A stretch of DNA of 64,000 nt from NCBI GenBank assembly GCA_002269645.1, contig NIVC01002769.1, positions 62,001 to 126,000 of the forward strand, written 5' to 3'. The translations under genes and the position numbers were made by a program. Of this stretch, positions 1-64,000 are shown one piece after another. This DNA is from Macrostomum lignano. Taxonomy: Eukaryota. Within the stretch, counting starts at the first letter, position 1. The number at the start of each line of letters is the position of its first letter. The notes under the pieces are model-generated. The model was not told the origin of the DNA and did not search any database. It worked only from the letters and a program-made list of their open reading frames with translations.

Positions 1-1799
1 ATGGTTGTGAGTTTTTGCAAATATTGTCTTGGCTAATTCATTACTATATAGACAAATATACATAGATACTATGATGCAAAGTGCAGACACAAATTTCTAT
101 TTGCCTCAGGTTGGCCTTTATACTAATAGATATGAACAATTGTATAATAAGCCCCTAACTTAGCAAATTTTTTTCTACAATGAATTTGTCTTTAAAATTA
201 AGCCAAAGATCATAGTATATCCTAGTATAAGTTAGATACTTTTACCATTAAGTGCTTCGCCTCCTATTAAGTTATACTATTAGGTTTTTATTCTTCAGAT
301 AATTCTATATTTAGAATAGAATTCTATTAGGAGCTAGGCCTAATATTGAGTGCTTTAAACTAGAAAATAATAGTTTTTTATTAAAATATATGATAGGTAT
401 AATAGCAACAACTATTTATTCAAGACAATTGTCTTGAGAATTTTTTACTTGATCAAAATGACAAAATATTTCAAAAAATTGATCTTGCTACTTAGGCCCT
501 AACTTTATAATATTAGGCCCTAACTTTAACTTTATCTGCTTAGCCATAGACCTAATCATAAATACTTTTTAGGCCTATTCATTGCATATGATATGTCTAT
601 ATATTTGAACCTTGAGCTTAGTTAGAAAGATCATCTGCTAGCCATGGTGAGGAAGTGCATGGTTTTTGGCTGATCAACACACTATGATTTGGTTGAAATG
701 CAGTCATTTTGTCTAGGGTCACTTTTTTGTTTGCTAGCAAATAAAATGACTTTAAAAAAACAATTAAAAAATATAGCTACATAAATGGTTTGTAAAGCAA
801 ATTACATAATATATATACTAATAGGGAATAGCAATATTATATTTAGGCCTAGGCCCTACTGTTGGCATTGTAGGCCTAGGCCTATTGGCTATTATATTTT
901 TGCAAATGAAAGAATGGCAAACAAATTGTCAACAGGGACAACAGACAAAAAACCATGAACCATCATCATTAACCTATGATTCTAATCCAAAAAGCAATGC
1001 CATGCCAATATATTGCTTTCCTTCGGATTCGGACAAAGTGGAGTGTCATCACTGGTTAGCTTAGGCCTAGCTGCATTGTCCAACTGCTTTAACATTGCCA
1101 ATGGCAAAGTTGAGAATCTGAGGACCTGCAGACTGCATTGGCTTCTGGGACTGGGAGTCAAAATGGTCGAAAAGAAGAGGCAAAACATCCGATTCATCCA
1201 CCTACAGAGTTTTCTCAGTTGCTGCCTGCCATCAATGCTTTAGCTTTGCCAAGTTCTTCTGTTCTGTTCTCTGGTTTTCAGATTTTTTGGATTGCTGTCC
1301 TCTTATTATTTTTGTTTCCTCATTCATTACATTAATTAATGCATCCATTATATTGTTAGATTTATTCATTTAGTCCTGGATTTTTAACTTGCGGAGAAAG
1401 AGATTCAAGTTTGTTCGTCGGTTGCTTGCTGACATGTGACGTGTCACGAGGGCCGCGAGGTAGTAGTAGTAAATTTGGCTCAGGCTTAAGGAGCCTGTTT
1501 TGCCAGTATAATCCGATGTATTTAGTATTTGTTCAAAAGGTTAAATTTTTACACGAGTTACGATATTTGTAAAAGTAAGGTACCAGTATTTGAAAGAGCG
1601 TCTAGAGTTTTTTGTAAAAAGATGTAGTATTTTTGAAAGCGCGTGATATTTCAAAGCGGGAAAAACGAACATAAACATACTTCGACAGACTTTAAGTTTA
1701 ACGAATAACGACGATTTAAATAGGAAATTAAAAAAGACAGTAAATGAATAAATAACTGAAAAGCGGATTTGTTACACTGCTAATGTATCTGATTCAGTT

Positions 1800-3300
1800 T
1801 GTTTAACTGTTTTAGCTATTCATGTCTTCATATATTTTAGCTACACCCGTGAGTTCTTTTCTGACTCTTTTTTCATTTGTAGCATACCCTATCTTGTGTA
1901 TTTGATTACCATTTAAGAGGTATTGACAGAAGTATTTTTTCCTGATCTCTTCAGTTTGTGGACATTCGGTCAAGTAGTGTAGAATGTCAGAACCATTTCG
2001 CGCTCCACACATTTTACATGGTTCTTGAGAAAAAAAGTTGGGTTTAACCTCGCATTTCAGTTTTAGGAGGGTTGTTAAGAATTTTTTGTTTCTGAAAGGT
2101 CGGGCCTGCAGATTTTTTTGTAGAGATAGGCGTTTTTGTAGAGTTTAATATGTTGCTGATTCTCTAGCTTTTGGCTAAGTTCTCTTTCTCTGTGTATCTT
2201 GAGGTGCTTTTTCACTAGGTGAAATTATTAAAGCTTTGGGAAAGTTTATCTTTAGTTAGTGCTTTTAGGTCTATACTTTCTAGTTTCTTTAGTACATTCA
2301 TTTTTAATGGATTTTTTTGGCCGGTGTTTGAGTAGAAAATTTCTAGAGTCGTTTGGCAGAGTTTTTTGTGTCTAATTTTCAGCCAGTAGATGAGGTAGGT
2401 TTTAGCGATTCGTTGAGAGATTGGAGTAAGCTCAAGTTCTGATGATATCACACTGTTGCTAGCAAATTTTGGTAGATTGAGGAGATATTTGTAGAATTTC
2501 AGCTGAATATTATCAATAGCTTTTGTGTCAGACATGGTAGCCAGAGGGCCCCAGAGCCCTGACAGGGGGAACAAGCGCGTCGAATAGTCTGCGAATGAGT
2601 GTGATGTCTAGGGACGTATTCTTTACCCTATGGAGTAGGGAAAACATGGCTGTATATACCTGCTTAGTTTGGTGTTCAATACATTTTTAAAGCAGTTTTT
2701 TGGTTCAAAAATAATTCCCAGGTATTTAAATTCATTTACTTCCTCTATTTCTTGATTGTCGTAGTATATTTTTGTAGCAAATGCTTTCTGTGTCGTTTTT
2801 TTGTCTGGTATTGCCCTGCATAAACTTTGTTTTGCTTGCGTTTACTTTCAAGTAATTTTGTTTGCAGTAATTTTCCATAGTCGTAAATGTGTCTTGAAGT
2901 TCGTCTTTGTTTTTAGCTAGAATGGCTTGATCGTCTGCAAAGAGTAGGATGAGTGGGAAAGCAGATCTCGTAAGAGAGCGCCTAGCGCTAGATTGTTCAA
3001 GATATTCAACAATGTCGTCAAAATATAGTTCAAAAGGGATGGTAGAGAGAGGGTTGCCTTGAAGAACACCTTTAGATATTGGGATTGGCTGGGTTTCATC
3101 ATCATCATCATCTTTTTTTAGAATGAAGCAGGTATTTTTATGCATGTTCTTGATAAGTTCCGTCATTTGACCTTTAATACCCTGTTTATCCGTTTTGTGC
3201 CAAAGGGTCGGTTGATTTAAGCTATCGAAGGCTTTTTCATAGTCAACAAATCCAATAAAGAGTTCTTCTCTTGCGAGGTGCAGGGCGGTCTACTATTTTG
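1800..3300 (-). mobile_element. Degraded, 5'-truncated non-LTR retrotransposon ORF2 (reverse transcriptase + C-terminal Cys/His region; RTEX/L2-like)
   Basis: Minus-strand RT motifs FVDYEKAFDSL (~3200-3260), KGVLQGNPLS and LLFADD (ORF 2732-3166), then QLKFYKYLL..SNSVISSELELTP..YWLKI (2215-2574) and CGARNGSDILHYLTECP (1812-2012); split by stops/frameshifts. Boundaries approximate. Confidence 0.85.
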
Positions 3301-3534
3301 AAATGCCGCCGGCGCAGAGAGCACGAGTAAAGCCGGAAAATCGCACAGTCGAATCTCAACGGGTTTTCTCCCGAATACTCCGTCTGCCGGGTCCTCAATT
3401 CTAACTTTCGTTGTCTATAAAAAAGTTTTTATGAATCTTTAGTAAATATAAATAAACTGCATATAGTTATAATTTTTTAAAGTGTTACGTGTTATTTCTT
3501 AGAAAAAATAGTTCTTTCTTCTTCTTTCTCCCCA

Positions 3535-3790
3535 TTTCTTAATCCGCACTCCTTCCGTTCTCTTTTCGCTCTTCTTCCGCTCTCCTTCCGCTCTCCTTCA
3601 GCTCTCCTCCTCTCCTTCCGCTCTCCTTCAGCTCTCCTCCTCTCCTTTCGCTCTCTTTCTGTTCTCCTTCCTCTCTCCCTTGCTCCTTCCCCTCAGCTCT
3701 CTCCCGCTCTCCCCCGCTCCTTCCGCTTTCCTTTCGCGCTCTCCTTCGATCCGCTCTCCCCCGCTTCTTCCGCTCTCCATCGCTCTTTGT
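3535..3790. repeat. CT-rich low-complexity tract (ctccttccgctctcc-like units)
   Basis: Almost pure pyrimidine tract with short imperfect repeats; the overlapping minus-strand ORFs are low-complexity E/R/G/K artefacts. Confidence 0.85.
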
Positions 3791-3942
3791 TTCTGTTTGC
3801 CAAATCCGCGTGGCAAAGTCAGAGGAGGGCTTACACGAGTTTACACGTCCATTCATAAAACTGTAAAACCAAATTGGATCTGTTTTTCAGAGTACGACCG
3901 ATCTTAATTAATCTTGCTGGGTTCGTATTCTCACGTCTGCTT

Positions 3943-4620
3943 AAAGTAGTGCCCAAAGAATTTTAATCAGCTGCGAACATTTGTAAAGTCTGCGTACAGT
4001 GCGCGATCGATAATTTCTGTTTCTGTTTTTCTCAGCCGGCCAATAGAAAAGCCGCGCATTAATTATACTAATTTCTCGCCCGCCCCCCCAGCCCGCTCCT
4101 TATTAGTCCTGTCTGGCTGGGGCGCTCTCGCTCTCTCTCTCCCCCTTTTGTGCGCTCTGGTTAGGAGCTGTATCTACTTTGTTTTTCCTTCTCTCTTTGT
4201 CTGGTTTTCGCCGCCGCCACTCCTGTTTGTTTGCCTTCTCTCTCTCTGCCTCACTCCGCCACGGTTCTAGCTACGCCTTCGCCAGCCTCAGTCACGCCAC
4301 TTCTACTGCTCTTTGCCAAGCAAGCTCTCGCTACAAGCACCGCCACCGCGTACGTTCACCGCCATCACTTCGTCAATATTGCCTCAGACTCATCATTAAC
4401 CCACTCAGTCTTCTGCCAATTAATTTATTGTTGCGTAGCCACCTGCAGTGCATCGTGTACGAATTCAACTGATATTTGACCTGTCTCTGTTGTCAATAAC
4501 AATAAACAAAGCCTGCGGCCATTGCTCGCATCCGTCGCCATTGTTGTCAAGTGCAACCGCTACAAATGTGCCTCTGCCGTATTTGTCTTCGCTGATTATT
4601 TTCGAGGCCGCCACACTACG
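3943..4620 (+). mobile_element. Dispersed non-coding repeat, copy 1 (possibly a non-autonomous TTAA-type DNA transposon end, Kolobok-like)
   Basis: Shares colinear blocks with 19555-20395, e.g. gcgcgatcgataatttctgtttc, cgccacgg, and gccattg..caagtgc.accgctacaaa; both copies begin near ttaa followed by two purines. Confidence 0.55.
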
Positions 4621-4625
4621 TCACA

Positions 4626-5016
4626 TCACCTTCACTCTCTACTGTTTACTTTATAGTTGTTTTCTCTCTCTGTCTTGCTCAATCTTGTTATTCTTATCTC
4701 TCTCCCTCGCCGTCTTCTGATTAGCTCATGATTCTCGCCTCTCTCTTCAGTCGCGCACTCCACCCCTCTCCTTATTATTCTGGGCTCAACCCCGCTAAGT
4801 TATGTTCTATAAATATATCGCTTTGGGCCCTGCGCCTACTTATCTGGCTCCTCTGTAGTATTCAATTTAACTCCAAGTAAACATTGTCGCGACTGAAGAG
4901 AGAGGCGATCGAAGAATGGAGAGCCAATCAGAAGGCAGCAAGGGAGAGAGAGATTAGAATAACAAGATTGAGCTAGACAGAGAGAAAACAGAGCAAACAG
5001 AGACAAGTGAAGGTGA
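4626..5016. repeat. Inverted repeat, ~130-bp arms (4626-4755 / 4888-5016) around a ~130-bp spacer
   Basis: Left arm ...gtcttgctcaatcttgttattcttatctctctccctcgccgtcttctgattagctc...cgcctctctcttcagtcgcg is the imperfect reverse complement of the right arm cgcgactgaagagagaggcga...aatcagaagg...agaataacaagattgagctagac...gtgaaggtga. Confidence 0.8.
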
Positions 5017-5040
5017 ACTGACTAGGAAAGTCGCGACAGG

Positions 5041-5660
5041 CCGATTGTTCTTTTCACGGACCTGCATGAGTCCCGGTTGTCCATTGAAGTCCTCGAGCTT
5101 CTGAGGGAGGAGCGGATCCTGCTGTACGGCCTAGCCGGTGCCCAACGCCACCCACGTCATTCAACCGCTAGAATTGGCTGTGTTTCGACCAGTGAAGGAC
5201 GGTTGGCGCGTGATCTCCTGGCCGAGCGACCACGTCAGGCGGCTGTCAGCGAGACAGTCAGCAGGCTGCAGTTCGTGCGTCTCTTCCGTGATGTCGCACA
5301 GCAGAGATCAACGGCGGAGAACATCCAGTCAGGATTCAGGAAGGCCGGCATCTATCCCCAAAACCCGGACGCGCTGGCCTTCGCCAAACAATGAGCTGCT
5401 CCGTCGAGCATTGCTTCGAGCGGGTCCTGGGCTTTGAGAAGCTACAGCAGCTCAAGACAGGTCCTGTGACAGCTTCCGACCGTACGTGGAAGGATCTGCT
5501 CGAATTGCTGACAGGAACGTGTCTCCCTCTCCTCTGTCGCACCACAGGTGAGTCCGACTCATCCGACTTCCAGCAGTCCGAGAGCTCCGGGCATGATGGA
5601 TGACTCTGTGACACTCAACCCATGACCGACTGAGAGAGGATGGAGACGGATTCAGTCCAG
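5041..5660 (+). mobile_element. pogo/Tigger-type (DDE_1) transposase fragment, frameshifted
   Basis: PIVLFTDLHESRLSIEVLEL..ILLYGL, PNATHVIQPLELAVFRPVK..W and NIQSGFRKAGIYPQNPD match the pogo catalytic-domain signature across frames. Confidence 0.85.
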
Positions 5661-6959
5661 TCAAAAGGTAGGCCTATAAGCCGAGATAGCTAGTTATGAG
5701 TAATTGAGCAATTATATGCATTCCGATCAATGTCTTCTTACCTTCTCTGCATCCCTCTCTTTGCAAATCATCCGACTCACATGTCCACCGTACCCTATCA
5801 TCCTCTGGTCTCTCATCTCACCCTCTGCATCCACTGCTCTCTCATCTCATCCTCTGCATAATCTGATCTTATCCTCTCATCTCTCGTCTCATCATTTGCT
5901 CTTCATATTTTCCCGTGCCTTCTATTCCCTTTAAGTCTGCTATTTTGTCATAAGTTTTATAGCTTTCAAGATTTATATGAGTTAGATGCACAATGTTCAC
6001 GCTTTTAAATACTCGTAATGCAACAGAACAATTCTCACCGTTCTCATCCGTGTGGGACGCCTGCAGTGCCGCGGTCAGAGACATGCTGCCAGCTGGACAC
6101 CGACGCAAGGCTTCAAAACTGATTCGACGACGGAAGCCAGTCGTCCAGGAGATCCCTCACTCAAACCTAACCAGCAAATCAACCTTACTTTATTTTCGAA
6201 ACCGAAACCAACGACGAAGGAATCAGTTGCAGGCACCCCGAGCACGGAAGGTCGTTCGCCAGGACAAGCTGCGGATACGTCGAAAAAAGCTGGCAGCCAT
6301 CGCCGTCCTCAAGTCATTCGCTGCAAGCCTATAGACTGCTAATTTGGGAGACGTTGCTCACCTGGGCAGCTGCTTCTTTGAGAACGTTGAGAAGCTGCTG
6401 ATGGCCGAAGGCGGTAAGGCAGATGCCCTTCAACTGCAGCGACAGGCTAGCGCGACTACCTATTGGAGAACCCAACAATCAGGGAAGAGCTCGTGACCAG
6501 CCCGATGCAGTTGTGCCGATCGTTATGAAACCGCAGTCAGCAGCTGGAGCTCCACTGAGGAGGGCCCACATCCCTGAAGCCCACTACACATGCCGCTGCT
6601 GCCAATCGATACGCATGTGCCGTGAGCAACTACATAAAGGAATAAACAAAAGTTTTTTATACACAAGCTTGTAAATAAAAATAATACACTTACATTTCTA
6701 TTAAATTTATTGTTTACTATAATACTGTGTAATATAATATTTCAGTAATAATTATAGATACATTTACAACGTACTATAAATTATTTGTCCCGATATTGAT
6801 AAATCTAGGTGTGAAGGGTGACGCGACGCAGACAAGACTTGTTTTAGTTTGAACAATAATGCAGCGAACTGATATATTTGCTGAGTAATAAATTTACTAC
6901 GAAGAAAAGAAGGATATCGTTATTTAAATACGAAGTGGCATAAAACGATATTTGAGTTA

Positions 6960-8545
6960 TTGATAAAAGTTAGAGTAGAAAGTACGCTATGTACGCATTG
7001 ATGTACGCATGGGTGGGGTGCACGCTTGGCATGGTGAGAAGGGCACAAAGTGAGTCAGTTTAATAGCTAGCCAGTCAATAGTCAGTGACAACCTCCCAAC
7101 ACGTCATCTTCCCCCTCCGAATCGTAGAGGGGGCACTTCCTTATTCGAACGCGAGGGGTAGCGTCCTATCGTGCCACCAGGGTGAGTCGGATGTGGCTCC
7201 GGCGTCGCGTCGAGTTCAGCGTTCGACGCCAGGTCGAGCGCAACATCCGGCGCCGTCTCCGCTGCCTGTTCAGTGTGCGCGTCATCGTCACCGTCCGCGC
7301 TGTGCCGCTCAGCAGAGCCGCCGATCAGGCCAGCAGCAGCGTCCCCGTCATGTCTTGGTAACGGAGCAGCGGCGTTGTTCTCTGCCTATTCTGTGCTCGA
7401 TTGACTCGCTTCGGGATTGATCAACGGTCGGATCTGATCCTGATGCGCCAATGTGAGACGCCCGGATCCTCGTTGAATGAGGGCGGTATATTCGAGCCCT
7501 TCTGCAGAAGAAACTCCGCCTTTGTAGGGGACAGTCCGGCGGCGGGGACGTACCAGATGCCCGATCCGGTCGGCGTGCGCATGGTAATGGGATTTCGCAG
7601 CTGCCGACCCATCAGCTCCGATGGGCTGTGCGGACGTCCTGTATGCGGGATGCAGCGGTAGTTTAGTAGAAGCCTGGCCAGGAAGCTCTTGTACGTTTCC
7701 CGACGATCCCATGGCCTAGAGAGGCCTTCTTGATAGATTGAACCATTCGTTCCGCGATGCCGTTCGACTGAGGATGCAGTGGTGGGGTCTTGATAGGGCG
7801 GCAACCGATTCTTTCGAGCCAGCCGGTCAGTTCAGCATCATGGAATTCTGCCGCGTTGCCGCTTACCAGCACGTCTGGGACTCCGTTGCGAGAGAAAACG
7901 TCCTGGAGCACGCGTTCAACGGTTGCTGCGATTCTATCTGGAACTCGCACGGCTTCTGGCCAGCCCGACATGGCGTCCACGAAAATCAGGATGAGACCGA
8001 CTCCTGGCACGTGTGCGTGATCCATATGAACGTGGCACCATGGACCGTTCTCAATTGTGGCCAGCGGTGCACGGTGCTCTGACCTCTCGGATGCAGCCTG
8101 GCGCATGTTGAACAGGCACGGGCAAACGACTCCACGTCACCACAGTAGCCTGGCCACCATGCCGAGTTGCGAAACTGGGACCGGGTTGAATTTGCGCCCT
8201 GATGAGTGTCGTTGTGCACCAGCGCGAGTACTCGCCTCCGTAGTGAGGTTGGGATGACTGTCCGGTCCCCATAACAGATCACGCCCTCGTTGGTAGCGAG
8301 AGCATGACGAACAGCTTTGAATGGACGTTCAGCCGGAGAGCAGTTGGGACCAGCAGTTTTTCTCGATGCGGGTCGCAATTTCAACCAGTAGGCGCTCTTT
8401 TAAGGTTTCATCGGCCAGTTCGCGCCAGGGAAGGACAGCTCCGCCTGTCCAGTGCACGATGCGTGCGTCCTCCTTGCTGGTTTCGGATAGGCGCTGTAAT
8501 TGCCTCGCGGCCTTGACGGTGTCCGATGGGCACACGATGACATCA
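6960..8545 (-). mobile_element. Ty3/Gypsy LTR retrotransposon 3' half (integrase, polypurine tract, probable 3' LTR)
   Basis: Minus strand: H..HQG..WWPG..C..C zinc-binding region, GPWCHVHMDH..VDAMSGWPEA..HPQSNGIAER core; PPT ggagggggaaga (7107-7118) followed by TG at 7106. Far end of the LTR not resolved. Confidence 0.85.
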
Positions 8546-10775
8546 CCGTCTTTGCGAGCACGATGGAAGAGCACAACATCCGACTAAAACAGTGCTTCAA
8601 GCGCCTACAAGACCATGGAATCACACTGAAACCGAACAAGTGTCGTCTGGCGCAGCCTTTCATCGATTTTCTGGGTATGTGCATCAGCGCACGAGGCGTC
8701 CAGCCTGCAGCCGAGAAGATCAAGGCCCTCGAAGACTTTAAGGAGCCAACAAACGTGTCAGAGCTGCGCTCATTCCTCGGTTTGGCCACCTACCTGTCCA
8801 GGTTCGTTCCGAACTTCTCAGATCTGACGCAGCCAATGCGAGAACTGCTAAAAAAGGGGTCATAAATGGTGCTGGTCAGAAAGGCAACAAGAAGCATTCC
8901 TGCAAACAAGAGCAGCGATCTGCAAGGAGAGCGTCCTGGCTTTCTTTGACGTGAATCTTCCAACAGAAGTTCATGTGGACGCCTCGCCAGTCGGCCTAGG
9001 TGCCATTCTCAGCCAGGTGGATGAGAAAGGCGTTCGCAAACCGGTCGCCTTCGCCAGCAGGTCGCTCACGCCAGTTGAGCAGCGATACGCCCAAATTTAA
9101 CGCGAGACGCTTGCGGTGAAATTCGGGTGCCTACGTTTCGAGCACTACCTCAGCGGCTGCCCAGATCTCACAGTCATCACGGATCACCGCCCATTAGTCC
9201 CGCTTTTTCAACCTGGTTCCAGGCCTCCACCAAGGATTGAACGGATGGCTTTAAAAGTACAGCACCTCAAATTCAAGCTCATCTATCAGCCGGGGCCACA
9301 GAAACCAGCGGATGTCCTCAGTAGACAACCTGAAATGCAGACAAAGGACAACCCCGGGGAACTCCTGGACAGACGCTTCATCAACGCAGTCGCCATCGGC
9401 TCTACTCCGAAAGGACTAAACTTTGCAACGATTCAGGAGGCTTTAAAGTCAGACGGCACAATCCAAGCAGCTCTATCAGCTCTACGAACTGGCCAATGGG
9501 ACAAGCAGAACAGAGAACTTCGAGCCTTGTCCTGCCTGCAGCAGGAGCTTTCAGAACATGACGGCGTGCTACTACGGAGCTCGTTGATCGTGATCCCGAG
9601 CAGCTTACGTCGGACGGTGCTCCAGTTGGCACACGCAGGCCACCAATGCTGCCGAAAAACTATGGACAGACTGCAAACCAAAGTATGGTGGCCAGCGATG
9701 AGAAGCGACTGCCAGACATTCGTCCAGTCTTGCTTCCCTTGCCAAGCGACATCGCCAAAGAGCCTCGCACTGCCACCACTCTCACCGTCGCAACTTCCGG
9801 ACGGAGCATGGCTGGTTCTTGGAATGGACTTTTACGGCCCAGTCCAAGGGAAAATGCTCCTGGTGACAACCGATCTCTTTTCAAAATTTCCCGAGGTCGA
9901 TATAGTCAGCTCAACATCAGCAGAGGCAGTGCTTCCACATCTCCGGACTCTGTTTAGCAGATACGGCATCCCGTCGGAAATCGTCAGCGACAATGGACCT
10001 CCGTTTAACTCGGCAGAATTCACAAACTTCCTCTCAGAGTTCGGCATCAAGCATCGCCGGATCTGTCCGCTGCACCCCGAGGCGAACGGAGCGACCGAGC
10101 GAGTCAACAGGTGCATCAACAAGGTCATCAGAGCGGCCATCGCAGAAGGACGCAACTGGCGCACCGCACTCGACGACTGGCTGCTCGCTCATCGCGTCAC
10201 TCCGCACTCGGCAACCGGCGTGGCACCAGCCGAACTGCTCATGGGCCGAGCTCTCAACGACGGCCTCCCGTCAATCCAACCATCGCAGCCTGTGCAGCAC
10301 CACCGAGCCGAACTCGCAAAGCGCCACGAGGCCTACAACAACCAGATGGCAGCAGGTTTCAACCGCTCCAGGAGGGCCAAGACAGCCAATGTCAAGCCGG
10401 GTTCGGCGGTTCTCCGCAAGCGGACGAGACGCACGAAAACTCAAACGCCTTTCGAGCTCCAACCCTGGACCGTCACCGACAGGCGAGGCGATTCCTACGT
10501 CCTGCGGCAAGGTGACGGGACATGCACTCGCCACCTGACGCACATCCGGCCTCTGACAGCGACCGAGGACCCACCACCAGAAGCGGACGCTGGCGCCGCC
10601 TCGCCGGAGCGCGGCATTGCTGAGAGGTCGCACCCGAGAGCGGCCAAGGACAAGCCTATCAGCTACAGAGTTTGACGGGTTTTGACGGGTAACTGGTGCT
10701 AAGGGCTGAGACAAATGTTTTTTACCCTTTTTATCCTTTTAATCCGCATTTTTGAGCTTTTTCGTTTTTGGGGAG
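8536..10775 (+). mobile_element. Ty3/Gypsy pol fragment (C-terminal RT, RNase H, integrase) with in-frame stops
   Basis: HDDITVF..LKPNKC..FLG, ELRSFLGLATY, VDASPVGLGAILSQ..PVAFASRSL, DHRPL, HAGHQ..WWP..C..C, MDFYGP..SDNGPPF..HPEANGATER; stops at ~8863 and ~9098; purine run ggggagaag near 10770. Confidence 0.93.
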
Positions 10776-11640
10776 AAGTTTAATTGCCTCGCAATATTAT
10801 TATCAATTTGTTCTAAACAAGCGATTGAGTTATATTATAAATGTACATCTTGTGTCGCATGAGTCATGTACGCCGTATTATTGATTTGTACGCGTAAAAC
10901 CTCAAATATATATATCGCTAACCTGGCCAGTTTGGGCCCCGTGATTGATTTTCTCGCTCAGCTTAACACGCGGCCTTCAGACTTTACAAGTGGGAGGAGG
11001 GTAAGCGAATGCGGAATTGAGATTTGATGGGTGTTTTGAACGTACATAGAATTGATTGTGAATAGAAGACCGTGGAATTAGGGATTGAAACTGATAAGGA
11101 CATAGAATGAAGAAGGTTAAGACACCAATTTTAAATATTTTAAGTATCGAATCGAATGTGTATCAAATAAATAAAAGAACAATCACAATTTATCATAATC
11201 CCAGATTGAATATACGCTCGTAATGGTAAATCAACGATATTCCTAACTTAACTCAGTCGAAACTATAATGCTCGTTCAATTCTTCAATTAAAACATAGAA
11301 ACAATCGAAATAACTGATGACACAGAGAATGCTCGAAATGCTGCAGTCAATAATAAATCGCAAGAATGCGACATCTAACCATTGACTATTTATTATTGAC
11401 TACACGAAGATTTGGCACTCTGTCTTTGCTTATTGGGCGTTTTTAATCAGTTAGTGGGCTATCCCCATACTTGCTATTTCGGTATCAGCGAGCCAAATAT
11501 AAACGAAGGACGACCCCAGACAGAATACGAGTGACCTAGCCATCAGCCAATACAGAGCAGTGAAAACCAAACCCCAATTCACAAGCCAATCGGCGACTAT
11601 GGTAGATTCCCAGGGTCTTGGCTTTTTAGAAACAAAAGAC

Positions 11641-11830
11641 ACTAAAAAATCACTGAGTGTCACTAAGGCTCATTAAAAGTCACACACATTCACTAAGTGT
11701 CACAAAAAATCACTAAAAGTCACTAAGAGTCACTAAAAGTCACTAAAAGTCACTAAATGTCAGCAAAAGTCCTAAGATTCACTAAGAGTCACTGAGAGGC
11801 ACTAAGAGTCACTAAGAGTCAATAAAAGTC
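11641..11830 (+). repeat. 10-bp tandem repeat (cactaaaagt / cactaagagt)
   Basis: Roughly 15 or more imperfect consecutive units. Confidence 0.85.
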
Positions 11831-12719
11831 ATTGGCAACAGAACAGTAGCCGGATCTTTACTAGACAAGTCACTTATAGTGGCTGCATTATGTCGTTGGG
11901 TAGCAGGGTATCAGCTATTCGCTATATCCCATGGAGTAGCGTTCCTGCTCAAGGGAGCTTCATCATTCTGCCTGTCTCGGCATACTACCCATTATTTAGC
12001 TAGCTGAAGATACCTAGCAGTTGAAGTTTGCCCACTGTCGGGGCTTGATCATCGAAACAGGAGAAATTTGCAACAACGTGTCCATAGTCACTTGGTGCCA
12101 CCTGCTGAAGGTCCAGAAGCTCCGTCTGGGAGAAGGCCAGTGACTAACAATGTCAGAGCTGATGCAGACACATGAGGTCGATGTGCTGATGAAATTTGGA
12201 GACTTGGCAAGGCTGCACTAAGGCGTAGTGCTGATTGACGCACAGGGATGTACTGAATGCTCGTAATCAGCAGTAGTCCGTTATATGCTACAATTGCACC
12301 ACAAGAAGACGAAATAGGCTTAGAGGCGATGATAAGAAACCTGCCGAGAATGGACTGAATTCGATTAGAGATGTCGTCAATGCCGCCGCAAATAGGCGAC
12401 GACAACTACGACAGCCACTGAGCTGTCTAGCACTAAACTGCACGTCGAATACTGCACATCTATCTAGTATTGGAGCTCGAGGCTCCAATTCTGGAGCCTC
12501 ATTTATCCTCCAAGGCTGGCTAAAATTACGTGACTTTGACAGCAGTGCTTACTACTTGAATGCTGGGCTGCAACCGCAATTTAGTGGAGTGTCTATGGCC
12601 AAATCGTGTATTCGTATTCCTTAAGTGTGTATGAGTTGGGCTTTCAAGAATCTGCCTCCCCGTCGCAATTCTCAGATTTTCAACGTCGTCTCGTCTCATC
12701 AAACTCATCTGCGGCAACA

Positions 12720-13847
12720 ATGTCTTTCGCTCAGCTTCTAGAGGATCTAATAGTAGAGGGCAACGCCGAAGCTGCGGAGCCAATGGAAGTGTGCCCGGAA
12801 GCAATCACCATCAGGGCCGTATTGGTTCCTCAAGGACAACCTTAAGAACAGCGCTGTGCCCATGCTTGCGCAGAGCGAGCTCGCACAGCAGCGGAATTTC
12901 GCGTATTTCGGAATTTCCGCAGCAGCGGAAGGACGCTGGGCCTCCTTCATCCGGCGGACGTGATCATCTGGACCGATGGATCCACCCGGCCGGATGGCAC
13001 CGCGTCTGGAGGAGGAGCTATTATCACCTCGGGCCTCCTGGGTATCCGGGAAGATGTCTGTGTGCCGGCCGGCCGCTGGAACAGTAGCACCAGTGCGGAA
13101 CTCATTGCGATCGAAGCGGCCCTTGCCCGCCTGGCTGAGTTTCTCCGTGGTGGCGGCTGCCCGGCCATTACTGTCAGGCTTTGCACGGATTCCCGTGCCG
13201 GCCTCCAAACGATTCTGCGCGGCCCGACCGTCGCGACGGACGATGTCACCCGACGCGTCTGGGCTAATATCGCTGCCCTGCCGAGTGGCTGCAAAGTTCA
13301 CCTGCAATGGGTGCCGGGTCACGCTAACCTCCCCAGGAACGAAGCGGCTGATGAGATGGCCGGGAGAGCTACCGAGGCTCAGCAACAGCCAAACACAGTC
13401 ACCCCTATCGCCGCTAGGACTGCCATCAATCACGTTCTCCGAAGTTGGCGAAAAACGCGAGACCACATGCACCCGTATCCTAGCCCGAAGCCTGGCCACG
13501 ACGATCTCCCGAGATGGGGCCAGGTCACCCTTTGCCAGCTGAGAACGCGCAAATCTCCGCTCACGCGCGACACGCTCCACCGATTTGGCCTCACCCTGAC
13601 GACCGCTGCATTACCTGTGGAGAGCCGGACTCGGTCGAGCATTTGCTCCTTACCTGCCCAGGCTACCACCAGGCTCGCATCCGCACCTGGGGTGGCATCA
13701 GCGTTGATTGGAATACCGTGCTGGGGGGCGAGGGCAGCCTCCTCTGTGACTACCTGCGCAGGGTGGGCCGCCAAGAACCGCCTATCGACGATCCCGGTGG
13801 CAGAGCGGCCCCGATCCGGCCTCCCGCGGGCGGCCGCAGGTCGGAGT

Positions 13848-13917
<70 letters not shown>

Positions 13918-14408
13918 GAATTTCGAACGGTGTCAGAGTTTTTAGGGGGCAAAACTCGGCGCTGTATTTCAGACCAGGCCTACGAACTGCACTCTTTGTG
14001 CATGGCCTGGTCGGAAATCCGCAAAGGCATATGGAGCAGATCCGGCGTGTCCTTTTAAATGGCAGAATCCAGCACCCGCCGCCAGCACCGGCAGACCCAC
14101 TGCCGGCACCGGCGGAGGATCCACGAGTTGCGGTGCTGGAAGGACGCGTCACGGCGCTGGAACGACAGCTGGCAGAGTTACAGCAGCCCCCACCACCGCC
14201 ACCGATGCAACAGTTGCCGCCAACATCACCAACCCCCCCCCCCAATCCTCCCGCAAGCGCTGCCAGCGCAGAAGCCGGTGCCGCAGACGCCGCCGATGGA
14301 ACAGTTGCCGCTAACGCCCCCGCCCCCCAATCCTCCCACAGGCGCCGCCGACGCAGACGCCACCGGTTCGTGCAAACAGGGGAGTCGCTTTATTTATTAG
14401 TTTATTAG
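12720..14408 (+). pseudogene. Orphan ORF (coiled coil, Pro-rich, poly-Arg C-terminus) interrupted by a LINE insertion
   Basis: ATG at 12720 (MSFAQLLEDL..). Removing the LINE plus one TSD joins ..RRASSHSSG|ISNGVRVFRG..ALFVHGLVG..LEGRVTALERQLAELQQPPPP..HRRRRRRRH..stop 14408; one extra frameshift is needed near 12840. Confidence 0.45.
12902..13913 (+). mobile_element. 5'-truncated RNase H-bearing non-LTR retrotransposon with (GA)n tail and 12-bp TSD
   Basis: IWTDGS..AELIAI..TDSRA..LQWVPGH..NEAAD (RNase H), then C..CGEPDSVEHLLLTCP, (GA)n at ~13848-13913; TSD agcggaatttcg at 12890-12901 and 13914-13925. Confidence 0.93.
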
Positions 14409-15207
14409 AATAGGCTTAGGTCCCTACCTTGTCCTTATTTATGCTGCCTTGTTTACATCTATAATAACTGCACGCATTCGCTTTAAACCTCGCGCATCCT
14501 TAAGAGCTCACTGTTCATTTTTCTTATATTATGGTTCAAAATAGAGATACTGTATAATCGAGATTGGGGACCGTGTAAAAATTAAGAAAAATCGGGGTCT
14601 CGCGCGTAATGGTGCAATATTTCCTGCCTATAAATGCGAGCCCTCTCAAGCCTTGTTTTCCAATCAAGGATTCTTTAGCTCTGTTCTCTCTCCAGTTCTG
14701 CAATTGCCCTATTTCTCCAATTTTGCTGACTCAGTTGTCATCCTTAACCCAGACCTCTTGAGTCTGCTCGGAGGCTAACACCGTCCTCCTAGCGACCCAC
14801 TGTGCCTGGCAAGATCTGCTGACTATTAGTCTGAAATCAGAAGATGAGTATTGCTGAAGGCTTATTCAAATATCTATAGCAAGCGTACAGAAACTATACG
14901 TGGCGTGCTTCGGCGGCGGAAGATAAAAAGAAATTACAAACGAATGAGGCAAGAGAAAGCTTTCTTCTTGGAAATCCAGCCTATACGATTCCGTCGCGTC
15001 TTCTAAACCGGTTTTCAAAAAAACAGATTGACACTAAAAGGTTTTGTGTTTGCCAAGTCGATATTTGCCGAGCGATTAACAAACAATTTTTTTCTTTTTT
15101 CTTCTACATTTAAACAGTCAGTATATCGGAAACTCAAAACGTTTTGCGCGACATCGCATTCTCCGCGAGGATCAATTCAAAAAACTGCTAGCCATTGTAG
15201 TTGTGCG

Positions 15208-16373
15208 ATGAAGAGGATTGATAAACTACAAGTATCAGCTCTGCTGCTTCTCAGCTTGCTGCTCTGCTTGTGCCTAGCAACAGCCGCTACTGTAGTTCTG
15301 TCGTTCGAGAAGTTCCATGGCTGTCCCACCGAAGAAGCCTCTCTGCTGCCGCAGAAACTGACCAGCAAGCTGCAGTGCGCCGCCGCCTGCTCCCATCTGC
15401 CCACCTGCAATGCATTCCAGTTTGAAATTAGGACCGGCCAGTGTTACCATGGAGACGCGTGCTCAGAACTCAAGCAATGGACTGACGAAGACGACTGCGA
15501 CTCGTACAAGTACACGGATGTGCTGTGCGGAGACTGGGGTGAGTTGGACTGAAATTTTAGTTTATTCCGTCTCAAATGAGCTGATCGAGTACTCAAATAT
15601 TGTTTCAGCCTTGCCTAAGCCCGAGTTCACCAAGCTCAAACTGAAGCTGTTCTACAAGTTCTCGAGGAGCGGTCTCAGGAATGAAGTCAACCCGAGACAG
15701 TTCTGTCTGAAGTCTCGCAACGTGACAATCGACTCAGTAGGTGCTCACTTTGATGGTCATTCTGGCTCATTCCTGAGCACAGCGACTCCCGGATTCTGGA
15801 GATTCTTCAAGCTCGGTGAAAAGTACTCTGCTTTCGTTCGAGTGCAGCACTTGTTCAACGATTCGCTGTAAGATGCGACCTGAATTTTGAAGGGTTGTTT
15901 TAAGTAAACTCGTTTTCTTGACATTTAATTTGAAAAAATGGTACAATTTCAGAAATCAGAATTATCACCGGTTTCTATCGGCGAGTGGCGATTTCGGCAA
16001 TTCGTTTTTTTCATCAGGTAGGCGGATTTGCGACTTTGGTAGGGTGAACGAAGTCTCATCTGAGCTTCAACGCCACTGCACATCGGAATTCATCCCGCCA
16101 TCTGACGGAGATCAGCTAGTCATGTCTGCCGGATTCACCTTCATTGAAACCGCCGTGCAGCACTTCTACTTCAACGGCTCCATCGCTACAGTCGATTCAT
16201 CTGAACGTAAGAGTAGTGCCTTCTCTGTCGATCGATTCGAGAGACTGAATCTGGGGCTGTCATCGAAAGACTCAAAGTGCCTGAACGGCACAATGTTCTG
16301 CTACGGGTTCAGCCTTGGAGCTCTCAGCCTCGACGAGTTTCACCAGCTCGAGCTGCTGTGCTCAAATGACTGA
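15208..16373 (+). CDS. Secreted PAN/apple-domain + putative LamG/ConA-like domain protein, copy 1 (intact, 336 aa)
   Basis: Exons 15208-15538, 15609-15867, 15953-16373 with GT-AG introns keep frame. Hydrophobic signal peptide; PAN pattern C..QCAAAC..C.AFQF..GQCY; second domain LKLFYKF..GAHFDG..ALSLDEFHQL resembles Laminin_G_3 (inferred). Confidence 0.8.
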
Positions 16374-17277
16374 ATTCAACCTCAAAGTCAGTCAACGGTT
16401 GTTATAGTAGAAGAGATATTTACTCAATTAATATAGGGAGTAAGAACTCTAAAGAGATTTTAATATCAGTACTCTAATAAGTTTTGGAAAGAATGCTTTA
16501 TGCGCTGACGCTATAAAAATACGTTCCAAACAACCGATCAATCAGTCGTCGAATGACAAGCGTATCCTGACTCAACTCTTCAATTGAAGGAATAATTTCA
16601 GAAGAAACAATAACAATCACGTTTTAGGGAAACAGCTTTGATCCCTATAAAACTTCGAATTCATTTGAATGTATTCTTAAAACATATAATAACTTATTTG
16701 ATATTCCCTTTTAATAATTAGTTGGCAGCCAGGCTGTTACAGCCGGATTCTAAATATACATTTCAAATCCTAATGAGATCCTTTTGAGGTCTATAATCTC
16801 TGTCTGTAATATTACTAAATTGTTTATTATTTTAGTCGTGTTCCAGCCTTCTCTCCGACAGATTATTAAAAGCCAATTTACAGAAGAGACGCTTCCTTCA
16901 CAATATACCGGTAGAAGGCGCTATTGAAACAAATAGCGAAATATTCTAGAAATAGAAAATAGAAAATAGAAATGGCACCGAGCCAATGCAATGACATGGT
17001 TACTCGATCAACATTTGCTTTCGAGACCGAGAAAAGCTTGATAGTCTGCAAAGCTTGAGAGTCTGCAAGCATGAAACTACTCGTAAGTTAATGTGTCAAA
17101 GAAATAGGATAAATGAGATATTGAATCGCGTTTTACCGACTGAATACTTCCGTTCGATTATGCAAACTCTTTACGAGTACAAGACTTGTCTAAAGCTTCT
17201 AAAAATTCGAGCTATCAGCAGGAGGCGAAAGTCTTGAATTGAATATCAAATCAGCTACTATTACAGCAACACAGATC

Positions 17278-18792
17278 ATGATGAGAAGGATTAGCGAATT
17301 CCCAGCACTGTCACTGATTCTCTTGCTGCTAGGCTGGAGCTCAGCAGCCGCTATTGCAGTAGTGCTATTGTTCGAGAAGTTCCATGGCTGTCCCACCGCA
17401 GAAGCCTCTCTGCTCCCGACTGCCCACCTGCAACGCATTCCACTTCAAAATTGGCACCGGCCAGTGTTACCATGGAGACGCGTGCTCAGAACTCAAGCAA
17501 TGGACTGACGAAGGCGACTGCGACTCGTACAAGTACACGGATGTGCTGTGCGGAGACTGCGGTGAGTTGCACAGCAGCTCATACGTATTTGGACTGAAAT
17601 TTTCATTTATTCCGTCTCAAATGAGCTGATCGAGTACTCAAATATTGTTTCAGACTTGCCTAAGCCCGAGTTCACCAAGCTCAAACTGAAGCTGTTCTAC
17701 AAGTTCTCGAGGAGCGGTCTCAGGAATGAAGTCAACCCGAGGCAGTTCTGTCTGAAGTCTTGCAACGTAAAAATCGACTCAGTGGGTGCTCACTTTGATG
17801 GTAATTCTGGCTCATTCCTGAGCACAGCGACTCCCGGATTCTGGAGATTCTTCAAGCTCGGTGAAAAGTACTCTGGATTCGTTTGAGTTCGGTACTTGTT
17901 CCACGATTCACTATAAGCTGAGGCGTGAATATTGAATGCGTTAATCTTGTTTCAATTAAACTCGTTTTTAGAAATTGTATTCAGAAAAAATTGTACCATT
18001 TCAGAAATCAGAATTATCACTGGTTTTAATCGGCGAGTGGCTCTTACGGCAATTCATTCTTTTCATCACGTAGCCGTATACGCGACTTTGCTAAGGTAGG
18101 CAAAATCTCATTCGAACTTCAAAGTCACTGCACATCGGCACGTAGCCGTATACGCGACTTTGCTAAGGTAGGCAAAATCTCATTCGAACTTCAAAGTCAC
18201 TGCACATCGGCACCTATACTGTCATCTGATGGAAATCAGCTAGTCATTTCTGCGGGATTCACCTTCAATGAAACCGCTGTGCAGCACTTCTAATTCAACG
18301 GCTCCCTTGCTACAGTCGATTCATATTGTTGTGTCGTGACAATGCTGCCCTGAAAAGGGCCGTTTTACTTATTAGCTAGTTTATTAACTGCGCAGTATTT
18401 TTCTACCTTCTCTATTACAAATAGACGTTTATGTAATGGGCACGTCGCATTGTTATTTTCTATCTTTCTGATTTAGGCTATTAATTATTGATTGTATAGT
18501 AATTTGGTATTTAGGCAAATATAAGAGCACGGTTGTCATGTTAAGAGAAACCGTCTTTCTTCCCGGTTCAACCGCTACAGCGTTCCTGTTAGTTTCTTCG
18601 GAAGACACTACACATATAGCGCCACAAACCATGTCTACTCGGTAGATCGATTTCAGATACTGAATCTGGGACGGTCATCGACAGACTCAAAGTGCCTGAA
18701 CAGCACAATGTTCTGCTACGGTTTCAGTCTTGGAGCTTTCAGCCTGGATGACTTTCACCAACTCGAGCTGCATGCTGTGCTCGAATGACTGA
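17278..18792 (+). pseudogene. PAN/LamG-like gene, copy 2 (pseudogene)
   Basis: Homologous to copies 1 and 3 but has a frameshifting deletion in the PAN exon (~17415), a stop (~17884), exon-2 donor mutated to ataag, a ~70-bp tandem duplication (~18069-18210), a further stop and a solo LTR in exon 3. Confidence 0.88.
18327..18612 (+). mobile_element. Solo LTR (286 bp)
   Basis: Ends TGTTGTG...CACTACA, flanked by a 5-bp TSD catat (18322-18326, 18613-18617); interrupts exon 3 of copy 2. Confidence 0.9.
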
Positions 18793-19012
18793 ACTCGACT
18801 TCGAAGTCAGTCAAATGTTGGTAATAAAATTTACTCAATTAATTTAGGCAATAACAATTATAAAAAGATTATTATAACGCTTTAATAATTTTGGCTGGAA
18901 ATTAAAGTGAAGCAGATAGCTTTATTTAGGTTCTGATGCTGTAAAAAGATGTAATTTCAGACAACCAACTAAGCCGTCGTCTAAATATCTCGAATCCACT
19001 CCAGTTTATGAA

Positions 19013-19349
19013 CAAGGGCCACTCAAGTAGAAGGACAGGAAACTTCGTCTCTTGGAAAGTTTTTAAGAGGCAGGTTTTGCCTTAAAATACATTACCGAGA
19101 ATGAAGGCTTTCAATTTTTCAGCGCAAAAATGGTTATTGCTTTTGATTGGAGGCTGATCCAATGTTCATCCCATAAAAATGGCACAGCTCGACTCATTGG
19201 TTTTATGAATCTATTTCATCATTCTGTTACACATTTTCTTACACAGTTACACTAATAAAAACCTCCATTCTCCGTTATATATGTTTTTCCGGCCTTCTAA
19301 AATTTTCCAAGAAGTGTCGTTTCCAGTCCTTCTACTTGAGTAGCCCTTG
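19013..19349. mobile_element. MITE, hAT-like (337 bp)
   Basis: ~45-bp TIRs caaggg(c/t)actcaagtagaaggac.ggaaac..tcttggaa; degenerate 8-bp flanks tttatgaa / tctatgca. Confidence 0.8.
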
Positions 19350-19554
19350 TCTATGCACCCGCGTCGTTTCTCGCAAAATGATCGCTTCTAAGCTGGTACA
19401 CAGCTTTGATGCCTATGGTATTTTGCATTCCCCAAAATGTAGCAAATCTCATAAAAATGTTATAAGTATCTATTTGACATTCCCTTCAATATTTAGTTGG
19501 CATCGATGCCGTTAAATAATCTGATTCTAAATTTATATTTCTGTGACGTTGCTA

Positions 19555-20395
19555 GTTTAAGGTGGTCCCGCAAAAAGGCCGTTGGACTACAATTTTCCTT
19601 ATAATTTCTCATTTAAAATTTCCAATTGTGTATTCTCACGTTTACTTGTAGTAGCGCGCAACTAATCTGTATCAATTGCTAAATCACTGCGTACTTTGTA
19701 AGCCTTGCGTACGGCTGTAGGGTCTCGCGCGATCGATAATTTCTGTTTCTTGTTTTTCCCGCGCCAGCCAATAATAACTCTCCGCATATATTATGTTAAC
19801 CCTCCTGCGCTCCTTTATTAACCCCGCCTGGCGGCGGGCTGGGGGTTTTATTCACTTTCGTTCCTTTCCTTCCTTCGTCTCCTTCCCTCTGTCCTGGCGT
19901 TCCTTCGTTTCCTTCCTTCGTTCTTTCGTTCCTTTCCTTCCTTCTCTCTCCTTATCTCTCGCCACGGCTCCACTGTCTGGGCCAGACTGTCTCTTGCTCC
20001 ACTGTATACTGCCACGGGCCGGCGCCCAATCTCGCCACTTAATCTGTTGCCTACTTGTTACTCACTGCCATCACTGTGCTCACAGCCATCACTTGCTACT
20101 CGGCTTCATCCCAAGTATCATCATCTACTCAACTCTCATCTATACCACTAAATTGCATCAACCCATTGTTGCAGCCGCCAGTGCCCCATAACGCCATAAG
20201 CTTCTGTATTAACATTAAACATTGATAATTATAAACCAGTTGGCGTCTCTTATTATATATCGCCATTGCCAAGTGCTACCGCTACAAACTCTACTCTGCC
20301 ATTGTTGAGTTCACCATCCTTTTGGGACTGATAACGTCAGTACCCTCGTCAAACGGCCCTTTTGAGGGCTATAGCCATTACAACGCCAATAACGT
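19555..20395 (+). mobile_element. Dispersed non-coding repeat, copy 2 (homologous to 3943-4620), inserted in the PAN-gene duplication unit
   Basis: Shared blocks with copy 1; the sequence on either side matches the uninterrupted spacer at ~16700-16830. Confidence 0.6.
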
Positions 20396-20977
20396 GACAA
20401 TTTTATATCCCTATAAGACCCTTTTAATGTCTATAATCTCCTGTCTGTTTAATTGATATTGTTTCACTCGCGTGCGGGCTCCGGTCCGACAGATAGTGCT
20501 GTTAACAAAAATCGCGAAAAAAATATTCAGCAAGCTAATGCAAACACCTTGCAACTGAGGCTCCTATGTAAACTGCCAGCCACCCTAATTGCAATGGCTA
20601 AAAGCCAGCAATATAGCTGTCACATTAAAACAATTCTTAGACCAGGGATCGTTGTGGCACCGTCCGAGCCTATGCAAAGACAGTTAGTCGCTCACATTTG
20701 CTTACCGAGAGACGCTTAGCGCCAACAGAGTTTGGAAGCAGGAAACACAGTTGATGTGCCTATAGGAAATGGAAGAAATTCCATTTCATCCCATTATGGC
20801 GACTAATGGCATCCCAATGGCATAAGTAATGGAATCCAATTTAGGCGACTGAATACTTCCGTTCCATAATGCAGTGGCTTGTGTGGAGACTTGTCTCGAG
20901 CTTTTAAAAACTCCAGCCATCTTGCCATTCAGTGAGCTATCAGCAGCAGGCGTAGTGCAATTACTGCAACACCTACC

Positions 20978-22170
20978 ATGATGAGAAGGATTAGCAAAGT
21001 CCTATTCCCGTCACTGATACTCTCACTGCTAGGCTGGAGCTCAGCAGCCGGTGCCTCCGCCTCTAAGCTGTCGTTCGAGAAGTTCCACAGCTGTCCCACC
21101 AAAGAAGCCTCTCTGCTGCCGCAAAAGCTGACCAGCAAGCTGCAGTGCGCCGCCGCCTGCTCCCGACTGCCCACCTGCAATGCATTCCACTTCAAAATTG
21201 GCACTGGCCAGTGTTACCATGGAGACGCGTGCTCAGAACTCAAGCAATGGACTGACGAAGGCGACTGCGACTCGTACAAGTACACGGATGTGCTGTGCGG
21301 AGACTGCGGTGAGTTGCACAGCAGCTCATACGTATTTGGACTGAAATTTTCATTTATTCCGTCTCAAATGAGCTGATCGAGTACTCAAATATTGTTTCAG
21401 CCTTGCCTAAGCCCGAGTTCACCAAGCTCAAACTGAAGCTGTTCTACAAGTTCTCGAGGAGCGGTCTCAGGAATGAAGTCAACCCGAGACAGTTCTGTCT
21501 GAAGTCTCGCAACGTGACAATCGACTCAGTAGGTGCTCACTTTGATGGTCATTCTGGCTCATTCCTGAGCACAGCGACTCCCGGATTCTGGAGATTCTTC
21601 AAGCTCGGTGAAAAGTACTCTGCTTTCGTTCGAGTGCAGCACTTGTTCAACGATTCGCTGTAAGCTGAGGCGTGAATATTGCATTTAAAAGTTAAATGTA
21701 GTGGCTGACCACGACCAAGACTTGCAGAATCTTTTCACTATTTTAGTGTCCAGTTCTATCAAAAGTTTTCGAACAACAATTCCGAGTTAGGAAATTCGTT
21801 TTATTTGAAAGAGCGAAAAATCTACGACGTTGTTAAGGTGGAACCGGACGTAAATGGGAATAGAAAAATTCGCTCTAAGTCGCAGCCAATCCTGCCATCT
21901 GACGGAGCCCAGCGAGTGATGTCAACGGGATTCGCTTGCAATGGAACCGCCGTGCACCAATTTTACTTTAACGGCTCGCTGGCTTTAGCTGATTCGGTTG
22001 AACGCGAATCAAGCGTCTACTCGGTAGATCGATTTGAGATACTGAATCTGGGACGGTCATCGACAGATTCAAATTGCCTGAACGGCACAATGTTCTGCTA
22101 CGGTTTCAGCCTTGGAGCTCTCAGCCTGGAAGAGTTTCACCAGCTTGAGCTGATGTGCTCAAACGGCTGA
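20978..22170 (+). CDS. Secreted PAN/apple + putative LamG/ConA-like protein, copy 3 (intact, 337 aa)
   Basis: Exons 20978-21308, 21401-21659, 21747-22170; same intron phases as copy 1; open frame to TGA at 22170. Confidence 0.8.
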
Positions 22171-23090
22171 ATTCGACTTCAAAGTCAGTCAAATTTTGAT
22201 GATCGCAGAAATTTACACTCGATATGTTGAGACAATTTGAAGTCCAAAAGCAACTATAAAAAACCTAACAGAGCCTAAAACCAAAGACACTACTTATAAG
22301 TATGACAAATATACCTCGTATCTACACAAGTCGAATTACTCGTATGTCTAGTTAACCGCCTCGCCCTAAAAGTGTACACGTATGAATATATATATAATTA
22401 ATAATTTGCCCTAATATTTATAAAGTTTTTTTCAGTTTGAAATTAAACCAAAACCAACTATTGTTGAAGAAATTCTTCTCTTATGTTTAATCTTATTGAA
22501 TATTTTATAAACCTAAATAAACTGATAGCAGCAGTTATTGCTAGCAAAACTGCAAATTATATCACTAACCCTGGCATCGAAATGTTAAGACTTTCTGATA
22601 GAATTTCCTAGAAATCATTTTTAAAAATAATCAGTTAAAATCTGCGGATTAAAACAAAGAACCAAATTTTCAACTTAACACGTCAACTTGCAAGCCGAGC
22701 TCTAACTTGAGAATTTTGTTATCTATCAATAAAGCGAAAATTCTCTGACATTCTGCTGTGTGCTTCACGCTATCTAACCCGATTATGTAATCGTTTGCTG
22801 CATATAGCTGCGGGAGGACGGTGAAACATGGGCAACCTCTTATGGGTAATTAACAGGAATACTTACCGACTACCGCGAAAGAGACAGTAAACAGTCTCTT
22901 TCAGGTGGTAAACAAAAATCTTTCTAATTGAAACTTTTCAAACCATATCTAGCTATTGGTGCTTAAAGTTAATGTGTCGTATTCACGGTTATTTGCTTCG
23001 CAATCACACTTGGACCTGTCGGTATTGAATAGCCGGTTACACACTGTTTTTATCAAAAGGGACTTGCACTGTAGACATTATACTGTTGCC

Positions 23091-23519
23091 GCCCCTGTTG
23101 CTGGCGCCCCTGGCGCTGGCGCCCCTGGTGCTAAAGCCCCTGGTGCTAAAGCCCCTGGTGCTAAAGCCCCTGGTGCTAAAGCCCCTGGTGCTAAAGCCCC
23201 TGGTGCTAAAGCCCCTGGTGCTAAAGCCCCTGGTGCTAAAGCCCCTGGTGCTAAAGCCCCTGGTGCTAAAGCCCCTGGTGCTAAAGCCCCTGGTGCTAAA
23301 GCCCCTGGTGCTAAAGCCCCTGGTGCTAAAGCCCCTGGTGCTAAAGCCCCTGGTGCTAAAGCCCCTGGTGCTAAAGCCCCTGGTGCTAAAGCCCCTGGTG
23401 CTAAAGCCCCTGGTGCTAAAGCCCCTGGTGCTAAAGCCCCTGGTGCTAAAGCCCCTGGTGCTAAAGCCCCTGGTGCTAAAGCCCCTGGTGCTAAAGCCCC
23501 TAGAGCTGGCGCCCCTGGT
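23091..23519 (+). repeat. 15-bp minisatellite (gcccctggtgctaaa)n, about 28 units
   Basis: Near-perfect tandem units with gcccctggcgctggc-type variants at the edges; no unique spacers. Confidence 0.97.
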
Positions 23520-25165
23520 AGTGAAGTGTTCAGTCGCGCTAAGAGTGAAACCCATTGAACTCGAAAGATAGAAAACCTTGAATTGCCAATTTGATTTAGA
23601 GCATGTGTAATGGCTGTGTTCGACAAGTGCAGCCTGAATGTCCGCGACTACCACATGCACTCGCTGGGGTTTGATTGTTTGTCAAAGAGCAGCTTGTGCG
23701 TCCAAGAATAGACGACGTTACACCAGACGTACTACTAGCTCGTACGATGGGTGTCTTCTCCTTTCTAACTTAAACCGGGTGACTAACTCTACTTTTAATT
23801 AGTAGTATAGGTTGATATCAGTATAATTATAGAACCGCTTGTTGCATTCTTTAGGTAAATTATTCTAATAAATGCGCAGCAGCCAGAATAATAGTTTGTT
23901 TTACTAGTATCTTTATGGATAAATTTAAACAATATTTTTAAGACGTAAAAAATTCACATTATTGCTCAATCGTGTTTAAGCATGAAACTGCACAATATTA
24001 AAAGAAATTTAAATAAAAGATTAATTTTAAGTCGTACATAGTATGCGTTTTTCATTACTTTACTTTCTTTTAAATCCACTCACTTCATACAATGCAATAG
24101 AAAAAATCTAGCTTATAAAAAAGATTACCATTTTAGTCAGCTGATTGATATTTTCCTAAAATCAATTGCTGGCACGTTTATTATCAGCCATAATTGTGCT
24201 GCGACCGCATTTCTAGACCAAACGTCATCTCTGTGTCAATTATACGCTAATGTGTGACAGGAAAACGTCACAACCGCACACCGTTTTCGTGACGCGGCTC
24301 TTCAGTGTGCATTTGTAATTAGTGAACAGAGAGGCGGCGACCGATTTAATGAGAGCGGGACGGAGGGAAGATGGTGGAAAGAGGTTGGGGTCACGGACGC
24401 AGCTTTAGTAGACCGACAGACCCGGCCTTCAAAGTTGTGTCCGTGCGCCTGTCTCAGCTATAGCGCTCGCTCACATCAAGGCTGCACGCCGTTCACTCCA
24501 GACTGAATAGAGATTTGACTGACAAAGCGTATTTCTCTCTTCTAATCCAGTTTCCGATCACGTGATTCTCAAGCGTCTCTACCAACAACTCTCATTCAAC
24601 ATTTATAAGTGAGTACGACACAGTGAATCAAATTCATAGTTATTTTCCCAAAGACCAGTTACTATAAAGTTACAGTTTGAACATTAAAGTATTAGTCTTA
24701 TTGTGCGCATTGTGGAAGACTATCTTGCCAGAGGACGCCAAGCCTAAGCGTGCCGCAATGCCGCCGCTTCGCACAAGCTGTTGCTTCTGCAGTCAGCTCT
24801 ATACTACGTGACTGGCTTTGTTTCTGCCCCCTTCAGGTAATTCGCGAGTGCGAGCGCGCGTATTTAATCCCGAGAATTGACCCACAATCCCTACGCCGCA
24901 AAAACAACAGCTGGCAATATAGTATAGAATTGCTATTCAAATCCTCCATAAGAATGGGAGAAAAGATCTGGAGAGAAAAATAAATCCGATCGCCTCATAG
25001 TCCTCAAAACCTTCGGGGGAGGAACTACGGAAGCTTGTAAAGCAGTAAATACTGAGTTACTGCAGTAAAAAAACAGCGCATAAATGTTGCACAGTACTTT
25101 GTTAGTCTGCGCGTGTCTTTATTAGATTTTTAAACTGCCGATTGCATCCTGATTTCTGAGTCCTC

Positions 25166-28100
25166 ATGTCCCTGGTGGTCTGGTCCCTGAGGCGCCTAGT
25201 CAACTATCGCGTGCTGCTCCTCATTCCGCTGTTGTGGTTCGCCGTCGCTCTCTTCTTGATCGGCTCTCACAACGGTGGCAGTGATCACCCGGTTGAAGAT
25301 CGCGGCGACAGACTACTGGACGGCAGCAAAGACGATGTCGACGACTCGGTCTTGGGCTCGATTCGGGAGGCGATTCGACTAGATAAAGAGCGCGTCAGAG
25401 CCGAGCTGTGGAATGCGGATTCAGCAGATAAATCCCGCTTAACTAAGAAGAGCAGAGACGATGTTGCTTCGGCAATCGATGCAGACATCCGTAACCGAAT
25501 GGCTAAGTTGAAACGTAAAAATGAGCAATTCAGGCAACGTCTGGCAGATTTGAGGAAGGCTGCCACTGAGACAACAACAGCCGAAGAAACAACGGAGGAA
25601 TCGACGACAGCGACAGCAAAGACAACCACAGGAACGACCAAAACTTCGTCCGTAACTGCAAAAACAAGCAAGACGTCGACTGAAACAACGCCGACGACAA
25701 CCCAGCAAGTCACCAGCAAGTTGCCGACCCCGACAGGTCCCGGCGAGCTCGGCGCCAGCGTGGTAGTCAACAAGCAGCTGCTGGATCAGCGCCAACTCGA
25801 ACGATTTGAGCGAGGCTGGAAGGAGAATGCGTTCAACGAATACGCCAGCGAACTAATCAGTGTGCAACGCAGGTTGCAGGTAATTTTTACCTTCGATTTT
25901 TTGTCAGAGTAGCTTTTTTGAGCATCGATAGATGAAGTATTTTTCTAGCTAGGGCCAATTAACTAGACTGAGCACTTTTCTGGGTGTTATTACTGAATAC
26001 TTGACCGATTTGTAGCACCTTTATGGCAATAGTTTTTTAGCGAAACATGATAATGCAGATAGATTCTGAGAAAGCTTCTTTAATGAAAAAAAACTTAGCG
26101 TTTGTTATAATTATCAGGATTACCGTCCAAAGGACTGCCGAAACAGAAAGTACTCGATTGAGCAGCTGCCAAACACCAGCGTCATCATGTGCATGCACAA
26201 CGAGGCCTGGAGCGTCCTTCTGCGCAGCATCCACTCTGTGCTGGACAGAGCACCGCCTGCTTTGCTGCACGAGATCATTCTAGTAGACGACTTCTCTAAT
26301 CGACCTCACCTAGGCCGACCCCTTGAAGATTACCTGGCAAAACTCGGTCGCGTACGCTTGTTGCGCAACAAGAAACGCGAAGGTTTAATTCGATCAAGAT
26401 TGGTTGGCGCGTCTGTGGCCACCGGGCAGACGCTGACCTTCCTCGACTCGCACATCGAGTGCACCAACGGCTGGCTGGAGCCGCTGCTCCAACGCATCCG
26501 AGACGATCGACGAAATGTCGCCGTGCCCTACATCGACGTTATCAACGAAGATAACTTCGGCTTCTTCCACGTCGCCAACGAGCGCATGGTTGTTGGTGGA
26601 TTCCGCTGGAACACCATGAGCTTCAGCTGGCAGTCGATGCCGCAGAGAATCCGACAGAATCTCAGCAGCCTGGCTCAGCCGGTGCCGACGCCAACCATGG
26701 CCGGAGGACTTTTCAGCATCGATAGGAGCTACTTTGACGAGCTTGGTCGATACGATGAAGGCATGGAGATTTGGGGCGCGGAGAATCTTGAAATCAGGTG
26801 AGCATAGATGTACATATTCGTAACTTATCTAATGAAAATCTATTAGTATACAGAGATAATGATTTTAAAAAAAGTACATCCACACATTTATCCAGCCAAT
26901 TTTAACCCGAATCACTCGTCAAATCTCATCCCAGCTGATCCTACTGTATGAGGATCCTGAGAGCGTGTGTACCTACCAGCCAACCAAACGATGAAAGTCA
27001 AAACCACTGTGCACCCTTTAAAAGTTGCTCGAGTGTTGTGCCTGACTCACATTCAAACAAAAGTATCCAAACAAATATTCCTTGCAGTTTCCGCATCTGG
27101 ATGTGCGGCGGTCGCATCGAGATTCTGCCCTGCTCCATCATCGGTCACGTGTTTCGCACCCGAAGCCCCTACTCCTGGGGCGAAGGGTCCGGCGATGTTC
27201 TCAAGCGGAACACTGTTCGAATGGCCGAAGTGTGGATGGATAATTTCAAGCATATTTATTATCGCCAGTTTAATAACCTGCTGGGCGACTTTGGCGATGT
27301 TTCTGAGCGACTTGCTCTCCGAAAACGGCTCAACTGCCATTCGTTTCGCTGGTACTTGGAGCACGTCTACCCTGAGCAGCTGAGATGGGGCAACAGCACG
27401 CGAATCGGGGTCATTCAGTCCTTCCGCCTAGTTGGCGGAGATGCCTGGTGCCTTGACGGAATCAGGCGACAAGGAGGCGCTGAAGTCAGCCTGCAGCGGT
27501 GCCACAACAAGGTATTGGAATGTGAATCTAATCACTGCTCTCGATCTTTTTCTTTCCCGCTACACTAAAAATGAGTTGTCAGTATCTATATTTCCTATCT
27601 AACATCCCTGATATCAACATAAAAATATATTGTGGCTTTATTACAACATCGTTGGGTCTAGTATTAGTGTTATAGTGCCGTATTGGGTCTCTTATTAGTG
27701 CCCCGTGCTTCCATATCTAGATATCCTATTCATATCTAGATCATTTTCTTCTATATCAAGATCCTCTCCATGCATTCATATCCGGGTCCTTTCCATCCAC
27801 ATCCGTGTCCTATCCTATCATATCCATTTCTTAACATATATTTCCGGGTCCTTTTCTTTCCCCTGCTCATTTATGTCAATCAATCAATCAATTGCAGGAA
27901 ATATAAAAATTAATATTAAATGAAAATAATAAATATACCATTAAAAACGCTAACCACACTACTATTACTCTACAGGGCGGCAATCAAGTCTGGACTCTGT
28001 CGCAGCACGGCGAGCTGATCCGTGAAACAGACTGCTTGCACTACAACGGTCGCGCCCTGACCCTCGTGGCCTGTCAAGGCTACGGAGGCTACGGCAAATA

Positions 28101-28353
28101 CCAGAGCTGGCGGTACGAGGACACCGGGGACAGGCAGATTTACCACCCGGCCACTGGCCAGTGCCTAACCCTGCGGCACACGGCGGCCATGTCTCAGCCA
28201 GGCCTGAGCATGGAGTCCTGTCGAGAGCGGGACCAGAGCCAGGCCTGGAGGCTGCCCGAAGTGCTCGACCTGTCCGATAGCAGTCCGGATTTGAGTACAG
28301 ACGGACCAGCCAGGGCTGTGCTGGAACCGCTAATGCCCAATGCTGTTGAATGA
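25166..28353 (+). CDS. GALNT: Polypeptide N-acetylgalactosaminyltransferase (GT27), 4 exons, ~731 aa
   Basis: Exons 25166-25879, 26118-26797, 27088-27511, 27976-28353. N-terminal TM anchor, Thr-rich stem, [24 protein letters not shown] (DxH), [26 protein letters not shown]-terminal ricin-type lectin (CLD..CH..GGNQVW). Confidence 0.96.
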
Positions 28354-29818
28354 AGTTTTATTTGATAATTCAGTTATAACCATCGTATCAGGACGCAATA
28401 CTTGATTTTCGCGCTTAACTTTGCTTTGAAGTCTCGTCTCCCATTAGAGAAATAGAAAATTTTGTCTATTTTTAGCACAAAACTATCGGCAATCTCAATT
28501 AGCTCGGTCCAAATACATAATAGCTTCATGCGATTATCGTAAGTAAGCCAGAGGTAAAAAATACTGCATTAAGTACTCCAAAAAAATTATATTTCATGCA
28601 TTTCAATGCATTTCAAAATGAATTCGAGCGGTTGTAGGAGGAAAATGAGGATCTTAAAGAACGAACAGGGGTCTTAAAAAAGATAGGAGGCTTGATTAAT
28701 CATTGAATTGCAAATGTAGCAAGTTAGTTTTTTGTCTGTGACAGTCCTTCCGTGTAATTTTCCATGATCGTAAACTTTCGCGAAATCAATTCGGTGTGGA
28801 AAGCTGATTTTTGAGAAAGTCTTTTGTTTGAATGAGGTTGTTTCTTTTTGTTTTTCAATTTTTCGACTTCCTTCCCGATAATTAATAAATAAAACCCTAG
28901 GAACTTTCTTTGCTTTATCTTTCGGAAACTTGGATAATTAATTTGAGTAATTCATAGCTAGCTTAAAAATAAAAAAATACAAGTCTGTGTGTTAGATGAG
29001 AATTTGAAGTCTTTATTGTCAAATTGTAATAAACCTTGTTGTTTTAAAAAATTGAGCATTTGGTATTCACGTATTGTAAGAAAATTTTTTGCGTGCAAGA
29101 AAATTATTCGCTGCAGTACGTTAGTGACTACTTACATGTATGTAGTGCTCAGTAGCAAATTGTGAATGTCACGCGTATAATGCAAATTATGGCTGAGCAA
29201 ATTCAATTCTTTTTATTAGTCTCACCAAGAAATGACCAATATTTTTAAGCTGGCCTAAGAAAGTATCCTAAGTTTAATCTTAAATGACGTACATGTAATT
29301 CTACAACGTTTGAGATTGAAGCTGTGAAAAATTTGACCCCAACTAAAACTTATCCCAATAAAATCCACCCTACAATCAGCACAACCTGCACAAGCATCCT
29401 TGATTCCTGCATGTAACAACAGCATCTTTTCCAGGAGCATCCTTGAGTCCCTGAAAGTAGCACCTCCTCGAGCAACGTTCCACCAAAATTAGTTGACAGC
29501 TTTAGGATACAACAAAAAATTATCACAGCTTCCTCATAGTTTATCTTAAAAATATTGGTTACTAACAATCATAATAAAAATTTGTACGAGTATGACAGTA
29601 AAATGATGCTAAAATGCTTTTTGACTTCAAAACTCTATTAAAACTTTGAGTTTGTTTTAACCGAGTATAAATCAAGAAGTTAACTTACTTTAAAAGCAGT
29701 GAACTCTTCTAGAAATAGCTGAGAACTTCATGTAGCTTAATAAAGTGTCTGACACTGACATGTAGCTTCAAAAAAGTTACGACACTTTAAATTAGGACAA
29801 TGAAAGAATCTTAGATCA

Positions 29819-31838
29819 CTACTCAACAATGTCCGCAGACGACCTGATTGCACAGCATTTCACCGGATGTAGCAGTTTTTTGTGCAGCAACTCTGGTCGA
29901 TTTTGCACCCGTTTTGACAGCACCGTCCGCCTGTAGACGCTGTTGAAGTTCGTGACGATGACAGGAACTGGCAGGGCCACCGTCATGACCCCGGCTACAA
30001 CGCACGCTGAACCAATCAGCTTGCCAACCAGGGTTCGCGGCACTGCGTCTCCATACCCGACGGTGCACAAGCTGATCACCGCCCACCAGAACGCGTGCGG
30101 GATGCTCTGGAACTGCCGGTGCACCGCTCCTTCCGCTTGGTGAATCGCCGAAGCGAACAAAACCACGCTGACGCCGACGAAGAACAGAAACATGGTGAGC
30201 TCCCGGATGCTCATCCTGAGCGTCCTGCCCAGAATTTGCATCCCGGTCACGTAGCGGTACAGTTTGAAGATTCTCAACACATGGCTAAAGTGCAACGCTC
30301 GCATCAGGCCGCTGTCGGCGCAGAATCTTCCCAACGTTTCCATGGCAACTGAGATGAAGTAGGGCGTAAAGCTGATCGCGTCAAGCCAAACAGCCGCAGA
30401 ACGGACCAGGTGAGTTCGGGGCAGCGGGCAGACGGCCACTTTGATGCAGAACTCCAGAGCGAACCAAGAGACGCAAGCGAATTCGAGTCTGGTAAACCAT
30501 AGACTGTTGGAGCTGATTGACATTTGCTTGGGACCGAATACCAGCGGCAGGTAGCTGCAGAAGTCGGTCGATAGAGCATGTTTTTGCTTTTTTCAGTGAT
30601 GGGCCCGTTAGGGGTGGCAAGTTCCGCAGGTAAAAATAACATACTTGCTGAGTTCCCTCTCGGGTTGAATTGATAGATCCAACCACTTACATACTCTATA
30701 GTTTTAATTCCTTTTAAAAGGTATTCCGTCTCTAAAGGAAAATCTGAAGGGCCAAACAGTACGACGCACCTCAGCCACAAAAGCTGAGATCGTGTTTTTT
30801 TATGAGATAGCATTTTCAGATTGCGTGGCCAGATTGTCGTCCAATTCTCACCCAATCAGGACAAGGCTCAGTGAGTGTACATATTTGACGATTAGAAAGT
30901 CTGAGCTGCTGCACACCCTTTGTGAGCGAGCGTATGAAAGCGTTCTGCACGCTTGCATGTGCTCAGGGGTCAGGGAAACAGGCAGAACTACCTCTTTGCT
31001 AGTTGTAGGATTATATCGACGAAGACGTTGCACCAGTGTTCCCAGAAGCTTTACCAGACACTCACCGTGTCGAAGCCGCGGAGCTCCTGTTGCCATCCTC
31101 CCCGGTGCCATCAGCCGCGGTGCACGGGTCTGGCTGCGAGTGCAGGCAGTGCAGCGCCACTGACAGGATAATGATGGCCACGCTGGGCGCCACCAGCAGC
31201 CTGCCAAACTTGGTAGTCTTCGGATAGTGCAGCGCAGAGAACAGGCTGGTTCTCCAGCTCGGCTGACTCCAGTGCCGCACCGTGAGCTGCGAGTAACCTT
31301 CGGACACTAAGAAGCTGCGAATGACGGCTTCGTCAAGTTGAAAGAATCTCAGCTCCTCGTAGAACACCTCCTCGGGCACTTCATTTGGTCGACGCAGCCT
31401 GCCGCCAGACTGGTAATAGTTGAGTATCGCGGCGAACGAAGGGCGGTGCCTGTCGAAGAAGTACTGTCCTCGACTGGCGTCCCAGTACTGCAGCCGCTTC
31501 TGGTCGTTGCCAAGCAGAGTGCCGGGAAATCGACGCAGCGTTCTCAGCTGAGTTTCGAATATTTCTCCAGCCACGTTAATGCTGACTCGCTGGCAGCCGC
31601 TGTCGCAGCTTGATTCTTGTCGGCGTAAACTGCCAGCAACTCCGTCGACAACTGCGCTCCGATGCTGATGATGGGGTTGATGCGGAGCGGAGGCTGTAGT
31701 ACCGCTGTCTGCCGCATTCGCGTTGGTCTTCGATGCATCGTCCGGCTCGGGACAGGCGGCTTCGGCTGCGGCTGCCGCGGCGGATTTTTTGCACCGGCGG
31801 GACTTGCCCCGCTGCGCGACTCGGAGAAATGAGTACAT
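29819..31838 (-). CDS. KCNA: Voltage-gated K+ channel alpha subunit, Shaker/Kv1-type, with an atypical S4
   Basis: Exons 31838-31066 and 30554-29819 (in frame). T1 domain (INVAGEIFETQLRTL..YFFDRHRPSF..YYQSGGRLRRP), S1-S6, filter TVGYGD, S6 PVP. Start at ATG 31838 is assumed; an upstream exon is possible. Symbol is family-level only. Confidence 0.92.
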
Positions 31839-32573
31839 TGCTCTCAGCTCAGAGGCGCCCACAAGCGCTTAGAAGTTTTTTAGAACAAAAGCGTCAAAAC
31901 GCTATCATTGCTCCAAGTGGATAAGCATGCTTGTGGTGACGTCAAAGTTTTAGAGAATATTTAACGGTTGGTACTGGGTGGCTGTGTCTGCTAGAAGACA
32001 GATGGAAGCTGTCTGCAGAGAAGTGGCATTCTCAGCACTGACTGCTAACAATTGGTCAGCTCTGCTGGGGAGCGGCATGCAGCCATGAGGCTCAGAGACT
32101 CAGGGAGAGGCAGAGGGGAGCAGAGGGGAGCAGAGGAGAGGAGAGTGGTAGGCCGCGTCTTCCCTGCATAGGCACAAGTTGAGAAGTTTTGCGCCCAGTC
32201 ACAGCGATGGAGCACAGGCACGCGATGACAGCTTACAGCAGAACTACAAAAAAACGCTTGTTAGGCCTTTAAAAAAGTCCCCAAAAAGCGACTGGGAAGA
32301 CCGGCCGACTGCCGGAGAGGAGCGCAGAGCAGGAATGAGTTTATAGAAAAACACCAATTTGAGTCGGGGCTCAACAAAACACCCCATCCCCAAAACGCGT
32401 GGCATTTTACCGGCATTGAGTTGCGATTCACTGAATTTTGTTTTTATGATGCTCATCCTATCTATTGAAAATTTTTACTCAGTTTTTTCATTGAAATTCC
32501 CCCGCGTCGGGGTAATGGATTTTAATGGATGCCTAATGAATTTTCAATGGTAAGATGAAGCCAGAGTTTCATT

Positions 32574-33471
<898 letters not shown>

Positions 33472-34126
33472 GCTTCGGCGTTGTTTAAGTATATTAAAAC
33501 AATTCTCTATATGCATACATATAAGCTATGCGTATGTGTATATTACTTTATGATCCCAATTAACTAGAGCCAGCATATACACAGAAGAGTTTTAGCAAGT
33601 GGTAGGGAGAGAGTAGGAGTAACAGAGAGAGAGGAGGGGTGGCAAGAGGGAGAGTCCAGAATCACACAGCAGCATCAAAATTTGCCACACAGAGCCAACT
33701 ATTAAGCAATTAAGTTTCCATGCGTGAGGACTCCGCTGCTAACCGGCTGCAGCACCGGCCACAACCCCTTCATCCAGTGCAGCTGCTATGTATTATCTTC
33801 ACTAAAATTTGCCAACATGCGAGTTGCAGCTGAACTGTGCTCATGAAAACGGCGCTGCACTGTAAAAATGGCGTTGGTCCGTTAATTACAGGAGGTTTAT
33901 GAATGTGTCTGCGACTGCTTTCTAACAAGCGTAGTTGAAAATAAAGTGTGCATGCACATGTTCTGCAAATTACTCGGACAATTATTTCATCATTTAAAGC
34001 TACGCTAACGCTACCAAAGTAGCGGCTAAAAAGTTTATGGAAATGCATGGTTTCACATGCACCAGGGACGTGGACCGACAGAATTTTTCAACGGGTGCAT
34101 CTCTGAAAGCGCTGTTTCATTTGAGG

Positions 34127-34588
34127 GGGGTTAGCACCAGGGGCTTTAGCACCAGGGGCTTTAGCACCAGGGGCTTTAGCACCAGGGGCTTTAGCACCAG
34201 GGGCTTTAGCACCAGGGGCTTTAGCACCAGGGGCTTTAGCACCAGGGGCGCCAGCACCAGGGGCTTTAGCACCAGGGGCTTTAGCACCAGGGGCTTTAGC
34301 ACCAGGGGCTTTAGCACCAGGGGCTTTAGCACCAGGGGCTTTAGCACTAGGGGCTTTAGCACCAGGGGCTTTAGCACCAGGGGCTTTAGCACAGGGGCGC
34401 CAGCACCAGGGGCGCCAGCACCAGGGGCGCCAGCACCAGGGGCGCCAGCACCAGGGGCGCCAGCACCAGGGGCGCCAGCACCAGGGGCGCCAGCACCAGG
34501 GGCGCCAGCACCAGGGGCGCCAGCACCAGGGGCGCCAGCACCAGGGGCGCCAGCACCAGGGGCGCCAGCACCAGGGGCGCCAGCACTA
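34127..34588 (-). repeat. 15-bp minisatellite, reverse complement of the 23.1-kb array, about 30 units of two variants
   Basis: (agcaccaggggcttt)n followed by (agcaccaggggcgcc)n. Confidence 0.97.
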
Positions 34589-34781
34589 GACGACGCCATG
34601 CAGCACCATATACATGTACATGTACATGTACTTCTGGCAGCCGATTTTGCGGGCCGCATGGATTGCACAAAAATCTTACAAAAGGCACAGATCAGTAAGG
34701 TGTCCATGTATATTTTAATGTTTGCTACCTGCAATTTTACTAGGCCCTGCATTATTCATTATGCAATAACCATGATTTAGT

Positions 34782-34818
34782 CAAGGACTACTTAATTAAG
34801 TAATTTACGTAGTCCCTG
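34782..34818. mobile_element. 37-bp hAT-like remnant made of two TIRs only
   Basis: caaggactacttaa...ttacgtagtccctg; each end matches the TIR cacggactacttaa of the 59124-60922 element at 12/14; flanks gatttagt / gattcggt (6/8). Confidence 0.55.
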
Positions 34819-36355
34819 GATTCGGTTACGTAGGTGCACGCAGGATCGATACAGTAATTAGAAATAGGATTACTGAAATAGAAAAACGAATTTTTTGATA
34901 CACAAAAATACACGGGATTTTCGAAAGTCTTTAATTTGTAGCGCTCTTCTAATATATGTAAGTAAACGATCGACCTGTTTGAAAAATTGTAGCATTTTGG
35001 AACAGTTCTTTAGGTCAGAAATCGATTTTTCTGAGCGAAACGTACATGTATACAGTGTATATGTAAATAATAAAGTCCCCTAGTTAAAACCCTCTTAGTA
35101 AAACATTAGAGATCTTTTATTAATCGCATTTTTTATTGTTGTAGCGTTTCCGAAAACTTTTAATTATAATCGGTGACTGATTTTGCTGAAATGATTCTTC
35201 TAAGCTTAACAAAGCTACATTTATTTATCATAAGAATGCTCAAAAACTGCAATCCTAGCGATTTTTGTATCAAAAAATTTATTCTATTAAAAAATATTAA
35301 ACTTAAGACTTAGATAATTTATAATATATTTATAATGGATACCGTTTTCGACAAAGTCAATTAGGTTATTATTTTACATTTTTCATAGCGGCAGTAACAA
35401 ATACTAAGTCGTGTAGTTTTGATTTTGAAATTATATAGCTTTCATATTCATTAATGAAAAAAAGATAATAAACTTTCTGATTTATTTTTTATATATCTTT
35501 ACCTCCTCTAACTTATGATCAGCTCATACTAGCTATGAATTTGTCCAGTGTTGTGTTTCCATCTTGTCTTGGCTATTTATTTTCAGCTCAGCTACATATT
35601 TTTAGTATATTGGATTAATCTTTTATCGATGCATTATATTAAAATACTTTTTTAAACTCTGTCATATTCTGTTGGAGTTTTATCTAACATAAAGTAACAC
35701 TTTATGATAAGTGCAAACTTTATGCAAAGTAACTTAAAAATATATAATTGATAAGTTGAGATAGTAATCTGGTATCAAATGAAAATTATTTTCTTGCTTT
35801 TTATGAAAATTTTATACTTAGCAAAGTAAATTTCAAAGCAAATGTCCGCTTTTATAATTGATTGAACAATACTGCTTTTGTGTTTTTTGTATATTGTTCT
35901 ATGTACATAGGCATTTGCTAGATTTTCTAGATTTTTTCAGAGTTTAAATTCTGAAATAAAGTTTTTTTTACTTTCTTTCAAGCTCGCAATGGAATATTCT
36001 CTGCGTACCATGCGGCTTGGCAACTCACTTCACCATATGCTATGAGAATTTTAACGAAAAAGTTTCAGGTTTGATCACTGACATTTGAGTTGCTAAGCCA
36101 CAGGGTACTCAGAGAACATTGAACCATTGCGAGGCCTTTACTTTTCTGACAGAAAAATGAAAAAAGCACTGAAGAATCAATGAAACAAAGTAGCCTTTGG
36201 CCCAAATACGTTCGTATATCAAAACTGGACTTCTGCCGCTAGTGCTTTTAAATGATTCCGTGGGGATTGATGTGGGCTACTGATGTTAAAGAAATCAATA
36301 AAATATTAAATCACATGCTTAAAAAACATTAATTTTTGCTGTCGCCACAGTAACC

Positions 36356-39030
36356 ATGCCTAACACATCGCATGCTGCGCCAGGCGTCACTTCACCAACA
36401 ATATTCGACAGTGTCGACACTGTCTGTTACAATGGCGGCGGCAATAGCGGAGGCGTGCTATTCTGCATCGACACCTCAGGCAGCATGCACTCTAAGCTGC
36501 CAGCCGTCCGCTCCGAGCTAGTAGAGCTGCTCAACCGATGGTCGGGCAGTTCGCGCCGATTCAATTTGATCAGATTTGGCGCCGGCTCTCTGCAGCGCTG
36601 GTCTGAAGGCATGGTGGACTGCACACCCGCAGCCATTGTCGACGCGGACAGATGGCTTTCGATTGGCGGCACGTCCGGTTGCTGCTCCGACACCCGAGCC
36701 GCGCTGACCACAGCCTCCGTTGAGGCAAAAAATTGCGGCGCATCGTCCGTTTGCCTCGTGACAGACAGTTTGCCAGAGGCCACCCTGACATCTTCGGAGA
36801 TGTCCTCGCTGCCGCTGCCGGTGCACTGCGTCTACCCCAAAGAGTCGGAGCTGACGCCGCAGCCGGGTTTGATGGCCGAGCTCCAGCAGATTGCCGGCGC
36901 TACCGGCGGTTCGTTGACAGTTGCCAACGTCAGCCATCGAGGTGTCATCGAACGGGTAGCTCCGGTTGCTCGGACGGCTCCGCCAGCGACTCGCTGGGGC
37001 CGTCCTGGCGGTCAACAGGTTCCACCTGCCATTAACGGTGGGAAACTCTGCTCGGTGACAGCTTCGCTGCGCTGCGACCCGCTGCTAGACGCTCCGGCTC
37101 TGCTATTCGAAGGCGAGGACAGAGACGGCTGGCGGTTTGTGTATTCAAACCAAGGCCCGCCAGGGACTCACTGGGGCGGCAGCTGGAGCAAGTTTCAGGC
37201 TAGTCGGCCAAGAGTTCGAGCCGCAGAACGAGGCGCCTCGCCGCCCAGATCACCGCCGCCTTCAATTGCTGGAGTCAGCCTGCTGGGACGTCGAGTGTTG
37301 GCAAGGAGACGGTCGGACGGACTCTTCTATGAGGGCACCGTCTTATCAGAGGTGAGCAAATTTTTTCCTTAAAAGTCTTTTCTGTCTTCAATAGAGTATC
37401 TCTAATACTCTAATTAGAGAAGCTAGAATTTCAGTAGGAAATTTCCTACTGATACCGATGGGAATCAGTAACGCGCCTGAATCTCGATATTTTAATAAAG
37501 AAATTTCTAACTTCGATTTCAGACATACGTCTAAAAAGACGATATCTTACGAGAAAAAATGTCTGTAGTTTTAAAACTCGTATAATACGAGAATACTCGT
37601 ATAACGTGTACATTCATTGCATCCATTACGCAGGCATCAACTCCCGGCCAATTCAACGTAGAACTGCAGACAAACAGACCCAAAAACTGTGCTGGAAAAG
37701 ACGGCTTCTCAGACACCGAGTACCAAATTACTCCGGTTGGCGAGCTTATCGCCCTGGACGACGCGCTGCGCCGACAACTGCTCCCAGGAGACTGCGTCCT
37801 GGCGCCGCGCGGCCCCAACAGACCCGACTATGGGCCTGCAATCGTGCTGGACGGCTACGAGCTGCGTCGGAGACAAGCAGCAGCAGGAGATCGCGTCGAA
37901 GACCAACCAGACGACAGCGTCGACGACTGCAAAAGCGGGGTGGCGTGCGACCGTTGGCCGTCGCTTTCACGGACGGCGCGAGCTGCGTGGCGGAGCCGGG
38001 AAAGGCAGTTCGTATCAGCCACTCGATGTACCACCGACTGCAGCTCGAGGCCGTCATGCCAAGGCGGGAGCGGCTCGCCCTGGCCGACTGGACGCCCGAG
38101 TACCCGGAGGCGACTCGTCCGGGCTATTTGGCTACGCGGCCGCTCAGGAATCCAGACGAATTCGAAGCAGTGCGGCCGGTTTGGCCACCAGGTCGCATGC
38201 TTCCGGAAGCTGTTCCGGCTCGATCTCACCGCAGCGGAAGCGTTGATGGCGGCCGGATGCTCTACGACTCGGCAGAATACGACGAGTTCGAACAGTGGCC
38301 AGACGATACGGATCGGCGCGCCGACCAGCTGATTGCCGACTTCGACAGGCGCCTTGTCGACGCCTCTGTGGGACCAGAAGCTCCAGCTGTTAAGTCAAAG
38401 AGTCGCACAGCGCCGACAAAGTCGATTCTGAAGAAGCCACCGCCGGCGCCGTCAAAGCAGCGATCGTTTGCTGTCGGGGCGAGCACCAACTGGGCTTCGG
38501 AGAACGGCTTCTCCTGCGGCTACTCGGGCCATCGGCAATCTTCCAGATGGACGGTGCGTTCGGCCAATATGTACAACCGACGGCCACTTGAGATCGGCTC
38601 GTGTCTCGGCCGGGGCGACTTGGAACTCGAGACTCGTCAACATCGAATTTACGAGCACAGACGCGCCGTGTCGGCGGAACGCGCAGATGCACTGTTGCGC
38701 TCTCGAGCAGACGAGGAGTCTGCCAAGGCCGCTCGACTGGCGCGCATGGCTGAAACTCGCGGCTCCACAGCCGCTGCCGCCGTAAGCGTCGAAGAGACGC
38801 CCGACGGTCGATTCGGTGGCCGACGTCGCATTACTGCCACGCCGCCAGACGAGCGATCGCGCGAAAGTCGACGCCGCTACGTTACGCCGCCCTCGGTGCC
38901 GACAGAGGAGCGGCCCTGCCGGGTGAGGCGAGTCACTCCGTGCGGCGACAGAGGCATCCAAGTGGTCGGAGATGGAAGCGGTGGCGGCGGACTGCAGCGA
39001 AGCGTTCGGTTCAGCTCATCAGAGCCGTGA
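36356..39030 (+). CDS. VWA-domain + DUF4537 (Tudor-like) protein, VWA3B/C11orf16-like, with one frameshift
   Basis: Exon 36356-37351: VLFCIDTSGSM MIDAS motif, RFNLIRF, RVLARRRSDGLFYEGTV. Exon from 37634: LLPGDCVLAP..YGPAIVLDGYE; frame change near 37936-37940, then LAVAFTDG..AVRIS..Y and a disordered tail to TGA 39030. Confidence 0.75.
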
Positions 39031-39170
39031 GTTGACAATGAAATGGATTTGTCGCAAATGTCTAAGATCTGCTATAGTATAAGCGCAGTCCGGGGGCGTC
39101 ATGGACGTCTGTCCGTGAGCAAAGGACTTCTGGAGGGTGTCTTTGTCCCAGCAGCTGAGGACCTACTAGG

Positions 39171-39290
39171 GTGGCCCAGCAACTGAGGATTTGGAAGGCT
39201 GGCACAGCAACTGAGGGTTTAGGAGGCTGGCACAGCAACTGAGGATTTGGGAGGCTGGCCCAGAAACTGAGGATTTGGGAGGGGTGGCTA
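39171..39290 (+). repeat. 28-bp tandem repeat (ctggcacagcaactgaggatttgggagg), ~4 copies
   Basis: Four imperfect adjacent units without spacers. Confidence 0.85.
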
Positions 39291-41569
39291 GTGGCTTGAC
39301 GAACGTAGCCTTAAAATTTAGTGTCCGCGGTGTCTGAAGTTGAAAACTATTGTCATTCTACTCATGAGTACCCACTCGCGCTACAACTCGCTTGCAGAAC
39401 GGTCACCGCCTGGATCAAGCGCCAGGATCACATGACCCCATCGGAGGTGAGAAGCAGCGCGCAGCAGCTGGCCGCCAGGCACAAAGACTGCGTCGACGGT
39501 CTTGAGCGACAAAGATGGTCAGCTGCGGTGGCTTCAAAGGCACCGCCAGCTTCAAAGACGACGTCAAGCAAAAAGTCCAACTCGTCGAAGTCAAAGTCGA
39601 CGTCCACTAAGACTTCTTCGAGTTCCGCTTCCACCGCCAAGGCGTCAGCCTAGATAGACGTCCATATATTTTGGAATTTAAAGATTGACCCTCTTCGCGA
39701 ATGGTAACAACGGGCACTTTGACGTTACTTCGACAAGTTACGACATTCATCGACTGACTGTCGGTGTAATATAAAAGTATCCGCTTGGAAGCGACGTCCA
39801 TTGACGTTGAGTACGTCGGATAGGTTGGCGAATGTCGAACGTGTAGCTACTTAAAGTGTAAGTAACTGCGGTACAGTTTTTGACTCAGATATCGAATTCG
39901 TAAGTTATTTTATTAATAAACAAGTTTTTTCTTAAGAATATTTATTCAACTTACGTTATAAATGATTTGTTATTTGCACCTATTTTCATTCCACAAACCT
40001 TTTATGTACCATTTTACAATGCAAAAAATACACTCTGTTTGATGACTTTCAGTTTCAAAACTATTATCAGTTAGTTTATTTAAATTTGTTAGTTTACTTG
40101 CTACTCCTCTAGTTCTGAGCTACGGGACAAATGAAAAAACCCAGAAGTACATGAACAACCTCTGCAAGAATTTCGATGCGAGTAGGCAAATTTGTCGATT
40201 CAAAGTTGTCCGTTTAAGCTAGTAGATATATATTGTAAGTTTGTCTGAATGCTACATGTTCAGGGACGTGGAACTTTACAATGATATCATTTGGATTTGA
40301 GGCAGGCTACTTTTCTTTAATACAACTCGTAAGCCTAGAAAGACAAAGCCGACAAAAAATTTATTTTTCGAGGATTTGTGGATATTGATGGCGAATAAAA
40401 CTAAAACTTTATTTGTACGACATGTTTCGCTGAACATACAGCATCGTCAGGTAGAATAAAATATGCTCGTATTAGTGAGACCAACAGGTTACCAAAAAGC
40501 TAGTATTGGAAAACATTAAAATTACACAGTCGATAGAACTAAAAAATTCTGAGGTGCATACTGCTGCCTCTCCCTGCTCCCAGCACCAAAGTATGAAATT
40601 TTGATGACTGGATTAGAAGTTAAATTCTTTTCCTTTTGCGTACTTTGTTCTTTCTTATTAAATTTATTGAGCAGGAACTTGTAAATCTCATTATTCTATC
40701 ATTAAATCTATTACTGTCATTAGAGTACAAAAACAATAAAAACAATTGAGTCTTTAAAAAGCAGCGTCACAGGCGCGCCTCTGAGCCAGGTCGCCAACGA
40801 AGGCCACGGGGGCGCCAGCATCAAGCAGCATGTGGGCCTTATATTTTCAACTTTTGTTAGCCCAGGAGACTGCTGGATTATCAGAAAAAAGCACCATACT
40901 TCAAAACCTTGCCATATATGGCTTAAAGAGCGAAAGCAAATTTGAATCTGTGGAGATGGCTTTAATGATTTAAACAATTAAATAAAATTGTTAAAGTAAA
41001 AAACTCAAAAAGTAGAATTAAAAAATAAAAATATACACGAAGGAGCAAAAAAATAAGTTCTACATGACAGTAAAAAATGAAAAACATTTATAAGTATTCA
41101 CACATTGCACTATCGCAAAAAAGCAAAGACAGCCAATATAATAAAAAAAATTTCTACCATTCAATAAGTGCTCAAATGAGTACAGACTAAAAAGTGTTTG
41201 AGGCCCGTAAGTACATAAAATCACGTAAACAAATCCTGAAAAAGCAACTTGTCAATCGTGATGTCAGTGCCCTCCTAGAGCACGAGCTCCTCTCGCTCTC
41301 TAATTCCATATCTCTTCCTCTTCGTTGCCGCACTCAAGGACGACTAAATTAAGTAATAAAGTAAGTCCTTGGCCGCACTGTGCACCAAGCCTTTCTCACT
41401 AATTGCGACAACTTCTCACTCACAATTCAACTCCTAAGTTACGCAACTAAGCCGCCGCGAGGAGGGAAAAGTTGACTGAATCAATAATAAACGTCAGTCG
41501 CACAAAATCATAAGTTTATTTTTTATACAAAATGCAATTAGAATCGCGATGCTTAATAACGCGTGTTAT

Positions 41570-41710
41570 ATCCCCTTGCGTGCAGATTGCGGCGACTCTG
41601 CAGGGCATCCCCAGGATGAGGCGGCGCAGAAAGTCCTGGGGAAGCTGCTGCCAAGCGTTTTCAATGGCATGACGCAGCTTCGCAGCATTCTCTAGCGGAC
41701 TATCTTTTTG
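41570..41710 (-). mobile_element. Tc1/mariner transposase C-terminal fragment
   Basis: KLRHAIENAWQQLPQDFLRRLILGMPCRVAAIC..GD.TR matches the Tc1 C-terminal L..AI..AW..IP....L..SMP.R pattern. Confidence 0.75.
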
Positions 41711-42258
41711 AATGCTTAGATAAACACAAGTGGCAATAAGCTTCGCGCTTACCGTAAGTTGCGTCACTCGCAATAAGTGAGAAAAATTCATCTTCATTGA
41801 CTGTTGAGTATATATATATAAATACATCGGTTCCAATTCATTAGGAGCCTGACGATGCCTGTCGCTTAGCCAAAAATTCCAGTGCTCGCATTCTTATTTT
41901 TACGATTCTTACTAGAACAGGCGTCAGTGAACAATTTCTCTTGGACAATTCTAAAATAAAAAATACAAGAAAACTATCGGGGTAGCTTTATTCCGTCCGA
42001 TCCTCGCACACCGCTCCCCCCACTTCATTCTGCAACTCAATTCTTCCGCTTGGCGTAGCTAAGTTGCGTCACTGGTAAAGATCGAGAGACTTAACCTGCA
42101 CTCTCAAAAGTGGCGACTACAGATGGAATCTGCTATGATGGCGACTTTTCGATGGTGTTGAGCACAAATTTCATTTACCAGTATACTACAATCTACGTAC
42201 ATTACATCAAGTAAAGTTTACCGATGAATGTTCACGAAAGCAATTTTAGCTGCCGATT

Positions 42259-45200
42259 TCAGCAATCTGCTGTGATCTCGCGGACTTTTGATGACTCAGC
42301 GCGTTTTTTCTGCTGCTGATATTTCTCCTCCAGCCACTGAGGCACGTCACCGAACATCTTCGTGCTTTTTCTCAACAGCAGCCGCAGCAGCTCCACATCT
42401 TGGCAATTCGCTGCAGCAACCACCAGCTCCTGCTCGTCTGCATATTCCATGTGAGCCACATGCCGGATCCAGCGTTGAGCATCTGAGTCTCCTGTACCCA
42501 ACAACTCAAAGCGGAGCGCTTGCAGCAGAGCGTCGAAGTTTACAAAGAAGTAGGTGTTGTAGTTCTCTAATTCGAGGGGGATGTAATTGAGGATCACAGC
42601 AGTGCTATCTGAAATCGGTAGCTTAGGCCGCTTGCGAAGCCAAAAGCAGAACTTCCACGCGGAGTCTCGGCTCGTCAGGTGCTCCCTCACGAATTCCGTA
42701 GTCGCCTCACTCGCCGACCCCTCAGCGGGCCAGTCGATGCCTCTGCTTGCGCTGAACGGCCCGCAGTCGCTCACGACTTTCGCTGCAGCATCTCGGTCGC
42801 CGAACTTCAGGTAGCTCAGCGCTCTGAGAGACTCTCGCGCTGAGCGGGCGCAGTCTGGCAGCTTGTCGATCAGCTCCGAGAGACGCTGTCGGGACTCTGT
42901 GCTTCGGTCTTGGTCCGACACTCCGAGAAGCGACTCTCTCACGATGTCGTAGATCTCGTGGTACTCGCAGGTCTTCGCCGTTGACACCGGTTTATCAAAC
43001 TGCATGAGCGGCAGAATGAGGAACGGGTAGAAGTGGAATCGGCCCGAGTCGGTGACGGGTCGCAGGCTGTCCTCGAACTCCAGCAGCAGCTCAGGCAGCC
43101 TATCGATCGCATCTTTCACTGCATCGGCTGCCTCAGTCAACGCTTGAATCGCCTTCTCAGCTGATGAGGTGTCCACGCCTCTCAGGTACACAGCGGCATC
43201 GCGAAGGAAAAAGTGGTCCATGATCCTGGCGTCAGGTCTGCCTGATCTGCAGTCGCTCTCAAGCATCTGCAGCGAGCGTCTGGTGAGACTCACGAGATTC
43301 CGGGGGTCGTTCCACTGCTCAACCGGTGTCTGGTCGAGCATTCGGAACGCGATGGTTTTTGCGTGATACGACTTGAAGCCGTTGTGCCGGACGGCCTTCT
43401 TCAGCAGCCACTTGAGCGTGACGAACAGCTGGCCCTGCAGAGTGCTGACACTCCGCAGCAGCCGCCTCTCCAGGAAGCTGGTGCTCACTCGGAGCTGCTG
43501 GCCTTCTTTTCCGGGAGGCGCTGCGTGCACCACGTGACAGGGCGATAAGGCAGAGGTGAGATCGTGCTCTAGCAAACGCAAAACGGACTTGGGGATGTTG
43601 GAGACTCTGTTGGTGGCAAGTGGCGCGATAGGCGGGTAGCGGCAGAGGCGGCGGGCCTCAACAATGTCTACAGCCGGTCTCAGGATGGAGCCATTGTACT
43701 GAGTAGCTGGCCTGGATGCTGCAAGCGTAGTTTTGCGAGTGTAAAGAGCGTTAAAAATAACATTTTTCGTAAATCTCTCTTATAATTTTTTATTCTTTCT
43801 AATAATGAAGTTGCCGAAGTTTAGGACGAACTACTGTGTTAATATCATCTTCCTCCAGTGTTTTATGGAGCATGCCAATCATTTATTGAGCTATCCTTTA
43901 TTGCTTTTATTCCTTAGAATGCCGGGTAGGTGAAAAAGCAACTCTCACCGAAACCAGGGCAGAATACGTGTCCATTGCTGTACTTCAAAGTCTCAGCAGC
44001 CGTCTCTTCAGAGCACTCGCACACATCCTTCGCGTGCAACGAGATGCCTCTGTGCAGCTGCATGGCATCGATGTCGGACTCCACGCCAGTTCTGCCATCC
44101 AGCGAGACCAGGCTGTTCCCCCAGCCCTCGGAGAAGCTGCCCACCAAATAATAGTTATCTTTCTTTTGCCTTTTCCTCAGAATATCCTGCAGGACATCAG
44201 CCACAGCGCTCTGCAAGGCGGCTCTCGAGTCCACGAATCCCGACCGAAAGAGCTTCGAGTGCAGCTGCTGGCTGAGGTCCGAGTCGCTGATAGGAGCTCT
44301 GAATGAAGAGTTTCGTAACTTTTAGTGCATACTATGCGGAAATTTTATTTTGTGAAAGGGATTAAAGCTATCAATATTATTTTACACTGCATGTGAACCA
44401 GGAGCAATCGTCAAGTAAAAATATTTTTGCGGTGGCAGTTGTTACAATTCCTCATTTTGTTAAAAGTTTGCTGGGCATATAATAGGGTGTAGGGCACATT
44501 TGGCTGCCTTATTACGATTTGAGGGGTTTCATTATTTTGCATTATATATTCACGATATACAGAAAGTTCTCGCGGTTTCCGAAGTTACGGTTTGTAAGCC
44601 GTACATAAATTTCTAAAGGCTTCCAGAGGGTTTGGTGTGCAGAGGTATACAAATGTCTTTGACTGACGCAGAGCAAGCCAAATTTAAGTTTCAGCTACTG
44701 TGCCACAGTACCATTACATTAACTTAAAGTACTTTATTTCATTGAAGGCTTCAAAAACCACGAGAACTTTTTGCTTAACCCATTATTTTGCTCGAAACAA
44801 AGGAACTTGCAACTTTATGTTAAATTAACTGAATTCAAATGATCTCAGTTCTTGAGTTAAGTTATGTTATGTTATGTTATGTTATGTTATTTTCGCAACA
44901 TAACAGTTCTTGAGTCGAGCACATACCTTTTATTTGGTGGTTGCAGGCTTGCTCCCCGATTGCCATGCAGTGCACGCTGCAAAATCTCTACAGATTTTTC
45001 GCTACCAAAGTCCCGAGCGCGCTCAAGAGCCGATTGAATCGAATGCTGAGAGTCGTCGATTACTCGTATGTGGGAGCTGAGCAGCAACTCGACGATGAGA
45101 TAGTGGTCATTTTGTGAGGCAATGTAGAGAAGCGACTTGCCTGAGCTAATTTCAACATTGACGTGGGGTTGAGCATCAATGAGCAATTTAGCTACGAGAT

Positions 45201-46050
45201 GGCGGCCTTGCTGAGCTGCAATGTAAAGAGGCGACTCGCCGGTGTCTCGACGAAGGCTGACGTCGGCTTGCGCTTTGATGAGTGAGTCCACTACAAGATG
45301 GTGACCGTTACGGGATGCAATGTAGAGAGGTGACTCGCCATTGTCTTGTTGAAGGTTGACGTCGGCTTGTGCTTCAATAAGCGAGTAGACCACCTTATTA
45401 CGACCAAAGCGAGATGCAATGAAAAGAGGTGAAGAACCAGTTCTGCGTTGAAGATTGACATCGGCACCTGCTTTGATGAGCGAATTGACCACGTCGAGAT
45501 GACCGTACTGTGATGCGATGTAGATAGGTGCTTCACCAGGCATTCGCTGAAGATTGACGTCGGCCATTTCCTTGATGAGCAAATCGACTACGATATGATG
45601 ACCGTTGCAGGATGCAATGTACAGAGGTGAGGCACCAGTTCTTCGTTGAAGATTGACGTTAGCTTCTGCTTGAAGGAGCAGTTGAACCACCCGGTAGCAA
45701 CCAAATTTTGATCCGATGTAGAGAGGCGTCTCACCGTCGTTGTTTTGTAGATCGACGTCAGCTCCAGCTTTGATCAGCGTCCGAACCGCCAGATGTTGGC
45801 CGTGCTCTGAAGCGAGGTGAAGTGCAGAGGATCCATCGCAGTTTCTCTGGTCGATATTCAAGTTCTCCTGAGCAAGTCTTAGCAAGATTTTGTCCCTCCC
45901 TAAGCAGCTCGCAAGCATAACTAGTGTGATCTCGGATTCATTCCAAGTGTAAAAGGTGTCAATATTGTGTCCACAAGATATGTAATTCTCAAGGGCTTGA
46001 ATTTCGTTGGCTTCAATTGCGGAAATGATTGCAGCATTTTTGGGCTCCAT
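42259..46050 (-). CDS. Ankyrin-repeat / cGAS-like (Mab-21, cGLR) nucleotidyltransferase fusion protein, 3 exons, 977 aa
   Basis: Exons 46050-44927 (about 9 clear ankyrin repeats plus caps; donor AG|gtatgt), 44298-43949 (acceptor ttcattcag; VGSFSEG..SDID), 43718-42259 ([28 protein letters not shown], helical C-terminus). 2934 nt, all junctions in frame, no internal stop seen. Confidence 0.88.
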
Positions 46051-46409
46051 TGCAACCTCCTTGATTGGCTCGCCGCTGCTAAAGAAGGACCAAAATTAGG
46101 CAGACAGCCCTGCAATAATTCGCTGCAACAACTTCAATGTCGAAAGGTACCGTGTTGAAATATTGACTAGTTAAAGACCTAGGTCTGGAGTTCTGCACAA
46201 ATAAAAAGCAAATTGAGCTGTTCATAAAGTGAAAAGTCGGTCCTTATCTCTCCTTATCTTTAAATGCGAGCTACGTCACAGTGTTCGCTCACTGTACAAC
46301 AGACATTTAGCTAATATGGAATGCGGACGCAGATCGAAGAAGACGAATAACATTATAACATTTAGCTCGTAGCTATTACTGTGTTGGTTTGTGACTGGTC
46401 TTGACTAGT

Positions 46410-48075
46410 CAATAACCAGTTTTAAACCCCTCTCCCTCTGTCCGTGCTGTGTGGGGGGGGGGGTGCTTGGCTCTGCGTGCGTCGGGTGGTGGCCTGGTGG
46501 GGTGGGCTTTAGCCTCTGCGCCGTCGCCCCTTTTATTGGCGTCTCACTCAGTTGAATCTGCGTTTTCGGCTGCCTGCATGAGCTCAATTTTTTTAGCTCT
46601 AAGATTTTTTCATCTGGCACCATTTCTGACCTAAACCGGTTAACAGTAGCCCAACTGCGAGTGGCCCTAAGAGACAATGGCCTACCGGTTTCGGGAAACA
46701 AGCAAGAGCTTGTTGAGCGGCTTCAAGCTGCTCCACCACAGCCAGGCGACGCCGAAGTCCCAGACTATGCAGAAGGGGACGAAGCAGATACTGCGATAAA
46801 TCAGCTGCTGAACGGGGAAAAATCGGAGAATATTGACGCCACGGTCGCCACGAACATTGCCCAAGAGAGCCGACTTGATAGCGAAATTCAGCAAGCTAGG
46901 TCGCGGATCGAGCTGCTAAAACTGAAGAAGCGAGAGGCGCAACTCCGGCAGGAAATCGGTCTGCATGCCGCCGCCACAGCTGAAGAGGTCGACCCGATTT
47001 CGGCACTTTTTGGCTCGCTTTCAGCGAAGGCGCGGCCGGCTCGACGCCCTCTGCTCATCCCGAACTTCGTGGATGGTAGACGGGATCAGATGACAGGGCT
47101 GACGCATGATCGCGACCGGGGCGCGGCGAAGAGCGGTGCGTCCAGCCTCGACAGCATCAGCACTGGGCAATGGATCGCTGCTAACGCCAGAATAATGCTG
47201 CAGCTGCTTGAGTCCAACCAGCTCGTCTCAAAAGGAAGCGATGGAAGCATCGATGTGCGGCGCTTGAAAGCTTACCTCAATTTCAACATACATATCGGCT
47301 AGCTCATGGAAGCAGACTACGATTGGAATGTCGTCCTACGATACGATCAGGACATGCGTCTGTTACAGCACGAGCGGCAAAGAGACTGGGACAGCCCAGA
47401 CCTCCATATCTTAATCAAGCACATGACTGCGCCTAAGAACCTGCGAAAGACAGGCAGCAAAAAGTCTTCCAGATGAAGCCAAGCAACATCATGAGGCCAG
47501 ACGATTTGCGGCCTCTTCAACAGCAACCGTGACTGCCAGAAGCAGCCTTACAACTTCGCACATGTCTGCCGCATCTGTGAGGCTCCGCACCCGGCCCATC
47601 AGCACCAGCACAACAATGGTTCGGGTCCAAAAAACTGATTGACCTCCGCCTCGCCTGCTGCCTTGCCTGCTCCGTCTTTAACTTCGTCACCCAACTCGCC
47701 TACAGCTTCATTCTTATCCATCTCGCCTCATCCGTCATCGGCTACTGCCGCGCCTGGTGGTGCCATTGCTGCCTCCAGATCGTCTAACCCGCCAACCCCG
47801 CCGCCAGCCCAGCTGCCAGCTCAGCCGCCAGCCCAGTCACCGGTCTCGACCTGGTCGCTTTCGCCATCAGCTTCGGAGCCTGTTCTAGCCAACGATCCGG
47901 ATGCGGAGTTTTTCCGTACTGGCCTGCGCAATGGATTCCTCATCGTCAACAAGCCAGCTCAATCGGCCTCCGAATTCAGCATCTACGAATCCGCTCTTTG
48001 TGAGGACACCTACCAGCTGGTTGAGTCTCAGATCAGAGAGGAACTTGAGACTGGCCGCTATGTGTGCGCTTCAGA
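46410..48075 (+). mobile_element. DIRS/Ngaro-like tyrosine-recombinase retrotransposon, 5' part (SAP-containing gag-like ORF1 and start of RT ORF)
   Basis: LNRLTVAQLRVALRDNGLPVSGNKQELVERL (SAP); WNVVLRYDQDMR..WDSPD and C..FN..C..NFAHVCRIC..HP (DIRS gag); DPDAEFFRTGLRNGF..ESA..VESQIREELETGRY (start of pol). Contains stops; truncated near 48075. Confidence 0.75.
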
Positions 48076-48337
48076 GTTGAGCTCTTTAAACGCTGTCGTT
48101 CGAAAGTGGCAAGTCTCTTCTTTATAATGACTCAACCGCGATTGATTTGAATGTGTATTTTACGAGATATGTGCACTTGAGTAGAGAGAGATCGGTCATG
48201 TATCCCCCACTTGCCCCGGGCGAACGTCTATGGTCTCAGTGTAAACTTCATTTATTTGCATCGGTGCAAATAAACGGTTTATTTCACTCGCCCAAAGACA
48301 ATATTAAAACGCTGCTTCTAACTGCTCACTTGGCTAC

Positions 48338-48854
<517 letters not shown>

Positions 48855-50109
48855 TCACCACTGTCTGAATCTGCAGAATATGGTATAGAAATACGTATAA
48901 GATATTCTATGGCTTTAAGGTCGGTGGCTCAAGGGATTTAAGTGAAATACCGACCGAAAAACCCATAGAATATCTTATTTAAAGTACTTTAATTTTGCGG
49001 GATGTATTCAGATAAATCCCGGAGCCATACTTGTATGTCTATGGTTGAAGTTGGGGATGGGGTGTGGGGGCGAAGCCCCTGCTGGGGGTGTGGGAGCGAA
49101 GCCGCCACATTCTTACCATAGAAAAAATTTCATTAAGAAATTTCCCGAGTCACGAAGAAGAGAAGAGAGAAGCTCGCTTATTTAGATACATACAATGTAT
49201 GATAATCGAGAGGTCACGCTTCACACAATAATCCTTGCAATATGTCAGGGAAAGTGATCGATTAAATCCTGCAAAACAAAATCTATGTCAAACACCTACC
49301 TGAAAGTGAGCTTTAAAGTGGTTTAAAGAAGCTTAAATACGAGCGTACCTGCTAAAATTAGCATTCTGCTCAATGACGAATCGATATTTTTGCATGCATG
49401 TAGTTGTTTTGTGGTCAAATATGGCACAGTGAAGAGTTTTCTCAAAAGAATACGGCTGCACCAGTTGTGTCAAAATTTTTCACTGTTGCTCAAGTTTGAT
49501 CCACCAATTGTCAAATGGACGTGCATTCAAAGACGGTAGCGACATGCCATCTTTACACTTTAGAGCTCCGGATGCAAAGCAGCTGACATTCACAAGCAAC
49601 TCTGAACTGCGCAAGGCGACCATTCCGTCAGCACGATGACAGTAAACAGAGGGTGAACGAGTTCAGGGGTGGAAGAACTGACATGAACTGGAACTGAACT
49701 GACTGAAGGTCAGGACGCTCTGAGATCCATATCAGCGGCGGCCTCGTCTCGGATCCATTTTCGACTTGATTGATGAAGACAGCCATCAAAGCATCCGCGA
49801 AATAGCCGATAGACGATGATTGCTTGAAGTTCACAGTTTACAAGTGTCTGCAGAAGATTATTCATGCCAAGCTGAGTGCCCGTTGGGTTCCCTGACGACT
49901 CTCTGAGGACATGAAACTGTATCGTCTGTACAGAAGGCTTGTGTCTAGGTTCTGTAAGTCTATGACCGATCTCCCTCTATTCAAGTGCACATATCTCTTA
50001 AAATACAAATCCAGATCAATCGCGGTTGAAGTCATTATAAAGAATAGACTTGCCGCTTTCAAACGACACCAAATTTATGTCAATGCAGCTTACCAAACGT
50101 CCGCAACAA

Positions 50110-50374
50110 GTAAAAGTAACACTACTTTCCGGACACCCCTCGTAATTGAGCAATTAGGAATCAGGATAAATCAACGCAACGACCGCGCGCTTATTTTTTT
50201 ATAATTGGATCACAACACAAATTACCTTATGATCGATAAGTTTCGTTACACAAAGAATATTTGTTTGTATAGACGTTTACTTATACTAGAGTAGTAAGAA
50301 AACTGCTCGCTTTATTAAAACTTGTAAATTAGTAAAACGGCCCTTTTTAAAGGGCCCCTTTGTCACACACAACA
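50110..50374 (-). mobile_element. Diverged LTR related to the 18327-18612 solo LTR
   Basis: Reverse complement starts tgttgtgtgtgacaaagggg..aaaagggccgttttact, colinear with tgttgtgtcgtgacaatg..aaaagggccgttttact; far end unresolved. Confidence 0.6.
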
Positions 50375-50949
50375 TTTGCTATTCGTCCATGTTGACAGTT
50401 TCCCATCATTTTGCTATTCTTCATTTTAGCGGTAATGCCAACCTCACTATAAACTGTGTCCCCGACTATAGTCTCGAGATGATGGAGTCTGGGCGATTGC
50501 TGGCTGCCTATACCCATGCAGCTCTGTGCGGGCTCCACTACTGTCTATATTTTTGCTAACTTGTAGAACTTAAAGATCTGAGTTTGACCTCTTGATTAGA
50601 CTTCGGTCCAAGGATCCCATGTTCCAGGAAACGAATTCCAACCATGCTTTCAACATTGGCTACACAAAAGAAAATGTGTGGCGGTGCTTCGCTGTGTTCC
50701 AAGGCCAACTAGCTCGTAATCTTATTTGAAGCATTGTGGTATCGTTGCATATTTTGTTGATTTCTACTGCGTGAGCATCTATGGACCTTGTCGTGTTAAG
50801 ATGAAATCCCAGGGTTCTACAAGCTGACCCAGCGGGAACAGCTGTTTTTTCTCCCTGAATAGTACTGCATACCTGAATTGAGGAATTGTATTTTGTTAGC
50901 AAAGTAATTTTTTCAAGTTATTTCACTTCAAGACGACTCATCAGATTTT

Positions 50950-51500
50950 TTTCAAGCATCGGAACGCGACCATGTATTTAAAGAGGGTTTTAAAACAATT
51001 TAAACGATCAACTTTGACCTAGAAATTAGGTTCCAGACTATAATGCTCCAACGAAACGGTTACTCTTCAGCCTATATCCACACCACAATATCCACAAATT
51101 CATTTCTGAAAGACTGCTGTGTTGACCAGATCAACTGCTCGGTTGACCAGAGCGTCTCCTACGTACGTGGGGAAGACCAAAAGACACCTGCACACTAGAA
51201 CCATGGAGCACTGGCTCAAACCGTCGGCCATCCAAACCCACCTTTTGGAATGTAACAGCTGCTCCAATTGTAAACCTGAAGAACGCTTTAAAATCATCGA
51301 TCAAGGCCCATCTGATCACAAGCTCAAGATCTTCAGAAGCCTTGTACATGAAAAACCAGTCGCCCACCCTTAATACGCAACTTCAACATAGTGGTGCAGG
51401 CCATGTGCTCCGTGTATTTGAGTGAGAGAGCACTGACCATGTTGTAACCAGTGCTCATTCAATTATATTAATTGTTTTCTGCTCATTGGTCTTCGCCCCG
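50950..51500 (+). mobile_element. Penelope-like element fragment (RT C-terminus + GIY-YIG endonuclease)
   Basis: LQRNGYSSAYI (PLE RT thumb), then TYVGKTKRHLHTRTMEH..SAIQTHLLEC..C..FKII and, after a frameshift, EALYMKNQSPTLNTQ. Confidence 0.85.
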
Positions 51501-51624
51501 CCCTACAGACTATCAACCTCCAACTACTTTGTACACACAAAATACTTACTGACCAGCTACATATGTTTCATTGACAAATAATTTATAAATTCGCTTACTC
51601 ACACCTTTCGTTTCAAACAATATA

Positions 51625-52239
51625 CACTCAGCAACAGTCAAAACCGCCACCCTACCGAGAGGCGACTTCTCTCTCACCTCAACTGCAAGTGACGTAACTT
51701 GCCCCACGGCGTGGCTAAAGCTGGGTGAGAGTGAATTCCAGGGTGAGAGTACAAAAGGGACTGGGGTTGGAGTTGGGGGTGCAACAGTACACGTGACAAT
51801 GGTCAGGCATATGACAGACGCTGAACGATGCCGCGCTGTTGGCATGCTAGAAGCTGGTGCATTTATCAGCGCAGTTGCGCCAATTTGGCCGATCACGTTC
51901 AACAATTCGAGCGCTGTTAACGAAGTGTCAAGATACTGGTAGTGTTCAGCACGCAGCCATAGGCAGTCAGCGCCATGATCTCCGCGGCTCAACAGCCAGG
52001 GCAAATCGACGTCTGCTGTGGATTTTCAGGCGAACTTCGACCGCGCCAGCCACCCTGCTCCGTCTAATGTGGGATGAAAGAAGCAGATGGGGCATCCCCT
52101 GCATCCCCTGATTGCCCTCTCCTGCATTCACTCTCACCCAGCTTTATCCACGCCGTGGTGCAAGTTGCGTCACTTGCCGTTGAGGTGAGAGAGAAGTCGC
52201 CTCTCTCGGTAGGGTGGCGGTTTTGACTGTTGCTGAGTG
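51625..52239 (+). mobile_element. Internally deleted Tc1 element (615 bp) retaining the N-terminal HTH
   Basis: TA TSD on both sides; ~120-bp TIRs starting cactcagcaacagtcaaaaccgccaccc; internal MVRHMTDAERCRAVGMLEAG..FGRSRSTIRALLTKCQDTGSV. Confidence 0.9.
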
Positions 52240-52775
52240 TACCTGACGATGCACCTTGGTGTGCGAAACGCGTCGTACAGTAACAACCTGACATGTTGAT
52301 TTTCGGCTTTCTCTTCGAACAAAAACACTGGCAACAAATTAAACTTAACGAATTGTGACACCTAATCCCGATGTATTTGGGCTGAATAAATAGAAGAATA
52401 AATATTGGAACACAGCAGACAATAAATAAAGTATTGGCTAAGCACTCCATGACCCGGTCAAGTCTCAAATCGTAAATTAATAATTTTGGCGTGACAGAAC
52501 AAAACAATATAATATCGGACAATAGACAGGTAAACAGGTAAGTGGAGGCGTTACGCTCACAAGGACTACCAATAAGTTACCATTGTATCAGGACGTAAAA
52601 CTCGTAAATAGTGCAGAAATATTTGAAGGCACGCTTGTTTACGTACGCGTATTTTTAGTGATGCTTGCCTTCTATTTGACTGCTTTAGGGAAACCTACGC
52701 TAGCTTGTGCCACAGAAACTCCAAGACAGGTGGTGTATTTATGATTGCCTAAGGCTTTAACCTGACTAATCTATA

Positions 52776-53526
52776 TATAGCATTTTGCAGCCCATTTGGG
52801 CTTACGCGCATTTAATTTAATCCAAGATACGTTTGCCAATGTAACAGAGCATTTGTCTATGGTAGCAAGGCTGGCGCAGCGGCATTCAATCCGGTCCAAC
52901 AAGCATCCATTTGGTCCAAACACTCGTGAGCCATTGGACAAACTTTTGCCTTCTCTCAACCGTCTGCAGGTTGTTGCGCACCGCTGGAATGTCAGCGTCT
53001 CTAAGAAAAATTTTCAGTTGCTTTTCCAGAGCTCTGCTGATGGTCGAAATCTGATAACCAACTGGAGCTGTTCCCTCAACTTCTGCTGCATTTTCTGAAA
53101 CGTCAACAAAGGGTTCGTCTCCACTGCATCGAGTAGCAGTTGGACCTGAGGCTCTCGAGCAACTTTCCTTGGCGATTGCCACCCTTTCGCAGGCAATCTC
53201 TGCCGGCAGAGTTTTAACGCGCTGCTGGATGCTGTACACCACCTTTTCTTTTACATTCAGCAACCTTGCGATGTCCTTTGAGTGTTCACCTCCGTCGAGT
53301 GCTTCGATCACAAGCCAATGACATTCGTTCAACAGCCTAGCATATGGTCCACAATTCTGGGACTGAGCTGCAAATGAACTAAATGGACCAAATTGATGCT
53401 TGTTGGACCAAATCAAATGCCGTTGTGCCAGCCTTGCTACCATAGACAAAAGCTCCGTTACTTTGACAAACATATCTTGGATTAAATTCAATGCGCGTAA
53501 GCCCAAATGGGCTGCAAAAAGCTATA
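52776..53526 (-). mobile_element. Internally deleted Tc1/mariner-superfamily element (~750 bp) with ~150-bp TIRs
   Basis: TIRs tatagc.ttttgcagcccatttgggcttacgcgcatt...tttggtcca in TA context; internal VIEALDGGEHSKDIARLLNV..LLLDAVETNPLLT..ISTISRAL..RNNLQTVERRQKF (HTH region, no DDE). Confidence 0.85.
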
Positions 53527-53664
53527 TTAAACATTATATACACAGCGGCGACTTCTAGTGGTCCTTGTGCGCAAACTGAAAATAGACCGACAAGCCTTCA
53601 GTACAAATTATAACAAAGTAAAATTATACGATGAAGGAAAAACACAGAAGCTAACGTAAATTGT

Positions 53665-53790
53665 AGAAAAAAACAGAAGTTAAGGGACATTGTAGAAAAA
53701 ACAGTGCAGTTGAGGGACATTGTAAGAAAGTACACATCAGTTGAGGGACATTGTAGGAAAGTACACAGCAAATAAGGAAATTGTCGGAAA
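53665..53790 (+). repeat. ~30-bp tandem repeat (cagttgagggacattgtaagaaagtacacat), 3-4 copies
   Basis: Imperfect adjacent units. Confidence 0.75.
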
Positions 53791-54150
53791 AACACGACAG
53801 CCAAAGCCCGGTTTACTACGCCATCAAACGAGACCAATTTTTGCGAAATCACACTGCTTGTAATTTTTTCGTAGCACTATGTACCCCAATAATGCAATTT
53901 GATGGCTGATTTGATGGCGCTCTGAACAAGCCTGAATAAAATGAGGCTGCGACAGAACAGACGCAGATAGATTGGGAATTTTACATACAGATATTCTGTA
54001 TGCGAAAACCATGGTAGCGTGGAGTTGGGTTAAAAGTAGGAAAATCTTTTTTATGGAATATAGTAGTGGGTTCCGTCCAATTAATACCCATCAAAGCCCA
54101 ATGAGTACTTCGGCTCAAGCTGTCAAATTTTTAATATTTTCCACAAATTA

Positions 54151-54458
54151 GGGGTTGTAGCCTAGTGGTTAGGGTGTCGGACTCACGACTTGAAGGTCGG
54201 GGGTTCGATTCCCGATCCCTCTGCAACAATTTGTGTCCTTGAGCAAGACACTTAACTCTGCGTTGCTTCAGTTTACCCAGCTGTAAAATGGGTACCAGCA
54301 TTAGCTGGGGTAATTGAGGGTGTGTGTGGCGACCCCCCAGTCCTTGGACTGAACAGCCGTACGCAGCCTTCAGATGCGCCGCGCAATAGCTGCGGCTGAG
54401 CTGTCGGTTGCACATCTGCCCATTGGGCAGGTGTAATCAATTATTATTATTATTATTA
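54151..54458 (+). mobile_element. tRNA-derived SINE with conserved central domain and (ATT)n tail
   Basis: A box tagcctagtgg, B box ggttcgattcc, body gtgtccttgagcaagacacttaac..gtttacccagctgtaaaatgggtacc, tail (att)n. Confidence 0.9.
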
Positions 54459-56143
54459 CAAATTAAAACAAAGCAAGTTTAGAGAAAAAGCGAAAGTGAC
54501 GCGTGAAGAAATAAAATATCATAAATAATTATTTTAGAGGCAGGTGCAGGAGGTGGTGTGCCAAGAGTTAACCGAGGTCTTTGTTATTAGTCACTCCTGT
54601 TAAGTCCATTTAAGTCCGCGACCCCTTAGTTGTAATCCTGACTCCATTAACCCTCTACGAAAAATGAAGCTAGTCCAGTCAATGGGATTAATTAGGAAGT
54701 TGCTTGCATTTTAATCATTTTCAATACCCAAAGAATCAGATTCCAATTCTATGCATTGAGTCTCGCGGAACCACGAATGTTTTTATTTAAATAGCGTTTA
54801 AATTCAAGTTAAAGATGAATCAGTAACCGAATTTAGACAATCCAGTGAAATGTCGGTGTCTTCAGTGTCATCAAAACAACCAAATAAAACTTCGAGCAGG
54901 AGCTCGGGTCAGACTTGATCCGCTCAGCTCATCCTGCTGTATGAATCGAAACTCTGAAATTTTTCAGTCGAAGTTGCAATTGGGAAATCTGGAATTAATT
55001 CTGAAAATGATTTGGATATGTATCTAAATCCTTGATTAGCTAATGAGGCCGTATGTCAAGTTCAGGATAAATACTGGGTATTCAATCACTGGAGATATGG
55101 CCGACTTACGCTTATTGATTGCTTCTCCTGCTGCCTCTGCCGCTGCATCTGCTGTAAAATGCTCATCACTTTCTCTAACTTTTTGTCCATTTTCTCGTTG
55201 TCCTCTCTCTGAGCAACGAGCACATCCTGCCGCAAGTCCTTGACCTGGTTCTCAACGTGCGCCTTGAGCACATCGATGTCTCCTTTGTTCCGCTCCACAG
55301 GCCACTGCAGCCGGGGCCGGTGGTCTCGCAGCTGCTCAGCCTGGTAGATCAGGAAGCGCTTGAAGTCCTTGGGGTAGCCGCTGAAGTCTTCTTTGTGCTG
55401 CCACCACGGCTGGAACGGAAAAGTGTCTTATCTGATGTCACTGTATATTGAAAAAACGAACAAAAAGTGTCTGAAAAATGATTTTGGAATTGAAAGTAAC
55501 GAAGCACTCCGTCCTGATCAGTTAAGCATGAAAAATTTGTCAGCCTAAAGCATAATATGACATAAAATTAGAACGCTGCTCGGTAAAAGCTGCTTACCTC
55601 AGAATCTTCATCACCAGCAACTGGGAAATATTCAGCGGAGCAAGGCTGGCACCGACAAGCGTAGCACCTTTGCAGAAGTTTCCAGGCGTAGTGTGGGAAC
55701 GACAGCGGTGGCGGAACTGGACTGACCTCCGCGAACTCCCGCAGCAGATTGAACAGATTCTTGCGCCAGAGAGCCTCCGCCCTGCTCGCCAACTCCGTCA
55801 CGGTGCGGCTGAACAGCGCGATCAGCAGATTCCACATCACTATGGTGACCAGAAGGAGATACACGAACACCAGAATTCCGTTGTAAGCCTTATTTCCAGC
55901 TTCATCCGCACAGGACTCTCCAGTCGCGAGGCTGCTGGAGTTGCACGACTCGAACTGCGCGCTCTCCACCATTCCGAAGGCCAGAGACACGGGCACCGTG
56001 AAAATCTTTGTCAGAACCTGAGCATCTCTTGAGTCTGAAAAGGCCGGAAACAGCAGGTTGAAGAAGAAGATGCCGAATGAGTACACCAGCACCAGCAAGA
56101 CCAGCATGAATGGCACCAGGTCGCTGAACAGCAAGCTCTTTAG

Positions 56144-58117
56144 CATACATGCGCAACTGCTGGCCGACCTGGCCGATCCGGCCACCGTAAATTGTGGCTG
56201 ACCAGGGGTAAGTCGCAAAATTGAGTCAACCAAAAACAGAAAAACACAAGAACCAAGAAAGGCAAGAGGAAAGCGAAAGAAAGAGCAGTTCAGGGAAAAT
56301 GGTGAAGCAAAAGAAAAACAATTCGCAAAAGAAGCAAACTAAGTTGTAAAAATAATCAGGTAAGTCGCAAAAAGGATCAGGTAAGTCGCAACAGGAATCA
56401 GGTAAGTCGCAAAAGGGTTAGGTAAGTCGCAAAAAGGATTAGGTAAGTCCCAAAAAGGATTAGGTAAGTCCCAAAAAGGATTAGGTAAGTCGCAAAAGGA
56501 TCAGCTAAGTCGCAAAAGGGTTAGGTAAGTCGCAAAAGGGTTAGATAAGTCGCAAAAGGATTAAGTAAGTCGCAAAAAGGATTAGGTAAGTCGCAAAAAG
56601 AAGCAACTAAGTCGCAATAAGAGGAAAGTAAGTCACAATCAGAGGCAATCAGGGGGTAGTAGGTGCAAGTGTGGCAGGAGAGCAAAAACAGAATAGAAGC
56701 CTTCAACCACAGACAAGATCTTTGAAATCAGAAGCCCGCGTCATTTCTTAAACTCTGGAGCAGGGGTCGGCAAACTCCGGCTCGCGAAGCCCCTCTATCT
56801 GGCCCTCGCCCCTCGGGTTCTTTGAAACTTCCTAACTACGAGTAGCAAGGTTGGTGTCTCTTCAACTCTCATCTCTCTCTTCTTCTCTACCTTGCCTCCC
56901 CTCTTCTCTCTCTCCCCCTTTTCCCTCTTCTCTCTCCTCTCATTTTTACTCTCCTCTCTTCTCCCCCTTTCTCTCTACCCTTTCTCCTCAATGCCCTCTT
57001 CTCTCCTCTTATCTTCAGAAAAAATATGTGCATATTTTCTTACTTCAAAGTAGAGGGAATAGAAGATTAGAGATAAGCAAACAGAGGAGAGGCGAGCGAT
57101 GCGATGGGAGAAAAGATAGAAGAGGAGAGAAAAGCTGAGGGAGGAAAAAGAGATGAGAGAGAAGAGGAGATGAGAGAAAAGAGGAAAGAAAAGATGATGG
57201 ATAAGATCAGAAGAGAGGAAAGAGGAAAGAGGAGAGAGTAGATGAGAGACGAGAGGATAAAGAGGAGATGAGAGGAGAGTGAAGAGAGGAGAGATGAGAG
57301 AGTAGAAAAGAGAGGAGAGATAATGAGAGAGTAGAGTGGAGAGAGACGAGAGGGAAGATAAGATGAGAGAGTAGAGTGGAATGGAGAGAGACGAGAGGAG
57401 AGATAAGAATGTAGAGAGGAGACAGAAGAGATAGGAGAGGAGAGGAAAGAGAGGAGAGAGGAGAGGAAAGAGAGAAGGGATAAGGGATGAGAGAGAAAAG
57501 AAAAAGAGGATGAGAAGATTGAGGAATGGAGAGAATTTGCAAAGGCCTCAAATCTTAGTTTAACATGCATTACTCCCATCTTTGCCTTTTTCCTAACTGT
57601 TAACAAGTTTTTGTTTGAGCATGACTTCAAATTTAGAATCTATGCAAAAATAGTTCCGGGAATTAGAATTCAGTGGTTTAAAAATCTGTGGGTTTTCACA
57701 GCTTGTATCTCTACTGGATTCGTATTCTGCATCTGATGAGCCATCTGAATCAGGGCTCTCATCTTCCATGCCAAATCGTCTAGCAAATCGTTCTTGAGCT
57801 ATAGGTCACACTGTATTCACTTCACTTACTTCTGGACATTCATGAATCATGACTTTTGTAGTATGCTCACTACACTGTACTGACAATTTACTAATTGCTT
57901 CATGCCGCCACTAGATGACACTGATTAGCTGTTATAAAAACGCGGAATCTGCACGCAGCACTAATTAGCTGGCGAGGCATTTACCTTAAAAAATATGGTC
58001 ATAGTTACTCCTGCCGTTTACCTAAAGTTTTTGCTTGGCTCTTTCATAGGTAAGTCGCATTTTTTATCGAAAACTAAGTCGCACGGCCAGCGTAATTTCA
58101 GAAGTTGCGCATGTATG
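56144..58117. mobile_element. Non-autonomous hAT-type transposon (1974 bp) inside the TRP coding exon
   Basis: 15-bp TIR catacatgcgcaact / agttgcgcatgtatg; perfect 8-bp TSD ctctttag (56136-56143, 58118-58125); ~21-bp subterminal repeats ggtaagtcgcaaaaaggatta (~56355-56630); nested hAT-Charlie-like end caggggtcggcaaact at 56761. Confidence 0.93.
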
Positions 58118-59123
58118 CTCTTTAGCATATTGATTTTCGGCCCGGTGACCTTGAAGTAGCTGAGCAGGGCCACGGAGCGGAAGCCGAGAAACAGGAATGA
58201 GACGCTGAGCACAACCTGGCAGCTTCGCAGGAGGCTGGAGTCGCTCAGGTGGCCGAGCAGCTTCAGGACCAGACCTGCCCACATCAGCAGCAGCCCAGCC
58301 ATGTCGAAGTAGTTGAACAGGTCAATGAAGTAGCGTGGAATTCTTATGTCAAGCCCGAGTATTGTCAAGTCCTTCAGAGAAATACTGTTAATAAGTTGAT
58401 TGACTTCCTGCAGCGTGAACGACAGTGCGTACAACAGCAGGATGATGTCTGGCACTGGAGATTGTTGAGTCCGACTGAAGTCCGTCACGTACCAGGCAAA
58501 GTAGAGCAGGAAGACCAGGAAGGAGATGGAGTAGATGATGAATCGCTGTTGAATTGTGACTTTTGCTGCAATGTTGCAGGTGCAACAGCGTTGAGGTCTG
58601 CTCCACGACAACGGTGGATGCCTCTTCCAATGCTACTCCACCAAATTGCTGATGCACTTAGTTGCGAACAAGTCGTCGCAGTCAAGAGTCTCTACAAGGT
58701 CCATGACTGATTTGAACTTTTGAGACGCTGTATCATTTTCGGAAGAAAGTTTCCGTGCTTCGTTGCTCCTTTTCTGTTGAGGCTTGTCATTGTCCGCATG
58801 GGAGCTTTCCCGTCGCAGGAGTGATGAATGAGGTGCCAAAAACCTCGGCCCAGCATTGCGCTGGTCTTCCGAGAGACGAAACGAACCAGTCAGGTAGGTG
58901 AACAGAAGTTCTCGCGTGTCTTCATCAGCATTTGCGTAAAGGTGGTCCAGAATGTTGATAATGGTGTTATAAGCTTGAAGTTGCACTCTCTGAAGAATCT
59001 CACTCTTATCGACTTTCGTCTTTAGGTAAGTGAGCAGTCTCAGGGTCTGAGGAATGATGTCGAATTGAGGCAACAACATGAGGTCAGTGAGAAGCTTTGG
59101 CTTCTCGAGCAGCACAGCGTATT

Positions 59124-60922
59124 CACGGACTACTTAAGTAGAAGGACGCGACACGCGCAAAACGTGCAAATTTTATTGGAGGCTGAATATTCAATTTTAT
59201 GTAGCTCGACTCCAGAAACTCGCCGAAGTGTAGTTTTTTCACATGATACAAATAATTTAGTCCTTGTTCATGTAACATATGTAATGAATGATTAAAACGA
59301 TGCAGAAACCTTAGAAATTAGTTTCAAGCGACGAAAACTAACTTTTTCTGGTGAGTTTCGAGTCTCGACGTGCGGCATTTGTAGCACAAAATATAGCTCT
59401 TCATTTTGATATAGCACTTATTTTAAGTGATTCTTTTAGCTGTTCATTGTTACTGTGAAGCGGACCTTTTTGACCTGGTCATAAGAAAACCTATCGCAAG
59501 ATGTACAGACATATAACAGATACCACTGATTCTGCGCCAATCGTATCGGATAAATAGAGTCAAGACGAACTAAGACGAAAGATTTTAAGAACACGAAGAA
59601 CACGAACAGCAGTACAGTGACAGTTGTAAAACCTCAGCCTTGGACACTTCATTGTCACAACAGTTCTGGAGCATCCTCCTTAAGATGTGTGTACACTTGT
59701 TTGTGAGGAAGCCAACCACTCGAGTATTTGTTCCATGTATACAAAATAGCAACCTCCATGGCCTTGCCTATAGATAGAGAATTCTTTCTCCAGACCATCC
59801 AATTGAAAGTCACCTGAAAAGGATAAGGAAAATAGCTGCATAGCATGAATACTTAATGATACACAACCTAAATAAAACAAGTTAATACTTATAATATTAT
59901 TCATACCTAGCATGACATTTAAATTGGAAGTGAGATAAATTGAATTTATTAATTAAGTGAGTTAAATTGAAAGTGGATATATTGTGACATCTGAATACAA
60001 TACTTCCATGGGTGACCATGTAACTGCTGCCCCCCCCCCTTAACCAGAGATAGTGTGTCGCCATTGAATTTTTATATATTAACAGAAAAACTGATTAAAA
60101 CAATTTAGGCCCTATATGCCTCTGAAAGAATATAAGATGAGTAAGTTCTTAAAAACATAAATATCTATAAGTTCTATAGCAAAAATATTAATGCAGTATA
60201 TATTTTTGAAGCATGGGGCTATAATTATAAATAGACTGACATGAGTCATAAAAAATATATAGGTTTACCAGTAAAATGATTAATAAGAATAGAATACTTA
60301 AAGTTAAATACTTATATTAATAGGCCTATATTTTATAAATTATCTTAGTCTAAGCCTAGCTAAGTCAATAATAGATAGAAGAGATAGCTTATAGGTTTAC
60401 CAAGAATACCAACTAATGCCAATGGTAATGATATACAATAGTTAGCTAGGCCCTATACCTAGATAATGTAGATATAGGCCTATGCCTAATAGTTTAATAA
60501 TGAAATACTGCAGGCCCCTATGCTGTAATAACAAATAGCTACATTATATTTTATCATCGCCAGGGTAGTAGCAGTGGGCCCTGACTAGCAAATGTTGATA
60601 AATTTCCAAAAAGTATACTTGCATAGATGGCCTATGCCTCCTATGGTCTACATACAAATTCTAATTTAAATTAGGTTAGGCTAGCTATGTATAAACGATA
60701 CATTTCTAAACAGTACTAAGCTAGACGGAAATTATGTATTGATAAAAAATGGGACAAAAACAAAAAACACTCTAAAAACTAAAAAGATCTGCATTCTATG
60801 ATAAAAACATTTCAATGCCCTGCTAAATCTATAGTATACGCTAAGGGAAATTCAGCCTCCAAAAAAAATTACACGAATCGTGCGTGTTGCGTCCTATATA
60901 AACGACAATTAAGTAGTCCGTG
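59124..60922. mobile_element. Non-autonomous hAT-type transposon (1799 bp) inside the TRP coding exon
   Basis: 14-bp TIR cacggactacttaa / ttaagtagtccgtg; perfect 8-bp TSD agcgtatt (59116-59123, 60923-60930); removal restores ..LMEYA|VLLEKP... Confidence 0.93.
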
Positions 60923-63900
60923 AGCGTATTCCATCAGCACAAGAGCTTTCGAATTTCCGTCTTGTACTGAATAATATTGCTCCAAAGTAGTCATAATCGG
61001 AGACTTAGCATTCGGCTGCTTTTTGCTGATCTGTGCTAAAATATGCTTAGAAAACTGGTCATCAATCTCATCATTGACAAGGCCCAAACTGATCAAGCTG
61101 CGCAGCATTTCAGTTGAGTCAAGCTCGAAGGCCTTGAACAGCATCTGTACTTCAGGAGACTCTTCTGTCTTCGACATGCGTTCAACATCGTGCTCAGTCT
61201 TTTTATCATTTTTCTTTCTGCCTTCTTGAGAGTTTCTTGGTGCAGAAGTTCTTCTATCAATCTGAATGCTGGCCTTAAGTGAGGAGTCAGTAAATTTAGT
61301 CAGGTGATTCCGTGCGCTCTGCTTGTCAGGAAGTTTCAGTGCCTTCTTTGCTACATCCACTAACGTGAGCAGTTCCCTGAGGCTGAAGGAATTCTCTGTC
61401 GGAAATTTATTGATATCATTTGCTACCTCAATGAGAACTTCGAGTTTCCCCTTGTTGCAAGCGAAATCGACGCATGTCTGCCCAGCTGCCGTCTCATCCT
61501 GCAGTTTTGCACCATTCTGAAGAAGGTATTCGATGTTCTCTTTGTGACCAGACTTGCAAGCAAAGTGGAGACACGTTGCTCCTTTAAGAGGACCGTCGGA
61601 GACACGAACAGCTAAAAGTTTTTCAGAACTGAGACCACAGAGATTTCCTAATTCTTGTGCAATTATTTGAAGGTCGTATGTTGAACAAAAAACGTGAGCA
61701 ACGTGCAGACCCTCCGAGTTTCTTTGAAGGTTTTTGAAAGCTACTCGTATTGACGACGATCTCCTCAGAGCATTTAAAACTTCTTTTAAGTGAATTTCAT
61801 TTGCTTCTGAAGAGAACAGACAGTTGTGATTCCTCTTGTTCTCGGCTGCAGGATCAACACGCAGTTCGATGCGATCAGTGAGCATTTCCAGTTCATCTGA
61901 TGTCCGAAATTCATTCAGTTTTCCGAACAGTGCATGCAGCATAGTATTGCCATCTAAGTCAGTTTCACGCATATCTACCAGATCTTCTTTGTCCACCTTT
62001 TTGAGCTGCTCAAGCAGCCATCGTAAAACATCCGGAAACGTGCTGTTAAAGACGGAAACGAAAAACTGGGTTTGCTGCAAATCATTGGCGACTGTCAAGC
62101 AGTCTCTCCATGAAAGCTTCTGAATCAGAACAGAGATGGTCGAAGAGATGGTCGACACGTTTTGGCAACAAAAAGCGTAATGAATGGGAGTGTTTCCATC
62201 ATCATCTCTGGAAAGGAACTGCTGCGTATTTTTAACTTCGGAAGCGAGCCACGTTAGCGGTGAAGGATCCCAACTGTTTTCAGCTGCTACATGCAAAATT
62301 GTTCGGTTTCTGGGGCCTTTGGCCAAAATGCACTTTTGCAAATCGAGTTCTGTTGCCATTGCCTGAAGAGTGTCTAACTTTTGGCATTTAAAAGCAACGT
62401 GCACGGCACTGTCTCCATCGTCATCTGGATCGAAGAATCGTTTCTTGTCCCCAACTTCGGAAACAAGCCAGAGAAGCACTGACGGATCCTCACTGTTTTC
62501 AGCTGCGGCGTGCAAAATTGTTTGTTTTCTATGGCTTTTCACAGCAAAGCAGTTTTGTAAACCGAGTTCCTCTGCCAATTTCTGAAGAGTGTTGAATTCT
62601 CGGCATTTAAAAGCAACATACACGGCACTCTCTCCATCGTCATCTGGATCGAAGAATCGTTTCTTGTCCCCAACTTCGGAAACAAGCCAGAGAAGCACTG
62701 ACGGATCCTCACTGTTTTCAGCTGCGGCGTGCAAAATTGTTTGTTTTCTATGGCTTTTCACAGCAACGCAGTTTTGTAAACCGAGTTCCTCTGCCAATTT
62801 CTTAAGAGTGTCCAATTTTTGGCAATTGAAAGCAACATACACGGCGCTCTTCTCGTCCTCATCTGGATCGAAGAATCGCTGCTTGTCTTCCACTTCTGAA
62901 AGAAGCCCCAGCAGCACTGATGGATCCTCATGTTCTTGAGCTGCAGAGTGCAAAATTGTTCTCTTTTTGGGGCCTGTAACAGAAATAAACTTCTGCAAAC
63001 CGAGTTTCGTTGCTAATTTATTAAGAGTCTCCAAGTCTTGGCATTTAAAAGCAACATCCACGGCACTTTTCCCATTCTCGTTTGGATCAAAGAATCGCTG
63101 CTTGTCTTCAATTTCAGAAACAAGCCACAGTAGCACTGACGGATCTTCACTGTTTTTTGCTGCGGCGTGCAAAATTGTTTGTTTTCTATGGCTTTTCACA
63201 GCAACGCAGTTTTGTAAACCGAGTTCCTCTGCCAATTTCTGAAGAGTGTCGAATTCTTGGCATTTAAAAGCAACATACACGGCACTTTTCCCATCCTCGT
63301 CTGGATCGAAGAATCGCTGCTTGTCTTCCACTTCTGAAAGAAGCCACAGCAGCACTGATGGATCCTCATGTTCTTGAGCTGCAGAGTGCAAAATTGTTCT
63401 CTTTTTGGGGCCTGAAACAGAAATAAACTTCTGCAAACCGAGTTTTGTTGCCAATGTCCGAAGGGTCTCCAAGTGTTGGTCTCTGAGAGCAACATACACG
63501 GCACTCTCTCCATCATCGTCTGGATCGAAGAATCGCTGCTTGTCTTTAACTTCGGAAGCGAGCCAAAGAAGCACTGACGGATTGTATATGTTGTGAGCTG
63601 CTTCATGCAAAAGTGTTCGGTTTTTGGGGCCTTTAATGCTAAGGCATTTTTTAAAATCCAGGTTTGAAACCAACGTTTGAAGAGTGTCCAATTTATGATG
63701 TTTGAAAGCAACGTACACCGCACTCTCTCCATCATTGTCCAGATCGAAAAATCGCTGCTTGTCTTCAAGTGCACAAACAAGCCAAAGAAATGCCGACGGA
63801 TTCTCGCTGTTTTTAGCTGCGGAGTGCAAAATCGTTCGATTTCTCGAGCCTTTGGCGGAAAGGCAGTTTTGCAAATCGAGTTCCTTTGCTAATGTCTGAA

Positions 63901-64000
63901 ATGTCTTCAAGTCTTGATTTTCAAATGCAGCATACACGACAGTTTCTCCATCCTCGTCTGGATTGAAGAATCGCTGCTTGTCTTCCACTTCGGAAACGAG

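What the first reader, a model, noticed from the sequence alone, without database searches (positions are those of the whole stretch)
42259..46050. Intact ankyrin-repeat cGAS-like receptor hidden across three ORFs
Seen: the ankyrin ORF ends in a canonical phase-2 donor and splices in frame into a nucleotidyltransferase with GS, DxD and a third Asp (VGSFSEG..SDID..VDIV), plus [15 protein letters not shown] and HFF motifs and a ~200-aa helical C-terminal extension; there is no cGAS zinc-thumb between ERRLL and LKWLL. Established: cGAS-like receptors (cGLRs) of the Mab-21 family make cyclic dinucleotide second messengers in animal innate immunity, and ankyrin arrays are protein-recognition modules. 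Inference: a catalytically competent cGLR triggered or autoinhibited through its ankyrin array, i.e. sensing a protein ligand rather than naked nucleic acid. This is the best candidate for an uncharacterised signalling system here.
Basis: partly seen in the sequence, partly recalled or inferred. Interest (0 to 1): 0.86.

Follow-up and report, generated by a model that had tools for sequence, protein, structure and literature searches.

The report
Flatworm ankyrin-fused cGAS-like receptor gene
This is an intact three-exon flatworm gene for a cGAS-like enzyme fused to ankyrin repeats; it belongs to a Macrostomum family that was already catalogued and partly screened in 2023, and its trigger, product and receptor are still unknown.

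Summary
On the minus strand, 46050..42259, three exons join through two canonical GT..AG introns (phase 2 and phase 1) into a stop-free 977-aa protein. It has about 10 ankyrin repeats, a cGAS/Mab21-type nucleotidyltransferase core with a complete active site (G428-S429, D450-x-D452, D509) and no zinc thumb, and a ~270-aa C-terminal domain. That domain has no structural match in the PDB or in BFVD.

Every relative found, in searches of 5.8 and 1.8 billion proteins, comes from the flatworm Macrostomum lignano. The best is 75% identical. The relatives share the ankyrin fusion, the intron positions and the catalytic residues.

The fold model is confident (pLDDT 88) and its top 34 PDB matches are cGAS chains. 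A profile-profile comparison with coral and mollusc cGLRs gives 98.5% probability and aligns every catalytic motif.

The kind is not new. Li et al. 2023 (preprint PMC9980059) list ankyrin-cGLR fusions, including these M. lignano proteins. They cloned five of them without the ankyrins, and none is among their 15 active enzymes.

The idea that the ankyrin array senses a protein ligand remains an untested inference. Whether Macrostomum has STING could not be checked here.

Verdict: a new member of a known kind, of moderate interest.

The parts
42259..46050 (-). Whole coding region of the ankyrin-cGLR gene: 3 exons, 2 introns, 977 aa plus stop.
   Evidence: Spliced model is in frame. tblastn of the model finds only this one copy in the window. 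The same 3-exon layout occurs in the M. lignano paralogs of L001.
44927..46050 (-). Exon 1: start codon at 46050-46048, the whole ankyrin array (aa 1-368) and the first half of the linker. It ends in a phase-2 donor, AG|GTATGT.
   Evidence: Pfam Ank_2 E 4e-93. Nine exact 33-aa repeats plus caps. An in-frame stop lies 15 codons upstream. The N-termini of paralogs P0054 and P0007 start within about 5-6 residues of this Met.
44299..44926 (-). Intron 1, 628 nt, GT..AG. It contains a (GTTAT)n microsatellite.
   Evidence: The intron is at the same protein position in the L001 paralogs.
43949..44298 (-). Exon 2: the spine helices and the first part of the nucleotidyltransferase N-lobe. It carries the activation-loop G428-S429 (44144..44118 = VGSFSEGWG), D450-x-D452 (44081..44061 = ESDIDAM) and a conserved CxC (44021..44004).
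   Evidence: G53, S54, S74, D75 and D77 (602-aa numbering) are invariant in alignments A1 and A3. They align to GS and (D/E)xD of coral and mollusc cGLRs.
43719..43948 (-). Intron 2, 230 nt, GT..AG, phase 1.
   Evidence: The junction residues ..GF|A|SRPA.. are matched by annotated P0001 and P0002 (..GY A SRPA..).
43081..43718 (-). Exon 3, first part: the rest of the NTase core. It holds the third catalytic Asp D509 (43677..43654), RVSTSFLE (43491..43468), LKWLLKK, KSYHAKT (43374..43354) and HFF (43218..43204), which make up the Mab-21 C-lobe.
   Evidence: PDB sequence hits are cGAS C-lobe only (E 5e-3 for the single protein, 1e-4 for the profile). Pfam Mab-21_C hits all 10 family members scanned, best E 7.6e-10. 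Foldseek's top 34 matches are cGAS chains, E 1e-6.
42259..43080 (-). Exon 3, second part: a family-specific C-terminal domain (aa ~705-977), mostly helical with a small sheet, acidic (pI 5.1), followed by the stop codon at 42261..42259.
   Evidence: AF2 on its own gives pLDDT 81 and pTM 0.82. No significant structural match in the PDB (best E 0.29) or BFVD (best E 0.82). It is conserved across the family ([10 protein letters not shown] and FxNF motifs). dN/dS is 0.43-0.60 against M. lignano paralogs.

Best explanation
The locus is an intact gene of a Macrostomum-specific expansion of ankyrin-fused cGAS-like receptors (Mab21 superfamily).

Shown:
- A 977-aa protein with about 10 N-terminal ankyrin repeats.
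- A bilobal cGAS-type nucleotidyltransferase core with a complete metal-binding triad (D450, D452, D509) and activation-loop G428-S429.
- cGAS-like nucleotide-pocket motifs (R568/S570/E575, Y609/K612). Their pocket role is recalled from cGAS, not tested here.
- No zinc thumb.
- A conserved ~270-aa C-terminal domain that matches no known fold.

Inferred:
- Like other cGLRs, it rests inactive. On binding a ligand it polymerises NTPs into a cyclic or linear oligonucleotide second messenger, which a downstream receptor reads.
- The ankyrin array and the C-terminal domain are the lineage-specific regulatory or recognition modules. The array differs strongly in repeat number and content between close paralogs.
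- The ligand is therefore probably not plain dsDNA or dsRNA.

Confidence in the identity (intact ankyrin-cGLR with a competent-looking active site) is about 0.9. Confidence in the mechanism as a whole is about 0.5. The figure given (0.6) is a blend of the two.
For: - Gene model: in frame with canonical introns. Paralogs have the same junctions and intron positions.
- Homology: 39 and 49 clusters, all M. lignano, most carrying Ank domains.
- Active site: invariant GS, SDxD, D, R-x-S-T...E, Y-x-x-K and HFF across paralogs down to about 30% identity.
- Profile comparison with coral and mollusc cGLRs: hhalign probability 98.5%, E 1.5e-15, with every motif in register.
- Fold: AF2 pLDDT 88.4, pTM 0.89. 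Foldseek's top 34 matches are cGAS chains; Sp-cGLR1 (8gjy) is rank 35 and MAB21L1 (5eog) rank 50.
- Selection: dN/dS 0.37-0.60 at dS about 0.3 against M. lignano paralogs, so the gene is constrained but fast-evolving.
- Ankyrin array: repeat number varies among close paralogs, about 10 here against 13 and 18 in L001.
- Literature: the ANK-cGLR class, with M. lignano members, is listed in Li et al. 2023. The five ankyrin-less constructs carry no 'active' label when assayed with poly I:C and 45-bp dsDNA.
Against: - There is no transcript, protein or activity evidence for this locus.
- Pfam's N-lobe model PF03281 does not hit. Mab-21_C is below the gathering threshold for this copy (E 0.049). Membership therefore rests on the paralogs, the profile-profile comparison and the fold.
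- The five tested relatives are only 28-37% identical to this protein. Their lack of an 'active' label could also mean misfolding, or that the family is not an enzyme.
- The NTase core here is basic (pI 9.37), which fits nucleic-acid binding.
- No STING or other receptor was looked for successfully. Flatworms studied so far lack cGAS and STING (PMC4117786, PMC13563047).
- dN/dS of 0.4-0.6 is only moderate constraint.
Confidence: 0.6

Rival explanations
1. It is a classical nucleic-acid sensor. dsRNA or dsDNA binds the basic groove of the NTase core, as in cGAS or Drosophila cGLR1. The ankyrin array serves only localisation, oligomerisation or partner recruitment.
For: The NTase core has pI 9.37. 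Li et al. report that nucleic-acid-sensing cGLRs have pI above 8.5. The closest solved structures are DNA-bound cGAS. All cGLR ligands known so far are nucleic acids.
Against: Core pI ranges from 5.8 to 9.6 among paralogs, so a basic groove is not a family constant. The full-length pI is 6.4. The five ankyrin-less M. lignano constructs are not among the enzymes that responded to poly I:C or 45-bp dsDNA. There is no zinc thumb.
Confidence: 0.25
2. It is a non-enzymatic Mab21-like scaffold or pseudoenzyme, like MAB21L1 or MiD51. It would act by protein-protein interaction through the ankyrin and C-terminal domains.
For: MAB21L1 (5eog) is among the fold matches. No activity has been reported for any family member. 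The protein carries large protein-interaction modules.
Against: GS, DxD, the third Asp and the motifs that line the nucleotide pocket in cGAS (recalled, not tested here) are invariant or nearly so across paralogs as low as 30% identical. Li et al. state that Mab21L1/2/3 lack a predicted functional active site. This family has one.
Confidence: 0.08
3. The locus is not a working single gene. Either it is a silent young paralog on its way to becoming a pseudogene, or the ankyrin exon and the NTase exons belong to separate transcripts.
For: No exact protein is on record for this locus. The family is large and tandemly duplicated. dN/dS of 0.4-0.6 is relaxed.
Against: The 2934-nt frame is open across three exons, with canonical splice sites and compatible phases. 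Annotated M. lignano models join ankyrin and NTase at the same positions. dN/dS is below 1 in every part.
Confidence: 0.07

Closest known systems
ANK-cGLR fusions of Macrostomum lignano (e.g. PAA86972.1, PAA45980.1, PAA68676.1; closest here BOX15_Mlig030176g1 / Mlig022307g1), catalogued in Li et al. 2023 (PMC9980059)
   Same: Same architecture (ankyrin array + cGLR core + the same C-terminal domain), same intron positions and same invariant catalytic residues. Identity is 75% to the nearest member, and 28-37% to the five that were cloned for the screen.
   Different: This exact sequence is not in the protein collection. Its ankyrin array has about 10 individually diverged repeats. The nearest M. 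lignano paralogs have 13-18 homogenised repeats.
Vertebrate cGAS
   Same: Bilobal Mab21 nucleotidyltransferase fold. Its chains are the top 34 Foldseek matches (E 1e-6, TM 0.5-0.58 on the target). It shares the GS loop, the acidic triad, and the R-x-S-x-S..E and SYH-x-KT motifs.
   Different: This protein has no zinc thumb and no disordered basic N-terminus. It has an N-terminal ankyrin array and a ~270-aa C-terminal domain. It has a 9-residue longer loop between GS and DxD and a shorter, Cys-rich N-lobe insert. Sequence identity is only about 15%.
Invertebrate cGLRs with solved or tested function (Stylophora Sp-cGLR1, PDB 8gjy; Crassostrea Cv-cGLR1; Drosophila cGLR1)
   Same: The fold match (8gjy rank 35; profile hit E 2.7e-3) and the absence of a zinc thumb. 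hhalign against coral and mollusc cGLRs gives 98.5%.
   Different: Those are single-domain enzymes activated by dsRNA or dsDNA. This one has two extra domains and an unknown ligand and product.
MAB21L1/2 (developmental Mab-21 proteins)
   Same: Same superfamily and fold (5eog, rank 50).
   Different: According to Li et al., MAB21L proteins lack a predicted functional active site. This family keeps all catalytic residues.

Membership tests
cGAS-like receptors (cGLR; Mab21 superfamily) | Bilobal cGAS/Mab21 nucleotidyltransferase fold | tested here: met
   AF2 pLDDT 88.4, pTM 0.89. Foldseek's top 34 matches are cGAS chains at E 1e-6; Sp-cGLR1 is also matched. hhalign against coral and mollusc cGLRs gives probability 98.5%, E 1.5e-15 over 278 columns.
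cGAS-like receptors (cGLR; Mab21 superfamily) | Active site: h[G]S activation loop, [D/E]h[D/E] and a third Asp | tested here: met
   G428-S429, D450-I-D452 and D509 are present. They are invariant or nearly so in the family and align in register with the cGLR motifs. Whether the three acids converge in three dimensions could not be measured, because model coordinates are not exposed.
cGAS-like receptors (cGLR; Mab21 superfamily) | Match to the Pfam Mab-21 models (PF03281 N-lobe, PF20266 C-lobe) above threshold | tested here: inconclusive
   PF03281 gives no hit. PF20266 gives E 0.049, 14.2 bits, below the cut-off of 24.1 for this protein. However, all 10 family members scanned hit PF20266, best E 7.6e-10.
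cGAS-like receptors (cGLR; Mab21 superfamily) | Ligand-dependent synthesis of a nucleotide second messenger | not testable with these tools
   Needs biochemistry. Five distant paralogs were cloned without their ankyrins and are not labelled active in Li et al. Table S3.
cGAS-like receptors (cGLR; Mab21 superfamily) | A cognate receptor (STING or other) in the same genome | not tested
   None is in the window. The literature reports STING absent from Schistosoma and Schmidtea and says nothing about Macrostomum.
ANK-cGLR fusion class (Li et al. 2023, Fig. 1C, Table S2) | Ankyrin repeats and a cGLR core in one polypeptide | tested here: met
   One open frame runs across a phase-compatible intron. 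The same fusion is in annotated paralogs, and 36 of 49 family clusters carry Ank Pfam domains. cDNA for this locus is not available.
cGAS proper (vertebrate DNA sensor) | Zinc thumb (H-x5-CC-x6-C) between the R-x-S-x-S-x-x-E motif and the C-lobe helix | tested here: not met
   Only 17 residues ([17 protein letters not shown]) lie between E575 and L593, with no Cys or His.
MAB21L1-like non-catalytic Mab-21 proteins | Loss of the catalytic acidic residues | tested here: not met
   The triad is present and conserved.

The most novel reading that the evidence does not exclude
Flatworms are otherwise reported to have lost both cGAS and STING. In Macrostomum, an expanded ankyrin-cGLR family might be a STING-independent second-messenger immune system. 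In this reading the fast-turning ankyrin array recognises proteins, such as pathogen effectors or modified self. The orphan C-terminal domain would be a new regulatory or output module.
Probability: 0.15. Interest if true: 0.8.

Novelty: new member of a known kind. Interest (0 to 1): 0.38.

Why it matters
No cGLR has yet been shown to sense anything other than nucleic acid, and ankyrin- or TPR-fused cGLRs have no known ligand. Macrostomum lignano is a tractable laboratory flatworm with RNAi by soaking and transgenesis. It carries dozens of these fusions, while other flatworms studied lack cGAS and STING.

That makes the family a practical place to ask two questions. What do the appended repeat domains do? 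What reads the signal if STING is absent?

This particular locus adds one more intact copy, from a subclade that has not been tested biochemically. It also shows how quickly the ankyrin array changes between close paralogs. It does not reveal a new kind of system.

Tried and rejected
1. The search of protein representatives with alignment A2. The profile kept about 280 ankyrin columns, so the top 150 were swamped by giant ankyrin proteins. Only the extra M. lignano family members were usable. The same mistake affected the first PDB profile search, which was repeated with the ankyrin-free alignment A3.
2. A search with the neighbouring Kv-channel ORF, meant to identify the species. The best hits were 44-48% identical environmental contigs and no Macrostomum protein appeared. 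It is therefore unresolved whether the window is M. lignano or a congener.
3. An exact look-up of the 387-aa ankyrin ORF. Nothing is on record.
4. Structural homology for the C-terminal domain. Nothing was significant in the PDB or BFVD. The UniRef label 'Terpenoid synthase' on fragment P0014 has no support here.
5. A test for positive selection on the ankyrin array. It was rejected because dS is about 1.05 in that exon against about 0.3 elsewhere. The aligned repeats are therefore not orthologous, and the M. lignano arrays are homogenised.
6. A second copy or a partner gene in the window. There is none.
7. An upstream coding exon. It is not needed, because the paralogs' N-termini agree with the ATG at 46050.
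Full report
**What is there.** The finding lies on the minus strand. Reading 46200..42200 in three frames, the three long ORFs join through two canonical GT..AG introns.

- Exon 1 is 46050..44927. It ends AAAAG|GTATGTG, leaving two bases of a codon.
- Intron 1 is 628 nt.
- Exon 2 is 44298..43949. It ends TTTCG|GTGAGAG, leaving one base.
- Intron 2 is 230 nt.
- Exon 3 is 43718..42259, stop codon included.

The joined CDS is 2934 nt and encodes 977 aa without an internal stop. An in-frame stop lies 15 codons upstream of the ATG. The N-termini of paralogs P0054 and P0007 begin within about 5-6 residues of the equivalent position, so 46050 is a credible start. tblastn of the model finds only this one copy in the window.

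**Domains.** Residues 1-375 are ankyrin (Pfam Ank_2 E 4e-93). The layout is an N-cap, nine repeats in exact 33-residue register (aa 39-335) and a C-cap. Within the array, the canonical binding-surface positions (2, 3, 5, 13, 14, 33) vary more than the framework: 2.2 against 1.3 bits. This is usual for ankyrin scaffolds.

The remaining 602 aa give only weak direct sequence signals:

- Pfam Mab-21_C gives E 0.049, below threshold.
- PDB phmmer hits only the cGAS C-lobe, at E about 5e-3, over KSYHAKT..HFF.

**Relatives.** A search of 5.8 billion proteins with the 602-aa part returned 39 clusters, all from the flatworm Macrostomum lignano. The best are 75% identical, and most carry N-terminal Ank domains. 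A profile search with an ankyrin-free family alignment returned 49 clusters, again all M. lignano or unnamed members of the same family. The weakest has E 6e-37, and nothing lies between that and 1e-3. Ten further family representatives from the 1.8-billion-protein library are also all M. lignano.

At the sensitivity of these tools, then, the clade is confined to Macrostomum and is sharply separated from other cGLRs. Annotated paralogs have the same residues at both junctions. The M. lignano contig NIVC01001606.1 (L001) holds two tandem copies and a fragment, with the same three-exon layout and the same intron positions. This independently supports the splice model. No cDNA for this exact locus could be consulted, and no identical protein is on record.

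**Is it a cGAS-like enzyme?** Four lines of evidence agree.

1. All 10 family members scanned hit Pfam Mab-21_C, best E 7.6e-10.
2. A profile of the family hits only cGAS and Sp-cGLR1 in the PDB.
3. hhalign of the family against seven coral and mollusc cGLRs, taken from Table S3 of Li et al., gives probability 98.5% and E 1.5e-15 over 278 columns. The motifs pair as follows: VGSFSEGWG with GS.SEG, SDID with (D/E)xD, PAVD with the third Asp, RVSTSFLE with RLSFS.AE, KSYHAKT with SSYF.KT, and HFF with NFF.
4. An AlphaFold2 model built on 14 family sequences is confident (pLDDT 88.4, pTM 0.89). Its top 34 Foldseek matches in the PDB are cGAS chains (E 1e-6, TM 0.5-0.58 on the target). Sp-cGLR1 is at rank 35 and MAB21L1 at rank 50.

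The catalytic residues are G428-S429, D450, D452 and D509. R568, S570 and E575 of RVSTSFLE, and Y609 and K612 of KSYHAKT, correspond to nucleotide-pocket residues of cGAS. That correspondence rests partly on my knowledge of cGAS and partly. All these residues are invariant or nearly so in alignments that go down to about 30% identity. That argues for a working active site and against a MAB21L1-like scaffold.

There is no zinc thumb. Only 17 residues, without Cys or His, lie between E575 and L593.

Pfam's N-lobe model PF03281 does not hit. By the Pfam criterion alone, membership is therefore inconclusive. By fold and profile comparison it is met.

**The C-terminal domain.** Residues ~705-977 form a conserved, acidic (pI 5.1), mostly helical domain with a small sheet. 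Modelled alone it is confident (pLDDT 81, pTM 0.82). It has no significant structural match in the PDB (best E 0.29, TM below 0.3) or in BFVD. It appears to be a family-specific module of unknown role.

**Evolution.** Against the two M. lignano copies in L001:

| Region | dS | dN/dS |
|---|---|---|
| Exon 3, whole | 0.27-0.33 | 0.43-0.56 |
| Exon 3, NTase part | – | 0.37-0.42 |
| Exon 3, C-terminal domain | – | 0.43-0.60 |
| Exon 2 | about 0.5 | about 0.45 |
| Ankyrin exon | about 1.05 | not interpretable |

The gene is constrained but fast-evolving, as immune gene families often are. The ankyrin exon behaves differently. The M. lignano arrays hold 13 and 18 almost identical repeats, against about 10 diverged repeats here. 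The aligned repeats are not orthologous, so no selection test is valid there. What can be said is that the array turns over by repeat gain, loss and homogenisation far faster than the enzyme.

**What is already known.** Li et al. 2023 (preprint PMC9980059) surveyed about 3,000 cGLRs.

- They state that 87% are single-domain proteins, but that some carry TPR or ankyrin modules.
- Their Table S2 lists M. lignano proteins (PAA86972.1, PAA45980.1, PAA68676.1 and others) with Ank_2 domains.
- Their Table S3 shows five M. lignano family members cloned from the start of the NTase part, without the ankyrins.
- Active enzymes carry a label in that table, and the five do not.
- The 15 active enzymes are described as coming from insects, anemones, molluscs, hydras and corals.
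- The five constructs are 28-37% identical to the protein here, so this subclade is untested.
- The same paper notes that most platyhelminths have no cGLR beyond Mab21-like proteins.

Wu et al. 2014 report loss of cGAS and STING in Schistosoma. A 2026 study found neither in Schmidtea. I found no statement about STING in Macrostomum and could not test for it.

**How it most likely works.** Shown: an intact ankyrin-cGLR gene with a competent-looking active site. Inferred: a ligand-gated nucleotide-second-messenger synthase. Its lineage-specific ankyrin array and C-terminal domain would set what is recognised, or would hold the enzyme off.

Nothing demonstrates it, however. The core of this copy is basic (pI 9.37), so nucleic-acid sensing stays a live rival. 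The pseudoenzyme and non-functional-locus readings are less likely, for the reasons given under the rival explanations.

**Verdict.** The gene is a new member of a known kind, the ANK-cGLR fusions, in a lineage where the downstream pathway is an open question. Interest is moderate.

Noticed in passing
window 44021..43510 (-), protein C468, C470, H485, C517, C552, H553: A set of Cys and His residues in and around the N-lobe insert (Cx[22 protein letters not shown]) is invariant or nearly so across the family. This is unusual for a cytosolic enzyme. It may be a metal site that replaces the missing zinc thumb.
   Followed up: no
L001 10001..11640 and 23950..26070 (M. lignano NIVC01001606.1): The ankyrin exons of the two tandem M. 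lignano paralogs contain 13 and 18 almost identical repeats (SSPLYIASQNGHHEVVDRLLKARADVNLQ). This points to recent within-array amplification or homogenisation. The annotated gene P0001 spans both copies (10001-29445), so that model probably merges two genes.
   Followed up: partly
window 46079..46084 (-): A pyrimidine-rich TTCTTTAG acceptor-like site lies 29 nt upstream of the ATG. It could be a 5'-UTR intron acceptor or a spliced-leader trans-splice site. Read from the sequence only.
   Followed up: no
window 46661..47302 (+): An ORF with a SAP domain (Pfam E 1.8e-7) starts about 600 bp from the cGLR start codon and runs in the opposite direction. No known link to the cGLR gene.
   Followed up: partly
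window 55568..63988 (-): A 1039-aa ORF carries about ten tandem ~70-aa repeats (..EDKQRFFDPDEDG..ILH.AA..) and ankyrin hits. Downstream ORFs on the same strand include an Ion_trans hit. It looks like a TRP-type channel gene with an unusual repeated N-terminus.
   Followed up: partly
window 29819..31862 (-): This is a Kv-type potassium channel gene (BTB_2 tetramerisation domain, E 1.7e-25; transmembrane exon). Its best database relatives are only 44-48% identical environmental contigs, with no Macrostomum protein found. The species of the window is therefore not pinned down.
   Followed up: partly
window 22956..23660, 32555..33553, 34037..34780: Long tandem repeats give repetitive ORFs in several frames: (GAPGAKAP)n / (STRGF)n at 22956-23660 and 34037-34780, and (IYLS)n at 32555-33553.
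   Followed up: no
window 9116..10675 (+) and 12960..14408 (+): These ORFs look like retroelement remnants. One reads as a Ty3/gypsy-type integrase and the other as an RNase H-like segment followed by (ER)n. This is judged by eye from the translations and was not scanned against Pfam.
   Followed up: no
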